Shown here: positions 1 to 39,555 of the stretch, in pieces
Layout of the letters: every line of letters begins with the position of its first letter
Numbering within the stretch: the first letter of the stretch is position 1
NCBI GenBank assembly: GCA_964368385.1
Contig: CAYJAG010000005.1
Location: 1-39,555 of the forward strand
From: an uncultured Muribaculaceae bacterium
GTDB lineage: Bacteria > Pseudomonadota > Alphaproteobacteria > Rs-D84
DNA: 39,555 bases
Direction of reading: 5' to 3'
The notes under the pieces: generated by a model
Told to the model about the DNA's origin: nothing
The model's input: only the letters and a program-made list of their open reading frames with translations
Databases searched by the model: none
Translations under genes and position numbers: made by a program

Positions 1-1
1 G

Positions 2-280
2 TTTTTGGAAATCCCAGACGTCAAAAATGTCGCAGTTTTTGAACACAAGGCCAAAGACAAGACCGTTGCCTATGGCGTTTTCCAGGTTGAAAAAGGCGTA
101 AGCTTTGATAAATTGGAAAAGGCAGTTGCAAATGCAAATAAGAAAATCGCCAGCTATAAATGGGTGACGCATTTTGCAATGACGACAAAGGATTTACCGC
201 AGACCAGCACTCAGAAAATCAAGCATCATGTGGTGCGCGAGAAATTGATTGCGGGCGAGTATCCAATAAAACGTGATTAA
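2..280 (+). CDS. Adenylate-forming enzyme (acyl-CoA synthetase / AMP-ligase family), C-terminal fragment; 5' end lies outside the window
   Basis: The frame of ORF 5..280 is open to the window edge. ...KIASYKWVTHFAMTTKDLPQTSTQKIKHHVVREKL resembles the conserved C-terminal subdomain ending (yK.P..i.f...lP.T.sGKi.r..lr) of AMP-binding enzymes. A terminator follows. Confidence 0.55.
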   Translation, partial: FLEIPDVKNVAVFEHKAKDKTVAYGVFQVEKGVSFDKLEKAVANANKKIASYKWVTHFAMTTKDLPQTSTQKIKHHVVREKLIAGEYPIKRD

Positions 281-304
281 AAAAACGCCCGAAAGGGCGT
301 TTTT
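281..304. terminator. Bidirectional rho-independent terminator between the acyl-CoA-ligase fragment and secB
   Basis: Stem ACGCCC (285-290), loop GAAA, stem GGGCGT (295-300). An A-run lies on the left and TTTT (301-304) on the right. It sits between two convergent stop codons. Confidence 0.8.
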
Positions 305-315
305 ATTTGTGAATT

Positions 316-741
316 TTATTTTTTATTCTTTTCTTCATATAACTTTTGGAAATCAATCGGTTGCATTGCGAACGCAGGGAATCCGCTTTCGCTGGTCATG
401 CGCAAAATGATTCCACGGACACTTGGGAATAACATTGTTGGAACTTCTATCAGCAGCGTTTTCTTTAGGTCATCTTCATTTTCAGACTTTTCAATCTGGA
501 CCAACCCAGAATATGTGGATTCAATCATAAAGATAGATTTGTCGCCCTGTTCCAGTTTGCTGTGCAGTTTAACCAGCAAATCCACCATATAGATGTTATT
601 TTCAGTGCCTTTTATCTGGATGTCCAGATTGATGTCCATTTTTGCCTGGCCGTTTTCCTGCTTGAAGAAAAGCTCTGGTACGTTCGGAGACTCGAAAGAA
701 AAGTCTTTTAAGAATTGCGAGATAAGTTGAAATTTTGCCAT
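316..741 (-). CDS. secB: Protein-export chaperone SecB
   Basis: 141-aa ORF. MAKFQLISQFLKDFSFESPNVPELF... and the following beta-rich core are typical of the SecB family, and the size is typical. Confidence 0.85.
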   Translation of the reverse strand: MAKFQLISQFLKDFSFESPNVPELFFKQENGQAKMDINLDIQIKGTENNIYMVDLLVKLHSKLEQGDKSIFMIESTYSGLVQIEKSENEDDLKKTLLIEVPTMLFPSVRGIILRMTSESGFPAFAMQPIDFQKLYEEKNKK

Positions 742-822
742 TTCGATTGCTCCTTTTTTCGGCCGCTGTTTTATGATAATATAACACTGAAATTTTATTT
801 TTCAAGCGGTAAGGAAAAAACT

Positions 823-1890
823 ATGAGAAAATACTTTTTGTTGTGTGCTGTTGGATGTGGGGTTTTGACCGGTTGTGGTGATTTGACGGCGCCGCGCCAA
901 TATCATGGATCAAATAATGCTGTTATTCCGTCTAACCTGAAAAAAGTTTCGTTTTCATCTGTCCCGGGATGGGAAAATGATGATTTGCGCTATGCTTTGC
1001 AGGCTTTCCGTAATACTTGCAAGGCCAAGATTCAATATAACGGGCAAGTGATTCCAGACAGAAAGTTGTTGGAAGAAAAATGTCAGATTTTACCAAAAGA
1101 ATCCGCCAGCGAAACCGTCGCGCGGGCTTGGTTTGAAAACAACTTTCAACCATATAAAGTTCATGATGCCTCTGGCAAGGCGACCGGAACATATACAGGA
1201 TACTATTCGCCAGTAATCCCGGCATGTAAATCACAAACAGCCCAGTGTAATGAACCTTTGATGGGCGTGCCCTCAAACGGACAGAATTTCAAAGGGATTG
1301 CGAAAAAAACCATTGTCGGTAATAAAATTGGTCGGGTTCTTTATTGGGCAAACATAGTTGATGTTCAGAACATTCAGATCCAAGGCAGTGGTATGTTGAA
1401 GCTGGAAGACGGGACCCAGGTAAAATTAAACTTTGCTGGCGTCAATGATATGCCGTTCAAGTCCATCGGCGATCAACTGAAACAGCGCGGAATAAAGCCT
1501 GATGGCGGATATTCATCTGATGCGGTTTGGACTTATTTGAAAAAAAATCCGTCTCTCGCGCGTGAGGTTATTTACAACAACCCGCGGTATGTATTTTTCC
1601 AAACAGCAACCGCGCATGATGTAATCGGGAAACTTGGTACGCCTTTATCAAAAATCCGCAGCATCGCAATGGATGACACAATTTATACTTTGGGATTACC
1701 AGTGTTTGTAAATACCAACCTGTCAATGGATGGACGCAAATTCCAAAGGCTGTTAATCGCACAGGATACTGGTGGCGCAATAAGGGGTTGGATACGCGGC
1801 GATATATTCTTTGGTTCCGGTGACGAGGCTTACAAATATGCACATGGCCAACATTCCCAAGGGGAAATGTTTATCCTGATGCCAAAATAA
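823..1890 (+). CDS. mltA: Membrane-bound lytic murein transglycosylase A (lipoprotein)
   Basis: ORF 715..1890 trimmed to ATG 823, which has AAGGAAAAAA at 811-820 and removes the overlap with secB. MRKYFLLCAVGCGVLTGC is a lipoprotein signal with a lipobox. The C-terminal ...AQDTGGAIRGWIRGDIFFGSGDEAYKYA... is the MltA/3D-domain signature. Confidence 0.85.
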   Translation: MRKYFLLCAVGCGVLTGCGDLTAPRQYHGSNNAVIPSNLKKVSFSSVPGWENDDLRYALQAFRNTCKAKIQYNGQVIPDRKLLEEKCQILPKESASETVARAWFENNFQPYKVHDASGKATGTYTGYYSPVIPACKSQTAQCNEPLMGVPSNGQNFKGIAKKTIVGNKIGRVLYWANIVDVQNIQIQGSGMLKLEDGTQVKLNFAGVNDMPFKSIGDQLKQRGIKPDGGYSSDAVWTYLKKNPSLAREVIYNNPRYVFFQTATAHDVIGKLGTPLSKIRSIAMDDTIYTLGLPVFVNTNLSMDGRKFQRLLIAQDTGGAIRGWIRGDIFFGSGDEAYKYAHGQHSQGEMFILMPK

Positions 1891-2216
1891 TGAATAAAAA
1901 TCCAAATCTTTTATCCAGAACATCCAGACCACAAAGTCTGGGCGGGGCTTTTGGTGGGTTGATGCGGATTTTTGGCGCACGTGCATCAGACGCTGATCTG
2001 GCTGCGCGCTGGGATGAAATCATTGGGTCGGACTTGGCGCGAATCGGAAGATTGTATGGTATTCGCGCAACTAAAAATAAACAATTTAATATAACATTAA
2101 AGGCGCCGGTTTCTGCGATGGCGACAGAATTGTCATACAGAAAAGAAGATTTTCGCGAAAAAATAAATAAATACTTTGGCTATGAAGCAGTTGGAAAAAT
2201 AATAATCGGAAAATAA
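1890..2216 (+). CDS. DUF721 (DciA-like) family protein
   Basis: 108 aa. ...ARWDEIIGSDLA... and the C-terminal ...EKINKYFGYEAVGKIIIGK match the alphaproteobacterial DUF721 pattern (W..I.G..lA ... i..yfGy.aV..i.i). The ATG overlaps the mltA stop. Confidence 0.65.
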   Translation: MNKNPNLLSRTSRPQSLGGAFGGLMRIFGARASDADLAARWDEIIGSDLARIGRLYGIRATKNKQFNITLKAPVSAMATELSYRKEDFREKINKYFGYEAVGKIIIGK

Positions 2217-2217
2217 T

Positions 2218-2694
2218 TTAATATCTGGTTGTGTTGCTGTGTGCCAATGCTATTGCGATTGCGTCAGATTCATCTGCGGTTTTTGGTTTTGCAGTTGGCA
2301 ATAAAATTTTCAACATAGATGTAATTTGTGATTTATCCGCGCGGCCAGATCCTGTAATTGCTTTTTTTATAACATTTGGATCCAGCTCGAATACAGGAAT
2401 TTCCTTTGTGCCGACAGCAACAATGGCCGCTGCTCGCGCATGTCCCAGCAATAAAGTACTGGTTGGATTATTATTTACAAATGTAATTTCTATCGCACAT
2501 TCATCTGGATTAAAAGTTTCGCAAATTTTTACAACTTCATTAAAAATCTTTGCCAAACGCGCAGCTAATGGGTCTTTGCTTTTTGGTAAAATAACCCCAC
2601 TGGCGATGTATTTTCGCGTCTGTCCGGCTGTCTCGATAACAGACCAGCCCGTGTGCAAAAGTCCTGGGTCAATCCCCAGAATGATTTTTGCCAT
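2218..2694 (-). CDS. ruvC: Holliday-junction resolvase RuvC
   Basis: 158 aa. MAKIILGIDPGLLHTGWSVIE... is the RuvC N-terminal catalytic motif, and the C-terminal DESDAIAIALAH is a RuvC signature. Confidence 0.9.
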   Translation of the reverse strand: MAKIILGIDPGLLHTGWSVIETAGQTRKYIASGVILPKSKDPLAARLAKIFNEVVKICETFNPDECAIEITFVNNNPTSTLLLGHARAAAIVAVGTKEIPVFELDPNVIKKAITGSGRADKSQITSMLKILLPTAKPKTADESDAIAIALAHSNTTRY

Positions 2695-2695
2695 G

Positions 2696-3412
2696 TTATT
2701 CCGCTGCAGTGATTACTTTTTGAACGTCATCATTGTCGTCCAACAAATCTACCAATTTTTCAAGCTTAGCGTAAGTTGCGTCATCCAGATCCATAGGCAT
2801 GTTTGGCAACCAGGTAAGTTCGGCATTTTCTGGCTCGCCCAATTTGTCAGACAATGCTTTTTGCACCTGCATAAAATCGTCTGGTTTTGTTTTTACGATA
2901 TAGCCATCTTCGCTGGTTTCTAGATCATCTGCGCCGGCCTCCATAATTGCCTCGGTCATGGCATCTTCGTTTTTAACAACTGACAATGGATAATAAATTA
3001 CACCAGCGCGAGTGAATAAGAATGCAACAGAGCCTTCTTCGCCCATATTGCCACCATTTTTTGCAAATATACTGCGAACCTCGGGCACCGTTCTGCGTGG
3101 GTTGTCGGTCATGGCCTCTACAATAATCGGTACATTGCCCGGGCCGTACCCTTCATAGCGCACGGATGCATAGGTTTCTGCGCCTGCGACCTGGGATTTT
3201 TCAATGGCCCGCTTGATGTTATCGTTTGGCATAGAATTCTTGCGAGCGTTAAATATTGCCAGACGCAGACGTGGATTATTATCTGGATTTGGATCGCCCA
3301 GTTTGGCCGCCATGGTAATTTCACGTGCCAGTTTGGTAAAAAGTCCGCTGCGCGCCGCGTCAGCCGCGCCCTTTTTGTGCATAATGTTATGCCATTTGGA
3401 GTGTCCGCTCAT
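2696..3412 (-). CDS. yebC: YebC/PmpR family DNA-binding regulator
   Basis: 238 aa. MSGHSKWHNIMHKKGAADAARSGLFTKLAREI... is the invariant YebC N-terminus. It lies 1 nt upstream of ruvC, a common pairing. Confidence 0.9.
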   Translation of the reverse strand: MSGHSKWHNIMHKKGAADAARSGLFTKLAREITMAAKLGDPNPDNNPRLRLAIFNARKNSMPNDNIKRAIEKSQVAGAETYASVRYEGYGPGNVPIIVEAMTDNPRRTVPEVRSIFAKNGGNMGEEGSVAFLFTRAGVIYYPLSVVKNEDAMTEAIMEAGADDLETSEDGYIVKTKPDDFMQVQKALSDKLGEPENAELTWLPNMPMDLDDATYAKLEKLVDLLDDNDDVQKVITAAE

Positions 3413-3414
3413 AT

Positions 3415-3442
3415 TTGACCTTTTGATTATTTGTTCTATAAT
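3415..3442 (+). promoter_or_regulatory. Putative sigma70-type promoter for ruvA
   Basis: TTGACC (3415-3420), 16-nt spacer, TATAAT (3437-3442). It lies about 20 nt upstream of the ruvA ATG, with AAGGA between them. Sequence pattern only. Confidence 0.45.
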
Positions 3443-3461
3443 ACTGCTAAAAGGATAACAA

Positions 3462-4037
3462 ATGATTGGAAAATTGCAAGGAATTGTTGATTATATTGGG
3501 GATGACTTTGTCATAATCATGACCGGCGGTGTGGGATATAAAGTATTTACATCCGCACGTCTGTGCATTGGGGATACGGCCACCTTATGGATTGAAACAA
3601 TCGTACGCGAAGATTCATTTCGTTTGTTTGGATTTGAAAGTATTGCCGCCCAAGACTTATTTAATAAATTGACAGGTGTCAGCGGTGTTGGACCCAAAGT
3701 TGCAATGGCTATATTAAGCGCGTTCAGATGCGATGTTTTGATGACAGCAATCGTATGTGGGGACGCAAAAACAATTACCGCCGCGCCAGGAGTTGGTAAG
3801 AAAGTCGCCGAGAAAATCATCCTGGAATTAAAGGGAAAATGCGCGGATTTCAAAATGCAGGGAACGGGTGATTTTGAATCTGGTAATAACACATTGGGCG
3901 ATTTGTTGGCTGCGCTGGAATCTTTGGGGTATCGGCGCACGGATGTTGCAGAAATGGCGCAAAAACTGATTCGCGAAAATCCAGATAGTGATATAGGCGC
4001 ATTGGTCAGATTGGCATTGAAAGGGATTGCGAAATGA
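3462..4037 (+). CDS. ruvA: Holliday-junction branch-migration protein RuvA
   Basis: 191 aa. MIGKLQGIVDYIGDDFVIIMTGGVGYKVF... is the RuvA OB-fold N-terminus, and LTGVSGVGPKVAMAIL / APGVGKKVAEKII are the HhH motifs. Confidence 0.9.
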   Translation: MIGKLQGIVDYIGDDFVIIMTGGVGYKVFTSARLCIGDTATLWIETIVREDSFRLFGFESIAAQDLFNKLTGVSGVGPKVAMAILSAFRCDVLMTAIVCGDAKTITAAPGVGKKVAEKIILELKGKCADFKMQGTGDFESGNNTLGDLLAALESLGYRRTDVAEMAQKLIRENPDSDIGALVRLALKGIAK

Positions 4038-4459
4038 ACGAAAAATATCCACGTGGGATTGAAGTTGTGGCCGGCATAATACCAATTAATGACGATGGTG
4101 ATGTTTTAATTTGCTCTTCACCTAAATGGGGTACATATGGTTTTCCCGGAGGACATATAGAGCCAGGTGAAAAAATGCATGCAGCCTGTATTCGTGAAGC
4201 AAAAGAAGAACTGGGTGTTGATGTTGAAATTATTCGTTTGCTTGCAGCGCAAGAATATTTTGTAGAACCTCCAGTATTCAAAAGAAATGCCCATTTTGTA
4301 TGTTTTGATTTTCTTGTGAAGATAAAGCATGGACAGGAATTAAAATTGGACGATAAGGAAATAACAGAATTTAAGTGGGTAAAACCCAAAGATGCGATGG
4401 GCATGGTTGGTGATGATTTTAGGCCACCGTTGAAGCATTTGTTAAATGAGTCAAAATGA
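4034..4459 (+). CDS. NUDIX hydrolase
   Basis: 141 aa. GGHIEPGEKMHAACIREAKEELGV is a Nudix box (GX5EX7REUXEEXGU). There are 4-nt overlaps with ruvA and mnmE. Confidence 0.8.
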   Translation: MNEKYPRGIEVVAGIIPINDDGDVLICSSPKWGTYGFPGGHIEPGEKMHAACIREAKEELGVDVEIIRLLAAQEYFVEPPVFKRNAHFVCFDFLVKIKHGQELKLDDKEITEFKWVKPKDAMGMVGDDFRPPLKHLLNESK

Positions 4460-5751
4460 ATAATACAATTTTTGCATTATCTTCGGGGCAGGGTAAAGCA
4501 GGCGTTGCAGTTGTGCGCGTCAGTGGAAATTCTTTGCAAGAATTGTTCAATAAAATCATAAATAAAAAATCTGAAATAAAAAATCGTTATGCATATCTGG
4601 CGGATTTTATTGACGAGCAAGGCGCAGTTATTGATCGGGGAATTGCTATTTATTTTTCTGCGCCGAATTCTTTTACAGGTGAAGATGTTATTGAGTTTCA
4701 TGTCCATGGCAGCGCCGCCGTTATAGAAAAACTTTTTGCAACATTAAAAGCGTATGGCGCGCGCATGGCAAAGCCTGGCGAATTTTCCCGCCGCGCATTT
4801 GATAATAATAAAATGGATTTGGTTGAAGCGGATGGTTTGTGCTTGCTTTTAGATGCGCGTACTGATCGTCAGCGCGCGGCGGCACTGAAATCTATGTCTG
4901 GCGGCGACAGCCGTGTTTATGAAAAATGGCGTATGCAAATGGTTGAAATTTCCGCATATGCAGCGGCTGTTTTAGATTACCCGGCCGATGAATTGCCGAT
5001 GAACATTACTGAAAAATTATTGGCCCAGACAATCAAATTGCAGGGTGAAATTTCCGACGCTCTTTCCAGAACATCGGCTGTGCGCGCCATGCGCAGCGGA
5101 TTTAACATTGCAATTATTGGTCCGGTTAATGCTGGGAAATCTTCTTTGTTTAATCGTTTGTTGGGGCAATCTCGTGCTATTGTAAGTGATGTGCCTGGCA
5201 CAACACGCGATGTCGTTTCCGCAGAAATTGATTTGGACGGATACTTGGTTCGTATATCAGATACCGCCGGGATGCGCGAAACCGAAGACGAAATTGAAAA
5301 AATAGGAATTGCGCGCGCAAACGCAGAAAGTCAAAACGCAGATTTAATTTTAAGGGTGCAAAGTCCAGAATGTAAATTGGAAAACGATATAAAAGATAAT
5401 GAAATTGTAATTTATAATAAATCAGATTTATCTAAAAACACCGGTAAAAATGGTTTGTTTGTTTCTGTTTTGACGGGTGATGGTATAGACGATTTGTTGA
5501 ATTTAATAAAAGAAAAAATGCATGCCATGCTGGATGGTGTGGAATCTAATATATCGGTTAATGAAAGAACAAAATCGCATTTAATTGCCGCGGAAAAAGA
5601 ATTAACCGACGCAGTAAAACAAATAGAAAACATGGATTTATTTGCCGAACATGTTAGCCGTGCGGCCGATGAAATTGGTCAAATTCTGGGCGTTATTGGT
5701 ACATCAGAAATTGCAGATTCTGTGTTCGGTAAATTGTGTTTGGGCAAATAA
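4456..5751 (+). CDS. mnmE: tRNA modification GTPase MnmE (TrmE)
   Basis: 431 aa. The N-terminus is IFALSSGQGKAGVAVVRVSG, the G-domain has GPVNAGKSSLFN / DTAG / NKSD, and the C-terminus is ...FGKLCLGK (the C(I/L)GK motif). Confidence 0.9.
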   Translation: MNNTIFALSSGQGKAGVAVVRVSGNSLQELFNKIINKKSEIKNRYAYLADFIDEQGAVIDRGIAIYFSAPNSFTGEDVIEFHVHGSAAVIEKLFATLKAYGARMAKPGEFSRRAFDNNKMDLVEADGLCLLLDARTDRQRAAALKSMSGGDSRVYEKWRMQMVEISAYAAAVLDYPADELPMNITEKLLAQTIKLQGEISDALSRTSAVRAMRSGFNIAIIGPVNAGKSSLFNRLLGQSRAIVSDVPGTTRDVVSAEIDLDGYLVRISDTAGMRETEDEIEKIGIARANAESQNADLILRVQSPECKLENDIKDNEIVIYNKSDLSKNTGKNGLFVSVLTGDGIDDLLNLIKEKMHAMLDGVESNISVNERTKSHLIAAEKELTDAVKQIENMDLFAEHVSRAADEIGQILGVIGTSEIADSVFGKLCLGK

Positions 5752-5755
5752 TGAA

Positions 5756-6454
5756 TTATTTTTTTGTTACGGCTTTCCATTTTATACCGGCATGCGCGCC
5801 ATTGCAAAATGGTTTATTTCCACTGGCGCCGCAACGACACAATGTTTGTTTTTGCCGCACTTCATAACATTTCCCAGATGCGCTTTCAACACTGATTCCG
5901 CCACGTATCCAAAGTGGCCCGCTGATTTTTAACCCGTCATCTTCTATTGTATGAATTAAAGGCTCGGATAATTCTTCCAGATTTTCACCTTGATTAGTAA
6001 ACATCATCAATCGTCCTGATGGGCACAGGTTTGCCTCTTTGGCGCTTAACTTGTTTGCCGCATCGCCGCCCTGCATTACCAAGTTCCAAATCCGTCCGCC
6101 GCGATCGCAAAAACGCGCGAATGCGCAATAATTTTCATTATCAATCAGAGTTTGTTGCGGACCTTTGAGCGACTCGGCTGATTGTTGCCCTATTATCGGC
6201 TTGAAACTAGCTGTTTCTGTCCCGTCCCAGTTTGCAGATATATGGCTTCCGTCGCAAAATGGCGCATTGTGTGAAAGGCCGCAACGGCACAATGCTACCG
6301 GATCGCTTTTTATTTCAAAGCTTTCCCCGTTGCCATATTTCACACTGATGCCGTTTTCATCGGTCAGGATGATTTTTTCACTGATTTTTTTCGCCCCGAA
6401 AAGCAGGTAAGGGCCATTCTTGGTTATTTTTATGTATGGAAGCATTTTCATCAC
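5756..6454 (-). CDS. Twin CDGSH iron-sulfur domain protein with a central Cys-rich (4Fe-4S mono-cluster-like) segment
   Basis: 232 aa with two CDGSH-type motifs, CRCGLSHNAPFCDGSH and CRCGASGNKPFCNGAH. A central CAFARFCDRGG...CPSG segment lies between them. Confidence 0.75.
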   Translation of the reverse strand: MMKMLPYIKITKNGPYLLFGAKKISEKIILTDENGISVKYGNGESFEIKSDPVALCRCGLSHNAPFCDGSHISANWDGTETASFKPIIGQQSAESLKGPQQTLIDNENYCAFARFCDRGGRIWNLVMQGGDAANKLSAKEANLCPSGRLMMFTNQGENLEELSEPLIHTIEDDGLKISGPLWIRGGISVESASGKCYEVRQKQTLCRCGASGNKPFCNGAHAGIKWKAVTKK

Positions 6455-6505
6455 CTGTTTTTTGCTATTTTATGATAAAATCATCATTAAAGAAACAGGA
6501 AAAAA

Positions 6506-7720
6506 ATGGCGTCGGAAAAATACATATCCATGAAGGAATCACTGACAGGATTTTCGTTCGCGAATCTTGGTTTGTTTTATGGCTTTGGTAATTCGGTTAT
6601 TGGGGCTGTTTATGCATTGGTTTTAATGGATATTTTCCACAACAGCTCTATCGTCGGTGTTTACATATCTTTGTCTTATGGTCTGGTCATTTTGTTGACA
6701 CTTACAACCAGTGAGTTTTTTCGCCGATTTACAAAAAGAAGAATATTTTATTCTTCAATGCTGGTGGCCGGGGGGTTTTCTTTTATGATGGCATTTTCGG
6801 TCAAGCCATTAACTTTTATTGTTCTGGACCAGGTTTCTTGGCTGCCATGGTTGCTTATCGGAGCATGTATTCCATTATTTTTATCCGATTTTTCCAAGGG
6901 GCCAGGGATGGCCAGACTAAGCAGTCGGTATTATACCTGGCTGAACATAGGCTCCGCGGTCGCGCCCATTATTGCCATGTTTGTTGCAGAAAGATATGGA
7001 AACAGGTCTGCGTATTTTGTAGCAAGCGCAATAATGTTTGCTGGATTATTATATTTCAGCAGTTACAGATTGGTATCAGAAGACAAGCCTATTAAAAAAT
7101 TGATACCGCGCAGAACTTTGCGCAGTATTTTAAATAACATTCGTTTATATTTTAAAAACGCAGGTTTACGTAAAGCATATTTGATAAATTGCGGTTATTA
7201 TGCTTTATCAATCATATCTAACATTTATATGCCAATCATAATTGTTGAAGAAAATGGGTTTTCTAAAGAAATCTTGGGATTTGTTTTGGCGGCATGCACC
7301 GTGCCATATATTCTGATGGCAACATTGATGCCAATAATTGCGAAAAAATTTGGTAATAAACTTTGTATATCTGCCGGATTCCTTATATTTGCAGTACTTG
7401 CCATAATGGGCTTTTTTGTAAAAGGTTATACATTGCTGATTATTTTTGTAGCGTGGAATTTTGCCGTTGCAATGATAGAGCCATTACGAGATCTGTTATT
7501 TTTTGATTCTGTAAATAAATCACAAGCATCGCGGTTTATCGGAATTTACAATACTGGTGATAATGTCCCCAGATTCATATTCCCGATGATATGTGCAGCC
7601 GTTATTGCATTGACCGGGGTAACCAGCGTTGTTCTGATAGTTTCGGCCGGTGTCGCAGTCTTGGCTGCTTTGGTAATGATGACACCAACCGAGCATGATA
7701 AAAATTCCGTACCAAAATAG
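6506..7720 (+). CDS. MFS-type transporter, substrate unknown
   Basis: 404 aa with about 12 hydrophobic segments in two halves and a basic loop in the middle (PIKKLIPRRTLRS). No substrate-specific motif recognised. Confidence 0.6.
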   Translation: MASEKYISMKESLTGFSFANLGLFYGFGNSVIGAVYALVLMDIFHNSSIVGVYISLSYGLVILLTLTTSEFFRRFTKRRIFYSSMLVAGGFSFMMAFSVKPLTFIVLDQVSWLPWLLIGACIPLFLSDFSKGPGMARLSSRYYTWLNIGSAVAPIIAMFVAERYGNRSAYFVASAIMFAGLLYFSSYRLVSEDKPIKKLIPRRTLRSILNNIRLYFKNAGLRKAYLINCGYYALSIISNIYMPIIIVEENGFSKEILGFVLAACTVPYILMATLMPIIAKKFGNKLCISAGFLIFAVLAIMGFFVKGYTLLIIFVAWNFAVAMIEPLRDLLFFDSVNKSQASRFIGIYNTGDNVPRFIFPMICAAVIALTGVTSVVLIVSAGVAVLAALVMMTPTEHDKNSVPK

Positions 7721-7778
7721 CTGTTGATAAAATTTGTTAAAATTGCTAGTCTGAAACCATGAAATAAAGGAGATTTTT

Positions 7779-8846
7779 ATGGCCAAAAAGGAAGTGGTAA
7801 AAGAGTCAGCAGTACCAACAAAAAATCCAGCATTGGAATCTGCGTTGGCGCAAATTCAAAAACAATTTGGTAAAGAAGCAATTATGAAAATGGGTGATGG
7901 GGCACAACAGAACATAGAGGCCATCTCAACCGGCAGTTTGGGTTTGGATATTGCGTTGGGGATTGGCGGTTATCCAAAGGGTCGCATAGTTGAAATTTAT
8001 GGACCAGAATCATCTGGAAAAACAACACTGGCATTGCACGCGGTGGCCGAGGCACAAAAGAAAGGTGGCACTTGCGCGTATATTGATGCGGAAAATGCAC
8101 TTGACCCGTCTTATGCCCGCAAATTAGGCGTAGATGTTACAAACTTGATTATTTCACAACCAGACTCTGGCGAGCAAGCGCTTGAAATTGCCGATACGCT
8201 TATTAAATCTGGCGCGGTAGATGTTGTTGTTATCGATTCTGTTGCTGCGTTGGTGACCAAGGCTGAACTGGAAGGAAACATGGGCGATAATTATGTTGGC
8301 ACAACCGCACGTTTGATGTCGCAATCGTTAAAAAAATTATCTGGCAGCGTTTCGCGCAGCAATACCTTGCTTATTTTCATCAATCAGATTCGTATGAAAA
8401 TTGGTGTTATGTTTGGCAGTCCTGAAACAACCAGTGGCGGAAATGCATTAAAGTTTTATGCCTCGGTCCGTCTGGACATTCGGCGCATTGGTCAGATAAA
8501 AGATAAAGAAGAAATTGTCGGGAACGAGACACGCGTAAAAGTCGTGAAAAATAAAGTTGCGCCACCATTCCGTGTTGTTGAATTCAAGATTATTTATGGT
8601 CAAGGAATCTCTCGCGTGTCGGAAATCCTGGACATGGGTGTTAAAATGAATCTGATTGAAAAAGCGGGTTCGTTCTATTCCTATAATTCTGAACGTATTG
8701 GTCAAGGCGAAGCAAACGCATGTCAATGGCTGAAAGACAATACTGGCGTTCAAAAAGAATTGTTGGATAAAATCATGGCAAAGTCCGCGGGCATTGCCGA
8801 AGAAATGACAACCGGTCCAGAAGCCGAGGACGACATTGCTGAATAG
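7779..8846 (+). CDS. recA: Recombinase RecA
   Basis: 355 aa. [21 protein letters not shown]..., Walker [13 protein letters not shown], ...IDAENALDP... and the L2 region [43 protein letters not shown] lies upstream. Confidence 0.95.
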
Positions 8847-8848
8847 TC

Positions 8849-9493
8849 ATGAAAATTAAAAATATATTCTGGGATGTAGATGGAGTTTTGGCAGATCTGA
8901 ACTTTGCGTATTTTAATTTCTTGAAAAACCATCCGAATTATCGGGAAATTTTCAAGGATTTAGAATACAAGGATTTGCCACAGGCTCTTCCTGTTTCGCC
9001 AAAATATGGCGCTGTGGAATTAAAGACTCATCCAACTCTGGGCAACCAGATGGATTATGATTTTTGCCATTCAGCGCAGTTTTTCAATAATCGCCCGCTG
9101 TACCCAGATGTAATTTCCACTTTGCAGGAATTAAACCGCCGCGGAATCAGACAGGTTACAGCCAGTGCGACTTTTGATGTGGCGACAAAAACAAAATTGT
9201 TAAAACGCTTATTTGCCGATGCGCCATTTTTGGATATAGAATGCGTGCAGCATGGCACTTTTATGTCTGACACGGCCAAGGAAGATTTATTAAAATTCTG
9301 CTGCGAAAAATATAAACTGGATCCGCGCGAATCAGTTTTGGCAGATGACAGAATTTATAATCTGCCAGCTGCCCTGAACATAGGTATGCAGGTCATCCGC
9401 ATGCGAAGCGAATTTACAACTGATGCACCGCCCCACTTGGCGCACATTCCTGAAATAAAAACAACATCAGAAATTTTGGAGTTTATAAAATGA
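8849..9493 (+). CDS. HAD-superfamily hydrolase (resembles the 5'(3')-deoxyribonucleotidase / NT5C-like branch)
   Basis: 214 aa. Motif I is FWDVDGVLAD and motif IV is LADDRIYN. The stop overlaps the kdsB start (ATGA). Confidence 0.6.
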   Translation: MKIKNIFWDVDGVLADLNFAYFNFLKNHPNYREIFKDLEYKDLPQALPVSPKYGAVELKTHPTLGNQMDYDFCHSAQFFNNRPLYPDVISTLQELNRRGIRQVTASATFDVATKTKLLKRLFADAPFLDIECVQHGTFMSDTAKEDLLKFCCEKYKLDPRESVLADDRIYNLPAALNIGMQVIRMRSEFTTDAPPHLAHIPEIKTTSEILEFIK

Positions 9494-10245
9494 AAACTTG
9501 CGTGATAATTCCCTGCCGCGCAGGGTCTGAAAGATTGGCAAAAAAACACCTGGCCGACATCAACGGAAAATCATTGATGCATCGCGTCTATGAAGTTGTC
9601 GCAACCCAGTTTAATCCGGCCGACATTTTTATTGCAGTTGATAACGAAGAATACTTTGACCATGCGCGCGGCTTTGGCGCGAACGCGGTAATGACCGATG
9701 TAAATTGTCCATCCGGTACAGACCGCATAGCCCAGGCTTTGGATACGATTGACCCACGTGGCGAAATTTATGACTTTGTTATAAATTTCCAAGGCGACGA
9801 TGTAAATGTGAATCCAAAAATAAGTCGGCATCTGGCAGAAATTTTGGAAAAAACTGGCGCAGATTTGGCGACCGCGGTTCAACCAATAGTGGATGAAAAT
9901 ATGATTATGAATCCATCAGTTGTAAAAACCGCAATGGTTCAATCAACTGGACGTTGTTTGTATTTTTCGCGCAGTCCAATTCCTTTCAATCGTGCGGTGG
10001 GATGCATCGACAAGGCTTTTTGGCATATCGGAATGTATGCATATAACTTGAAATCATTGCGTCGTTTTGTCGCGCTGCCGGTGGGTGAATTAGAACAAAC
10101 AGAAAAATTAGAACAGCTGAGATTCTTGGAAAACGGAATGAGCGTTTTTACCGCAATTCTTGATGATACGCGTCTGGATCCGCGCGCGCCAGCAGATGTG
10201 AATACAGCCCAGGACCTGGAAGAAATAAGGAAGTTTATAAAATGA
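9490..10245 (+). CDS. kdsB: 3-deoxy-manno-octulosonate cytidylyltransferase (CMP-KDO synthetase)
   Basis: 251 aa. VIIPCRAGSERLAKKHLADINGKSLMHRV and ...NFQGDD... are KdsB signatures. It is adjacent to kdsA. Confidence 0.85.
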   Translation: MKTCVIIPCRAGSERLAKKHLADINGKSLMHRVYEVVATQFNPADIFIAVDNEEYFDHARGFGANAVMTDVNCPSGTDRIAQALDTIDPRGEIYDFVINFQGDDVNVNPKISRHLAEILEKTGADLATAVQPIVDENMIMNPSVVKTAMVQSTGRCLYFSRSPIPFNRAVGCIDKAFWHIGMYAYNLKSLRRFVALPVGELEQTEKLEQLRFLENGMSVFTAILDDTRLDPRAPADVNTAQDLEEIRKFIK

Positions 10246-11078
10246 AACACATAAAAATTTCAGACAAAGTTATTTTTGGAAACGATTTGCCATTCGTTTT
10301 GATTGCAGGACCATGCGCCATGGAATCGCGTGACCACGCAATGTTTATGGCTGAAAACCTGATGAAAATTACCGACAAACTGGGAATACCTTTTGTATTC
10401 AAAACCAGTTTTGATAAAGCAAACCGGACATCATTGTCTTCAGGACGTGGAACCGGTCTAGATTATGCTATGAAAGTGTTTGATGAAATTCGTGAAAAAC
10501 TGGGGTGCGCTTGCATAACGGACATTCATCTGCCAAATCAGGCAGAAATTATTGCGCCGCATGTCGACATGCTGCAGATTCCGGCTTTTCTGGCGCGTCA
10601 AACAGATTTGCTGGTTGCGGCCGCAAAGACAGGAAAGCCTGTGAATGTCAAAAAACCACAATGGTCCGCGCCCCAGGATATGAAATCTACATTGGGAAAA
10701 ATGTATGATTCTGGAAATCAAAACATTTTGCTGTGTGAACGCGGCACCAGTTTTGGTTATAACAATTATGTTGTTGATATGCGCAGTATTCCATGGATGT
10801 CTGCATTGGACGCGCCAGTTGTAATTGATGCAACGCATGGAATTCAACAGCCGGCATCCAGTGGATGCACATCTGGTGGCGATCGCCGCCTTGCACCTGT
10901 TATCGCGCGCGCGGCATTGGCGATTGGTGTTGCGGCGGTATTTACCGAAGTGCATGATAATCCAGATTCTGCGCCATGCGATGGACCAAATATGATTAAA
11001 CTTTCCGATATGGAAAATCAATTATGTGTTTGGAAAGATATAGATAAAATTGCAAAAGCAAATCAGATAGTTATGTAA
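10242..11078 (+). CDS. kdsA: 2-dehydro-3-deoxyphosphooctonate aldolase (KDO-8-P synthase)
   Basis: 278 aa. FVLIAGPCAMESRDHA, FKTSFDKANRTS, QIPAFLARQTDLL, NVKKPQ, CERGTSFGYNN and DATH are all KdsA motifs. Confidence 0.92.
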   Translation: MKHIKISDKVIFGNDLPFVLIAGPCAMESRDHAMFMAENLMKITDKLGIPFVFKTSFDKANRTSLSSGRGTGLDYAMKVFDEIREKLGCACITDIHLPNQAEIIAPHVDMLQIPAFLARQTDLLVAAAKTGKPVNVKKPQWSAPQDMKSTLGKMYDSGNQNILLCERGTSFGYNNYVVDMRSIPWMSALDAPVVIDATHGIQQPASSGCTSGGDRRLAPVIARAALAIGVAAVFTEVHDNPDSAPCDGPNMIKLSDMENQLCVWKDIDKIAKANQIVM

Positions 11079-11105
11079 AAAAAAGCCGGCAAAGCCGGCT
11101 TTTTT
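11077..11105. terminator. Bidirectional rho-independent terminator between kdsA and typA
   Basis: A-run, stem AGCCGGC (11084-11090), loop AAA, stem GCCGGCT (11094-11100), T-run. It lies between convergent stops and overlaps the typA stop codon. Confidence 0.8.
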
Positions 11106-12933
11106 AATTCTTTCTTGTTTTCTTTCGTATGTTAGAATCAAGTTCCTTTTTACGAAGTCTGATGATTTGTGGAGTAACTTCTACCAATTCATCATCTTGG
11201 ATATAAGAAAGCGCTTCTTCCAGCGATATACGACGCGGTGGGGCCAGGAATAATTTTTCATCAGCCGTAACACTGCGCATGTTTGTCAGTTCTTTACCCT
11301 TGATCGGATTGATTTCTAAATCGTTTTCTTTGGTGTGTTCACCAACAATCATTCCGCTGTAAACCAGAGTCTGTGGTTCAATAAACAATGTTCCGCGCGG
11401 CTGTATGTTAAATAAGGCGTATGTTGCTGCCGCACCATTTTCCATAGAAACCAATACTCCTGGACGATACGCTTCTATATCGCCGCGATAAAAATCATAT
11501 TTATCAAATATACGATTCATAATTCCAGTGCCACGAGTATCGGTTCGAAATTCTGATAAATAACCAATCAATCCGCGCGAAGGTGCCGAAAAAGTTATAC
11601 GACTTTTACCAACGCCAGATGGTTTCATTTCTGTAATCATCCCTTTGCGCTTGGTCATTTTTTCAATAACAACGCCGGAAAATTCGTCATCAACATCAAT
11701 TACGACATCTTCGATTGGTTCCAGATCATTTCCATTTTCGTCTTTTTGGAAAACAACGCGTGGGCGGGATACAGAAAGCTCAAAACCCTCGCGGCGCATT
11801 GTTTCAATCAAAATTCCCAGTTGTAATTCCCCACGACCAGATACTTCAAAAGATTCATTATTAGCGCTTTGTACCACGCGCAACGCAATGTTTGTTTCCG
11901 CTTCTTTAAATAATCTTTCGCCAATCATACGGCTGGTTAATTTTTTACCACCGCTGCGTCCAGCCAATGGGCTGGTATTCACAAAAAATGTCATGGTCAG
12001 CGTTGGTGGATCTATTGGTAATGCATCAATAGGTTCGCTTACAGATGGATCACACAAAGTGTCCGCAACGGTCGCTTTGCCAAATCCGGCAATAACAACA
12101 ATATCCCCAGCACTGGCATTTTCAAGTGATATTTTTTCAACACCACGATGTTCAATGATTTTTGTTATTTTAGCATTTTCAATAAACGCGCCTTGCATAT
12201 TGATTGCCTTGACCGCTTGACCAACACGCACGGTTCCAGATTCTATTTTTCCAGTTAAAATTCTGCCTACATAAGGGTCTGCTTCCAGCGTCGTTGCAAG
12301 CATGCGGAAAGGAGCGTTCAGTTCGCATTTTCCAGATGCCCCGCAATCAGGCGCAGGCACATGATCAATGATAAGTTGAAACAATGGTGTTAAATCTTTG
12401 TGTTCATCAGTCATTTCACGCACTGCCCATCCGTCACGACCAACAGCATACAAATATGGGAAATCTAATTGTGCATCTGTCGCACCAAGTTTATCAAACA
12501 GGTCAAATGTTTCGCTGAGAACTTCGTCAGCGCGCGCATCCTGTCTATCAACTTTATTGATGCAAACAATAGGACGCAGCCCCAATTTTAATGCCTTGGA
12601 CAATACGAACTTTGTTTGTGGCAATGGTCCTTCGGACGAATCAACCAGCAATACCACACCATCAACCATACTTAAAATACGTTCAACTTCACCGCCAAAG
12701 TCAGCGTGCCCGGGCGTATCAACAATGTTGATTTTATAATCTTTCCACAGAACACTGGTTGGTTTTGCAGAAATAGTAATCCCGCGTTCGCGTTCCAAAT
12801 CACCGCTATCCATGATGCGATCTGCAACACGTTCGTTTTCACGGAAAGTGCCGGCCTGTTTCAGCATATTATCAACCAGGGTGGTTTTTCCGTGATCAAC
12901 GTGTGCGATTATTGCTATATTACGAATTTTCAT
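11104..12933 (-). CDS. typA: Translational GTPase TypA/BipA
   Basis: 609 aa. MKIRNIAIIAHVDHGKTTLVD..., DTPGHADFGGEVER, NKVDR, and the overall EF-G-like length and C-terminus are typical of BipA. Confidence 0.93.
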   Translation of the reverse strand: MKIRNIAIIAHVDHGKTTLVDNMLKQAGTFRENERVADRIMDSGDLERERGITISAKPTSVLWKDYKINIVDTPGHADFGGEVERILSMVDGVVLLVDSSEGPLPQTKFVLSKALKLGLRPIVCINKVDRQDARADEVLSETFDLFDKLGATDAQLDFPYLYAVGRDGWAVREMTDEHKDLTPLFQLIIDHVPAPDCGASGKCELNAPFRMLATTLEADPYVGRILTGKIESGTVRVGQAVKAINMQGAFIENAKITKIIEHRGVEKISLENASAGDIVVIAGFGKATVADTLCDPSVSEPIDALPIDPPTLTMTFFVNTSPLAGRSGGKKLTSRMIGERLFKEAETNIALRVVQSANNESFEVSGRGELQLGILIETMRREGFELSVSRPRVVFQKDENGNDLEPIEDVVIDVDDEFSGVVIEKMTKRKGMITEMKPSGVGKSRITFSAPSRGLIGYLSEFRTDTRGTGIMNRIFDKYDFYRGDIEAYRPGVLVSMENGAAATYALFNIQPRGTLFIEPQTLVYSGMIVGEHTKENDLEINPIKGKELTNMRSVTADEKLFLAPPRRISLEEALSYIQDDELVEVTPQIIRLRKKELDSNIRKKTRKN

Positions 12934-13010
12934 TTTGACTTTCTTATGGTTATAAATTCTTGTGCGCCGCGCATGTTACAGCAAAAAATATGAGTTTTCA
13001 AGCAGATATA

Positions 13011-13036
13011 CAAAATAAATCCGGCAAACGCCGGAT
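13011..13036 (-). terminator. Rho-independent terminator downstream of the serS / orphan-ORF unit
   Basis: Stem ATCCGGC (13019-13025), loop AAAC, stem GCCGGAT (13030-13036). On the minus strand it is followed by TTATTTTG, and it lies 20 nt past the stop of ORF 13057..13464. Confidence 0.65.
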
Positions 13037-13056
13037 TGTGTTTTTTTATATTTTAG

Positions 13057-13464
13057 TTATCTTTTTTTAGAGTTGTTTTTAATAAAAGCTTTTAATTCAA
13101 TCAATGCGGCAGGGGTAAATGTTTCATATTGGTCCATAATGGCATTGATAAGGCGTTTTTGTGGTATAGCTTTTTGAGTTTCTTTTTGGATAAACATGTA
13201 TTTTCTTAGAACTAAACTCTTAAACTCTTTTATTGTAAGTGAAGCAACTTTGTTTTTAGCCCAAAAGTCGTTCATGTCTATTTCAGCGCCAATATAAACT
13301 TGGAAATGAGAGAAAAATAAAGTATCCCAAATTATCTGTAAATCTTTCATTTTTGTATTTTGATTTGCTAGTTTTGGTTTATACAATTCATTAACAGAAG
13401 AATCCAAAAGATAATTAATCGTTTCAAATACATGTTTCTGAATCAAAGAATCAATTTTTGCCAT
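13057..13464 (-). CDS. Hypothetical protein (AT-rich orphan, no family recognised)
   Basis: 135-aa ORF starting 2 nt after the serS stop. Predicted helical, Lys/Ile/Phe rich. Noticeably lower GC than its neighbours in my rough hand counts (about 30% versus about 40%). Confidence 0.5.
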   Translation of the reverse strand: MAKIDSLIQKHVFETINYLLDSSVNELYKPKLANQNTKMKDLQIIWDTLFFSHFQVYIGAEIDMNDFWAKNKVASLTIKEFKSLVLRKYMFIQKETQKAIPQKRLINAIMDQYETFTPAALIELKAFIKNNSKKR

Positions 13465-13466
13465 TT

Positions 13467-14750
13467 TTATCCACCTATTTTTTTACGTCCACCCATTAGC
13501 GATTGTAATGCCTTTGGTATATTTACGCTGCCATCTGCATTTTGATGATTTTCAATAACTGGTACGATAGCACGGGGCAGAGCAATTCCAGTATTGTTTA
13601 ATGTTGCGCAAAATTTGACATCGTTCGTGACATTTTCGCGATAGCGCGTATTTGTTCTGCGCGCTTGGAATTGACCAATGGACGAGCAGCTGCCCAGTTC
13701 GCGATAGCGACCCTCGCTGGGGACCCAAGCCTCGACATCGTTCATTTTAACTTTGTTAAATCCCATGTCGCCAGTGCAGCATTCCAGAACGCGATAAGGC
13801 AATTCCAAATCAGCCATAATTTCGCACAGGTTGTTTAACAAATGTTCGTGCATTTCATCTGATTGCTCTGGCGTACAATAAACATATTGTTCAACCTTGT
13901 GGAATTCATGAATTCGCATAATTCCACGGGTGTCACGACCGGCCGCGCCGGCCTCTTTGCGAAAGCATTCGCTGAAGCCTGCGTATTTAATTGGTAATTG
14001 GTTTTCACCAAAAATTTCATTGCTGTGCAGCGAGTTCAAAACAATTTCAGCCGTGCCGCCCAAGCATCTGTCAAAATTCGTCAATGCAAAAACATCATTT
14101 TCCATAACAGATGGATTGCTGCCCATAAAGTGTCCAGCATCAAAAATAGGCTTTGTTTTTACTATTGCTGGAACCTGGATAAACTTGAACCCTTTGGCAA
14201 TCAGTTTTTGTATCACAAATGTTTGTATCGCCAAATCAAGTTCGGCAGCTTCGCCCATCAAGGCGTAAGTTCTGGTGCCGCAAATTTCAGAAATTTTTTC
14301 AGGCATCCACCAACCATTCATGTCCAATAATTCCCATTGAGGGCGCGGTGTAAATCCAGAAAATTCACGCACATCACCAACGCGTTTAACCTCTATATTA
14401 CCGCCTTCATCTACGCCCTGTGGCGCATTGTCGCTGGGGATTTGTGGAACAGATAAAAGTAATTCATTCAGATTGGATTCTGCTGTTGCCAATTCTTGTA
14501 ATTCATCTGCAATTTCAGCACCAATTTTTTTGGATTCAGCAACCAATGGAGTGCGCGCATCTGCATTCGCAGTTGCGATTTGTGCAGTGATTTTATTTTT
14601 TTCAGCGGTTTTTGCCTGGGTGTTGGTTTTCAACACGCGAACGCGCGCGTCCAGTTCCAAAATAGTATCGGTATTATCATCAAATCCCTTGGCTTTACAG
14701 GCCCATTTTACTTTTTCAGGATTTTCGCGAATAAATTTTATGTCCAGCAT
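13467..14750 (-). CDS. serS: Seryl-tRNA synthetase
   Basis: 427 aa. MLDIKFIRENPEKVK... begins the coiled-coil arm. Class II motifs include FRKEAGAAGRDTRGIMRIHEFHKVE and ...ATLNNTGIALPRAIVPVIENHQ. Confidence 0.93.
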   Translation of the reverse strand: MLDIKFIRENPEKVKWACKAKGFDDNTDTILELDARVRVLKTNTQAKTAEKNKITAQIATANADARTPLVAESKKIGAEIADELQELATAESNLNELLLSVPQIPSDNAPQGVDEGGNIEVKRVGDVREFSGFTPRPQWELLDMNGWWMPEKISEICGTRTYALMGEAAELDLAIQTFVIQKLIAKGFKFIQVPAIVKTKPIFDAGHFMGSNPSVMENDVFALTNFDRCLGGTAEIVLNSLHSNEIFGENQLPIKYAGFSECFRKEAGAAGRDTRGIMRIHEFHKVEQYVYCTPEQSDEMHEHLLNNLCEIMADLELPYRVLECCTGDMGFNKVKMNDVEAWVPSEGRYRELGSCSSIGQFQARRTNTRYRENVTNDVKFCATLNNTGIALPRAIVPVIENHQNADGSVNIPKALQSLMGGRKKIGG

Positions 14751-14759
14751 GACACCCCC

Positions 14760-15053
14760 TTATAATTGTGAAATGAAATCAGGAAACCCGTTTTCTTCGT
14801 CGTCCATCTTATCGTCAGTTTCGGCCGCAATCGCGCTTTTATCGCGAGGATCGCGACTGGTGTCTATCTTGCATTGCTCATCATTTACAATACGGCCATA
14901 GTGCTCGGCCATCTGAAGGATACGTTCGCGTTCTACCGGGTCGGGTGTTTGGCGCGCCTGGTCCATATATTGCTTGCGTCTTTGCCGCCAGCGATGACAA
15001 CGCTGAATCATAAGTCCAACAGACATTTGTTTTTTATTAGTATTATTTTGCAT
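14760..15053 (-). CDS. Small basic/acidic protein, DUF4167-like
   Basis: 97 aa. ...RQRRKQYMDQARQTPDPVERERILQMAEHYGRIV... resembles the alphaproteobacterial DUF4167 core (..Y...A......D.V..E...QHAEHY.R). It has an acidic tail. Confidence 0.5.
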   Translation of the reverse strand: MQNNTNKKQMSVGLMIQRCHRWRQRRKQYMDQARQTPDPVERERILQMAEHYGRIVNDEQCKIDTSRDPRDKSAIAAETDDKMDDEENGFPDFISQL

Positions 15054-15141
15054 TGTTTTTCTTTTTATAAATGTGGAAATAACTGCAAGAAATCTATTAA
15101 ATACCTTGCTCTGTCAGCATTTTACACTGCATGAAAACCGA

Positions 15142-15175
15142 TTGCAATAATTTTTTTTTCTGGCTATTATAGCCA
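15142..15175 (+). promoter_or_regulatory. Putative sigma70-type promoter with a 15-bp perfect palindrome over the -10 element, upstream of the prepilin-like operon
   Basis: TTGCAA (15142-15147), 17-nt spacer, TATTAT (15165-15170). The palindrome TGGCTAT-T-ATAGCCA spans 15161-15175. GGAGGG lies at 15181-15186. Confidence 0.35.
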
Positions 15176-15193
15176 ATGTAGGAGGGATGTTTT

Positions 15194-16630
15194 TTGCAAA
15201 GCGATATGCGCGGAAATTTTTTGCTGCAAGCTTTGCTGGCAATCGCCTTGGTGATGTCATTTATGTCTTTTATGGCGCCAAAATTGTCCGCGCGAAAAAG
15301 TGATGCTGCCATGGCTGCAATCGCACGCCAGGCTGAAACCGCCGCCCGCGCTGCCCGTCAATTTGTCCGCGCGAACAAATCAAGCATTGTTTATGGTCCA
15401 CGCAACATTGCGGGTGATGAATTTTCCGATTTATTGGAGCCTTTCGGTTTGCCATTGGGTTTTGTCCCGTTGACCACGGCGCAACAAAAAATCTCTCTTT
15501 TGACATCAAAAAACGATTCTGGTGTTTTGGCCTTGATAGTTCTGCAGGATGGCAAAATTTCAGATATAAAGCGCCGCGAGTTAATGGCGCGAATCGGATC
15601 TGATGCAGCATCTGCTGATAATGATGGAGTTTTGCATGGAATTGGCGGCTGGGAAAAATCCCTTAAAGATTTTGGTATAAAACCAGATTCCGCGGCCGTT
15701 TATATTTTGGTTCCAGCAGATGATGATTTTTCAGAATTGATTCGACGCAGCGCAAATGATTCTGCCAGAAACAAGTTTCACATTGATCTTTCTATGGGAG
15801 GGATGTCTGTGAAAAACAGCACCTCGCTTTCCGCAAGGAATGCCGAGCTGGGCACCGCAAACTTTGGCACTTTATCCATAACCGGTTCCAGCGATGAAAG
15901 AAAATTTAAGAATAAGATAGAGCTGGTATCCGCCACGCGCGCAGTATTTCAGACGCGGGATGGGGCAAATGCATTGAACATTTCCAAGGGCGATCTGAAT
16001 GCAAAATCTTTGTCTGCGCAAACTCTTTTCAAATATGGAATTCCAGGCGCAGTTGATGCTGGGTCGACCTCGATTAATTCATTATCAATGGCGGTCGGTC
16101 GATCAGGATTTATCGGAATGTATGATTGGGACATTCACAGCGATGTAATTTTGAATAATGTTTCAATAGACACCGAACATCTTGAAATCAATGGTTTTAT
16201 AAATGCTTCGCGCGGTCAGGATGTGTTTATAGATAAAGATGAATTAACGTATTCAACAAAAAGTGGTGTCGAGACAAGAACGCTCAGCGCCGCATCTATT
16301 ACACTGCGCGACCAGGTTTCCAGCGCCTTGCTGTCGGGATCTGATGGCGCAGTGATTTTGGACATTAGGCCAGCTGGTGTTTCTGTCCTGACAGATGTTT
16401 TATCTGACACTATAAATAACGACGCATTTGAGATACTTAAAAATCCAGCCGCCGATGATGGTACTCTGATTGGTTGCAGAAATATAATTTCTTCGCTGTC
16501 ATCGGCCCCGACATATAATTCCAAATCGGCTGCGCAAAACATTGTGTGCCAGTTCGTTTTCTGGCAGCGTCTGGAGCGGCGCATAAATATAAAACAATGC
16601 ATGTTAGACGGAGGCAGTAATTGTGGGTGA
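15194..16630 (+). CDS. Large prepilin-like (class III signal) protein, paralog 1 of 3; short leader, Gln at +5, Cys-rich C-terminus
   Basis: 478 aa. TTG start at 15194, 7 nt after GGAGGG (alternative ATG at 15206). The N-terminus is MQSDMRG|NFLLQALLAIALVMSFMSF. It shares the internal motifs ..RRELMARIGSDA.. and DLSMGGMSVKN with the next two ORFs. The last ~55 aa contain 4 Cys. Confidence 0.6.
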   Translation: MQSDMRGNFLLQALLAIALVMSFMSFMAPKLSARKSDAAMAAIARQAETAARAARQFVRANKSSIVYGPRNIAGDEFSDLLEPFGLPLGFVPLTTAQQKISLLTSKNDSGVLALIVLQDGKISDIKRRELMARIGSDAASADNDGVLHGIGGWEKSLKDFGIKPDSAAVYILVPADDDFSELIRRSANDSARNKFHIDLSMGGMSVKNSTSLSARNAELGTANFGTLSITGSSDERKFKNKIELVSATRAVFQTRDGANALNISKGDLNAKSLSAQTLFKYGIPGAVDAGSTSINSLSMAVGRSGFIGMYDWDIHSDVILNNVSIDTEHLEINGFINASRGQDVFIDKDELTYSTKSGVETRTLSAASITLRDQVSSALLSGSDGAVILDIRPAGVSVLTDVLSDTINNDAFEILKNPAADDGTLIGCRNIISSLSSAPTYNSKSAAQNIVCQFVFWQRLERRINIKQCMLDGGSNCG

Positions 16631-16639
16631 TAAGTGTAA

Positions 16640-17941
16640 ATGATGAATGATAAATTAAAGGATTTTTACAAAAAATATATCCTGGGTGAAAAGACTTCAT
16701 CCCCTGTCGTTCATAATTCGTTACTCTGTCAGCGAGGTGCGGGATTATTGGAAACTTTACTGGCAATCGCTGTTGTCGGTGCCGTTCTGCCTTTTGCTTA
16801 TAATAGTGCGATAGAAATGAGTCACAACATCGCAGATACCACCGAAGCAAACCGAGTTTTGGCATGGCATGATCCAGTAATGGCCTATGTTCGCAAGAAT
16901 CAGTCGGATTGGCCATCGACCGCACAGATAGAATTTGATGAAGAGGAAGTTGTTGTTATGGGGACTGGCGACAATCGGCTGTTGTACCCATATGCTGGAT
17001 TTATTGAAAAGCGAGATGGTTCAGGTGGCTCGGTTATAAATGCCTATTTGGCGTTCCGTCCTGTTGGCATAACCGAAACACGCGTTGCAAACATTGCAAA
17101 GAATCTGGGTTCTGATGCTGCTGTTGCCAGCGCGGGTGGAAATGCTTCCAGTTCAGCCGGCTGGAGTATTTATTCCGAGCTGTTTACAGATGGCGATTTA
17201 ATTTTTAGAATTTCGGACATTTTGGGCGATGATGATGCATACAAGTACTTGCACAGAACTTATTTGGATGATGCAGAATTGAACACCATGCGTCGCGATC
17301 TGAATATGGCAAAACATAGCATTTTTGACATTGGAAAAATAACAGCTCAAACATTGAATGCAACAAATTCGAACCTTTGGTTTATTGAAACTCCACATAT
17401 TCAGACGTCCGAAATTTATTTTCCCGAAGGCGCGTCCATTGATGCGTCCAAAGCAATCTTTGGTTCGATTAACGTGAATGGGGATGTTAATGGACTGCGA
17501 AAAATCACAGCCGGAAAATTAAAAGGATCGGGCGTTCTTGCTGGTGCGCAGTGGTCTTCACGCGGAGATGTTGTTGCAGATTCAGTAAATGTAAATGGGC
17601 CGGTTAATGTCCAGCGAGATATGGTGGTTCGTGCAGAAACCGCGCGCAGTATAAGTGGCTTTGCGGGGGTGCGTGCGAACTCGGTTGCAACGCCGTATAT
17701 TTTTGCAGATCAGATGTTTTTTGCCAGTGGTTATGGAATAACAATTTCAAGTGAGTTGTTATATTCCACCAGCGGTGTGCCAATAAAACTGGGAAGTTGG
17801 GGCTTTCCATCATCAAGCAGTCCAAAATTTTCCACGCTGACATTGTATAAATCCAGTGGAAAGGAATTAGGTGAAGTGTTGGGTGTTCCAAACACAAAAG
17901 ATGTTGCCCAGATAATGAAAAGCGGATGGAAAAATCTGTGA
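16640..17941 (+). CDS. Large prepilin-like (class III signal) protein, paralog 2 of 3; 33-aa conserved leader
   Basis: 433 aa. ...LLCQRG|AGLLETLLAIAVVGAVLPF has Gly at -1, Glu at +5 and about 20 hydrophobic residues. Shared motifs are ..TRVANIAKNLGSDA.. and DLNMAKHSIFD. The C-terminal half has G/V/N/S-rich beta-type repeats (INVNGDVNG.., VNVNGPVNV..). Confidence 0.6.
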   Translation: MMNDKLKDFYKKYILGEKTSSPVVHNSLLCQRGAGLLETLLAIAVVGAVLPFAYNSAIEMSHNIADTTEANRVLAWHDPVMAYVRKNQSDWPSTAQIEFDEEEVVVMGTGDNRLLYPYAGFIEKRDGSGGSVINAYLAFRPVGITETRVANIAKNLGSDAAVASAGGNASSSAGWSIYSELFTDGDLIFRISDILGDDDAYKYLHRTYLDDAELNTMRRDLNMAKHSIFDIGKITAQTLNATNSNLWFIETPHIQTSEIYFPEGASIDASKAIFGSINVNGDVNGLRKITAGKLKGSGVLAGAQWSSRGDVVADSVNVNGPVNVQRDMVVRAETARSISGFAGVRANSVATPYIFADQMFFASGYGITISSELLYSTSGVPIKLGSWGFPSSSSPKFSTLTLYKSSGKELGEVLGVPNTKDVAQIMKSGWKNL

Positions 17942-19302
17942 ATGAAAAATTAAAGAATTTTTATAATAAATATATTATGGGTGAAAAAGTTTCATCAAAT
18001 TCCGATTGTCGTTCGCGTGGCGGAATGATGCTGGAAATACTTTTGTCTTTGGCTATTGCGTCGGCTGCACTACCTTTTGTTCTGCGGCAATTAGATGATC
18101 GCACACATCGCGCTGAAAATGTAAGCGTAGCGCGCGACATTGCGATGACTCGCGATGCATTGGAACGTTATATGGATGCGCGAAAACGCGAATTGTTGGC
18201 ACCGACCGGATCGGCCGTTACGCGCGTGCGAATGCGCGACCTGGTTGAATACGGAAACATTCCAAAAAATTATGACAAGTTCCAAGCCCGTATAATAAAA
18301 TCCAAGGATGCAAGCGGACGTGCAGTTTTATCCGGTATGGTTATATTTGATTCTGCGGATATATCGCCTGTGCGAACACGCGAAATTGCAGAGCTTGGGG
18401 GTGAGGGCTCAGGATTTGTAGAGCGAAACGAGGCATACAGCGCATTCGGAACGTGGCGTAGCAAGACAAGTATTTTTGATGCGCAATTTGGCAAGGACTC
18501 GGTAGTAGAAAGTACAGGTACAATTTTGTCTGGCGGTGATTTTCTTTGGAGATTGCCGTCAAATGAGCCGCTAGATGGATCAATGGCCAGCGATCTTTCT
18601 ATGGGTGGGTATGGCATAAATGATGCCCAGCAAATAGATTCGTATAGCGCAGATTTCACAGAAATTCTGCGTGCGAATTTAATTTCTGCACGAAAAGTAC
18701 AGATTACGCCGCGCGCAAATTTCGAATCTGCACTGAACGTATCGGGCGAAGCCATGGTAATGGGCGCAATGACATCTGATTCAAGAAATGCGCAGATAAG
18801 CTCGGAAATGTTTTTAAATGGCGAAGCGCGCTTGACTAGATTGGATACAGCTGAACTTTGGGTCGGCGATCTGAATCTGAACGGACTTTCTGTTGGCGGC
18901 AGCGAGAAGCCAGCAATTCTGAAAGTGGGGCAGACCATAGACATTACCCGTGGTCGTATAACGGCGCGCATAGCAACAGTTGGATATAGCGGATCGGTCG
19001 CCCCGAAAATTGTTGTGACCGAGCGCATGGAAGATCCAGATAATAGGGCATATTATTGGGACTTGAAATCAGGGGATGCCCAATTTTTCGATGTTTCTGC
19101 TGGACAGCTGAATCAAATGATGAAAAATGCAATTCGCGCCGAATCAAAAAGTCCAAAAACAACCACAGAAACAATAATCAGCCAAGTGGCCGCAAATAAT
19201 AATGCGACCGTATCCGATTATGCGCGTGCACTGGGCGAAATCCAAAGCAAGGTTATGATAAAATATAACCGCTTGAAATTAGACCAGGGCAGTGTAGAAT
19301 AA
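17926..19302 (+). CDS. Large prepilin-like (class III signal) protein, paralog 3 of 3; conserved long leader
   Basis: 458 aa. ...DCRSRG|GMMLEILLSLAIASAALPF has Glu at +5. Shared motifs are ..TREIAELGGEG.. and DLSMGGYGIND. The alternative GTG start at 17938 would give a GTGA overlap with the paralog-2 stop and align the two N-termini. Confidence 0.6.
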   Translation: MEKSVNEKLKNFYNKYIMGEKVSSNSDCRSRGGMMLEILLSLAIASAALPFVLRQLDDRTHRAENVSVARDIAMTRDALERYMDARKRELLAPTGSAVTRVRMRDLVEYGNIPKNYDKFQARIIKSKDASGRAVLSGMVIFDSADISPVRTREIAELGGEGSGFVERNEAYSAFGTWRSKTSIFDAQFGKDSVVESTGTILSGGDFLWRLPSNEPLDGSMASDLSMGGYGINDAQQIDSYSADFTEILRANLISARKVQITPRANFESALNVSGEAMVMGAMTSDSRNAQISSEMFLNGEARLTRLDTAELWVGDLNLNGLSVGGSEKPAILKVGQTIDITRGRITARIATVGYSGSVAPKIVVTERMEDPDNRAYYWDLKSGDAQFFDVSAGQLNQMMKNAIRAESKSPKTTTETIISQVAANNNATVSDYARALGEIQSKVMIKYNRLKLDQGSVE

Positions 19303-19307
19303 AATAT

Positions 19308-19784
19308 ATGAAAGTTACATGCCCGTTTTGTAAAGTTGAGTATTCTGTGCGCAACCAGAATTGCCGTTTATTTCAGTGCGCGGTGTGTGGTTGCACATGG
19401 CGCGCGCCGACGCGTGAAAAAAATTCGCGATTTTGGATTTTTATTTTGTCGTGCTTTGTTTTATTGTTGGCGGTCTTTTCACTTGTTGCTTTGCTGCTTT
19501 GGATTCCACACACAAACGAGGCATTGTCTGTCCGAATGAATTCGGCTGTTCGCGCGAATGAAATTTTGATTGTGTCTGGCGTTGTTTCTAACAAGTCGGA
19601 AAAATTATATGGCGTTCCAGATTTGATTGTGTCGCTGAAAGATAATCGAGGTATGGAAATTTCATCTGAAAAATTCGCGCCACCGGCGCCGTTGCTGGAC
19701 GCGGGGGAAGAGGCAAATTTTTCAGTCCAAGTTCATAATGTCCCGGAAGGGGTGGATAAAATCTCGGTGGAATTTAATAAATGA
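19308..19784 (+). CDS. MJ0042-type zinc-ribbon / TM / DUF3426 protein (ZitP-like)
   Basis: 158 aa. MKVTCPFCKVEYSV....FQCAVCGCTW has two CxxC pairs. One TM segment follows (FWIFILSCFVLLLAVFSLVALLLWI). The C-terminal ILIVSGVVSNKS..PDLIVSLKDNRG...LLDAGEEANFSVQV...VDKISVEF fits the DUF3426 pattern. Confidence 0.65.
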   Translation: MKVTCPFCKVEYSVRNQNCRLFQCAVCGCTWRAPTREKNSRFWIFILSCFVLLLAVFSLVALLLWIPHTNEALSVRMNSAVRANEILIVSGVVSNKSEKLYGVPDLIVSLKDNRGMEISSEKFAPPAPLLDAGEEANFSVQVHNVPEGVDKISVEFNK

Positions 19785-19804
19785 TAAAACATAGGAAAAG
19801 AACA

Positions 19805-20296
19805 ATGATTAAAATGCTTAAAAAACTCATTATTCATTATTCATCATTGGTTATCGCATTAGTTGTTTCTGTTGGCAGTGCGCACTCTGACGATGTTGTC
19901 TTGCAAAGACCAAGTATATTTTCCACCAGCACAGATTGGGAAAGTGTTACAGGTCTGCGCTATGGTCAGTTTGATTTGTCTTTTATCCGGGATAAATCAA
20001 TCGGGAATAACGGGATGGAATTATATTTTCTGGATGGCTTTCCATGTATAGGTCAGGCTCAAACCGCGCGCGCATGGATTTCACCCAGCAGAATTTCAGG
20101 CACAGATGAAAAGGCAAAAATGTATATCAGCTGTGTGCAACGTCCGACTGAATTACGTTTTGCCTGGCGCGAAGCCCAGCGTCAAGATTCTCAAAATCGG
20201 ACCACAGGAATCATAACTTGTCAGATAACAGGTCAAGGACGATTAATTTCTATTAAATTGAATGATTGCGTCAAAGGGAAAAACTGGGATGAATAA
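19805..20296 (+). CDS. Small secreted hypothetical protein
   Basis: ORF 19781..20296, with ATG 19805 preferred because AGGAAAAG lies 5 nt upstream. MIKMLKKLIIHYSSLVIALVVSVGSAHS|DD is a Sec signal. The mature part has 4 Cys. The stop overlaps the rluD start. Confidence 0.55.
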   Translation: MIKMLKKLIIHYSSLVIALVVSVGSAHSDDVVLQRPSIFSTSTDWESVTGLRYGQFDLSFIRDKSIGNNGMELYFLDGFPCIGQAQTARAWISPSRISGTDEKAKMYISCVQRPTELRFAWREAQRQDSQNRTTGIITCQITGQGRLISIKLNDCVKGKNWDE

Positions 20297-21251
20297 TACA
20301 AGAACATTTATTGCAAAAGAATCTGATGTTAGTTTGCGTCTGGATAAGTTTTTGGTATATCTTATGCCAGAATTTTCACGCAGCGAAATACAAAAATTTT
20401 CTGTTAAAAGATTGCCAGATACCGGCGAGATAAAATTTTCTGATAAAATAAAGCTGGGTGATGAAATCCAAGTGATTATTCCAGAAAAACAGCAAAAGCA
20501 ATTACCTGCTGTAAATAAAAAAAATCAATTTAAATTGGATGTTTTGTTCGAAGACGATGATGTTATTGTGGTGAATAAGCCGCGCGGCGTTGCGATGTAT
20601 CCAGGCGCGGGGCGTGAAACCGATACTTTGGTTCAACGTGTTTTGTCGCATACCAATCTGTCATCATCTGGCGGAGAAATGCGTCCAGGCGTTGTTCATC
20701 GTTTGGATAAAGATACCAGTGGAATTGTGATTTTTGCAAAGTCTGATGCGGCGCATAAATCATTGACCAAAACATTTGCCTGGCACGATTTAACCAGAAA
20801 GTATATTGCGTTTATCTGGGGTGTTCCAAATTGGACAACCGCCGACATCAGTGGAAATATAGGACGCAGCGCGCGCAATCGTCAAAAGATGACCATGTTA
20901 AAAATTGGTGGTAAACCAGCACAAACCCAGGCGGAAGTAATTGATGCATGGGCGGAAGAGGGGATTTCTAAACTGCGTTGCACTTTGCTGACTGGACGGA
21001 CTCATCAAATTCGCGTGCATCTTTCTGCACATGGCTTTCCGGTTATTTGCGACCCGCTTTATGGCCGCGGTACGACGCGACTGGGCAGTATAAAAAATCC
21101 AGAATTATTAGAATTTGTAAAAACGCATCATGGGCAAATGTTGCATGCCGAAGTTTTAGAATTAAAACATCCAATAACTGGTGAAATGCTGAAATTCAAA
21201 TCTAAATTGCCAGCTGACATGAAAGAATTGCAAGACATTTTAGAAAGCTGA
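20289..21251 (+). CDS. rluD: 23S rRNA pseudouridine synthase, RluA/RluD family
   Basis: ORF 20262..21251 trimmed to ATG 20289. It has an S4-like N-terminus (LRLDKFL), the catalytic HRLDKDTSG motif, and GRTHQIRVHL. Confidence 0.85.
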   Translation: MNNTRTFIAKESDVSLRLDKFLVYLMPEFSRSEIQKFSVKRLPDTGEIKFSDKIKLGDEIQVIIPEKQQKQLPAVNKKNQFKLDVLFEDDDVIVVNKPRGVAMYPGAGRETDTLVQRVLSHTNLSSSGGEMRPGVVHRLDKDTSGIVIFAKSDAAHKSLTKTFAWHDLTRKYIAFIWGVPNWTTADISGNIGRSARNRQKMTMLKIGGKPAQTQAEVIDAWAEEGISKLRCTLLTGRTHQIRVHLSAHGFPVICDPLYGRGTTRLGSIKNPELLEFVKTHHGQMLHAEVLELKHPITGEMLKFKSKLPADMKELQDILES

Positions 21252-21256
21252 TAATC

Positions 21257-22810
21257 TTATCTTACTTTAACTTCATCTACCAAAGTTCTGCTGACAGAAT
21301 CCAATTCCATAGGTTGAAAATCTGGATCGGTTAAAACTGGGGCCGAGCTATCTTCGGGCAAAACAATAATTTCTTCGCTTTGCGTTTCTGGTTGTGGAAC
21401 TTCTTCTTTGTTTTGTCGATAAGTTTTTGCTTTATAATTACCGCGCAAGCTGTCGGGAAGGCGTAAATAATCTATTGGATTTATTCCTGATGAAATTTTT
21501 ATTTCTGTGCGCCGTGCGTTATTTTGTCCGCTTGTTTGATACAATGGTTTTATAAAATTAGTTGCAGCCATTTCGGAAACCTTTGGTATGCCACTGCCAT
21601 CCAGGGTCATAATCTGCAAAGCTCTTTGTGACATGCCATCAGGTTGCAGGCGAATCAAACCATCCAATCCGCGAAATCCCGATGGGTCAATCAAGAACTC
21701 GGCCGCGCCACGATCTGCATGCAAAGCCCGCACAGCCAGCATTGCCGCGTCGTATCCCATTGGACTGATTCTTTCTGGTTCTTTATCAGAAACAGACCGA
21801 TAAGCATTGGCAAATTCTGGTGAAATCGCGGGCAATGCGGCAAAGCTGGCGCCACTCATCGTCATGTCGCGAAACATAACATCATTGTCCCACATTGCAG
21901 TACCAAAGAATTTTACCTTTTTGGCCGATGCATCAAAATAACGCATAAATGAACCAAGTGCCTTGGAGTCCGCAGCATTGCCCAGGAATAAAACTGCGTC
22001 AAATGGAACATCGCCAATAGTGTCTGCTTTATTGCGATCTTCCAGTTGGTTTGCAACCATGGCTTTGTCTTCGGCGGAAACATTTTGTTTTAATAAAATG
22101 TCGGAAAGAATTTCTTTTGCACGTATATTTGCATCACCACGTGCGTTAAACATTGTTGCGTTTTCAGCCGTCCGCTTCATGCTGTCCATGTCGCCTGGGG
22201 TGTAATAATAAAATCCAGCCGTCCGCAACCCGTAAATTCGCGCAGAATCCAACGCTGCATTTCCCATGATATAACCAGACGCATTGTCTGGGGCCAGAAT
22301 CATTACTTCCTTTTTACCTTCATCTGCCATGCGACGCACTATTGCCTCGACACTTTGTGCCGGTATCAGCGACATAGTCATAATTCCATTTCCCAATGCG
22401 CTTGCATCAGAAGTAAAAGACAGCACAGCAGTATTTGATGGCTTTAATTCGCGCAGCAAATCAACGTCTTCGGCAAAAATTGGGCCGATAATTAAATCTG
22501 GCCGTGTGCCCAGTGCAGCATCAATTTGCATTTCTTTTGTTTCACGCGAACCAGATAAATCCATGAATCGCACATTTATATCATCAGCACGTCTTTGCAA
22601 TAATGCCATTTGTATGCTGGTTTTAACAGAATTTCCCATTTCTGATTCGGGCAGCAGCACTGCGATTGTTTTTGGCCCACCCATGCCACTGCTGGGTGAA
22701 TCCAGGTCTATCGCATCGCCAACTTCAATAGGGCTGGTGCTGACGCAGCCAGCCAACCAAGCAACAGGCAGCAGATAAAGAAAAACAGGTACAATTTTTT
22801 TTATAAACAT
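21257..22810 (-). CDS. Penicillin-binding-protein activator-like lipoprotein (LpoA/LppC family, periplasmic-binding-protein fold)
   Basis: 517 aa. The lipobox is VAWLAGC. KTIAVLLPESE..., ..PDLIIGPIF.. and ..MILAPDNASG.. fit the type-1 PBP/LppC pattern. It is divergent from rsmI, as lpoA (yraM) and rsmI (yraL) are in E. coli. Confidence 0.65.
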   Translation of the reverse strand: MFIKKIVPVFLYLLPVAWLAGCVSTSPIEVGDAIDLDSPSSGMGGPKTIAVLLPESEMGNSVKTSIQMALLQRRADDINVRFMDLSGSRETKEMQIDAALGTRPDLIIGPIFAEDVDLLRELKPSNTAVLSFTSDASALGNGIMTMSLIPAQSVEAIVRRMADEGKKEVMILAPDNASGYIMGNAALDSARIYGLRTAGFYYYTPGDMDSMKRTAENATMFNARGDANIRAKEILSDILLKQNVSAEDKAMVANQLEDRNKADTIGDVPFDAVLFLGNAADSKALGSFMRYFDASAKKVKFFGTAMWDNDVMFRDMTMSGASFAALPAISPEFANAYRSVSDKEPERISPMGYDAAMLAVRALHADRGAAEFLIDPSGFRGLDGLIRLQPDGMSQRALQIMTLDGSGIPKVSEMAATNFIKPLYQTSGQNNARRTEIKISSGINPIDYLRLPDSLRGNYKAKTYRQNKEEVPQPETQSEEIIVLPEDSSAPVLTDPDFQPMELDSVSRTLVDEVKVR

Positions 22811-22856
22811 TGAAAATCCCTAAATCTAGTGCAATAATAAAACAAAAGGAGCCGAA

Positions 22857-23690
22857 ATGCAATCAGGTCTTTACATTGTCGGAACCCCCATTGGTAATTT
22901 GGGCGACATGGCGCCGCGGGCGATTGAAACATTGCGCGACGCTAATTTAATTGCTGCCGAGGATACCAGAGTCTTTGCTAAGCTGGCATCTCACTTTGAC
23001 ATTAAAACGCGACGAATTGCAATTCATGATCATAATGAACGTGAAATGGCTGAAAAAATTGCCGACATGATTGCAGGGCGGCGCAGCGTTGATGGCGCAC
23101 CAGTTCTGGCAGGGATGATTCCAGGTGCAGCAGTTGCATTGGTGTCAGACGCGGGAATGCCAACAATCAGTGACCCGGGATTTCGCTTGGTGCGGTTATG
23201 TCGAGAGCAGGGGTTGTCTGTATTTGTTGTGCCGGGCCCGGTTGCTGCGGTCAGCGCACTTGCCTTATCTGGGTTTCCAACAGATAAATTTACCTTTTGT
23301 GGATTTTTCAAGGATGAAAAACATCTGCGCGAAGATAATAAAATCCGGCACACTTTGGTTTATTATGAAAGCCCGAATAGAACGCAAGATACATTGGCTG
23401 TAATGGCGCATGTAATGCCAGAGCGTCGCGTCGCGATTGTTCGTGAAATTACAAAAATTCACGAAGAAACGATTATTGGATATCCATCAGAATTAAAAAG
23501 TCGTGATAATTGGCGGGGTGAAATTGTTATCGTGGTTGAACCCGCACCAGAAGTCAAAATGAGCGATGACGAGATTTCCGAAATTGTTCGTGATGTTGCA
23601 GCAAATTCAACCAAGGACACAGCCAACCAAATAGCTGCACTCACTGGGTTGTCAAAAAAAGAAGCATACAAAATGGCTATAAAAAAATGA
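22857..23690 (+). CDS. rsmI: 16S rRNA (cytidine1402-2'-O)-methyltransferase RsmI
   Basis: 277 aa. LYIVGTPIGNLGDMAPRAIETLRDANLIAAEDTR is the RsmI/tetrapyrrole-methylase N-terminal signature, with YESPNR and REITKIHEE also present. Confidence 0.9.
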   Translation: MQSGLYIVGTPIGNLGDMAPRAIETLRDANLIAAEDTRVFAKLASHFDIKTRRIAIHDHNEREMAEKIADMIAGRRSVDGAPVLAGMIPGAAVALVSDAGMPTISDPGFRLVRLCREQGLSVFVVPGPVAAVSALALSGFPTDKFTFCGFFKDEKHLREDNKIRHTLVYYESPNRTQDTLAVMAHVMPERRVAIVREITKIHEETIIGYPSELKSRDNWRGEIVIVVEPAPEVKMSDDEISEIVRDVAANSTKDTANQIAALTGLSKKEAYKMAIKK

Positions 23691-24250
23691 TAAAATTTAT
23701 TGGAAGTTTTGAAGTCGTTCGGGCGTTGCCTCGGGCGCAATTTCACGAATACGCCTTTGTCGGGCGCAGCAATGTTGGCAAATCGTCTCTTATTAATGCC
23801 ATTGCGGGCAGCGTTATTGCGCGTACCTCTAAAACGCCGGGACGAACACAAACGTTAAATTTATTTAACTTTGATGATAAATTGGCAATTATGGATTTGC
23901 CTGGTTATGGATATGCAAAAATATCCAAAGACCAGGCAGCAATGTGGCTGGCGCGATTGGAAGAATACCTTTTGACTCGTGGTCAGTTAAAATTACTTTT
24001 TATTTTGATAGATGCGCGGCACGAGGTAAAAAAATCGGATTTAGAAATTTTGGATTTTTGCGATGCGAATGCAATTCGCTATCAAATTACGTTGACCAAA
24101 ATTGATAAATCAAGCAAGGAAAAAATCGCGCAAATTAAATCTGAAATTCTATCAAAGCCACGCCCAGCTGCATCTACAGAGATTTTGGAAACTTCGGCAG
24201 AAAAAAATATTGGAATAAAAAACATCAGGCAAATCATTGATTTTAAATAA
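23687..24250 (+). CDS. engB: Ribosome-biogenesis GTPase EngB (YihA/YsxC)
   Basis: 187 aa. FVGRSNVGKSSLINA (G1), DLPGYGYAK (G3) and TKIDK (G4). Confidence 0.88.
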   Translation: MIKFIGSFEVVRALPRAQFHEYAFVGRSNVGKSSLINAIAGSVIARTSKTPGRTQTLNLFNFDDKLAIMDLPGYGYAKISKDQAAMWLARLEEYLLTRGQLKLLFILIDARHEVKKSDLEILDFCDANAIRYQITLTKIDKSSKEKIAQIKSEILSKPRPAASTEILETSAEKNIGIKNIRQIIDFK

Positions 24251-26663
24251 AAATTTGTTCTGTGCATCAAATCCAGCAATGCTTTGCGAAGCGCTGTGGT
24301 ATTTTTTGTCTGGTCGCGATTTTGCAAATGATGTGATTTTTTTGCCCAGCAGACGCGCAATTCGTGCGGTGGAAAAATTTGTAGCCCAGCGCTGTGGCGG
24401 CTCGGTTCTGTTGCCTCAACTGGTTGCATTGGGCGAAAGTGATGAAGAGGATGAAAATCCGATTGCGGACGCCTGGGTTGTTTCCAATCAAGAGCGAGTT
24501 TTGGTTTTGGCTAAATTATTATCCGCAGCCGAAGGTCAATCAATCGCATCTGTTTTGCCAGTGGCACGGAATCTGGTCCAAATGCAGGATTATATTGAAA
24601 ATGAAAACCAAAAACCACAGAGTGTAAATTGGTTGGAATTGGTTGATGAAAAATTTGCCAATCATTTTCAGAAAAAGGCACAATTTCTTTCGTTGGCCGA
24701 CAATGTTTTACCAACAATTTTTCCCGGGAAAATAACCAGCGCGCAAAAACGAAATGCCGACATTCGTGCTTGGACGAATCATAGTTTTCTTGGCAAAGTA
24801 ATTGTTTGTGGCAGCACCGCGTCCGTTCCTGCGACAGCGGATTTGATGACCCATATCGCATCGCTGCCAAATGGGATAATTATTTTACCGGGTAAGATAG
24901 TTGAGTTAGAAGCTAAGGGTGAGGAGTTAGAAATTTGCAATCCTTATTATTCGGAATATAAATTTTTACGCCGAATAGGGGTTAGTCCCGATGAAGTTCA
25001 AGAAATTGATGTTGGTGAATCAAACATAGAGTTTTTTAATTCGGCTTTCAGTAATACTCCGTCATCCCTCATCCCTCATACTTCATCCTTTACCCGCATA
25101 GATTGCGCGCGCGAGGCCGAAGAGGCCGAAGTTGCGGCCGAAATTGCGGCGCGTGCAGAATCGATTGGCAAATCAGTTTTGGTTATAACCCCTGATGCTG
25201 CCGGAAATCAACGTTTGCGTGAGTCATTTGCTCGCCGCGCATTGAACGCGGATTTTTCTGGTGGATTAAGTGGCGGGATGACTTTATTTGGTCGTCAAAT
25301 CTTGAATAAATTTGATGAAGCATCTGATTCGCGGCATGGGGAAATAAAAAATTTATTTGAATTTATTGATAGTTTTAATCTGGAATTTTCCGAATCAGAT
25401 TTACCGATAATTGAAAAATTAAAAGAAGTTTCTGACATTTTTGTTCGCCATGGAATTGCACCAAGTGCGATGGATGCACGTGCAGTTGTTCTGGATGCTT
25501 TGTCGTCCGTCCAGATTCGTCCAAACTTGCATGATGATGCGTCTGTGCGCGTTTTGGGCACCATTGAATCCAGGATGCAATCGGCAGATGTAATTATATT
25601 GACCGGTCTGAACGAAGGTATGTTCCCAGCGCTTGGTTATGAAAACCCATGGTTGCCGCGACGCGCTGCGCAGCAGATTGGTCTGCCCCCACCGCAGCAC
25701 AAGGTGTCGCTGATGGCGTTGGATTTTATAAATCTTTCTTGTGGGAAAAATGTTTATTGGTTGCGATCCAAAAATGCTGGTGGTGCGCAGACGACTGAAT
25801 CCAGATTTCTTTCCAGAATCAGCGTTGCTGATAAAGATGCAAAGCCCATGGCAGAACAGGATATAGATTTTTTACAATCTGTTCGTTCGCGCGATAATGT
25901 TTCGCTTGTCCCGCTGGATTTATCTGCGCCAATGCCGCCCATGGATTGGTCGGCGGTTTATGTAACAGAACTTGAATTATTAATTCATAATCCATACGCT
26001 TTTTATGCTCAGCACATTTTGCGATTAAAGCCCAAAGATGATTGGTGGGTTGGCCCTGGTCCCAAAGAGTTTGGAATACTTGTTCATTTAGTAATTGAAA
26101 ATTACAAAATAGAAAAAGCAAAGACCACAGATCAAATGATTTCGGAAATTATTTCTCAGCTGGATTCGGCCGCGCGGCAAATCTTGCCCCAGGGAAGTGT
26201 AGTATTTTATTTCTGGCATAAACGCTTTACCCAAATTGCACCAGCAATTTTGCAAATGCTGAATGCATCGGATGGCGGCGAATCAGAAATCAAGCTGGAA
26301 ACAAAAATCGCGGGTCGCATTGTTCGCGCGAAAGCTGACCGCGTTTGGGACAGCGTGGTTCTGGACATTAAAACGGGCAGCGTCCCAAACAAATCACAAC
26401 TGGAGCAGGGTAATATGCCCCAACTTCCACTGGAAGCGTTTATGCGCGGCGCAAAGGTGATGCAATTTTTGCAGCTGCAAAACAACAATGTAAAGTTGAT
26501 TGAGTATTCTGGCGACCAAGCCCAAGCCATGATAAATTCGTCAGTGCAAAAAGTATCTGAATTATTTGGACGTTATTCCAAAGACGCCGAGCCGTATGAG
26601 TATTTTGACACCAGTGACCCAAAGTACAAGGCTTATGATGACTTGGCGCGTGCAAATGATTAA
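24237..26663 (+). CDS. addB: Double-strand-break repair protein AddB (alphaproteobacterial type, PD-(D/E)XK C-terminal nuclease)
   Basis: 808 aa. The N-terminal ...VIFLPSRRAIRAVEKF......LLPQLVALGESDEEDE matches the alpha-AddB start. The C-terminal GRIVRAKADRVW...VVLDIKTGS is a RecB-family nuclease motif. Confidence 0.75.
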   Translation: MILNKNLFCASNPAMLCEALWYFLSGRDFANDVIFLPSRRAIRAVEKFVAQRCGGSVLLPQLVALGESDEEDENPIADAWVVSNQERVLVLAKLLSAAEGQSIASVLPVARNLVQMQDYIENENQKPQSVNWLELVDEKFANHFQKKAQFLSLADNVLPTIFPGKITSAQKRNADIRAWTNHSFLGKVIVCGSTASVPATADLMTHIASLPNGIIILPGKIVELEAKGEELEICNPYYSEYKFLRRIGVSPDEVQEIDVGESNIEFFNSAFSNTPSSLIPHTSSFTRIDCAREAEEAEVAAEIAARAESIGKSVLVITPDAAGNQRLRESFARRALNADFSGGLSGGMTLFGRQILNKFDEASDSRHGEIKNLFEFIDSFNLEFSESDLPIIEKLKEVSDIFVRHGIAPSAMDARAVVLDALSSVQIRPNLHDDASVRVLGTIESRMQSADVIILTGLNEGMFPALGYENPWLPRRAAQQIGLPPPQHKVSLMALDFINLSCGKNVYWLRSKNAGGAQTTESRFLSRISVADKDAKPMAEQDIDFLQSVRSRDNVSLVPLDLSAPMPPMDWSAVYVTELELLIHNPYAFYAQHILRLKPKDDWWVGPGPKEFGILVHLVIENYKIEKAKTTDQMISEIISQLDSAARQILPQGSVVFYFWHKRFTQIAPAILQMLNASDGGESEIKLETKIAGRIVRAKADRVWDSVVLDIKTGSVPNKSQLEQGNMPQLPLEAFMRGAKVMQFLQLQNNNVKLIEYSGDQAQAMINSSVQKVSELFGRYSKDAEPYEYFDTSDPKYKAYDDLARAND

Positions 26664-26672
26664 GCGTGTGCG

Positions 26673-27386
26673 CTAGCCGACAATTCCATCATTGATAGTA
26701 ATAATTCTATCGGCGCGTTTGGCCAGATTCATGTCATGAGTCACAAACAACATTGACATATGTGTCTGCTTGGTCAGCGAAAGAAGTAAATCAAAAACAT
26801 TCGTGGCATGCGCGGGATCAAGACTGCCTGTGGGTTCATCCGCCAGCAGGATTTCAGGATCATTTGCCAGCGCGCGCGCGACCGCGGTGCGTTGCTGTTC
26901 ACCACCAGACATCTCGGCAGGCCTGTGGTCGGCGCGATGTAAAACATTTGCAGCCTTTAACAACTTTTGTGCGCGAGTACAAGCGACGTCCTCATCAATT
27001 CCATTCGCCAGCATTGGCAACATCACATTTTCAAGTGCGGTAAAATCTTCCAACAAATTATGTCGCTGATAAACAAAACCCAATTTAGTGCGCCGCATTG
27101 CGGTGCGCTGGTCTTCGGACATTTTATTTGTTGGAATGCCGGCAATTACAATTTGCCCACCGGTGGGTTTTTCCAGCAATCCCACACATTGCAGTAAAGT
27201 TGATTTACCACATCCAGATGGCCCAACCAGCGCGATAATTTCACCACGCAGCAAATCAAATCCGCCGCCACGCATGATATGCAAAGGCTGTCCGCCTTCG
27301 ATAAACGATTTTCTGATTCCAGCAACCGACAAGACCGAGGCGCGCTTTTTCACAGATGATAAAGATTTTAGTATTGATGCTGCCAT
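26673..27386 (-). CDS. lolD: Lipoprotein-releasing system ATP-binding protein LolD
   Basis: 237 aa. Walker A GPSGCGKSTLL, signature MSGGEQQR, Walker B ILLADEPTGSLD. It lies 1 nt downstream of a LolC/E-type permease gene. Confidence 0.85.
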   Translation of the reverse strand: MAASILKSLSSVKKRASVLSVAGIRKSFIEGGQPLHIMRGGGFDLLRGEIIALVGPSGCGKSTLLQCVGLLEKPTGGQIVIAGIPTNKMSEDQRTAMRRTKLGFVYQRHNLLEDFTALENVMLPMLANGIDEDVACTRAQKLLKAANVLHRADHRPAEMSGGEQQRTAVARALANDPEILLADEPTGSLDPAHATNVFDLLLSLTKQTHMSMLFVTHDMNLAKRADRIITINDGIVG

Positions 27387-27387
27387 T

Positions 27388-28641
27388 TTATTCGTTCCTT
27401 AAAACTTCCACGGGATCTGTTTTTGCCGCCTTCCATGCAGGGTAAAGCGTTGCCAAAAACGCCAATGCAATCGCAACAAATGCAATTCCTGCAACATCCC
27501 AGAATTCTATTTTTGACGGCAGCTCGGATAGAAAATATAAATCCGCCGGGAACAGGTCGCGACCGGTCGCCCATTGGAAAAACTGCCGTATTGGTTCAAT
27601 ATATTTTGCAACCAAGATCCCCAGTATTGTTCCAAAAGCTGCGCCGATTATCCCGATACTGCTGCCGCACAGGATAAAGATTTTCATCATGCTGCGACGG
27701 GACACACCGAATGTGCGCAATACAGCAATGTCACGCGATTTGTCTTTTACCAGCATTACAAGAGACGACACAATGTTAAACGCTGCAACAATCACGATTA
27801 AAAGCAAAATCAAAAACATAACATTTGATTCAACCTGCAGGGCGCCGACAAATCCACGATTTAGATCCCGCCAATCACGCACAATAAATCCCGTGGGCAG
27901 ACTGGCGGCCAATGCATCGCGCACCTGGGTTGTTTTGTTTGGGTCGGTTAAAAATAAATCTATGTGCGAAACTCCATCAGATGAGTCCAAAAACTTTTGC
28001 GCAGTTTCAAGCGGCATGAAAATATATCCGGAATCATATTCATACATTCCAGCAAAAAAAGTAGTCGCCACAGGATAAGATTGAATCCGTGGTATTGTCC
28101 CAAATGCAGTTGCTGTGCCGCCATTTGCGCTGATAAGCGTTGCCGGATCATTTTGGGTTAATCTTAAATTTCTGGACAAGGCCGCGCCCATTACCAGTTG
28201 TCCATCTTTCACATCGGATATAGGTGTGCCGTAAATTTTCGTACCAGTTTGGAATTTATGCTGTAAATCGCTCATTCTGATTCCGCGAACCATGGCGCCG
28301 GAATTGTTTCCATTTGCGGAAATCATGACTTGGCCTTCCAAAACTGGAACTATGTCTGTTGTTGCGGCTGCGACAACTTTATTGTCCTTCATCTTTTCAA
28401 TCAAGTAATCAAAGTCTTTGATTGCGCCGTCCTGATGATAAACAACAACATGACCATTCATACCAACGATACGCGAAAGTAAAGTATCATGAAAACCACC
28501 CATAACCGACATAACAACGATAAGCGTTGCAACGCCCAATGCAATCCCCAGCAAAGATACCCAAGAAACCACGCTGCCGAAACCACGCCCCTTGGCGCGC
28601 AGATACCTGAATGCAATTTTCTTTTCAAGACGATTAAACAT
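27388..28641 (-). CDS. lolC: Lipoprotein-releasing system permease, LolC/LolE family (single copy)
   Basis: 417 aa. KIAFRYLRAKGRGFGSVVSWVSLLGIALGVATLIVVMSVMGGF is the LolC/E N-terminus. A large periplasmic domain follows, then the FtsX-like C-terminal 3 TM segments. Confidence 0.85.
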   Translation of the reverse strand: MFNRLEKKIAFRYLRAKGRGFGSVVSWVSLLGIALGVATLIVVMSVMGGFHDTLLSRIVGMNGHVVVYHQDGAIKDFDYLIEKMKDNKVVAAATTDIVPVLEGQVMISANGNNSGAMVRGIRMSDLQHKFQTGTKIYGTPISDVKDGQLVMGAALSRNLRLTQNDPATLISANGGTATAFGTIPRIQSYPVATTFFAGMYEYDSGYIFMPLETAQKFLDSSDGVSHIDLFLTDPNKTTQVRDALAASLPTGFIVRDWRDLNRGFVGALQVESNVMFLILLLIVIVAAFNIVSSLVMLVKDKSRDIAVLRTFGVSRRSMMKIFILCGSSIGIIGAAFGTILGILVAKYIEPIRQFFQWATGRDLFPADLYFLSELPSKIEFWDVAGIAFVAIALAFLATLYPAWKAAKTDPVEVLRNE

Positions 28642-28643
28642 TT

Positions 28644-29975
28644 TTATTCCTCTAGATACTCGCGCAGTTTATCACCGGAAATTGTCGGCGTTCTTGTTGC
28701 TTCGCCGGGCTCTACTATTGAAACGACGCGCGGGCTCATAAACACAACCAATTCCGCAAATGGATTTATTAATGTTTCAGGTTCGGTCACAAAGCTGTGT
28801 GTCGGAATTCCGATTATCACATAGTTGTCCCCCAAGCTGGTTGGAACATTAAAACTGGCCAATTCACCATCGCTGGTACGAAGTGTTATTTTGGCATCCA
28901 GTTTCATCATATCTGCATACTGACCATATTTTCCAGTTGCGCCAACAATAAGGTCCGTTTCTAATCTGTCTTCGCGTGAACATTGTCCGATATCAAACCG
29001 ACTTTGCCAGCCATTTGGTATCACAAATGTTCCCTGGGAAATTAAAACTACATTGGCTTGCTGTGATAAGAATGATTGCAATGTTTTTGTGTTTACCTCG
29101 GGCGACACTACCAGCAATCTGCCGACGACGCCAGGTATCGACATCTTTATATTATCATCCCCGAATGCAGGCAGCATGTTCATCCATACTATTGGATTAT
29201 CAGTCCGCGGATAAACGCGATACACATCCATGTCCCATGCCACCAGGAATTTTTTAGTGCCGACATCCGCAACGATTGCGCGAACTTCGCGTTCGGTCTG
29301 GTAATTTCCCTCGAATACCAGGGTTTTATCTTCCCAGTTAGTCAGCAGGTTGCGCAGCTCGGCCCCGCGCATCGCGTCAATCAATGCCATTATCATGTGT
29401 TGATCTTTTGGCATTTTCATCAACCATTTTCCGCGTGATGAAATCCGAATTTCTTTGGCATCGTCATCATAAGAATAATAAACTTTGCCCAATTTGCAGA
29501 TAAGTTCTACCGCGTCTTCCAATGTTCCAGATTTGATTTCTCCGCTGATTAGATCTGGCACGTTGTCCGATGCGACTACCTTTATCTTTGTGCCTTTCAA
29601 CAGGTTTTCCAAAACATCTGGGACATTCTTTTTCTTGAATGCAAAATCCTCGACGGCAAAATCAGGCAAGTTATCGCCTTTGTTTAATCGTACGATTTCC
29701 ACAGGCTGGGCCGGGATAACAGACATTATGTTTTGGTTGTCCCAATCAACCTTGCATCTTTTTGGAAGGTCTATGGCAAAACGACGCGCAGTGTCGGTTG
29801 TTAATCCAGCTTTGCGTGGGAATATGGGAACCGAGTACTCGTCCACAACCGTGTTTTCAACAATCTCTATCGTATCGTATTGTGTTTGATTTTGCTGTTG
29901 CATTTGTGTGCAACCAGCCAGCACAAGGCACAAGACAAAGGTCATAGATAATAAATTTTTCAATTTCATATTCAT
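28644..29975 (-). CDS. Lipoprotein with secretin-like architecture (N0-like domain, ring-building-like domain, secretin-like C-terminus); family assignment tentative
   Basis: ORF 28644..30005 trimmed to ATG 29975, which has AAGGAA 6 nt upstream. The signal and lipobox are MNMKLKNLLSMTFVLCLVLAGC. FAFKKKNVPDVLENLLKGTKIKVVASDNVPDLISGEIKSGTLEDAVELICKLGKVYYSYDDDAKEIRIS resembles a secretin N0 domain. The C-terminal ...LGDNYVIIGIP........FAELVVFMSPRVV resembles the secretin-domain end (dG.t.viGGl ... ELLIFITPRIV). Confidence 0.4.
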   Translation of the reverse strand: MNMKLKNLLSMTFVLCLVLAGCTQMQQQNQTQYDTIEIVENTVVDEYSVPIFPRKAGLTTDTARRFAIDLPKRCKVDWDNQNIMSVIPAQPVEIVRLNKGDNLPDFAVEDFAFKKKNVPDVLENLLKGTKIKVVASDNVPDLISGEIKSGTLEDAVELICKLGKVYYSYDDDAKEIRISSRGKWLMKMPKDQHMIMALIDAMRGAELRNLLTNWEDKTLVFEGNYQTEREVRAIVADVGTKKFLVAWDMDVYRVYPRTDNPIVWMNMLPAFGDDNIKMSIPGVVGRLLVVSPEVNTKTLQSFLSQQANVVLISQGTFVIPNGWQSRFDIGQCSREDRLETDLIVGATGKYGQYADMMKLDAKITLRTSDGELASFNVPTSLGDNYVIIGIPTHSFVTEPETLINPFAELVVFMSPRVVSIVEPGEATRTPTISGDKLREYLEE

Positions 29976-30024
29976 AGTTTGTTCCTTGTTTATGGGCAGC
30001 ACCATTAATAGGTTTTATGATATA

Positions 30025-30333
30025 TTAAATGTTCATAACCTTTTCGAATTCTTCCAAAGTCATTTCATATATTGGTTTGTTGCTGGGGGTTGTTAAATTT
30101 TTCATACCCTGAAATTCCGTGTTATATTTTTTTATTAAAGCCTTTAATTTAGCATCGCCGGTATTTAATTTTTCCCCATACGCATTCAGCATTTCCAATA
30201 TATCCGCAGCAAAGAATCTTCCTACATAGTTTTCTGGTGCGATACCGCCTTTTTGAGTGCGAACTGCCGCCGATAAAGTTTTTAATGCCTCATAAAAACC
30301 TGCTATTCGGATGTATCTTTCTTCAGCGGTCAT
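30025..30333 (-). CDS. Small helical hypothetical protein, first gene of the secretin-like/lolCD unit
   Basis: ORF 30025..30423 trimmed to ATG 30333, which is preceded by the strong SD GGAAGGAG. 102 aa (MTAEERYIRIAGFYEALKTL...), with no signal peptide. Same strand as the genes downstream. Confidence 0.5.
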   Translation of the reverse strand: MTAEERYIRIAGFYEALKTLSAAVRTQKGGIAPENYVGRFFAADILEMLNAYGEKLNTGDAKLKALIKKYNTEFQGMKNLTTPSNKPIYEMTLEEFEKVMNI

Positions 30334-30481
30334 CTGCTTCTCCTTCCTGGACTGCATTATAAACTTAAAACATTTGCTTTCGCAAGTCCAAAAGGATGAG
30401 GGATTGATAATAAAACGCCCCAAGTAAGGTGCAGATAAATTTAGATTGCCAAGAATTGTATTTTTGGTTTATAATTTGTTT

Positions 30482-30868
30482 GTGAAAAAAATATGTGCCT
30501 TATGCCTTGTTATGTACGCATTGTCAGGTTGCTCGTCTGCCAATCGGGGCTCTATTGACGATGCGACAGTTTTGAACTGGGAAAATGATGCCGTAACCAC
30601 CGAGCAATTTGTCCGCGATCATAAAAATTGTCTGGGGGTGACGCGCCCGGCCCATATGCCACGTTCCAGACTTGCAAAACTTATCAGCCCGAACCAGTCC
30701 GGATTAATGCCCGATTGGGATGGTCTGTGGGTTACATTCCAATCAAATGAAAGTCCTGATACGGGTCAGCGCTCGCTGATGTCTGTGCCACCAAATACCA
30801 GTGCCCGGTCGGTCGGGTCATACCGCAGATGCATGATGAGACGCGGTTATTTATTAAGAGCTTATTAA
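30482..30868 (+). CDS. Small lipoprotein, function unknown
   Basis: ORF 30446..30868. GTG 30482 gives (M)KKICALCLVMYALSGC, a signal with the lipobox LSGC. The TTG 30446 start cannot be excluded. Confidence 0.5.
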   Translation: MKKICALCLVMYALSGCSSANRGSIDDATVLNWENDAVTTEQFVRDHKNCLGVTRPAHMPRSRLAKLISPNQSGLMPDWDGLWVTFQSNESPDTGQRSLMSVPPNTSARSVGSYRRCMMRRGYLLRAY

Positions 30869-30931
30869 GCAAGTATAAACAGGGTGGTATAATTTTATGC
30901 TTATCCACTTATACACTTAACCAATTTTTTG

Positions 30932-30940
30932 TGTTATAAT
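30932..30940 (+). promoter_or_regulatory. Putative extended -10 promoter element (TGTTATAAT) immediately upstream of ftsQ
   Basis: TG-T-TATAAT at 30932-30940, 8 nt before the ftsQ ATG (30949). No Shine-Dalgarno is visible between them. Pattern only. Confidence 0.3.
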
Positions 30941-30948
30941 CATCACCG

Positions 30949-31635
30949 ATGAAAAACAAATTCCTGTTTTGGCTGTCATTAGCCGTAGCGGTGTTGCTGG
31001 CGGTTTATCTTGGCGTGCGCATCAGCATGGTTCTGATGGGCGCGGGCGGATCGCTATCATCGATCAAGAAAATTTCTGTACATTCCAGCAATGGCCAGGT
31101 TGCGGGTCTTATTTCGCGCCTGGGGATTGAACCAGGCGTTCGGCATGTTGATTTGGATCAGGCTTTGACGCGCATTGCGGCCGATCCAGATGTGGCAAGT
31201 GCTGGCGTGCGCCGTATGCCCAATGGTGAAATAAAAGTCCGCGCAAAAATGAGGGTTGTTATCGCCAGTTGGACCGATGGACAAAATTATTATCCTTTGG
31301 ACGATACGGGCGCGCCGATAAATCGCCCATCGTCAGAACGGCCTGCAAACACTTTGATTTTTTCTGGTCAAGTCCCAGGCGACATTTCATCAGCCATAGC
31401 AGCGTTAAAGCAGACCCCTGGGCTGTTTTATCGCACAGACAGAATAGAGTTTGTAGAGGGCAGACGTTGGGACATTTTTTTGCTTAACGGGATTCGTATT
31501 ATGTTGCCCGAAGAAAATTTTGCCATCGCTGCTGAAAAAATAGAAAAGCTGAACAAGCAAAATATGATTTTAGACAGACAAATAACACTTTTGGATTTGC
31601 GTGATCCAGCGCGCGTGCTTGTAAAATTAAAATGA
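30949..31635 (+). CDS. ftsQ: Cell-division protein FtsQ
   Basis: 228 aa with an N-terminal TM segment (FLFWLSLAVAVLLAVYLGV). It has a POTRA-like segment and the ...RWDIFLLNGIRIMLPEEN... motif typical of FtsQ. It overlaps ftsA by 4 nt. Confidence 0.8.
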   Translation: MKNKFLFWLSLAVAVLLAVYLGVRISMVLMGAGGSLSSIKKISVHSSNGQVAGLISRLGIEPGVRHVDLDQALTRIAADPDVASAGVRRMPNGEIKVRAKMRVVIASWTDGQNYYPLDDTGAPINRPSSERPANTLIFSGQVPGDISSAIAALKQTPGLFYRTDRIEFVEGRRWDIFLLNGIRIMLPEENFAIAAEKIEKLNKQNMILDRQITLLDLRDPARVLVKLK

Positions 31636-33407
31636 ATCTGACAGATGGTGCATTTTTATGTTTAGACATTGGATCGTCCGGCGTGCATGCGGTCGCTGTA
31701 CGTGTCAGCTTTGGCCGTATCAAAGCGTCCGCAAATGCATTTGCGGAATCCAAAGATGCAATCTGGGCATTAAAATCAGCTGTAGATAGTTTAGAAGAAC
31801 AAATTGGCTCGCGCTTTGACTCTGCATTCGTCACGGGAAATTTTGGTGCGATAAAATCAGAGATTTTTTCGCGAAAAACAGCATGGGCAACCGAGCATAA
31901 AATCACCCCACAAGATGTTTTAGAGCAAGTATCAGACTCAACCGAAGATGGATTTTCAATTTTACATATAATTCCGCTGCGCTATGATATGTCGGGATTT
32001 CACAACATTGCAAATGTGGTTGGACAAACTGATTGCGCGTTGCTTTCGGTGTTTCATTCAATTTCTTATTCTGATGAAGGATTGCTGCGAGCAAAGTCCG
32101 CTTTGCATGGCGCGCATTTAGAGTCGGATGGATTTTTTGATCCATCATTTATTTTAGCGGCCAATGTGCGTGAGTCTGCCCAGGCATCTATTTTTATAGA
32201 TTTTGGCGCCCAGTTCACCAGTGTTTCACTTTGGACGCCCCGGGGTCCAATGCTGATAGCAAAAGTGCCTTTGGGTGGCGCGCGAATTACAAAAGAAATC
32301 GCCAAAGCTTTCGGCTTGCCTGTTGCCGAGGCAGAACGACTGAAAATTTCCGGCATGACATTGATGCACACGGATATGGACAGATTTACACCCAGTGATG
32401 CAAAGCATGACATTACCAGATTTGAATTGAATGAAGTGACCGGCGCGGTGTTTTCTGAAATCTTGAGTCAAGTGCATGATGCATTGGACGTTGGTATACA
32501 AAAATACAATCCGGCAAAACTTTATATCAGTGGTGGTGGCGCGCAAATTTCCGGATTGGACGCGGCATTGGAAAAAGAATTTTCCATGCCAGTAAAAAAT
32601 CTAGGCACGTTCGGAATTGCCAACGCGTTGGCAGAATTTGTCTGGAATACCGAATCATCTCGAATCTCTAGTTATCTGGCGCGCAGAAAAAAATGGGACA
32701 AGTTTTTCGGATTCTTGTTTGCGCCTTTGCGTTGGCGGTTGAAAACTGGGCGCAAGCGTTTGGTGCCGATTATGCCCAGCACTCTTGTGTTGGATATGCG
32801 CAGTGGGGCGACCTATGCAAAATTTGCATCGGCGAACATTAGTATGATTCATGTTGATGTTATGGATGGATTTTATGTTGAAAAAATTGCAAGCGGAATT
32901 GACGAGCTTCGCTTTATCCGCGCACACACAAAATCGCATCTGCATGTTCATCTGATGACAGAAAATCCGGTCAGTTGGGCCGCGGAAGCAATAGAAGCCG
33001 GTGCAGATACGATAATTGTTTCATCTGGAACTAATGGAGTAGTGCGCGCATTGCGTGAAATTCGCGCCATGGGTCGCCGCGCAGGAATTGCGTTGCATCC
33101 AAATACTCCACTGGATGTCATCGCGCCCGTGCTGCGCGAAATTGACGAAGTTATGGTTATGTCGGTTGTTCCAGGGGCATCAGGACAATGTTTTATTGAT
33201 ACTTCACTTTCGCGTATTACGGCGCTTTACAATACCAGACGTCGACACGGATTAAATTTCAAGATTTCGGTTGATGGTGGAATAAATCCCGAAACAGCAA
33301 AAAAATGCTGGGCTGCAGGCGCAGATTTACTGGTCGCAGGAAGTTTTCTGGCGTCTGCGCCTGACTTTGCCGGGGCTGTTCAAGAATTAATCGGCAAGCG
33401 CGGCTGA
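31632..33407 (+). CDS. ftsA: FtsA fused in frame to a ribulose-phosphate 3-epimerase-like domain
   Basis: 591 aa. Residues 1 to about 345 are actin-fold FtsA (CLDIGSSGVHAV..., IFIDFGAQFTSVSL, LYISGGGAQISGLDAALEKEFSMPVKNLG). KKWDKFFGFLFAPLRWRL resembles the FtsA amphipathic membrane-targeting helix. No stop codon follows it, and an Rpe-like domain comes next. Confidence 0.75.
   Translation: MNLTDGAFLCLDIGSSGVHAVAVRVSFGRIKASANAFAESKDAIWALKSAVDSLEEQIGSRFDSAFVTGNFGAIKSEIFSRKTAWATEHKITPQDVLEQVSDSTEDGFSILHIIPLRYDMSGFHNIANVVGQTDCALLSVFHSISYSDEGLLRAKSALHGAHLESDGFFDPSFILAANVRESAQASIFIDFGAQFTSVSLWTPRGPMLIAKVPLGGARITKEIAKAFGLPVAEAERLKISGMTLMHTDMDRFTPSDAKHDITRFELNEVTGAVFSEILSQVHDALDVGIQKYNPAKLYISGGGAQISGLDAALEKEFSMPVKNLGTFGIANALAEFVWNTESSRISSYLARRKKWDKFFGFLFAPLRWRLKTGRKRLVPIMPSTLVLDMRSGATYAKFASANISMIHVDVMDGFYVEKIASGIDELRFIRAHTKSHLHVHLMTENPVSWAAEAIEAGADTIIVSSGTNGVVRALREIRAMGRRAGIALHPNTPLDVIAPVLREIDEVMVMSVVPGASGQCFIDTSLSRITALYNTRRRHGLNFKISVDGGINPETAKKCWAAGADLLVAGSFLASAPDFAGAVQELIGKRG
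32772..33407 (+). other. rpe: Rpe-like (ribulose-phosphate 3-epimerase) domain inside the ftsA reading frame, beginning at an in-frame ATG
   Basis: MPSTLVLDM..., IHVDVMDGFYV, HVHLM, HPNTP, VMSVVPGASGQCF, ISVDGGIN and GADLLVAGSFL are colinear with the Rpe motifs (APSILSAD, HxDVMDGHFVPN, DVHLM, NPxTP, MSVNPGFGGQxF, VDGG, GADxxVAGSAxF). Confidence 0.7.
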
Positions 33408-33519
33408 CGCATTTAATACTTGCCTGGTTGCCGCTTTAAAAAATCGCGAACTATACGCGTTTTTTTATTTGTTATGTTTTTTCTTTTGTGATAAAATGAA
33501 AGCATAAAATGGTGGGAAT

Positions 33520-36261
33520 ATGAGAATAAAAAAAGCAATAATCGTTGGTTTGATGCTGCCTTTGGTATCTGAAATTTGTGCGATGCCGTCAGGGGCTGTC
33601 AGCTATGTGAATACGCCGACCTCGCGACCAAGCACCACGGCGCGCATGCCGACATTGCTGACTGGTTCAATTACCAGCACGGCATATTCTACTGCAACAA
33701 ATGCTGGATTGGCTGCGACTTGCGCAAATCCATTGCCGGAAAGACTTACCTCGAACAGGTGCATTGACAGATACGATTCGTGCCTGCATCAGGAAAATGT
33801 CTGCGGAGAAAATTTTGAGCTGTGCTATAACTTAAAGCAATTTAACAAGTCCCGCATAATGTGCCAGGATTATCTGGCCCAATGTCCGGCCGAGGCAATC
33901 AAAGCCATCTTTGGAAATTCGGTTACAACATCGGATGATTTTTCCGCAGCAAATCGCGCGATGTGCGATGGTGAATCCGTTTTAATAAAAAGATCATTTT
34001 CTCCAGCGCTTGGTGACATCGCGGTTGCCGGCGACAGCAGAATTGACATTGCTATAAAAGAGGGCAGAAACTGGGCGGCTGCAAACAGCGTAAAAACTTG
34101 CAACAAGGCTGCTGATGTATGTATTCAGAATGCCTGCCAAGGTTCCCCACAAAAATGTATTTCTTTGACTGGATTTTCAGACATAGACACGGCCGAGATG
34201 GTGAATATAGCCACCTCTGGCGAAACAACATTGCGCTTGAATGCAAAAATGTTGGAAACTTGGATTTTCAATATGGGATGGGATGACAGCAATGTAAAGA
34301 ATTATCTGAAAGAGCAATGCCGCGAAACCATTGGCGCAAACGAATGGTGCTTTATGGTAACAAATGGCAAGCCAGCCAAGGAATCCGACTTGGTTGATAA
34401 TTTTAACATCCAGGAAGTTTTTCAAGACATTATGTATAATGGCGTTGGTGCGCGTTGGAAAATGTCACAATCCAAGATAAAAGAATGGGCCGCAGCGACA
34501 ACCAAAAATTCTGTCGCGCAATGCCAGACTGCATTGACTGACTGCGCAATAAATGCATGTGGCGAAGGATCGCGCGCGCGTTGCTATGGATTGGCAAAAG
34601 ATGGCAACTCGGTCAGTATAAAGAATAAAGCAGGTTCTGACATCGAAGGCCAATGCAAAAATCTGATAGAAAACAATCAATACTGCAAGGATGTTTTCCG
34701 CAACAATGAAACCGGCCTTGATGGGGATGTTTGGACACAGGTTTGGACAAATGATGTTATGGGAACCATAGTCGGTCTGGATTCTGATTTGCAAAAAATG
34801 TTTAACGAAGAGGCTGTGGCAGAAATGCGCCGTAGCTGTCAGACCCAGGCTGAAAAATGTGTCCAAGACGAATGCGGAAGTGATTTCTCGCGCTGCTTTA
34901 TCACCAGCAGTGATGCAAAAAAATCAAGCCAAGTTGCTTTTGCCTCTGGCAAAGTAACCAGCAGTTTGTTTGCCGGCGGGTTTGACGAAGCCTTGGCTCG
35001 TGATCTGTGCATACTGAAAGTAAAACAAGTCACAGATTGTAATGATTATTTTGATGTTCAATATGCAAAGCAATCAAGCGGCAAAAGTGCTGACGCATGG
35101 GCTACATCCAGCACAGCTCGCAATGCTTGGCTGGGCGCTGCTAACAGCACGACAGAAGACAATGTATGTCGAGTGACCGAAACATATCTGGATAAATATG
35201 ATGTTTCTGGCAATGCGATTGACCCAACGGTTAAGCTGGCATCCAAGGTAAAGGTTTGTGCAGCCCAAGAACGCAGTATATTTGATGGATTGCTGGGCGA
35301 TATAAACAAGCGCGCGAATTCGGTTCTGGAACGCGAAGCAAATGATATCAAAAATACTTGCGAGAACAGCAATGTCAAAGGTTCAACTGAAAAAGACTAT
35401 ATCTGGGCAGCATTTGATGGTTTAGGCGCATCTGACGAATACAGCGGATTCAGCGAAGTTAGCGAGACAAGCAATCCATTTGATGGATTCTGCGCAGTCA
35501 GGGTAACAATTCGTTCTAATAATTCCAAAGTGGTCAGCGCACTTGGTGGTAATAAAACAATGTATTATCCAAAAGGCACAACTATGCCTTGTTTGGGCCT
35601 GACTACGGACGAACTGGAGAAAGTGGAACGCGCGGTTGCATCCGATGTGAAATTCTGTGGTTCGAATGAAACAAGTGCAACTCATGGCTGTGTGGAAAGA
35701 ATGACAGGCTTGCAAAAGACACTGAGCATAGGTGGCGCCACCTTGGGCGGTCTGGTTGTCGGCGGCTTGGGCGGAGTCATGGCTGGAAATGCAATACAGA
35801 ATCAAACAACCAGCTCTGGTAATGGCATGGGCGAGGCTAATAGAGTCATGTTGAAAAATTGCAATTCATGTTTGGCCGCGCAAGGCGCTGGATTCAGCAG
35901 CAAAAACGCTTGCGGTTCTGCCAGTGCGGGCGATAACGATGATGGCAAAAGCAATGCTATTGCAAAGAATCTTTGCCAAGCAAAGGCAAACGAACTTAGC
36001 GCTAAAACGAAAAAACAGACAAACAGCAGCTTGATGGACTTTACCAGCACTGGCGGAATTACTGGGGCAAGTGTTGGTGCTGGATTGTTGGGTTTAACCG
36101 GTGGACTTTTGGCTGGCAATGCGATTGACCAAAATGAAAAAGACAAGTTGGCAGAAGCCCGTCAGCAAGCCATAGATGACTTTAACGCCAAAACAGATAT
36201 AAATTGTTATATCGGTGGTAGGAAAGTTGCCGCGTATGGTTCTGATATGGTTATAAAATAA
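33520..36261 (+). CDS. Large secreted modular cysteine-rich protein with two C-terminal glycine-zipper segments; no family recognised
   Basis: 913 aa with GGTGGGA upstream and the Sec signal MRIKKAIIVGLMLPLVSEICA. A Ser/Thr/Pro-rich linker follows. I counted about 39 Cys, including four C-x6-C-x4/6-C-x6/7-C motifs. GGATLGGLVVGGLGGVMAGNAI and GGITGASVGAGLLGLTGGLLAGNAI lie near the C-terminus. Confidence 0.7.
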   Translation: MRIKKAIIVGLMLPLVSEICAMPSGAVSYVNTPTSRPSTTARMPTLLTGSITSTAYSTATNAGLAATCANPLPERLTSNRCIDRYDSCLHQENVCGENFELCYNLKQFNKSRIMCQDYLAQCPAEAIKAIFGNSVTTSDDFSAANRAMCDGESVLIKRSFSPALGDIAVAGDSRIDIAIKEGRNWAAANSVKTCNKAADVCIQNACQGSPQKCISLTGFSDIDTAEMVNIATSGETTLRLNAKMLETWIFNMGWDDSNVKNYLKEQCRETIGANEWCFMVTNGKPAKESDLVDNFNIQEVFQDIMYNGVGARWKMSQSKIKEWAAATTKNSVAQCQTALTDCAINACGEGSRARCYGLAKDGNSVSIKNKAGSDIEGQCKNLIENNQYCKDVFRNNETGLDGDVWTQVWTNDVMGTIVGLDSDLQKMFNEEAVAEMRRSCQTQAEKCVQDECGSDFSRCFITSSDAKKSSQVAFASGKVTSSLFAGGFDEALARDLCILKVKQVTDCNDYFDVQYAKQSSGKSADAWATSSTARNAWLGAANSTTEDNVCRVTETYLDKYDVSGNAIDPTVKLASKVKVCAAQERSIFDGLLGDINKRANSVLEREANDIKNTCENSNVKGSTEKDYIWAAFDGLGASDEYSGFSEVSETSNPFDGFCAVRVTIRSNNSKVVSALGGNKTMYYPKGTTMPCLGLTTDELEKVERAVASDVKFCGSNETSATHGCVERMTGLQKTLSIGGATLGGLVVGGLGGVMAGNAIQNQTTSSGNGMGEANRVMLKNCNSCLAAQGAGFSSKNACGSASAGDNDDGKSNAIAKNLCQAKANELSAKTKKQTNSSLMDFTSTGGITGASVGAGLLGLTGGLLAGNAIDQNEKDKLAEARQQAIDDFNAKTDINCYIGGRKVAAYGSDMVIK

Positions 36262-36273
36262 AAAACCAGTTGT

Positions 36274-36306
36274 AAAAAAATCCGCGCCATTGGGCGCGGA
36301 TTTTTT
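36274..36306. terminator. Bidirectional rho-independent terminator between the Cys-rich gene and the J-domain gene
   Basis: A-run, stem TCCGCGCC (36281-36288), loop ATTG, stem GGCGCGGA (36293-36300), then TTTTTT. It lies between convergent stops. Confidence 0.85.
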
Positions 36307-36333
36307 ATAGATTTTCCGTAAGTTATAATTAGA

Positions 36334-36843
36334 TTATTTTTCAAACCACTTTTTTAATTCCCCGTATGCTGCGGCCAAATTTGTAAATTCTGTTGCTGCG
36401 GACTTTTTGTTTTTTGCCGTGTCGGGATGGTATTTTTTTGCAAGCAATCTGTATTTTGCCGAAATTTCATGCCAGTTTGCAGTGGGTGGCAATTCTAAAA
36501 CTTTCAGCGCGGATGAAACCGATGTCGGCACGAGTGAAGGGCGGATGAAGTTTGCAGTTTTATCAAATTCGCTGCGTCCGTTTAGAAAATCTTTCAGGAA
36601 ATTTACATAGTCCGCATTTGCCTCGTCTGCAGCCGCGCGATCTTTATCAGCAATTCCAAAAGTTTCACGTTCCCAGTCTTGCTCGACTTCATCTGGGCTC
36701 ATTCCCGCATAATAGTTCCAATTTTTATTATATTCGGCAGCATGTTCTTTACAGAACCAATGATAATCGGACAGGTTGCGCGACTTTGGCGCGCGGCACA
36801 CACCGGCTTTTGTGCAGCCAGGAAAATCACATTTTGTTATCAT
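36334..36843 (-). CDS. J-domain protein with N-terminal Cys/His zinc-finger-like segment (alphaproteobacterial type)
   Basis: 169 aa. The N-terminal CDFPGCTKAGVCRAPKSRNLSDYHWFCKEHAAEYNKNWNYYAGMSPDE is the conserved alpha-type segment. The C-terminal J domain is ALKVLELP...AKYRLLAKKYHPDTA (HPD motif). Confidence 0.75.
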   Translation of the reverse strand: MITKCDFPGCTKAGVCRAPKSRNLSDYHWFCKEHAAEYNKNWNYYAGMSPDEVEQDWERETFGIADKDRAAADEANADYVNFLKDFLNGRSEFDKTANFIRPSLVPTSVSSALKVLELPPTANWHEISAKYRLLAKKYHPDTAKNKKSAATEFTNLAAAYGELKKWFEK

Positions 36844-37691
36844 TTTTTTGCCGCCATTGGATGGTGTTCGAACACCGCTTCTTTTAATTTTTCTGGCATA
36901 ACATGGGTATAGATTTGCGTGGTTGCAATGTCTTCATGTCCCAGCATCATTTGTATTGCGCGCAAGTTTGCACCGCCTGCCAACAGGTGTGAAGCAAACG
37001 AATGCCGCAGAACATGAGGGCTGACCCGTGCGGGCGAAATTCCAGATAAAACCGCGCATTTTTTTATAATCTTGAAAAAACCATCACGTGTAATATGCCC
37101 CGTTTTGCTGGTTGATGGGAATACATATTTAGAGTTTGCTTCGCCACGAATTTCCAACCATTTCGCCAATGCTTCTTGTGCGCCGGCATGCATGGGTACC
37201 ATTCGCTCTTTTGCGCCTTTGCCATGAATTAACAATTTTTCGCCCAAAATCCCGGTCATTGGTAATTCGCACAATTCAGAAACACGCAAGCCAGATGCAT
37301 AAAGTAATTCAATCATCGCCCGCAGCCGCGTTGCGTTACGCGTATCACCAGCATTAGAAATTAATAATTCCACTTCGTGAGCAGATAAAAACTTTGGTAA
37401 TCTTTTCTGTTTTTTAGGCAGCTCTAATCCCGCGGCTGGATTTTCAGAAATTATTTTTTCCGTTGCCAAAAACTTGAAAAATTGGCGCAACGCACTTGTT
37501 TTTCTGGCAATAGAAGCCGGCGCTTCATGCAGCCCGGCCAGATACTTTTCCAACTGCGTTGTTGTTGCACCAGACAGGTTTCCAATCGCGTCCGTGGCCA
37601 TGCGCAAATCGCGACCATAGGCCTCCAAGGTTTTCGCGCTGCGTCCTTTTTCGGCCGCCAACATTTCTAAAAAAATCTCGATATGATTCAT
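36840..37691 (-). CDS. xerD: Tyrosine recombinase XerD (chromosome dimer resolution)
   Basis: ORF 36840..37781 trimmed to ATG 37691 (MNHIEIFLEMLAAEKGRSAKTLEAYGRDL aligns with the XerD N-terminus). IHGKGAKERMVPM, HVLRHSFASHLL and LGHEDIATTQIYTHV carry the R..HxxR..Y catalytic set. The stop overlaps the J-protein start (ATGA). XerD versus XerC was decided only from the THV...E.L motif. Confidence 0.75.
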   Translation of the reverse strand: MNHIEIFLEMLAAEKGRSAKTLEAYGRDLRMATDAIGNLSGATTTQLEKYLAGLHEAPASIARKTSALRQFFKFLATEKIISENPAAGLELPKKQKRLPKFLSAHEVELLISNAGDTRNATRLRAMIELLYASGLRVSELCELPMTGILGEKLLIHGKGAKERMVPMHAGAQEALAKWLEIRGEANSKYVFPSTSKTGHITRDGFFKIIKKCAVLSGISPARVSPHVLRHSFASHLLAGGANLRAIQMMLGHEDIATTQIYTHVMPEKLKEAVFEHHPMAAKK

Positions 37692-37814
37692 TGTAATACG
37701 ACTTCCGTCATATGACGCGCGTGCGGGAAAGAAATCAGCATCAAAACCAGTAATGCCACGGCCACAACTATCCACAGCCATTTTGTAAAATTATTTTTTT
37801 TATATTTTTTCATG

Positions 37815-38882
37815 TTAAATTGCCTCGAAAGATACTATCCACATTGCTGCAAATGATGTGATTATCAGCGGGGGTAGACCGGCCGCTAAAATCGTTGGCA
37901 GAGCGCCGCTGGTGCCCAGTGCGCTGAACACATTCATTACAAAATACAATCCAAAACAAACCATAATTCCGATACCGAATTTTACGCCGAATGAAAAGTT
38001 TCTTCGTTCGCGCGTTTGAGAAAAAGCAGTTCCCAAAGTTGTCATTGCAATCAGTGTCAAAGGCAGAAACAGCAAGGTCCAGAACTGCGTCAGATGACCC
38101 CGAACCGGCAATCCCATTTGTTGCATATTTTTTATCATTTTGGGCAGGTGCCAGAACGAAACCTGATCGGGCTTTAAGTGTTTTTCCAGAAAATTCGCAG
38201 GTGTGGCCTGTGATTTACGTGACCAATTTTTAATCTGCACTGGCATGCCATCTGCGCCATACGCGCGCGCAGATTTTACCAATAATTCACCATTGGTCAT
38301 TGTTAGTTTATTCGTTTCAATTCTTTGCTGAAAACCAGAATTATTATCTTGTACAAAGGCGGACACATCAGAAAATACCAGTTCACCAGTCTTTTTCTGT
38401 TTTACGCCTTCGGCACGCATAATGAATGATCCGTTATCGCCAGTCTCGCGCAGCCATATTGCATCATCGGACAAGTCAAAGCTTGCAATGTCTATATTTT
38501 CAGCGCTTTTACTGACAGCATATGGATTAATAACACATGTTGTAAACACGCCTATTAAAAATGCTGTGATTAGAAAAGGTTTTATTTTCTGCCATGGTGA
38601 TAATCCAGCGCCTGAAATAATTACCGATTCGGACGATGTAGTTAAATTATAAACCGTCAATAAAGTTCCCATAAATACCGCCAAGGGCAGAAAAATCGGA
38701 ATGTATTCCAACAGGCTGATAAAAGAAACATTTGCCGCAATCAAAGCAGAACTTTCACGAGGCAGCTTTTCAACAAAGGTTATTGCGAATATGATTCCTG
38801 AAATAATCAAAAGTACCAGTCCCACGCCGGATAAAAAACGACGGGCCAGAAAGACGCTTAAAATTTTTGGCTTTATTCTCAT
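37815..38882 (-). CDS. lptG: LPS export ABC permease, LptF/LptG (YjgP/YjgQ) family
   Basis: 355 aa with 3 TM segments, a periplasmic beta-jellyroll-size insert, then 3 more TM segments. The N-terminal ILSVFLARRFLSGVGLVLLIISGIIFAITFVEKL is typical of the family. LptG versus LptF is not resolvable by eye. Confidence 0.65.
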   Translation of the reverse strand: MRIKPKILSVFLARRFLSGVGLVLLIISGIIFAITFVEKLPRESSALIAANVSFISLLEYIPIFLPLAVFMGTLLTVYNLTTSSESVIISGAGLSPWQKIKPFLITAFLIGVFTTCVINPYAVSKSAENIDIASFDLSDDAIWLRETGDNGSFIMRAEGVKQKKTGELVFSDVSAFVQDNNSGFQQRIETNKLTMTNGELLVKSARAYGADGMPVQIKNWSRKSQATPANFLEKHLKPDQVSFWHLPKMIKNMQQMGLPVRGHLTQFWTLLFLPLTLIAMTTLGTAFSQTRERRNFSFGVKFGIGIMVCFGLYFVMNVFSALGTSGALPTILAAGLPPLIITSFAAMWIVSFEAI

Positions 38883-38919
38883 AATTTTTCAATTATAATC
38901 CGCAATAAAGGGAAAATCT

Positions 38920-39387
38920 ATGGAAAAAAAGCCCATATCAAAACAAGGGTTCGAAGCGCTTAATGTAGAGCTGAAAAATCTGCGCGAAATTGAAAGACCG
39001 GCAATCATAAAAGTCGTGCAGTGGGCGCGCAGTTTGGGCGATTTGTCCGAAAATGCCGACTATTCCGCTGCCAAAGAAAAACAGCGGATTATTGATGGCC
39101 GAATCAAATTCTTGGAAGACTACATCAAGGATTCAATTGTGATTGACACAGATTTTCTGTCTGGAAATCGCGTAACATTCGGCGCTTTTGTTGTTGCCGA
39201 AGATGCTGATGGCAACCCAATGCAATGCCGGATTCTGTCAGATGTAGAAGCAGACGGGAAAATGGTTATCGCATGCACCAGTCCGGTTGGACGCGCGTTT
39301 ATTGGAAAGTGTGTGGGGGACACTTGCATCGTTCGCACGCCAGGCGGCGAGAAAGAATATGAAATTTTGGAAGTAAAGTTCAAATAA
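38920..39387 (+). CDS. greA: Transcription elongation factor GreA
   Basis: 155 aa. ...[50 protein letters not shown] is the GreA coiled-coil, and the C-terminal [14 protein letters not shown] is the Gre motif. Confidence 0.92.
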
Positions 39388-39389
39388 TT

Positions 39390-39555
39390 ATGCCAGTTCG
39401 CATATTGCCAGATTTTTTAATAAACCAAATCGCCGCAGGCGAGGTGGTTGAACGTACCGCCAGTGTTGTGAAAGAGCTGGTCGAAAATTCGCTGGATTCA
39501 GGTGCTGATCAAATTGTTGTTGATGTAATTGATGGTGGGCGCACATTAATTTCTG
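39390..39555 (+). CDS. mutL: DNA mismatch repair protein MutL, N-terminal fragment (continues beyond the window)
   Basis: My own translation from ATG 39390 gives [55 protein letters not shown]. This is the GHKL-ATPase motif I of MutL ([26 protein letters not shown]). It is not in the ORF track because it is truncated. Confidence 0.9.

Follow-up and report, generated by a model that had tools for sequence, protein, structure and literature searches.

Tandem core-genome genes for three predicted PilV-family minor pilins in a gut alphaproteobacterium with a small genome

The locus and its genes

Three consecutive genes for large prepilin-like proteins lie in a 39.5-kb stretch of alphaproteobacterial DNA (the window, meaning the whole stretch analysed). 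Which family do they belong to, and which machine, if any, do they serve? The genes and their neighbours are as follows.

14760..15053, minus strand: small divergent ORF, 97 aa, DUF4167-like (Pfam DUF4167 E=3.8e-4, below cutoff)
15180-15186 (entry 15180..15196), plus strand: Shine-Dalgarno sequence AGGAGGG, read from the sequence, 7 nt upstream of the P1 TTG start at 15194
15194..16630, plus strand: P1, predicted PilV-like minor pilin, 478 aa
16640..17941, plus strand: P2, predicted PilV-like minor pilin, 433 aa
17926..19302, plus strand: P3, predicted PilV-like minor pilin, 458 aa
19308..19784, plus strand: ZitP-like bitopic protein, 158 aa, 5 nt after P3
19781..20296, plus strand: signal-peptide protein, 171 aa, overlapping rluD, present in all loci
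20262..21251, plus strand: rluD, pseudouridine synthase (PseudoU_synth_2 called here in related loci)

A promoter-like site at 15142-15170 was no better than chance. P1, P2 and P3 were the only stop-to-stop ORFs of the window, out of all those with 60 aa or more, to carry the G-x4-(E/Q) motif followed by at least 13 hydrophobic residues; this excludes chance and indicates that the three consecutive class III (prepilin-type) genes proposed in an earlier, sequence-only reading are real. Their N-termini are MRG↓NFLLQALLAIALV in P1, QRG↓AGLLETLLAIAVV in P2 and SRG↓GMMLEILLSLAIA in P3 (the arrow marks the predicted cleavage site). The P1 leader is short (MQSDMRG, then NFLLQ) and position +5 is Gln, as in plasmid PilV; the leaders of P2 (33 aa) and P3 (approximately 32 aa) precede a mature N-terminus with Glu at +5. 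Within each of the three ortholog families, Gly(-1) and the +5 residue (Gln in P1, Glu in P2 and P3) were invariant or nearly so, and 682 homologs of P1 were found. BLASTP (E = 1e-17, 1e-8 and 4e-4) and hhalign (98.6-98.8%, E from 1e-15 to 7e-17, 207-261 columns including the DLxMG motif) agreed that the three proteins are paralogs, as had been claimed.

The hydrophobic N-termini were the most conserved segments of the trio, and the C-terminal halves were conserved as much as the N-terminal modules. Each protein has its own C-terminal half, differing between paralogs and evolutionarily conserved: that of P1 contains four invariant Cys (428, 452, 469 and 477), that of P2 is related to neither of the other two, and the end of P3 is helical with a conserved NNNATxSDY motif. 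These halves are Ser/Gly-rich, as the sequence-only reading had noted; its description of them as beta-repeat-like is doubtful, the predicted strands being of low confidence. AF2 modelled P1 as a helix (residues 9-60) plus an alpha/beta domain (pLDDT 72-90), and the models of P1 and P3 (also AF2) had an N-terminal helix of 52-53 residues plus an alpha/beta domain; an alpha1 helix of ~50 residues is common to all three proteins. In register with G-1/E+5, the P3 family profile aligned to the alpha1 helix of a type IV pilin of solved structure (9egp_A, E=5.9e-4). Outside the N-terminal domain the models were of low confidence and fold searches gave no match; consequently, C-terminal functions are proposed here by analogy.

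The gene following P3 encodes a protein predicted to consist of a cytoplasmic four-Cys zinc ribbon (C5, C8, C24 and C27, all invariant), one transmembrane segment and a periplasmic DUF3426-like domain. Its orthologs matched Zn_ribbon_4 (11 of 15) and DUF3426 (10 of 15), supporting the earlier ZitP-like call at the level of domain architecture; the window copy itself was below both cutoffs. The signal-peptide protein has four invariant Cys and an invariant FSTSTDW..TGL..LDGFPC core in the family alignment, did not match Pfam, NCBIfam, PHROGs or PDB, and is probably a periplasmic or secreted partner. The 5-nt spacing of the zinc-ribbon gene and the overlap with rluD are as originally described. 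The rluD start overlaps the signal-peptide gene by 35 nt and rluD always follows the block, but we do not consider this housekeeping gene at the operon end to be part of the pilus function.

At least 21 related loci retained the block, at identities as low as 37% and with different outer flanks, and its synteny with serS, rluD and dnaX was strict across genera. An ortholog of the DUF4167-like ORF occupied the same position in all related loci (phmmer E about 1e-32 to 1e-46). GC content was that of the surroundings and, together with the synteny, indicates that the block is native to the core genome, in agreement with the first description. Neither a Pfam scan of all window ORFs with 150 aa or more nor phmmer searches using reference Pil proteins revealed an ATPase, platform, peptidase or secretin gene. 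The window and approximately 8 kb beyond its left end likewise yielded no machinery, major pilin or prepilin peptidase, which confirms the reported lack of pilus or secretion machinery nearby.

Family assignment

Profile-profile alignment placed all three proteins in the PilV family. Against a set of 22 genuine PilV/Shufflon_N proteins, hhalign gave 99.7% for P1 (E=2.9e-25, 218 columns), 99.3% for P2 (E=2.7e-20, 222 columns) and 99.4% for P3 (E=1.9e-21, 223 columns); the alignments were in register from the prepilin motif through the DM..N.I.N motif and covered the first ~220 residues. Reciprocally, genuine plasmid PilV was scored by the HMMs of the trio families (hmmsearch; 42, 41 and 15 bits, with 42.4 for the P1 family). 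In an exhaustive HMMER search, 39 of 70 distant relatives matched PF04917 (best 2.7e-109) and 10 of 70 matched N_methyl. When P1 was compared by tblastn with 7.3 Gb of plasmids, every one of the matches listed fell on an annotated pilV. The PilV N-terminus HRG↓NMLLQ mirrors that of P1, the common pattern being RG↓N(F/M)LLQ. Curated Pfam and NCBIfam models fail to recognise P1-P3, and the Pfam Shufflon_N and N_methyl models did not match the three window proteins at E<=1. On these sequence comparisons, P1-P3 belong, as divergent members, to PilV/Shufflon_N, a family of minor pilins of type IVb systems, and represent three PilV paralogs fixed in the core genome of a gut alphaproteobacterium whose own genome is small. 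The trio had been called giant and unassignable to T2SS, T4aP, T4bP or Tad. Neither statement survives: all three proteins were assigned by hhalign and HMM searches, and as PilV is normally ~430-475 aa long, their size is ordinary for the family.

Pilus machinery in related genomes

An R64-type type IVb machinery is encoded in the sister clade, Candidatus Enterousia (order Rs-D84, genomes <1 Mbp). It comprises PilO, a protein at the PilP position, a T2SSE ATPase and a T2SSF platform, plus a PilN secretin in one locus. One Enterousia contig (L018) carries the trio block and also, in R64 order, genes for PilO (PF06864, 32 bits), for a protein of 233 aa and for a T2SSE ATPase (E=1.3e-53). Among 80 metagenome machinery loci, the ATPase was present in all, the 233-aa protein in 75, the platform in 70 and PilO in 69. 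This cluster sits between housekeeping genes, among lpxK and lpxC, and its conservation within the lineage is high (75-91% identity). A 152-aa prepilin (MKTESG↓RSLIE...) was encoded 2 kb from the trio in eight Enterousia-clade loci. In only one of about 100 loci did the trio and the ATPase operon lie 10 kb or less apart, and the functional link between them is consequently based on family logic instead of linkage. The machinery evidence comes from sister genomes, and no machinery was linked to a genome of the window's own clade. A described family thus accommodates the trio, and related genomes of its lineage show a matching pilus locus, which together essentially refute the claim of novelty made for it.

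Comparison with known minor pilins

The nearest characterised proteins are PilV of the IncI1/IncI2 plasmids (R64, TP114), PAPI-1 and the Salmonella Typhi pil operon, a thin-pilus tip adhesin (PF04917). The trio shares with PilV the prepilin N-terminus (G↓N-x-L-L-Q in P1), a ~220-residue constant region including the (Y)L(Y/H)R...N.M...(D/L)M..N.I.N motif, and the combination of a constant N-terminal part with a separate C-terminal domain in a total of about 430-480 aa (PMC9045228). By contrast, the trio comprises three chromosomal paralogs with fixed, mutually unrelated C-terminal halves instead of one gene with shufflon-switched C-termini, lacks sfx repeats and Rci, lies outside a pil operon without adjoining pilS or pilU, is too divergent for the Pfam model, and belongs to a reduced-genome alphaproteobacterium and not to an enterobacterial plasmid.

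CofB (ETEC CFA/III) and TcpB (V. cholerae TCP) likewise exceed 400 aa and combine a pilin domain with extra C-terminal domains. They act at the pilus tip and prime assembly (PMC5207764), and we adopted this as the mechanistic model for the trio, in which no similarity to CofB or TcpB was detected at the level of sequence or fold. Both are single genes forming homotrimers (for CofB, ref. 25 as cited in PMC9045228), whereas the trio consists of three paralogs, and this comparison suggests a heteromeric tip.

The trio resembles the tip complexes of other systems in working only, without homology. The T2SS GspK-GspI-GspJ and the T4aP PilX/PilW/PilV/FimU complexes consist of several different minor (pseudo)pilins, and one lacking Glu5 caps the filament. 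Pfam/NCBIfam models of these families did not match the trio, and their proteins are smaller and, unlike the trio, are not mutual paralogs over about 220 residues.

The fourth gene shares the three-part architecture (zinc ribbon, transmembrane segment, DUF3426) of ZitP from Caulobacter and Rickettsia, whose DUF3426 domain is needed for the biogenesis of polar pili (PMC5182065). It is much shorter (158 vs. 245 aa), has almost no linker, and its partners are type IVb-like, while ZitP acts on Tad (type IVc) pili.

Proposed function and alternatives

We consider it probable that the trio provides PilV-family tip proteins, for tip display and adhesion, to a type IVb pilus whose machine is encoded elsewhere in the chromosome, as in the sister genomes. 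The tip and adhesion roles are proposed by analogy with PilV, an adhesin through its C-terminal domain (PMC9045228), and with TcpB, reported to initiate assembly (PMC5207764). A prepilin peptidase would cleave P1-P3 after Gly, and a machine composed of PilN secretin, PilO, the PilP-position protein, a PilQ-type ATPase and a PilR-type platform would assemble them. The three paralogs would probably stand together at the pilus tip and prime assembly, a role known from minor pilins of type IVb systems. P1, with Gln at +5 as in PilV, would be the capping subunit, and P2 and P3 (Glu at +5) would dock onto the major pilin below. Such a tip would present three fixed binding modules, as opposed to a single module varied by DNA shuffling on plasmids. 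For the Rs-D84 lineage, whose genomes are <1 Mbp, dependence on a partner is assumed (PMC12306168); in a gut bacterium with such a reduced genome, binding to partner cells or to host surfaces would be a likely use. The co-transcribed ZitP-like membrane protein probably helps to place or assemble the machine in the envelope, and the Cys-rich exported protein is probably a periplasmic or tip-associated partner.

The same proteins and type IVb machine might instead work mainly in secretion, with the trio tipping a short periplasmic pseudopilus that exports the co-encoded Cys-rich protein or other substrates, as TcpF and CofJ export in type IVb systems is helped by their minor pilin. The translational coupling of the conserved exported protein to the trio in every locus fits this proposal, as do the C-terminal halves, which are conserved and not diversifying, as expected for binding to a fixed partner, and the secretin, of PilN type, found at only one of 80 machinery loci. 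However, the exported protein has no homology to TcpF, CofJ or any known family, PilV-family proteins are documented adhesins (PMC9045228), and the small, major-pilin-like prepilin of the sister clade suggests a real fibre. We regard secretion as the main task as unlikely.

Somewhat less likely still is an exapted pilin module, in which uncleaved, signal-anchored inner-membrane proteins would form an envelope complex with the ZitP-like protein, independently of a pilus machine. A search for a prepilin peptidase in ~1.5 Mb around the two clusters was negative, although it spanned only about +/-10 kb at two loci per genome. The block never lies within a pil operon, and P1 has Gln and not Glu at +5, but so does genuine PilV. 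Moreover, a plain anchor would hardly explain why P2 and P3 keep Gly(-1) and Glu(+5) invariant or nearly so across relatives of about 40% identity, and the highly conserved type IVb machinery of the lineage needs pilins.

A remnant of an integrated IncI-like conjugative element, with a pilus for mating-pair stabilisation as in R64 and TP114, would account for the closest characterised relatives being on conjugative plasmids and islands. We consider it very improbable given the core-genome setting with native GC, the strict synteny across genera, the position of the machinery cluster among lpxK and lpxC, and the absence of tra/T4SS genes, a relaxase, shufflon (sfx) repeats or an Rci recombinase near the block.

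Least credible of all is the view of the sequence-only reading, an undescribed filament or surface-display system outside T2SS, T4aP, T4bP and Tad, whose premises (class III signals, paralogy, a native block, no machinery nearby) stood and which fits the silence of the curated models, the empty structural searches and an arrangement of three paralogs with a ZitP-like partner not described in the literature searched, but which is largely refuted by the hhalign matches to PilV, with the HMM evidence, and by the R64-type PilO, ATPase, platform and secretin genes of the lineage.

The trio genes also contain two copies of a direct repeat.

16644..16701, plus strand: 58-nt direct repeat, copy 1, over the coding region of the P2 leader peptide
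17939-17996: 58-nt direct repeat, copy 2, over the P3 leader

The two copies were 84% identical, compared to an amino-acid identity of 28% for the proteins as a whole.

Operon layout and genomic surroundings

The three prepilin-like genes P1, P2 and P3 (the trio) are consecutive and lie on the same strand, and their products have the lengths given in the sequence-only reading. They head a block that continues with two accessory genes and ends in rluD:

P1: 15194-16630, + strand, prepilin-like protein, 478 aa
P2: 16640-17941, + strand, prepilin-like protein, 433 aa
P3: 17926-19302, + strand, prepilin-like protein, 458 aa
ZitP-like zinc-ribbon protein: 19308-19784, + strand, 158 aa
Signal-peptide protein: 19781-20296, + strand, 171 aa
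rluD: 20262-21251, + strand, end of the block

The spacing from P1 to rluD (9, -16, 5, -4 and -35 nt) fits a single translationally coupled operon, and the overlap of the signal-peptide gene with rluD is as previously described. P1 starts with TTG, and a Shine-Dalgarno sequence (AGGAGGG) is located 7 nt upstream of this start. GC content is uniform across the window, in agreement with the base composition reported earlier as resembling the core genome. The remaining sizeable ORFs of the window are housekeeping genes (mltA, yebC, ruvA, mnmE, recA, kdsB, kdsA, typA, serS, rsmI, engB, lolCD-like, ftsQ, ftsA, xerC/D, lptG and greA), and only housekeeping genes were found in the ~8 kb past its left end. 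A Pfam scan (ORFs of at least 150 aa) and a search with reference Pil proteins revealed no pilus ATPase, platform protein, peptidase or secretin among the window ORFs; the trio therefore has no pilus machinery beside it, as had been stated.

Prepilin signals and paralogy

P1, P2 and P3 are the only stop-to-stop ORFs of the window (length ≥60 aa) that combine G-x4-(E/Q) with at least 13 following hydrophobic residues near the N-terminus. Each of them has a class III signal (a charged leader ending in Gly, then a hydrophobic alpha1-N of ~20 residues) that is kept across its family, so the prepilin signals first noticed from the sequence alone are genuine. Throughout the P2 and P3 families, Gly(-1) and Glu(+5) vary little or not at all. 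The P1 orthologs carry Gln at +5 in an almost invariant G/NFLLQALLAL...PF (the slash marks the end of the leader), and four invariant cysteines in their C-terminal part.

P2 and P3 matched each other at 1e-17 in BLASTP (hhalign 98.8%, E 6.7e-17, 261 columns), P1 and P3 at 1e-8 (98.6%, E 1.1e-15, 247 columns), and P1 and P2 at 4e-4 (98.6%, E 1e-15, 207 columns), confirming that the three are paralogs. The profile alignments were confined to the N-terminal part; the C-terminal halves showed no detectable mutual similarity in these BLASTP and hhalign comparisons. Within each family, the hydrophobic N-terminus was the best-conserved segment (mean pairwise identity 0.64-0.69), and the C-terminal halves were conserved about as well as the N-terminal modules (0.43-0.62).

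A 58-nt direct repeat (16644-16701 and 17939-17996) spans the leader coding regions of P2 and P3. Its copies are 84% identical, compared to 28% overall identity between the two proteins, and P0034, a close relative of P2 (88% identity), has no long leader. The repeat suggests that gene conversion took place recently or that the two genes share an element for translation initiation.

The trio belongs to a divergent PilV subfamily

Scanning the five block proteins against Pfam, NCBIfam and PHROGs returned nothing usable, and the curated Pfam Shufflon_N model (PF04917, the PilV family of R64-type thin pili) did not match P1, P2 or P3 at E≤1. When 1.84 billion representatives were searched exhaustively by HMMER with a profile of the P1 family, only 238 proteins matched at E≤1e-3. 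About 50 of these were full-length orthologs, while the others covered profile positions ~3-225 only. PF04917 matched 39 of 70 distant P1 relatives (best 2.7e-109) and N_methyl matched 10 of the 70; many distant relatives had textbook prepilin N-termini.

As a reference we took an annotated PilV (464 aa) and the complete type IVb operon to which it belongs, both from a conjugative plasmid of Pantoea. This PilV scored 42.4, 41.0 and 15.3 bits against the P1, P3 and P2 family HMMs respectively, over the entire N-terminal module, and its N-terminus (HRG/NMLLQ) matches that of P1 (MRG/NFLLQ). In hhalign comparisons with 22 genuine PilV proteins, the P1 family reached 99.7% (E 2.9e-25, 218 columns), the P3 family 99.4% (E 1.9e-21, 223 columns) and the P2 family 99.3% (E 2.7e-20, 222 columns). 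The homology lies in the N-terminal constant region of PilV, which is ~220-300 residues long, and each family is nearer to PilV than to its own paralogs. All of the weak tblastn matches of P1 listed in the plasmid collection were annotated pilV genes. Two P1 orthologs are named 'PilV' by NCBI, a name that the current NCBIfam models do not reproduce but that the other evidence bears out.

The P3 profile aligned in register with helix alpha1 of a type IV pilin of solved structure; the P1 and P2 profiles had no significant match among the PDB sequences. AF2 models (overall pLDDT of 51 and 66 in the two models) showed an N-terminal helix of 52-53 residues followed by an alpha/beta domain (pLDDT 70-90). 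With Foldseek, these models had no PDB or BFVD match at E≤0.001, and tailspike/beta-helix hints in the fold searches were not significant (E=1.6 and 0.2). Of the checks suggested at the outset, profile comparison therefore placed the proteins in the PilV family, while the Foldseek part returned no match.

Taken together, the PF04917 matches, the PilV scores against the family HMMs, the hhalign comparisons, the pilin alpha1 match and the models identify the trio as divergent PilV-family type IVb minor pilins, and membership in the PilV superfamily is almost certain. As the curated Pfam model is silent on the window proteins, this membership is at the level of a divergent subfamily. The sizes of P1, P2 and P3 are normal for the family, so they are not the giants they had been called. 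Nor do they escape assignment to T2SS, T4aP, T4bP or Tad, as had been supposed: the module is real, native and strongly conserved, and it is not an unclassifiable system.

Some proteins with the PilV-like N-terminal module reach 930-1618 aa (distant relatives P0254, P0284, P0289, P0292 and P0322). Their C-terminal regions are of the phage tail-collar, tail-fibre or Cys-rich kind, indicating that the family joins one pilin module to many receptor-binding modules. Residues ~147-170 of P1 in the window's clade include a ~22-residue segment, GVLHGIGGWEKSLKDFGIKPDSAA, that is missing from P1 of the sister clade, Candidatus Enterousia; in genuine PilV it has an aligned counterpart, GGWQ..L..FGL. It seems that the Enterousia clade lost this segment, not that the window's clade gained it.

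Comparison with other pilin systems

In plasmid shufflons the C-terminus of PilV is switched by sfx inverted repeats and Rci, which the window trio lacks. The only repeats were weak AT-rich matches, and the 17 kb around the trio contain no recombinase; with neither an inverted-repeat system nor a recombinase found, a shufflon at this locus was rejected. Shufflon switching defines the shufflon-type pilV genes, not the PilV protein family overall. The pilV gene of pil operons stands at the operon end and adjoins the prepilin peptidase and the major pilin, whereas the trio in the window has housekeeping neighbours only.

The TadE-like domain of Tad pseudopilins (PF07811) had no match in the trio (Pfam, E≤1), and the label 'TadA' that NCBI gives to the ATPase of this lineage is a generic T2SSE-family name. 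Models of T2SS/T4aP minor pseudopilins (N_methyl, T2SSK, PilX, PilW etc.) gave no Pfam or NCBIfam match; the sole hit of this type was to the HpsB N-terminus and was non-significant (E=0.07).

Accessory proteins

An invariant 4-Cys ribbon, a single TM segment and a conserved domain in the periplasm make up the 158-aa protein. The window's copy alone is sub-threshold in Pfam; its orthologs matched Zn_ribbon_4 (11/15) and DUF3426 (10/15), which bears out the zinc-ribbon/DUF3426 gene proposed 5 nt after the trio. The family shares the architecture of ZitP (N-terminal 4-Cys zinc ribbon, TM segment, C-terminal DUF3426), and its zinc-ribbon profile also hits PDB 2nb9 (E=0.0037); that entry may be the zinc finger of ZitP, and the hit is given no weight here. 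A signal peptide, four cysteines that never vary and an equally invariant core (FSTSTDW...LDGFPC) mark the 171-aa protein, which matched no known family. An unlikely alternative to a role in attachment is that the trio serves in the export of this co-encoded protein.

Distribution and synteny of the block

Homologs were confined to uncultured gut and termite Alphaproteobacteria, including Candidatus Enterousia. The synteny survey that had been proposed revealed an identical gene order (DUF4167-like ORF, P1, P2, P3, zinc-ribbon protein, signal-peptide protein, rluD) in 21 related loci, kept down to 37% identity despite differing outer flanks. The block is an old, conserved unit of one specific lineage. 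A mobile-element origin was rejected on genomic context and synteny, and the alternative that the trio is a conjugative remnant is very unlikely.

The DUF4167-like ORF (14760-15053, - strand, 97 aa) divergently adjoins the trio in every related locus and is better conserved than the pilin-like genes. Three MAG records titled 'uncultured Muribaculaceae bacterium' (L007, L008 and L012) contain the alphaproteobacterial block at 62-89% identity, and the bins behind them appear mislabelled.

Type IVb machinery in relatives

Related loci were screened with the reference Pil proteins of the Pantoea plasmid operon. In the Enterousia contig L018, a PilQ-type ATPase lies 6 kb from the trio, in a same-strand set of PilO (PF06864), a 233-aa signal-peptide/coiled-coil protein and a T2SSE ATPase (E=1.3e-53) that follows the R64 order pilO-pilP-pilQ. 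A metagenome scan with this ATPase gave 147 relatives; we retained 80 of these loci, with identities of 75-91%.

Genes found in the 80 machinery loci
ATPase: 80/80
233-aa protein: 75/80
T2SSF platform: 70/80
PilO: 69/80
Trio: 0/80

In locus L041, on a 935-kb contig, the cluster (L041 7435-12662) is embedded beside lpxK and lpxC and encodes a small lipoprotein, PilO, a 236-aa protein, T2SSE (5.3e-61) and T2SSF (3.6e-25). PilO, an accessory protein specific to type IVb systems, scored 32 bits in L018 and 48 bits in L041, above the gathering cutoff of 26.7. A PilN-type secretin C-terminus was found on one contig only (E=1e-20). R64-type ATPase, platform, PilO and PilN-type secretin are thus present in the lineage, known from Enterousia-type relatives, and its genes for the type IVb pilus lie dispersed among housekeeping genes.

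Eight Enterousia-clade loci also have, 2 kb from the trio, a classical prepilin of 152 aa (MKTESG/RSLIEVIG...) with G-1/E+5 and a C-terminal Cys pair; its match to PF08805 PilS_N (E=0.0038) is below cutoff. Neither the window nor the flanks of the loci of its clade yielded a counterpart. None of the machinery loci could be tied to the window's clade: the two share no flanks, and GC, which spans 32 to 54% within clades, is no guide. An A24 prepilin peptidase (PilU) was not found by phmmer and a GxGD(V/I)K motif search in ~1.5 Mb (±10 kb around two loci per genome). A further, unlikely alternative is that the trio forms an uncleaved membrane complex; the class III signals kept in all three families speak against it.

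The identity of the pilus ATPase across loci was 75-91% (L026-L105, n=80) vs. only 37-45% for the pilin-like proteins. The first gene of the L041 cluster encodes a 138-aa lipoprotein of unknown family, and a serine recombinase gene is located ~3.5 kb upstream (3744-4346).

A proposed model of the pilus tip

Plasmid PilV, a minor pilin, is fixed in the fibre by its conserved N-terminal part; its C-terminal domain binds target-cell structures and is swapped by the shufflon (PMC9045228). Pilus assembly is started by TcpB, a minor pilin of the type IVb class (PMC5207764). Plasmid PilV has one constant region with a swapped C-terminus, whereas here three paralogs share the constant region and have three different, conserved C-terminal halves. 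Given these roles of PilV and TcpB, we propose a heteromeric tip. A prepilin peptidase would process P1, P2 and P3, which may then assemble into a heteromeric complex that primes a type IVb pilus or sits at its tip, with P1 (Gln5, like PilV) as its putative cap. Through this complex, cells would bind conserved ligands of partner cells or of host surfaces, and the ZitP-like protein might help to organise the pilus machine. By analogy with plasmid PilV we infer a tip-adhesin role for the trio, and the explanation as a whole, which includes their assembly by a type IVb machine encoded in the window's genome, is probable.

A more specific picture is tentative and in our judgement rather doubtful. 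The tip of a chromosomal type IVb pilus would be a P1+P2+P3 heterotrimer, with three fixed receptor-binding modules replacing the shufflon, and would serve as the partner-cell attachment organ of genome-reduced, metabolically dependent gut Alphaproteobacteria (Rs-D84 and relatives). Positioning of the machine would fall to the ZitP-like protein, and the exported Cys-rich protein might be a tip-bound co-adhesin or effector.

The family itself is already known; what is new is a chromosomal, triplicated, shufflon-free set of PilV-like minor pilins with a ZitP-like partner. The PilV family of conjugative plasmids thereby gains a role in the core chromosome, and three fixed paralogs offer a natural comparison with shufflon switching. 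About 240 representative clusters labelled 'hypothetical' can now be placed in a divergent Shufflon_N subfamily. Rs-D84-type Alphaproteobacteria occur widely in the guts of animals and termites; Enterousia, of this order, has genomes <1 Mbp, and the lineage has been proposed to depend on partner cells (PMC12306168). The same comparative paper reports type IV pili only for a different lineage. The conserved R64-type machine of the relatives and the strictly conserved trio operon with its two accessory proteins are concrete candidates for an attachment apparatus.

Other ORFs of the window

A 591-aa ORF (31632-33407) joins an FtsA domain (residues 188-322) and a ribulose-phosphate 3-epimerase domain (380-572) in one frame, the product either of two fused genes or of an artefact (frameshift or assembly error). 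Three ORFs have no Pfam family: 33520-36261 (913 aa), 13057-13464 (135 aa) and 28644-30005 (453 aa), the last of which adjoins the lolC/lolD-like transporter genes.

Follow-up and report, generated by a model that had tools for sequence, protein, structure and literature searches.

Why should two neighboring prepilin-like proteins be most alike in the very segment that is predicted to be removed from them? This question is raised by a cluster of three tandem paralogues, designated P1, P2 and P3, in a window of 39,555 nucleotides (the whole stretch of DNA analyzed here). The original prediction had described the leaders of P2 and P3 as unusually long and more conserved than the mature parts, and had suggested that the leader has its own function. 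The genome holding the window (G000) has a size of 692 kb and a GC content of 43%; related genomes are designated G004, G005 and G006. The three genes are co-oriented, code for proteins of 433–478 aa, and each opens with a class III signal peptide. The relevant features are:

15194..16630, + strand: P1, first of the three pilin-like paralogues, 478 aa
16640..17941, + strand: P2, pilin-like paralogue, 433 aa
16640..16738, + strand: P2 leader, 33 aa, MMNDKLKDFYKKYILGEKTSSPVVHNSLLCQRG, Gly −1 codon at 16736-16738
16644..16701, + strand: 58-nt repeat block in the P2 leader, 26% GC
16739..16801, + strand: P2 hydrophobic alpha1-N segment, AGLLETLLAIAVVGAVLPFAY, Glu +5
17938..19302, + strand: P3, pilin-like paralogue, 454 aa from GTG 17938 or 458 aa from the alternative ATG 17926
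17926..18021, + strand: P3 leader, 32 aa (ATG 17926) or 28 aa (GTG 17938), MEKSVNEKLKNFYNKYIMGEKVSSNSDCRSRG, Gly −1 codon at 18019-18021
17939..17996, + strand: 58-nt repeat block in the P3 leader, 17% GC
18022..18084, + strand: P3 hydrophobic alpha1-N segment, GMMLEILLSLAIASAALPFVL, Glu +5

The coordinates and translations of both leaders were borne out on recheck, as was their likeness to each other. The leader blocks NDKLKDFYKKYILGEKTSS (P2) and NEKLKNFYNKYIMGEKVSS (P3) are identical at 14 of 19 residues, whereas divergence is far greater in the mature parts, with 21% identity over 349 aligned codons (28% over 240 aa by BLASTP with the leader included). As DNA, the block forms a direct repeat of 58 nt (16644-16701 vs. 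17939-17996) with 84% identity and unrelated flanks. Its local BLOSUM62 score is 83, compared to 17.8 ± 3.8 (maximum 46) in composition-preserving shuffles, of which 0 in 20,000 reached 83, and the likeness is beyond chance. A tblastn search of the entire genome of 692 kb recovered the block at these two sites only (E-value 4.9e-6; next best 0.45). A very recent duplication taking in the flanking DNA was rejected for G000 due to the unrelated flanks of the repeat. The cysteine noted shortly before the R-G motif could be found in both leaders, at −4 in P2 (ending in CQRG) and −5 in P3 (ending in RSRG). As a conserved leader feature it was rejected, since it is missing from P3 of G005, which ends in THHSRG, and from short leaders. 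Promoter and terminator scans of positions 14900-19900 resulted in chance-level counts (11 vs. 10.4 expected and 8 vs. 6.1, respectively), which therefore carry no information on operon structure.

For P3, GTG 17938 is the likely start codon; it overlaps the P2 stop codon as GTGA, had been considered as a start in the original prediction, and represents the best fit. In public gene calls, P2 starts at the second ATG (16643), resulting in 432 aa. Both long leaders must be translated. It is extremely unlikely that they are annotation artefacts with initiation further downstream, e.g., at ATG 17977 of P3, which would leave a leader of 15 aa (MGEKVSSNSDCRSRG). Such a leader would fit the family norm, and an in-frame ATG is present at this codon in G000 P3 and at the equivalent one in G005 P2, but P3 of G005 and of G006 carry ATT there. 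Furthermore, G000 P2 contains zero in-frame ATG, GTG or TTG codons from after 16643 to the Gly codon, the reading frame is open throughout, and the start codon marks the exact onset of the DNA likeness.

A class III signal peptide consists of a hydrophilic leader up to a Gly or Ala, followed by about 20 hydrophobic residues, often with Glu at +5, and type IV pilins show a lollipop fold, in which a long alpha1 helix is packed on a beta-sheet head. P2 and P3 have a hydrophilic leader ending in Gly, and a hydrophobic stretch of about 21 residues with Glu +5 follows directly (AGLLETLLAIAVV in P2, GMMLEILLSLAIA in P3). P1 has the short leader MQSDMRG, followed by NFLLQALLAIALV with Gln at +5. Residues 34-196 of P2 and about 34-200 of P3 were modeled with pLDDT values of about 70-90 as a long helix and then a sheet, resembling a pilin, and the C-terminal halves were poorly modeled (pLDDT < 50). 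In the fold searches, the first or nearly first ranks went to TcpA (Z 7.0), CofA (6.5), TcpB (6.0), PilM (5.9-7.6) and GspI/EpsI (5.2-6.0), Z values of 5-7.6 being in the range that the tool calls common. Against the Pfam and NCBIfam pilin models (e.g., N_methyl, PF07963), zero matches were obtained for P2 and P3 at E ≤ 1, and P1 gave a 13-bit HpsB match only. With the P2 profile, only the hydrophobic N-terminus of geopilin (E 0.35-0.67) and a spurious MHC match were found among solved structures. The earlier assignment as prepilin-like agrees with the signal-peptide layout, the predicted pilin-like fold and the cognate A24 peptidase encoded by G000; on sequence and model, P1–P3 would be type IV pilin-like proteins with a predicted leader cleavage after Gly −1.

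In the type IVb thin pili of the IncI type (R64-like), PilV (PF04917, Shufflon_N) serves as tip adhesin and minor pilin. Judged by sequence comparison, P1–P3 would be distant relatives of PilV. P3 matched the PilV of a Serratia symbiotica plasmid by BLASTP (E 4e-11, 23% identity over 236 aa) and, as a family profile, by hhalign (96.9%, E 1.9e-10); for P2, the hhalign value was 32.6%, pointing to a far greater distance. When 72,556 plasmids were searched by tblastn, 13 records matched and, among the matches listed, 10 of 10 lie in pilV. The Shufflon_N model gave zero matches to P1, P2 and P3 at E ≤ 10, and plasmid PilV itself was matched at 7e-113. Similar in size (about 430 aa), PilV has, like P3, a class III signal peptide and a co-linear N-terminal region of ~220 aa. 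In the alignment, the S. symbiotica PilV leader reads as roughly 14-15 aa, similar in length to the ancestral P2/P3 leader (12-14 aa), whereas the long G000 leader is twice as long. In contrast to PilV, a single gene with invertible C-terminal segments, P1–P3 are three apparently fixed tandem paralogues on a chromosome. The large minor pilins TcpB and CofB (390-500 aa), from the type IVb pili TCP of V. cholerae and CFA/III of ETEC, respectively, share the architecture of P2 and P3, an N-terminal pilin domain and a large beta-rich C-terminal part. TcpB (Z 6.0 and 5.8) and CofB (Z 5.5) again fall into the range called common, and their sequence similarity to P2 and P3 is undetectable.

Of the pilus machinery, an A24 peptidase, a T2SSE ATPase, a T2SSF platform protein with two T2SSF domains and a secretin are present in G000. 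The secretin matched best with the PilN type IVB family (244.4 bits, under the cut-off of 287.65 bits) and the ATPase (547 aa) with GspE and PilB, both under their cut-offs. The single A24 match has 156 aa and consists of the A24 domain only, without a methylase domain, which is given as a type IVc feature in the review PMC10191384. The type IVc (Tad) system with its prepilin peptidase TadV/CpaA and the pseudopilins TadE/TadF is like G000 in this A24-only peptidase, but unlike it with regard to the GspE/PilB-like ATPase, the platform with two T2SSF domains and the PilN-like secretin, and the search with P1–P3 resulted in no TadE-type Pfam match. The PilN-like secretin and the PilV-like homology would fit the type IVb affinity that had been suggested from leader length. 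The same review names long leaders as a classical type IVb trait and leader length as not discriminatory for this type (PMC10191384). The alphaproteobacterial family, with genomes of 0.6-1.1 Mb, appears to keep an R64-like type IVb pilus with three putative, apparently hard-wired PilV-like tip proteins, and its retention in small genomes hints at a lifestyle in which cell-to-cell or cell-to-host contact is central.

Each of the 36 genomes from the same family contains an orthologue of P2. Excepting the window's own leader of 32/33 aa, 18 unique P2 leaders have 12-23 aa; the 22 unique P3 leaders have 10-19 aa, with the exception of three long ones (own, G005 and G006) and an unrelated one of 40 aa. 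Gly −1 is invariant in all of them (18/18 and 22/22), and the ancestral-type pattern reads M, K/R-rich, [FIY][FY], .., E/Q, R/K, G. Among the orthologues compared, the long leader is confined to the three close genomes G000, G005 and G006, the family norm being 12-14 aa compared to 28-33 aa in G000. The P2 orthologue of G006 has a body with 88% identity, yet its leader comprises only 14 aa (MKDKTGIFIDQQRG). The A24 peptidases of G005 and G006 are 94% and 90% identical to that of G000, with invariant IIPD and GxGDxK motifs; identity is thus 90–94% whether the P2 leader of the genome is long or short.

Evolutionary rates were determined as Nei-Gojobori counts and compared by Fisher tests, the leader counts being small (13-32 codons). 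Between orthologues, amino-acid identity is 63-81% for the leader vs. 88-92% for the body, and leader pN is 1.5-4 times the mature pN. For G000 and G005, leader pN is 0.132 vs. 0.038 in the mature part of P2 (p 0.0015) and 0.224 vs. 0.056 in P3 (p 8e-6). For P3, the values are 0.223 vs. 0.068 between G005 and G006 (p 7e-5), and 0.091 vs. 0.062 between G000 and G006 (not significant). The leader is the fastest-evolving part of P2 and P3. The claim that it is more conserved than the body, and hence functional in its own right, is not supported by these orthologues. Orthologues lacking the leader, which the original prediction had named as evidence against its view, do occur outside the three-genome clade and, for P2, in G006. 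Since a comparison of paralogues confounds age with constraint, the contrast between leader and body within G000 is no proof of function, and high similarity between the ends of tandem paralogues should be taken as a sign of constraint only after orthologues have been used to establish its age. Some constraint remains nevertheless, as most comparisons gave a leader dN/dS under 1 (0.25 for P2, 0.57-0.77 for P3). From G000 to G005, the P2 leader has diverged at synonymous sites as far as the body has (7/17 vs. 120/279). For P3, G000 and G006 show a single difference among 15 synonymous sites of the leader, compared to 137 among 299 for the mature protein (p 0.0024), a figure that a single old copy followed by drift leaves unexplained.

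The age of the shared block could be estimated from its synonymous divergence. The P2 and P3 leaders of G000 show a pS of 0.47, compared to 0.39-0.54 between species, and the mature parts are saturated at 0.72. Between P2 and P3, 5-13 of 54-57 nt of the block differ (10/57 within G000 and 5/54 for G005 P2 vs. G000 P3); between species, 4-8 differ (4-7/57 among P3 orthologues and 8/54 between P2 orthologues). As the synonymous divergence of the block is about that between species, it points to a recent copy between the paralogues. In G004, a tract of ~215 nt with ~92% identity is located upstream of P2 and P3. It is composed of palindrome-rich intergenic DNA and a 13-codon leader and ends at the Gly codon, i.e., at the predicted signal cleavage site; this copy is independent of the one in G000/G005. 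Among 25 genomes, P2 and P3 of the same genome resemble each other at their 5′ ends above background only in G000, G005 and G004. General concerted evolution of the 5′ ends was rejected, since the likeness is at background level in 22 of the 25 genomes. The exchange of leader-plus-upstream cassettes between tandem pilin paralogues is of modest interest; the literature search revealed nothing on the P1–P3 protein family or on such leader exchange, only general type IV pilin reviews.

The best explanation, which we consider probable, is that P2 and P3 are PilV-like class III prepilins whose long leader is young, clade-specific and not specially conserved, and was copied from P3 to P2 by recombination. 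An ancestral leader of 12-14 aa would have been elaborated into the long leader on P3 in the common ancestor of the three close genomes, and in the lineage of G000 and G005 a gene conversion (non-reciprocal recombination) would have carried the first ~57 nt of the P3 leader over to P2. Direction and timing of the copy are read from three genomes, with the branching ((G000,G005),G006) taken from pS values and peptidase identity only. By the positive-inside rule, the leader would keep the N-terminus cytoplasmic, and the single methylase-less A24 peptidase would cut after Gly −1 before pilus entry. The strong likeness of the P2 and P3 leaders would then be due to their recent shared origin and not to stronger purifying selection, and the shared long leader looks ordinary.

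A sequence-specific function of the long leader, e.g., as a docking site for the peptidase, for a chaperone or for the assembly platform, or in the timing of processing, kept by purifying selection or co-adaptation, is unlikely. It would account for the block being intact in 5 of 5 copies over three genomes, with zero stops or frameshifts, for the low dN/dS of the P2 leader and for the N-terminal signature discussed below, but G006 does without a long P2 leader despite its 90% identical peptidase, more distant orthologues have short leaders throughout, and 4 of 4 orthologous comparisons show faster evolution in the leader than in the body (significantly in 3 of 4). In the AlphaFold models, residues 2-13 of the P2 leader are helical, but with a pLDDT of about 50, and the P3 leader is disordered (pLDDT 28-36). 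A constraint on the nucleotides instead of the peptide, with the AT-rich 5′ block serving as a translation-initiation or coupling region or as a small RNA hairpin, is very unlikely. The block is indeed low in GC (17-26% vs. 43% for the genome), a 7-bp hairpin (GGGTGAA...TTCATCC) with the most variable codon in its loop is present in 5 of 5 copies, the tract copied in G004 is mostly non-coding upstream DNA, and the few synonymous changes between the G000 and G006 P3 leaders would fit. However, the folding energy of the two block regions is ordinary (z −1.21 and −1.10; equalled or bettered by 27 and 29 of 200 shuffles), the alignment fold has an unfavorable covariation term (+0.76), leaving the hairpin without net covariation support, and the P2 leaders of G000 and G005 have diverged at synonymous sites as much as the bodies.

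Under the preferred reading of a young, copied leader, the leader is still not free of function, since family-wide the leaders of P2 and P3 keep a basic-plus-aromatic signature at the N-terminus. It is conceivable, if quite unlikely, that this tag, on leaders of 10-40 aa, is a sorting or processing-timing signal for PilV-like tip pilins at the peptidase or platform, and that leader and upstream DNA form an exchangeable cassette, swapped independently at least twice (in the G000/G005 lineage and in G004). If true, cassette swapping would hold P2 and P3 under common control. The signature is missing from P1, whose position at the head of the cluster is kept among related genomes, and from two candidate major pilins (leaders 6-9 aa).

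The three pilin-like paralogues P1, P2 and P3 lie in tandem in the window:

P1, 15194-16630, co-oriented with P2 and P3
P2, 16640-17941, co-oriented with P1 and P3
P3, 17926 (ATG) or 17938 (GTG) to 19302, co-oriented with P1 and P2

The N-terminus of P2 reads MMNDKLKDFYKKYILGEKTSSPVVHNSLLCQRG, then AGLLETLLAIAVV, and that of P3 reads MEKS-V-NEKLKNFYNKYIMGEKVSSNSDCRSRG, then GMMLEILLSLAIA. In the 19-aa leader block preceding the R-G cleavage motif, 14 of 19 residues are identical, and the DNA contains a direct repeat of 58 nt with sharp borders (16644-16701 and 17939-17996, 84% identity) and unrelated flanks. The local score of the two leaders (83) was reached by none of 20,000 composition-preserving shuffles (mean 17.8, maximum 46), and no further copy of the block was found elsewhere in the 691,760-bp genome. 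The mature parts share 21% identity over 349 aligned codons, so that both the similarity of the leaders and the stronger divergence of the bodies were confirmed. A Cys near the cleavage site, also proposed as a common feature, is absent from the P3 orthologue of the close relative G005 and is therefore not conserved.

The genome of the window (G000) was compared with those of the two close relatives G005 and G006 using Nei-Gojobori counts.

Leader and mature part of orthologues: amino acid identity and nonsynonymous differences per site (pN)
P2, G000 vs. G005: leader 74%, pN 0.132; mature part 92%, pN 0.038
P3, G000 vs. G005: leader 63%, pN 0.224; mature part 89%, pN 0.056
P3, G005 vs. G006: leader 63%, pN 0.223; mature part 89%, pN 0.068
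P3, G000 vs. G006: leader 81%, pN 0.091; mature part 90%, pN 0.062

Between orthologues, conservation is lower in the leader than in the mature part. The pN difference is significant in three of the four comparisons (p = 0.0015 for P2, G000 vs. G005; 8e-6 and 7e-5 for P3), with p = 0.31 for P3 of G000 and G006. The dN/dS values of the leaders are 0.25-0.77, plus one value of 1.39 resulting from tiny counts, and those of the mature parts are 0.06-0.10.

P2 orthologues were found in all 36 genomes of the same family, and the gene order P1-P2-P3 is conserved at the loci examined. Among the database homologues, 18 unique P2 leaders, the window's own aside, comprise 12-23 aa and 22 unique P3 leaders 10-19 aa, apart from four long ones, namely those of 28-32 aa in G000, G005 and G006 and a 40-aa leader that is unrelated. 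The short leaders follow a pattern of M, K/R-rich residues, [FIY][FY], few polar residues, E/Q, R/K and G. The long form KLKxFYNKYIxGEKxSS occurs in P3 of G000, G005 and G006, and in P2 of G000 and G005 only; P2 of G006, with a body 88% identical, carries the leader MKDKTGIFIDQQRG, which matches the short pattern of the family. Unrelated long P2/P3 leaders (30-40 aa) are present in other genera (L032 in G024, L038 in G017, P0045, and L022 in G008), which makes leader length a labile trait of the P2/P3 family. These retain the K-rich N-terminus with the FF/FY start and the E/Q-x-G end, hence the insertions lie mid-leader.

The P2 and P3 leaders of G000 differ with a pS (synonymous differences per site) of 0.47, compared to 0.39-0.54 between species and a saturated 0.72 for the mature parts of P2 and P3. 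Within the block, 10 of 57 positions differ between P2 and P3 of G000 and 5 of 54 between P2 of G005 and P3 of G000; orthologues differ at 4-7 of 57 (P3) and 8 of 54 positions (P2). The P2 copies thus nest inside the variation seen among P3 copies. If G006 is taken as slightly more distant, based on pS values and peptidase identity (94% for G005, 90% for G006), the simplest history would begin with a long leader originating on P3 in the common ancestor of G000, G005 and G006, followed by copying of its 5′ block onto P2 in the lineage of G000 and G005. Further exchange is hinted at by the G005 P3 leader, whose tail is similar to the P2 tails. In the related genome G004 (L018), P2 and P3 are each preceded by a tract of ~215 nt, ~92% identical between the two, that combines palindrome-rich intergenic DNA with the 13-codon leader MKRKNKYLRSE(H/L)G; the identity extends up to the Gly -1 codon. 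This tract, a leader cassette copied independently, confirms that exchange between paralogues happens. Among the 25 genomes with both P2 and P3 5′ ends, similarity within a genome was above background only in G000 (35.5), G005 (38.5) and G004 (88.0), the remaining 22 (6.5-11.5) falling inside the range found between genomes. That tandem pilin paralogues exchange leader cassettes is a modest side result.

According to the review PMC10191384, the hydrophilic leader of a class III signal peptide is cytoplasmic and followed by a membrane-spanning hydrophobic stretch, with peptidase cleavage after the last Gly; the review also describes leader length as variable and a long leader as no criterion for telling type IVb from type IVa. 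The P2 and P3 leaders would likewise reside in the cytoplasm, with the hydrophobic stretch in the membrane and cleavage after the last Gly. The prepilin peptidase of G000 has kept the IIPD and GxGDxK motifs and is nearly identical between genomes with long and short P2 leaders, so both lengths are evidently handled. Because one peptidase handles both, we read the long leader as a probably tolerated, weakly constrained extension without a demonstrated separate role. The original prediction had taken leader conservation as a sign of an own function, an argument that fails as orthologous leaders are less conserved than the bodies and mostly short outside G000, G005 and G006. A leader-specific function is nevertheless retained as an improbable alternative, given that dN/dS stays under 1 and that the basic-aromatic signature at the N-terminus extends across the family.

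Constraint on the nucleotide sequence of the block is somewhat less probable still. The block has a G + C content of 17-26% (genome: 43%), and a 7-bp hairpin (GGGTGAA..loop..TTCATCC; 16684-16702 and 17979-17996 in the window) is present in all five block copies, but folding z-scores are unremarkable and the hairpin lacks net covariation support. The hairpin loop holds the most variable codon. Between the P3 leaders of G000 (17938-18021) and G006 (L015:2709-2792), only 1 of 15 synonymous sites differs, whereas the mature part shows 137 differences at 299 such sites (p = 0.0024, Fisher test), which could reflect either recent exchange between lineages or such a constraint. That the long leaders stem from a mis-called start codon is very unlikely: P2 contains no in-frame ATG, GTG or TTG between 16643 and the Gly codon, and the internal ATG 17977 of G000 P3 is ATT in P3 of G005 and G006, so the long leaders must be translated. 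The first position of the repeat is the second base of both ATG 16643 and GTG 17938, the latter overlaps the P2 stop as GTGA, and public gene calls for P3 of G000 and G006 start at this GTG (454 aa); on these grounds, the suggested P3 start at GTG 17938 is supported, short of proof.

None of P1-P3 was recognized by Pfam or NCBIfam. They are mutual paralogues (P2 vs. P3, E 1e-17; P1 vs. P3, 1e-8; P1 vs. P2, 4e-4). In AlphaFold models based on orthologue alignments, confidence is restricted to the N-terminal ~165 residues past the cleavage site, where a long helix packs against a beta-sheet. In structure searches, pilins and pseudopilins ranked at or near the top with modest Z values, for P2 TcpA (7.0), CofA (6.5), TcpB (6.0), PilM (5.9), CofB (5.5) and EpsI (5.2), and for P3 PilM (7.6), EpsI and GspI (both 6.0), TcpB (5.8) and CofA (5.5). 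A tblastn search of 72,556 plasmids, with the first 207 aa of mature P3 as query, matched 13 records; among the matches listed, 10 of 10 lay in pilV, annotated as the thin-pilus tip adhesin of shufflon systems. Against one of these plasmid PilV proteins, a genuine member of Shufflon_N (E 7e-113), P3 gave a BLASTP E of 4e-11 over 236 aa and its family profile 96.9% in hhalign; P2 is more distant (32.6%). The sequence comparisons carry more weight than the fold searches.

The window is contig C5 of the genome, which further encodes a pilus gene set:

C7:8353-11073, T2SSE ATPase (547 aa) adjoining the T2SSF platform protein (357 aa)
C1:42775-44337, secretin
C2:5628-6098, A24 prepilin peptidase
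C1:23162-23644 and C4:11603-12061, two candidate major pilins of the G|RSMIEMLGVLAI type (leader length 6-9 aa)

For the secretin, NCBIfam scored the PilN type IVB family best, at 244 bits, which falls short of the 287.65 cut-off. The single-copy peptidase (156 aa) consists of the peptidase domain alone; prepilin peptidases without methylase domain are described in PMC10191384. Given the PilV homology and this gene set, the most fitting description of P1-P3 is that of three PilV-like pilins, minor or at the tip, of a putative R64-like type IVb pilus, and their predicted pilin-like identity is supported. The organism, an uncultured alphaproteobacterium, has a very small genome (691,760 bp, 96% complete; relatives 0.6-1.1 Mb), and such a putative pilus with three PilV-like proteins in ~0.7 Mb is a second modest side result. 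The type IV pilus genes are dispersed over the contigs and retained despite the small genome.

The C-terminal halves of P2 (17198-17941) and P3 (18640-19302), about 230 aa each, have a pLDDT below 50; repeated xVNGxV motifs in P2 suggest a beta-solenoid. P1 (15194-16630) is unlike P2 and P3 in its short leader MQSDMRG, in a Gln at +5 where they have Glu, and in a Cys-rich C-terminus, and starts with TTG 7 nt after AGGAGGG. Directly 3′ of P3, 19308-19784 encodes a 158-aa protein with a zinc ribbon at its N-terminus (CPFC...CAVC), a single membrane span and weak matches, below the cut-offs, to DUF3426 and the FxLYD domain.

Follow-up and report, generated by a model that had tools for sequence, protein, structure and literature searches.

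The window, i.e. the whole 39.5-kb stretch of DNA analysed here, carries four open reading frames on its minus strand with gaps of 49, 2 and 1 nucleotides, the tight packing of same-strand genes described in an earlier sequence-only reading, in which the strand was not given. The first gene, h102 (30025..30333), starts with ATG, 5' of which lies AGGAAGGAG, and encodes a 102-aa helical protein with neither a signal peptide nor a hydrophobic segment and with no match in Pfam, NCBIfam or PHROG. SEC (28644..29975; MNMKLKNLLSMTFVLCLVLAGC) follows with 443 aa and a lipobox LAGC ending in Cys22; the three peptide stretches cited in the sequence-only reading are found in its translation. Standard annotation labels SEC as "hypothetical". 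The third gene (27388..28641) is a single-copy, MacB-type permease of the LolC/E type with the Pfam domains MacB_PCD and FtsX, and its TIGR02212 score of 417 bits (cut-off 362) passes the housekeeping LolCE model. The fourth (26673..27386) encodes a LolD-type ABC ATPase (Pfam ABC_tran). Its best NCBIfam match is TIGR02211, but as the score of 243 bits is below the cut-off of 308, the gene is assigned to LolD by best match and operon position. The only promoter candidate in the operon lies upstream of h102 (30356..30385, minus strand; TTGCGA-18-TATAAT, 10/12) and is a sigma-70-like consensus match only, a type of match not commoner in this DNA than in shuffled sequence. All four are genuine genes and not chance reading frames: 1234 relatives of SEC are present in the database at E<=0.001, and the block of h102, SEC, lolC and lolD recurs in 80 species-level genomes.

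Divergent from h102 lies lipo140 (30446..30868, plus strand), a small, highly conserved lipoprotein (LSGC) with no family matches. It adjoins h102 in 78 of 80 loci at a median identity of 72 %, is still next to the block where ftsQA has moved (L073, L078) and always travels with it.

SEC is composed, in this order, of a lipid anchor, a linker, an N0 domain, one N3 domain and a secretin domain, and lacks N1, N2 and S domains, as does BfpB; all parts are on the minus strand. The signal peptide with its lipobox, read from the sequence, comprises residues 1-22 (29910..29975) and ends in the predicted lipidated Cys22, a residue shared by at least 90 % of the 66 family members aligned. The linker (residues 23-83, 29727..29909), delimited by family alignments and the pLDDT profile of the model, has a low-confidence N-terminal end and then shows a conserved motif, SVPIFP.KA.LTTD...F..L.KRC, in which R73 and C74 are invariant. 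The STN-like N0 domain (residues 84-180, 29436..29726) is placed by hhalign to the secretin N-terminus and by Foldseek, with an rmsd of 2.3 A over 72 columns to PilQ N0 (4ar0); in one SEC relative (P0122) STN is detected below threshold (21.0 bits against a cut-off of 28.4, E 2.9e-4). The N3-like ring-building domain (residues 181-256, 29208..29435) shows a beta-alpha-beta-beta-alpha pattern in the model and aligns to the matching region of secretins. The shortened secretin domain (residues 257-421, 28713..29207), located by hhalign to the PF00263 region and by Foldseek, contains invariant W264, G285, G315, W323, F327, C332 and G389 and the terminal motif ELVVFMSPRVV. The C-terminal tail (residues 422-443) and stop codon (28644..28712) are of low confidence in the model, with a short helix at the end. 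A single Cys pair, Cys74-Cys332, is invariant in the family.

Profile libraries do not detect this relationship. The Pfam/HMMER search with secretin models proposed in the sequence-only reading finds no match: SEC has none in Pfam at E<=1, PF00263 included, nine diverse relatives (P0122, P0124, P0133, P0138, P0142, P0147, P0156, P0160, P0169) likewise lack a PF00263 match, and TIGR02520 (PilN family) gives no match at E<=1. The only NCBIfam secretin-family match at this threshold is a chance-level one to EscC/YscC (11.5 bits, E 0.087), and the SEC family HMM retrieves no solved secretin. Pfam and NCBIfam are both blind to SEC. In phmmer searches, the SEC family reaches PF00263 proteins, and the secretins reached score best on the MshL (MSHA pilus) and PilN (type IVb) models, all below cut-off. 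Alignment of the SEC family to secretins with hhalign gives E 2.3e-21 in a first alignment and, against seven PF00263 proteins, covers residues 85-427 with a probability of 99.9 % (E 6.8e-35); restricted to the C-terminal 114 residues, the alignment has a probability of 89.6 % (E 1.9e-6).

Two independent AF2 monomer models (pLDDT 69.5 and 87.0) both have secretins only as top PDB matches in Foldseek, the best 26 PDB matches of the second model all being secretins (PilQ, BfpB, InvG, GspD, pIV). BfpB is among the best fold matches (E 2.9e-10 and 7.8e-9); XcpQ N0-N2 fragments are also matched and, for the first model, EscC (3gr5). TM-scores are low (0.13-0.27), a consequence of setting a monomer model against protomers taken out of rings. 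The N0 domain, the second ring-building segment (here N3) and the secretin-like C-terminus claimed in the sequence-only reading are all recovered by these comparisons, and the likeness to lipidated type IVb secretins holds in the BfpB layout of linker, N0, N3 and secretin domain (PMC12531336). Alignments and models together identify SEC as a strongly diverged, shortened, lipid-anchored member of the secretin superfamily, and we regard the SEC family as a new secretin subfamily.

Set against the seven secretins aligned by hhalign, the secretin domain of SEC falls short of the canonical length by about 55 residues, lost at three gaps of about 20, 21 and 15 residues. A pore domain shortened at these sites might not form the gated double-walled beta-barrel that secretins, as homo-oligomers of 12-17 subunits, build in the outer membrane. 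SEC could be imagined as a degenerate, poreless secretin, a ring or tether in the periplasm or outer membrane that serves, e.g., envelope integrity or partner-cell contact. The three deletions agree with such a role, the invariant Cys74-Cys332 pair could pin the shortened domain to the linker, and the better monomer model is compact and confident (pLDDT 87.0, pTM 0.76). We nevertheless consider it improbable: the strands that form the barrel are kept and highly conserved, as is the C-terminal ELV..SPR motif, and Foldseek matches include two partial secretin structures, 7ofh, a 231-residue pIV pore, and 6pee, whose description is that of the beta-barrel of the InvG secretin domain.

No T2SS, T3SS, T4P, competence or filamentous-phage machine is recognised in the window or in 11 deeper-lineage loci, and no pilin, prepilin peptidase, ATPase or platform gene in the window. 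A trio of genes at 15194-19302 encodes proteins with a prepilin-like N-terminus, in which RG precedes a hydrophobic segment and a Glu or Gln stands five residues further on. The sequence-only reading had proposed, from the distance of about 9 kb, that SEC and this trio may belong to one dispersed system, in which SEC would act as secretin for a type IV pilus-like fibre built from the three proteins. Besides the N-termini, the best scores of the phmmer-reached secretins on MshL and PilN models and the BfpB fold match would fit. Against it, the machinery genes named above are missing, the trio has no Pfam match (nor, for the two members compared, an NCBIfam match), and the proximity is confined to L001 and L007, the two loci in which the trio is detected. 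Most species have an inverted or a different block beyond lolD, with no trio detected within the 10-kb flank; the trio was not found in the five deeper-lineage loci searched (L081, L083, L085-L087), and the conserved SEC cluster of far relatives, described below, contains no pilin-like gene. The dispersed system is not borne out by this distribution, and the chance that SEC serves such a fibre appears small.

The SEC family is found only in uncultured gut Alphaproteobacteria, namely the order Rs-D84, Ca. Enterousia and relatives. The close set consists of 80 species-level loci, of which 77 reach lolC and 75 allow the lolC-lolD interval to be assessed. Median identity over the 80 species is 66 % for SEC, 47 % for FtsA-Rpe and 38 % for FtsQ, and sequence comparison shows SEC to be under strong purifying selection. 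SEC, lolC and lolD are kept together in 77/77 close species whose locus extends to lolC, with unrelated genes inserted between SEC and lolC in 9/77 and between lolC and lolD in 11/75. The three genes also occur together in three deeper lineages (L081, L083, L090), where the other neighbours differ, while more distant relatives have no lolCD near SEC. The sequence-only reading had also allowed for a widespread lolCD partner of already known function: SEC is a widespread and conserved neighbour of lolCD in these lineages, without a known function.

In far relatives (L085-L089, L091, L092) SEC is part of a different conserved cluster, HTH_3, c2, c3, SEC and c5, comprising an XRE-type regulator (HTH_3), two soluble proteins (c2, c3) and the bitopic inner-membrane protein c5 with a periplasmic domain, to which lipo140 is unrelated. 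Directly before SEC in these distant relatives is c3, an acidic protein of 415-615 aa. According to hhalign of 77 h102 orthologues against five c3 proteins (probability 96.6 %, E 5e-10), h102 is a reduced homologue or remnant of the c3 C-terminal domain. In 79/80 close loci h102 is the gene immediately upstream of SEC, and the pairing of SEC with an h102-domain gene is conserved. Where far relatives have c5, the lineages with SEC-lolC-lolD have lolCD in exactly the same place.

Two further readings draw on this cluster. In four far-group loci a same-strand tandem array of 3-4 polytopic paralogues immediately precedes the SEC cluster; their TrbL/VirB6 matches are sub-threshold (E 4.8e-5 to 0.04) and in every case fall in one and the same region of the profile. 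A VirB11-like ATPase (TIGR02788, E 7e-39, below cut-off) lies next to the cluster of L092. On this reading SEC would belong, as its outer-membrane component, to a divergent apparatus related to type IV secretion. This is very improbable, however: every match is below curated thresholds, the window, the mid-distance clades, L087 and L091 have no VirB6-like genes, the VirB11-like gene of L092 is on the opposite strand, and to our knowledge no known T4SS uses a secretin. A domesticated pIV-type secretin of filamentous phages would find support in the fold matches to f1 pIV (PDB, E 3.3e-5) and to viral proteins (2.7e-8, 1.9e-4), and in the phage-repressor-like XRE regulator at the head of the cluster in mid-distance and far clades. 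Bacterial secretins match SEC equally well or better, though, SEC, h102, c2, c3 and c5 have no PHROG match, and across 80 species SEC keeps a fixed place on the chromosome, with no Zot-like ATPase or coat genes, leaving a phage origin extremely improbable.

The persistence of SEC-lolCD across lineages that are 36-43 % identical, with the remaining genes reshuffled, suggests more than convenience, and direct cooperation between SEC and LolCD is possible. SEC and the MacB-type pump may together build a route across the envelope, or pass lipoproteins on along it, used either for LolB-like outer-membrane insertion or for surface export of lipoproteins such as lipo140. Such a route would be akin to that of Aat, a Lol-like ABC pump with a TolC-like channel, but with a secretin as exit. 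Four lineages, with SEC identities as low as 36 %, retain SEC-lolC-lolD while every other neighbour differs; lolCD occupies the place of c5, and the conservation of SEC is about that of housekeeping genes. Alphaproteobacteria, the class of this DNA, lack LolB (PMC9963962), and a precedent exists in Aat (AatPABCD), where the genes for a LolC/LolD-like type VII ABC transporter and for an outer-membrane channel go together and an acylated protein is exported to the surface (PMC7943197). Still, we judge the partnership unlikely: SEC occurs in far relatives with no lolCD nearby, the inserted genes mentioned above interrupt both intervals, an adaptor protein is missing, bifunctional LolA already accounts for the missing LolB in Caulobacter, and all adjacency may stem from one ancestral event in one order. 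Rather unlikely, too, is its specific form, in which a minimal secretin recruited by Rs-D84 would form the outer-membrane terminus of a route powered by LolCD, SEC being docked, directly or via the N0 ring, on the periplasmic domain of LolC, in replacement of c5, and receiving or exporting lipoproteins. If true, this would be a new system of lipoprotein insertion or surface export, and the secretin fold would have been put to a new use.

The explanation we favour, with an even chance of being correct, is that SEC is a BfpB-type lipoprotein secretin, the portal of a lineage-specific envelope machine, that has been joined to lolCD for co-expression. [quoted passage not shown] The other parts would not be canonical T2SS or T4P proteins, and would be those encoded beside SEC in distant relatives. 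In the genome-reduced Rs-D84 the cluster would have shrunk to h102 and SEC and joined the lolCD transcription unit, a union most simply seen as co-expression of a lipoprotein with its own export pump in a compact genome. Weighing against this explanation are the low TM-scores, the shortened pore domain, the lack of a recognised pilin, ATPase or platform gene in the window, a genomic survey of Rs-D84 that mentions type IV pili for another lineage it covers but not for this order (PMC12306168), and the persistence of SEC-lolCD described above.

Among known systems, canonical secretins (GspD, PilQ, MshL, InvG/YscC, phage pIV; PF00263) are homologous to SEC over N0, N3 and the secretin domain, and counterparts of their motifs 'V.I.a.i.Ev...GI.W', 'SQP.l.v..G..a.f.vG' and 'ELVI.l.PR.I' are retained. 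SEC differs from them in scoring below every curated HMM threshold, in its much smaller size (443 aa), in the three missing pore-domain segments and in having no associated T2SS, T3SS or T4P genes. LolB, an outer-membrane lipoprotein, resembles SEC in being a lipoprotein with a genetic tie to the Lol pathway, but SEC is far larger than LolA and LolB and has no sequence or fold similarity to them in family and fold matches. With Aat and MacAB-TolC the locus shares a LolC/LolD-like pump encoded with an outer-membrane channel protein (in SEC, a predicted one). Unlike in these pumps, the channel is secretin-like and not TolC-like, the operon contains neither a periplasmic adaptor nor a dedicated acyltransferase, and LolC passes the housekeeping LolCE model. 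From the lipoprotein secretins of type IVb pili SEC is set apart by the absence of a TIGR02520 or PF00263 match, the pore domain shorter by about 55 residues, the invariant Cys pair and a position in an operon with lolCD, with no pilus operon around it; its upstream neighbour h102 is helical and without a signal peptide, in contrast to the periplasmic, N0-like partners BfpG and TcpQ. BfpB and the other members of this group (TcpC, R64 PilN) do share the N-terminal acylated Cys predicted for SEC. In BfpB this Cys precedes an LG linker, N0, N3 and the secretin domain, with no N1, N2 or S, and the linker has to reach back from N0 to the outer membrane (PMC12531336); by analogy, the SEC linker may be taken as the positional equivalent of the LG domain.

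The minus strand of the window carries an operon of four co-directional genes. The first, h102, encodes a helical protein of 102 aa (30333-30025), with AGGAAGGAG in front of its ATG. It is followed by SEC, a secretin-like lipoprotein of 443 aa (29975-28644) with the signal peptide MNMKLKNLLSMTFVLCLVLAGC, the lipobox LAGC and Cys22 as lipidation site, by LolC/E (28641-27388), which matches the NCBIfam LolCE equivalog with 417 bits (cut-off 362), and by LolD (27386-26673), whose best match is the LolD model at 243 bits, below the cut-off of 308. The intergenic gaps measure 49, 2 and 1 nt in this order. The sole good promoter-like site on the minus strand immediately precedes h102; between h102, SEC, lolC and lolD there is no terminator-like site. 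The four packed same-strand genes of the sequence-only reading are borne out by these ORFs and gaps, and all peptide stretches quoted there are found in the SEC translation. An exact-protein look-up of the genes at the window edges found no record.

The Pfam scan of SEC, suggested in the same reading as a check of its secretin assignment, returned no match at E<=1, and NCBIfam a single one of 11.5 bits (residues 119-182 against the EscC/YscC N-terminus); neither SEC nor h102 nor lipo140, a small lipoprotein gene divergent from h102, has a significant match in Pfam, NCBIfam or PHROG. PDB sequence searches with SEC alone and with two family profiles did not find a secretin; only profile-profile and fold comparison were successful here. 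With SEC as query, phmmer run exhaustively against 1.8 billion cluster representatives yields 114 clusters, the weakest of which (E 2e-7 to 7e-4) are lipoproteins with PF00263, closest to MshL and PilN. In profile-profile comparison, the close SEC family matches seven PF00263 secretins with a probability of 99.4 % (E 2.3e-21), and 28 diverse family members raise this to 99.9 % (E 6.8e-35). The alignment pairs SEC residues 85-427 with residues 59-472 of a 744-aa secretin and spans N0, N3 and the entire Pfam secretin region as far as the ELV..PR.I ending; even on their own, the last 114 residues reach E 1.9e-6 against secretins.

A first AF2 model of SEC, built from 42 close sequences (pLDDT 69.5), has secretins, and nothing else, as its 20 best PDB matches, with BfpB first (E 2.9e-10). 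The second model, from 66 sequences across the family, has a pLDDT of 87.0 (85-87 over five models) and a pTM of 0.76. Its top 26 matches are PilQ, BfpB, InvG, GspD, ExeD/EpsD and pIV, including two partial structures, the InvG secretin-domain barrel (6pee) and the pIV pore (7ofh), as well as N0 domains. Global TM-scores against secretins are low (0.13-0.27), as expected when protomers taken out of rings are the reference for a monomer model; the fold evidence is therefore local structural alignment, not global superposition. A domesticated phage pIV is scarcely credible as the origin of SEC: pIV is among the fold matches, but PHROG gave none, and the phage secretins of a viral fold library fit SEC no better than those of bacteria. 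Sequence reach, profile-profile comparison and fold, three independent lines, show that SEC is a secretin homologue, as the sequence-only reading had proposed.

Relatives of SEC form 1234 clusters at 90 % amino-acid identity, with 321 matches in species-representative genomes. All are unnamed proteins, and their named sources are an uncultured 'Alphaproteobacteria', 'Rickettsiales' or 'Proteobacteria' bacterium. The genome records include Ca. Enterousia MAGs, and the samples are from gut, rumen and termite. Enterousia belongs to the order Rs-D84, with genomes below 1 Mb that lack most biosynthesis; dependence on partner cells is presumed, and a genomic survey does not report pili for the order (PMC12306168). 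A search for related loci with a narrower SEC alignment returned the close clade only, and a profile search with all distant members was dominated by it; a search with the far group only reached the distant loci. The records of loci L001-L003, L010, L020 and L022 name 'uncultured Muribaculaceae bacterium' or 'Bacteroides fragilis' as source, and their synteny is alphaproteobacterial, which points to mislabelled or mis-binned MAGs.

Median identity of SEC across 80 species is 66 %. The same comparison gives 76 % for LolC, 74 % for LolD, 65 % for RsmI, 52 % for AddB, 47 % for FtsA-Rpe and 38 % for FtsQ. SEC is conserved on a par with housekeeping genes and is therefore strongly constrained. In the FtsA-Rpe ORF (31632-33407, plus strand, 591 aa), the N-terminal half is FtsA-like (Pfam FtsA at residues 188-322), and a complete ribulose-phosphate 3-epimerase occupies residues 380-572. 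The ORF has matches over at least 60 % of the query in 72 related loci, those listed being near the full ~1.77 kb, and therefore looks like a conserved fusion, not a frameshift.

In the close clade the block lipo140(-) / h102 SEC LolC LolD is present in all sufficiently long loci. SEC and lolC are at most 100 nt apart in 68 of 77 close loci; the remaining ones have unrelated genes of the same orientation inserted, e.g. an HD-like 221-aa gene in L003 (11274-11939) and three unrelated genes in L058 (11234-13454). A 252-aa gene between lolC and lolD occurs in about eight species, seen directly in L029 (12606-13364) and as a gap of similar size in 6-8 further loci. Accessory genes inserted in the operon often overlap their neighbours. 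In the deeper lineages L081, L083 and L090 (SEC 36-43 % identical) lolC-lolD directly follow SEC, which overlaps lolC in L081 and L090, and all other neighbours differ. Searches with tblastn for h102, lipo140 and big913 in deeper-lineage loci gave no match. The last, a 913-aa protein with one N-terminal hydrophobic segment (33520-36261, plus strand), has no Pfam or NCBIfam match and was found in the seven closest loci only. The LSGC lipoprotein lipo140 (30446-30868, plus strand) has no family match; its identity over 78 species is 64-97 %, higher than for FtsQ or FtsA, and it keeps to the h102-SEC-lolCD block even where ftsQA is relocated.

Far relatives (L085-L089, L091 and L092; SEC 25-28 % identical) do not have lolCD beside SEC. 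Their cluster consists, on the same strand, of a double-HTH XRE-type regulator (~330 aa), c2 (187-614 aa), the acidic c3 (415-615 aa), SEC and c5 (177-223 aa), a bitopic protein with a small Cys-containing periplasmic domain. Clades at mid-distance still have genes for the HTH protein, c2 and c3 ahead of SEC. Homology links h102 to the conserved C-terminal domain of c3 (hhalign 96.6 %, E 5e-10), and the core that never varies is therefore SEC with a gene for an h102 domain immediately upstream. The window in six-frame translation gave nothing significant with HMMs for c2, c3, c5 and the HTH regulator of the far group, and homologues of c2, c5 and the regulator are undetectable in it. Equivalence of lipo140 and c5 was rejected (hhalign probability 0.7 %). 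Tandem arrays of 3-4 polytopic paralogues lie directly ahead of the SEC cluster in four far loci (L086 1385-7050, L088 1198-7069, L089 3-5941, L092 1-4587); they are predicted to have 7-10 TM segments and match TrbL/VirB6 below threshold. A VirB11-like ATPase adjoins the cluster on the opposite strand in L092 (10044-11033). These neighbours hint at a type IV secretion link and are not evidence for one; the VirB6-like paralogues have no match in the window, and a type IV secretion-related portal is a very improbable role for SEC.

It is likewise improbable that SEC is the type IV pilus secretin of the trio, three tandem prepilin-like proteins of 478, 433 and 458 aa (15194-19302, plus strand). 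Each trio member has RG before an N-terminal hydrophobic segment and E or Q five residues later (RG-x4-(E/Q)), and the second and third share a ~30-aa leader, KLK.FY.KYI.GEK.SS. Pfam matches none of the three, NCBIfam neither of the two members tested, and a peptidase, ATPase or platform gene was not found in the window. Closeness of the trio to SEC is seen in L001 and L007 only. Past lolD, most close species have an inverted or a different segment, and the trio was not detected within the fetched 10-kb flank; tblastn did not find it in the five deeper-lineage loci L081, L083 and L085-L087. The earlier idea of SEC and the trio as one dispersed system finds no support in linkage. Directly 3' of the trio, a 158-aa protein (19308-19784, plus strand) carries a zinc-ribbon (CxxC...CxxC) at its N-terminus and, after it, a single TM segment; it has no Pfam match.

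SEC is a strongly conserved lipoprotein that belongs to the secretin superfamily and is laid out like BfpB. It is paired with a protein carrying the h102 domain, and in lineages of the Rs-D84 type it shares an operon with lolCD. Our best explanation of the whole, which has about an even chance of being right, is that SEC would be delivered by the co-expressed LolCD, would assemble as a ring without need of a pilotin and would be the portal in the outer membrane for a machine specific to the lineage, with remaining components unlike known T2SS or T4P proteins. The fusion to lolCD may then be a matter of convenience in a compact genome where hitch-hiker genes are readily accepted. The main rival, that SEC functions together with LolCD itself, appears unlikely. 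The adjacency is held over deep divergence, lolCD sits exactly in place of the bitopic c5, Lol-like pumps can feed an outer-membrane channel in the Aat system (PMC7943197), and Alphaproteobacteria lack LolB (PMC9963962); however, distant relatives have no lolCD link, insertions are tolerated in the operon and no adaptor is present. That the ring is not a pore at all is an improbable reading, too. A portal of a lineage-specific machine remains our preferred role for SEC.

Secretins are generally regarded as easily recognised and as invariably linked to T2SS, T3SS, T4P or filamentous phage. The SEC subfamily, with ~1200 clusters at 90 % identity and 321 species-level genomes, is missed by curated models, and at minimum a new family model for annotation is needed. 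Its hosts are sub-megabase gut bacteria believed to be partner-dependent, with pili and secretion machines unreported, and SEC is therefore a candidate for a surface apparatus of partner interaction. Through its operon link, SEC may exemplify a secretin-Lol connection in a class without LolB.

The fold and superfamily of SEC are known; new is a large subfamily that annotation misses, with a shortened pore domain, an invariant Cys pair, a conserved gene cluster of non-canonical kind and, in one order, stable fusion of SEC to the lolCD operon. Following Cys22, SEC possesses a linker (residues 23-83) with a highly conserved second half, SVPIFP.KA.LTTD...KRC, an N0 domain (~84-180), one N3-like domain (~181-256) and the secretin domain (~257-421) with a short tail. 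Compared to canonical relatives, the pore domain is ~55 residues shorter, with three gaps of ~20, 21 and 15 residues at positions which we take, from general topology (e.g. PMC7545093), to be the inner gate hairpins and the lip of canonical secretins. All 66 aligned members have Cys74 (linker) and Cys332 (first gap), an invariance that suggests a disulfide, which would staple the linker to the shortened secretin domain. The lipoprotein T4b secretin BfpB consists of an LG linker, N0, N3 and secretin domain without N1, N2 and S, and needs no pilotin owing to its lipid anchor (PMC12531336). SEC shares this order after its lipidated Cys, likewise without N1, N2 and S, but differs from BfpB in its shortened pore domain and in the invariant pair Cys74/Cys332.

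Follow-up and report, generated by a model that had tools for sequence, protein, structure and literature searches.

The window analyzed here, by which we mean the whole stretch of DNA with its length of 39,555 nt, carries an open reading frame that translates without a stop into a protein of 913 aa (hereafter P0001) and has ftsQ, ftsA, a dnaJ-like gene, xerD and lptG as its neighbors (Table 1). The initial annotation had described the gene as monocistronic, with an upstream region of its own and a strong terminator, and this description is borne out by a gap of 112 nt behind ftsA::rpe, which contains a promoter-like site, and by an intrinsic terminator with a 14-bp stem. The LPS and Lol genes kdsA, kdsB, lptG and lolCD, likewise located in the window, identify the source organism as a diderm. 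A functional link to ftsQ and ftsA was considered and rejected, since the adjacency is confined to the window's clade and the upstream context differs in the Enterousia clade. Metatranscriptomic support for expression was weak, consisting of a few low-depth contigs within the gene of a relative in two true metatranscriptomes; the "RNA" runs X13 and X14 were DNA-like, with even depth across 13.7 kb.

Table 1. Positions of the gene for P0001, its flanking signals and the predicted parts of the protein in the window.
Feature	Position (nt)	Strand	Basis
Promoter-like site TTGTTA-17 nt-TAAAAT, TG-extended	33469..33497	+	Consensus scan and sequence; pattern match only
Ribosome-binding site GGTGGG, 3 nt before ATG	33511..33516	+	Read from sequence
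CDS, 913-aa cysteine-rich protein, predicted exported (P0001)	33520..36261	+	Full-length homologs; dN/dS
Predicted Sec-type signal peptide, aa 1-26, MRIKK plus hydrophobic core, ...PSGA/VSY	33520..33597	+	Sequence; cleavage predicted from -3/-1 rule
Mature N-terminus, motif RPS-x4-5-R-[ML]-P-[ST], then Ser/Thr/Ala-rich linker predicted disordered	33598..33720	+	
Module M0, C81-x6-C88-x6-C95-x6-C102-x12-C115-x6-C122	33760..33885	+	All six Cys invariant
Module M1, C194-x6-C201-x4-C206-x6-C213 ... C267-x9-C277	34099..34350	+	Motif, profile comparison, Cys counts
Module M2, C335-x6-C342-x4-C347-x7-C355 ... C379-x9-C389	34522..34686	+	Six Cys in 80/81 sequences
Module M3, C440-x6-C447-x4-C452-x6-C459 ... 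C497-x9-C507	34837..35040	+	Motif, profile comparison, Cys counts
Predicted middle alpha/beta domain, aa 546-730, 7 Cys (550, 580, 614, 658, 691, 713, 724)	35155..35709	+	AF2, regional parity
Glycine zipper 1, aa 733-761, IGGATLGGLVVGGLGGVMAGNAIQ, three GxxxG	35716..35802	+	Sequence, family comparison
Hypervariable tip domain, aa 762-843, 4 Cys (781, 784, 798, 819), predicted two helices	35803..36048	+	
Glycine zipper 2, aa 844-868, GGITGASVGAGLLGLTGGLLAGNAI	36049..36123	+	Sequence, family comparison
Conserved tail, predicted amphipathic helix aa 864-890 and beta-hairpin 894-911, single invariant C896	36124..36258	+	pLDDT 70-86
Intrinsic terminator, 14-bp stem, 7 G-C pairs, T-run	36275..36306	+	Common to convergent dnaJ-like gene

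Homologs were found only in uncultured gut Alphaproteobacteria with reduced genomes, namely the order Rs-D84 with Candidatus Enterousia and relatives, where a search of species-representative genomes gave 142 matching stretches; 149 clusters at 50% identity were counted. Members of this order are widespread and uncultured and occur in the guts of animals and humans, in manure and in wastewater. Their genomes are smaller than 1 Mb, lack respiration and retain peptidoglycan and rod-shape genes, and a dependence on partner cells has been proposed (PMC12306168). The gene, which takes up ~0.3% of an Rs-D84-size genome, is lineage-specific and nearly universal within the lineage, being kept in essentially every member examined as a single-copy, chromosomal core gene in a housekeeping context. 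Outside the tip, dN/dS against an ortholog of 94% identity amounts to 0.039, which together with the wide occurrence of homologs and the conserved synteny around the gene argues that it is real and strongly constrained. Moreover, 30 cysteines do not vary in any of 81 sequences, which span 23-94% identity; the initial annotation had made its reading depend on Cys positions being conserved in homologs, as they are.

The N-terminal signal peptide predicts export of P0001 through the Sec pathway and is followed by the Ser/Thr-rich linker (pLDDT <35), so the earlier description of a 913-aa secreted protein with such a linker and about 39 cysteines holds. Exactly 39 Cys are present (4.3%), one of which, C20, falls within the signal peptide. 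Neither a lipobox nor a beta-barrel was found in P0001; C20 follows ...SEI, and is thus preceded by Ile, and it is kept in only 25 of 81 homologs. Within the mature N-terminus, nt 33625-33654 encode a linear motif made up of R36, P37, R42 and P44, which occurs in 81 of 85 family members compared with 1.7% of control windows; across 81 sequences R42 is invariant, and the conservation of R36 and P44 reaches at least 90%.

Four copies of a motif C-x6-C-x4-C-x6/7-C had been proposed for the body of the protein. Three of them (nt 34099-34158, 34522-34584 and 34837-34896) follow this spacing exactly and possess the previously noted C-x9-C pair, located 53, 23 and 37 residues downstream, respectively. 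The first copy (nt 33760-33825), which had been read as x6/x4/x6, had to be corrected: it runs C-x6-C-x6-C-x6-C and continues into C115-x6-C122, and is a related yet different six-Cys module, C-x6-C-x6-C-x6-C-x12-C-x6-C, present as two tandem copies in the Enterousia clade and flanked by C68 and C149 in the window's clade. Chance is excluded for these motifs, because in 20,000 protein shuffles the four-Cys motif (three observed) had a mean of 0.005 and C-x6-C (nine observed) a mean of 1.6, with nine reached in none of them. Furthermore, profile-profile comparison of M1, M2 and M3 (E 2-5e-4 across 71-78 columns) and module HMMs that recognize one another's sites, with 2-4 detected per protein throughout the family, indicate that the modules are true internal repeats. 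The AF2 model based on 81 sequences is moderately confident, with pLDDT 83-94 for residues 70-460, and in this model the fold of P0001 looks helical; M1, which contains six Cys in 79 of 81 sequences, is predicted to be helical with pLDDT 81-92, and the middle domain is modeled with a long helix at 575-616 and strands at 627-690 (pLDDT 62-87).

The initial annotation had recognized no named family for the module, and Pfam, NCBIfam, PHROGs, PDB sequences and Foldseek gave no relative either. Scans against Pfam, NCBIfam and PHROGs with P0001, 15 homologs and the relatives with the longest tips returned only sub-threshold noise, while Foldseek with the AF2 model against PDB and BFVD yielded no match with E <0.7. 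The PDB sequence search, run once with a profile and once with only the C-terminal part, retrieved only the glycine-rich hydrophobic segment of the prion protein (PrP, E ~0.04-0.06), a match which we treated as compositional. Searches with the tail alone recovered the same family only, as proteins of 813-1099 aa among candidates limited to 570-1800 aa, and tail HMMs detected nothing else among 838 neighboring ORFs, so that a modular anchor common to other proteins was rejected. The family, its predicted fold and its architecture are new, as is the six-cysteine module with its modeled helicity, while the general themes of disulfide-braced envelope proteins, glycine-zipper anchors and variable exposed cassettes have precedents.

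An even cysteine count in exported proteins is an accepted indicator of disulfide formation (PMC2823432). The mature Cys count ranges from 36 to 48 and is even in 68 of 81 sequences, a figure that, like the regional ones, treats sequences related by descent as independent and ignores their phylogenetic non-independence. An even mature count is thereby conserved while the number of Cys changes, the pattern by which disulfide-bonded exported proteins are recognized as a general class. By region, the count is odd for the N-terminal body in 80 of 81 sequences, the odd, unpaired Cys falling in the middle domain, even for the loop between the zippers in 69 of 81, and exactly one for the C-terminal tail in all 81. 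In the window's clade the five Cys of an extra module have been lost and C149 has been gained, by which parity was kept. Taken together, Cys invariance, even counts, six Cys per module and regional parity favor disulfides, of which about 19 probably pin P0001, and the odd body, the single tail Cys and the even loop suggest that the tail is probably linked to the body via a disulfide of C896. The usual DsbB-quinone route may be missing, since the lineage is reported to be without respiratory chains; a motif scan for Dsb, thioredoxin and VKOR found no thioredoxin-motif protein in ~1.1 Mb of loci, all from this neighborhood.

Cysteines at fixed spacing on disulfide-linked helix pairs are known from CHCH twin-Cx9C and twin-Cx3C proteins (Cox17, Mia40 substrates, small Tims) and from the cysteine-rich Sel1-like repeat proteins HcpB and HcpC of Helicobacter. 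P0001 likewise is predicted to have Cx6C and Cx9C helix pairs in repeated units of an elongated protein, with presumed cross-links, but its module has six Cys and a signature of its own, and its setting is the bacterial envelope and not the mitochondrial intermembrane space. The resemblance to CHCH is one of working principle only, as PF06747 gave no Pfam match and Cx9C occurs only in single units, paired with Cx6C-x4-C-x6C; for Sel1-like/HcpB/HcpC (PF08238) there was no match in Pfam or PDB sequences and none with E <0.7 in Foldseek. Chlamydial OmcB and OmcA are large Sec-exported Cys-rich envelope proteins thought to stiffen the envelope via disulfides. They resemble P0001 as large Cys-rich exported proteins of a partner- or host-dependent diderm, but OmcB is largely beta-structured, without glycine zippers or a swappable cassette, the peptidoglycan and rod-shape genes retained in Rs-D84 are a further difference, and PF03504 had no match in 15 family members (E up to 1) or in P0001 (E up to 10).

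The C-terminal architecture, in which two glycine zippers enclose a variable tip and a tail with one Cys follows, was absent from the initial annotation. Here GGLVVGGLGGVMAG contains GxxxGxxxGxxxG, a repeat characteristic of hydrophobic zipper helices of ~20 residues, the second segment is similar, and both occur family-wide. Both zippers are invariant between close orthologs, with no amino-acid change in zipper 1 relative to the 94%-identical ortholog, and both are modeled without confidence by AF2 (zipper 1, pLDDT <50). They look like membrane or packing elements, based on the GxxxG repeats, the ortholog invariance and the weak similarities to glycine-zipper Pfam families and PrP. In P0001, PF13488 remained below the gathering threshold (8.7-10.9 bits, cut-off 25); the best glycine-zipper score in any relative was 14.8 bits, PF05433 reached 13.5 bits versus 24.2 in a fragment, and overall the matches had E 0.03-2.2 and at most 14.8 bits versus cut-offs of 24-29. 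Glycine-zipper outer-membrane proteins (SlyB/Pcp, YfgH, OsmB, YiaD, Rickettsia 17-kDa antigen; PF05433, PF13488, PF13441) likewise have GxxxG helices of ~20 residues and share moderate hydrophobicity, Sec export and diderm hosts with P0001, and the zipper helices of SlyB and YfgH have been described as transmembrane, oligomerizing elements of the outer membrane. However, the known proteins are lipoproteins of ~100-250 aa with one 2TM unit, whereas P0001 is without the lipobox and invariant lipidated Cys of the SlyB/Pcp/17-kDa-antigen type, and its zippers are split by a variable domain and joined to a Cys-rich body of 700 aa.

This variable domain, the tip, ranges from 71 to 348 aa across the family with a column conservation of 0.15-0.25, and it holds 22 of the 54 differences from L007, i.e., 41% of substitutions in 9% of the length. 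Compared with the 94%-identical ortholog, dN is 0.144 in the tip and 0.019 elsewhere, and the dN/dS of the tip is 0.16, not above 1. Protein pairs that are 98-100% identical elsewhere can have a tip identity of ~34%, the reverse is also seen, and the breakpoints lie at the zippers: among relatives, the sequences of P0198 and P0225 agree at 100% of positions as far as zipper 1, at 13-33% within the tip and at 83-100% beyond zipper 2, and P0198 and P0224 show the opposite, with 84% in the body and 97% in the tip. These comparisons indicate that the tip is a cassette exchanged between strains. Because no silent tip cassettes were found in the window, nor a DGR-like template, the variation appears to lie between strains, without within-genome switching, unlike in silent-cassette systems. 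Neisserial PilE, Opa and PorA loops and Plasmodium DBL adhesins likewise combine a conserved scaffold with mosaic alleles between lineages; DBL domains are disulfide-rich helical bundles, as is proposed for the body of P0001, and the Foldseek matches to them were not significant (E 3.1-7.9, TM ~0.1).

The explanation which we favor, and to which we give about even chances of being right, is a disulfide-stapled helical envelope protein that probably presents a recombining tip on the cell surface by means of a glycine-zipper hairpin, the location and function being what we infer from these features. Four six-cysteine modules and the middle alpha/beta domain would form a rod, stapled by the ~19 disulfides and serving, as the conserved part, as a rigid envelope scaffold, while the last 45 residues would fold back on the middle domain and be locked there by the C896 disulfide. 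The excursion between middle domain and tail would then comprise zipper helix 1, a small disulfide-bonded tip and zipper helix 2, with the two zippers forming a tightly packed, probably oligomerizing helical hairpin in a membrane. This membrane would more likely be the outer than the inner one, in which case the tip would face the cell exterior. Recombination between strains swaps the tip, with the conserved zipper-coding sequences as probable arms, and the tip would therefore behave as a surface recognition or antigenic determinant.

The placement of the hairpin could be otherwise, with P0001 being an inner-membrane-anchored periplasmic scaffold whose zippers are inserted by Sec, leaving the variable loop in the cytoplasm and body and tail in the periplasm. 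A signal peptide and two hydrophobic segments of ~20 residues would offer the simplest biogenesis, body and tail would share a compartment as the parity data need, and some inner-membrane proteins encoded in the window contain helices of marginal hydrophobicity, with values up to +4.4; we know of no route that would take an unlipidated helical hairpin into the outer membrane. Yet the positive-inside bias is absent, with K+R of 1.5 and 2.7 on the loop flanks versus 3.1 and 2.3 on the outer flanks, and the transfer free energies of the zippers (+3.0 to +3.4 kcal/mol when summed, +3 to +4 overall, on a scale after Hessa et al. 2005) are far from those of single-pass anchors in the same window (-1 to -2.5), which provides moderate evidence disfavoring inner-membrane retention. 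Additionally, the even loop count would go unexplained in a reducing cytoplasm, and cassette swapping and hypervariability are unusual for a cytoplasmic loop. We consider this placement unlikely, though to be taken seriously.

A rather improbable reading is that P0001 serves a type IVb-pilus/T2SS-like apparatus as component, cargo or tip adhesin, functionally analogous to TraN, the cysteine-rich outer-membrane protein that stabilizes mating pairs in F-like conjugation. TraN likewise is a large signal-peptide protein that has over 20 conserved Cys as well as a variable region, which determines partner specificity, and relatives of P0001 are often linked to a type IV-like pilus cluster: in 48-51 of ~66 Enterousia-clade loci the gene lies 35-211 nt downstream of a pilV-like cluster on the same strand (two to three putative pilV-like genes, a zitP-like gene, a small secreted protein and an rluD-like gene), while the downstream neighbors are scrambled. 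In the window, the same cluster is found 12 kb upstream (15194-21251) with a secretin-like gene in between, and secretins export folded, disulfide-bonded proteins. However, the housekeeping rluD-like gene intervenes, the linkage is broken in the window's clade, adjacency is weak evidence in tiny, stable genomes, and the PilV identity of the neighbors is putative. Neither TraN nor PilY1 nor any pilus protein was found to be similar, with PF06986/TIGR02750 giving no match at E up to 10, and the gene is not in a conjugative transfer operon. An origin from TraN or a plasmid was also rejected, as tblastn returned 0 matches in 72,556 plasmids.

Very doubtful, too, is a released or contact-delivered factor that would insert its zippers into the membrane of a partner as a channel for nutrient uptake, in the manner of glycine-zipper pore formers. 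The lineage is without standard transporters and is proposed to draw metabolites from partners (PMC12306168), a disulfide-rich body would suit an extracellular protein, and the zippers resemble channel-forming or oligomerizing ones through the sub-threshold PrP and glycine-zipper matches; but no secretion signal beyond Sec was recognized, nor any fold similarity to a pore-forming toxin, the gene belongs to the single-copy core, is under strong purifying selection and has no immunity-like neighbor, all of which speaks against such a factor, and a variable cassette between zippers fits display better than pore lining.

That the cysteines bind Zn or Fe-S and form no disulfides, the second half of the earlier proposal of a disulfide-knotted or metal-binding protein, we regard as extremely improbable: the high Cys density, the invariant spacing and an anaerobic host that has no respiratory chains and may not form disulfides would suit it, but P0001 has only two His, a single CxxC (781-784; C781 conserved in 10 of 15) and none of the CxxCH or CxxCxxC...CP motifs or conserved ligands of zinc-ribbon, Fe-S or cytochrome c sites, Sec exports proteins unfolded, the Cys follow an i/i+7 spacing along predicted helices, and parity that is maintained as Cys numbers vary, region by region as well as over the full protein, is a signature of pairwise bonding, so that the disulfide half of the proposal is the one favored.

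Coming back to the stapled envelope protein with its exchangeable tip, P0001 is thus a candidate surface contact or recognition protein, as predicted from sequence. As to the surface adhesin or host-interaction factor proposed in the initial annotation, an exposed recognition role is plausible, because the tip between the zippers is strain-swapped, and its partner is likely another microbe or the gut environment and not a demonstrated host. In its most specific form, which we put forward tentatively and think unlikely to hold in every part, P0001 would be the core of an undescribed surface-display or contact device of Rs-D84, with a rigid, disulfide-laddered helical stalk, a tail disulfide, an unlipidated zipper hairpin that spans the outer membrane and may form an oligomeric ring, and a recombining tip for choosing the partner cell or for evading phage and host antibody. 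If so, the device would be a novel means by which a diderm envelope anchors and presents a variable domain, and it would imply an unknown oxidative-folding route in an anaerobe that lives strictly by fermentation and has no respiratory quinones.

In conclusion, P0001 has an unusual architecture, in which a zipper-flanked cassette separates a domain from the hairpin that closes it and which no database or solved structure explains, and it poses the question of how about 19 disulfides per molecule would be made in an anaerobe without respiration. The tip alleles might serve as strain markers in gut metagenomics. As the gene is kept near-universally and is strongly constrained except for the traded cassette, it offers one of the best starting points for studying the cell surface of the Rs-D84 lineage and the question of how these bacteria contact or exploit their partners.

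The reading frame of the Cys-rich gene proved intact, and its 913-aa product begins, as far as can be read from the sequence, with a signal peptide of the Sec type (MRIKK, then a hydrophobic core, then ...PSGA/VSY), followed by a Ser/Thr/Ala-rich linker modelled with low confidence. The only Cys of the signal peptide (C20) is preceded by Ser-Glu-Ile and is missing in most homologs; the protein is therefore not a lipoprotein. In total we counted 39 Cys, the number the initial annotation had given approximately for this secreted protein. It had also described four copies of a four-Cys motif, the last three each with a C-x9-C partner. Three C-x6-C-x4-C-x6/7-C motifs with all three partners were found as described (modules M1, M2 and M3), while the first (M0) is instead C-x6-C-x6-C-x6-C followed by x12-C-x6-C, so that the earlier observation is confirmed with one correction. 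Across 20,000 shuffles of the protein, the four-Cys motif occurred on average 0.005 times against three observed, and C-x6-C 1.6 times against nine, values far below the observed counts, showing that the Cys pattern is not a product of chance. M1-M3 are homologous repeats (hhalign E 2-5e-4), and module HMMs cross-detect two to four sites per protein. As previously proposed, the gene has its own upstream region and strong terminator, being framed by a promoter-like site, a ribosome-binding site and that terminator, with a convergent gene at its 3' side; there is a weak indication that the family gene is transcribed.

Locations and characteristics of the Cys-rich protein, its regions and associated features (Cys parity from 81 sequences; AF2, AF2 model)
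Feature	Location	Characteristics
Cys-rich gene	window 33520-36261 (+)	913 aa
N-terminal part		8 or 12 Cys
All-helical region	residues 70-460	AF2, confident, pLDDT 83-94
M1, M2, M3		6 Cys each
Middle alpha/beta domain	residues 546-730	AF2
Whole body before zipper 1		odd Cys count in 80/81
Two glycine zippers and N-terminal linker	zippers, aa 733-761 and 844-868	AF2, pLDDT below 50
Zipper 1 core	window 35731-35790 (aa 738-757)	LGGLVVGGLGGVMAGNA
Loop between zippers	aa 762-843	0-10 Cys, even count in 69/81
Tip, small helical domain	residues 770-833	AF2, confident
Tail		helix and beta-hairpin, AF2, pLDDT 70-86; exactly one Cys (C896) in 81/81
Minor contig of run X1	window 35677-35964	zipper 1 and tip; 43 differences and 2 gaps in 288 nt
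ftsA::rpe fusion	window 31632-33407 (+)	single 590-aa ORF with FtsA and ribulose-phosphate 3-epimerase domains (PF14450, PF00834)
Same fusion, relatives	L001 6122-7894; L005 6128-7897	fusion kept
J-domain protein	window 36334-36843 (-)	169 aa; C-terminal J domain (PF00226, residues 114-164); N-terminal Cys/His cluster CDFPGCTKAGVC...WFCKEH
Prepilin-like cluster	window 15194-21251 (+)	three prepilin-like paralogs
Same cluster, a relative	L002 1935-7919	conserved as a block in about 50 Enterousia-clade loci
CDGSH protein	window 5756-6454 (-)	232 aa; two CDGSH iron-sulfur domains and one divergent 4Fe-4S domain; the genome is described as non-respiring
Further large Cys-rich secreted proteins near the gene in relatives	L041:9348-12170; L053:684-3104; L015:10977-13076; L015:13083-13880; L015:14093-15004 (-)	no Pfam match for any

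The supposition that the module belongs to no named family held, since no curated family in Pfam, NCBIfam or PHROGs matches the protein; a plasmid collection likewise contained no match, and neither the databases nor the literature searched contain a description of the family. An exhaustive profile search gave 149 clusters at 50% identity and a scan of species-representative genomes 142 matching stretches, the homologs being unnamed or "hypothetical" proteins, all from metagenome-assembled Alphaproteobacteria. The 80 loci examined derive from MAGs of gut, rumen, faecal and termite origin; these carry the labels Alphaproteobacteria, "Rickettsiales" or Candidatus Enterousia, apart from a few evidently mislabelled bins. 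Of the public records, L007, L009, L011 and L077 are labelled uncultured Muribaculaceae and L067 Bacteroides fragilis, but all five carry clear orthologs in alphaproteobacterial gene contexts, and their Bacteroidota labels look like mislabelled or contaminated bins. In at least one relative (L040), two family copies lie on opposite strands within 10 kb of each other, and single-copy status therefore does not hold strictly throughout the family. The window's own sequence occurs in manure and wastewater metagenomes.

Conservation of the Cys in homologs could be established by aligning 81 sequences, which are 23-94% identical to the query; 30 of the Cys are invariant. In the Enterousia clade the first module has a second tandem copy, of which only the last Cys (C68) remains in the window's clade, where C149 was gained, and the Cys number thereby stayed even. 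The mature protein has an even count in 68 of the 81 sequences, with a range of 36-48; an even Cys number in exported proteins is an accepted sign that disulfides form (PMC2823432). The simplest reading of the regional parity is that each module would form three internal disulfides, that the Cys of the tip would pair within the tip, and that C896 would bond to the middle-domain Cys left without a partner, although the bond of C896 may be intermolecular instead. Metal binding by these Cys, the other option offered by the initial annotation, is unlikely: the sequence contains 2 His, a single CxxC that is not conserved, and no CxxCH. The earlier interpretation is thus supported in part: the metal-binding half falls away, and the disulfide-rich and exported nature of the protein is well supported.

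Segment lengths are almost fixed along the protein, with the exception of the stretch between the zippers, which varies from 71 to 348 aa and where column conservation drops to 0.15-0.25. Compared with the 94%-identical ortholog in L007, residues 762-842 hold 22 of the 54 substitutions, and dN reaches 0.144 in the tip versus 0.019 elsewhere (dN/dS 0.039 outside the tip), with no amino-acid change in the zippers. Pairwise comparison of 66 Enterousia-clade proteins uncoupled tip from body: pairs with bodies at least 98% identical have tips only about 34% identical, while tips are 96-97% identical in pairs whose bodies match at 84%. Two family members, P0198 and P0225, show 100% identity until just past zipper 1, fall to 13-33% in the tip and return to 83-100% once zipper 2 is reached; one tip allele has zero Cys and the other two. 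These sequence comparisons show the tip to be a cassette exchanged through recombination, the breakpoints of which lie at the conserved zippers; silent tip copies were not found in the window. Separately, in the manure metagenome run X1, where the window is present at 95% of sampled words, the assembly fragments into short contigs exactly at zipper 1 and the tip, and the divergent minor contig there has a depth of 12 versus 83, which suggests co-existing tip alleles within one sample.

The AF2 model, built from 81 sequences, reached a mean pLDDT of 73 and a pTM of 0.50. Foldseek searches against the PDB (with two models) and against BFVD returned no match below E 0.35, which means that either the fold is new or the model is not yet good enough; the non-significant matches to Plasmodium DBL domains say no more than that helical adhesin domains rich in Cys are known. 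PDB sequence searches returned solely the glycine-rich segment of prion protein (E about 0.04-0.06). The zipper 1 core resembles the hydrophobic glycine-rich core of the mammalian protein, most likely through compositional convergence of glycine zippers.

Cys parity assigns body and tail to the same compartment and suggests an oxidising compartment for the tip as well. The zippers span about 20 residues, with an initial Trp in many members, and show no positive-inside bias. Summed over each zipper, the transfer free energy comes to +3.0 and +3.4 kcal/mol (+4.3 and +3.4 as family medians), compared with -1 to -2.5 for single-pass inner-membrane anchors encoded in the window and up to +4.4 for the weakest helices of a 12-TM transporter. 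Given the missing bias and the comparison with the anchors, Sec retention in the inner membrane is mildly disfavoured. The values fit the moderate hydrophobicity of outer-membrane glycine-zipper proteins such as SlyB and YfgH, but the Cys-rich protein has no lipid anchor, and no pathway is known to insert such a zipper hairpin into the outer membrane; an outer-membrane location is therefore putative.

In the window's clade, ftsQ and the ftsA::rpe fusion precede the Cys-rich gene, and a dnaJ-like gene, xerD, lptG and greA face it; ftsZ does not follow ftsA, its position being occupied by the Cys-rich gene. The adjoining J-domain protein, conserved as a neighbour in this clade, appears to be a zinc-finger J-protein of unusual type. 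Among about 66 Enterousia-clade loci, 48-51 have the Cys-rich gene co-oriented 35-211 nt downstream of a prepilin-like cluster, which unites two or three large prepilin-like paralogs with a zinc-ribbon/DUF3426 gene, an rluD-like gene and one for a small secreted protein; the neighbours downstream of the Cys-rich gene vary. This linkage hints at an envelope function common to both.

Relatives encode further Cys-rich secreted families. One (e.g. L041:9348-12170; 807-941 aa, 31-49 Cys) shares with the Cys-rich protein the C-x6-C-x6-C-x6-C "CG[DE]N[FY]..C" module (detected by HMM at E 1.6e-4), and its N-terminal SR.IP[ST] motif resembles the RPS...R[ML]P[ST] found there; another, of about 700 aa, combines C-x6-C-x4-C-x4-C with a Gln/Ala-rich region. 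The window encodes kdsA, kdsB, lptG and lolCD, and the cell is therefore a diderm with LPS. Enterousia has been assigned to the order Rs-D84, whose genomes of 0.75-1.0 Mb have few transporters and no respiratory chain, and a partner-dependent lifestyle has been proposed (PMC12306168). This lineage seems to possess an expanded disulfide-rich secretome, and a role of the variable tip as an adhesin or host factor is plausible.
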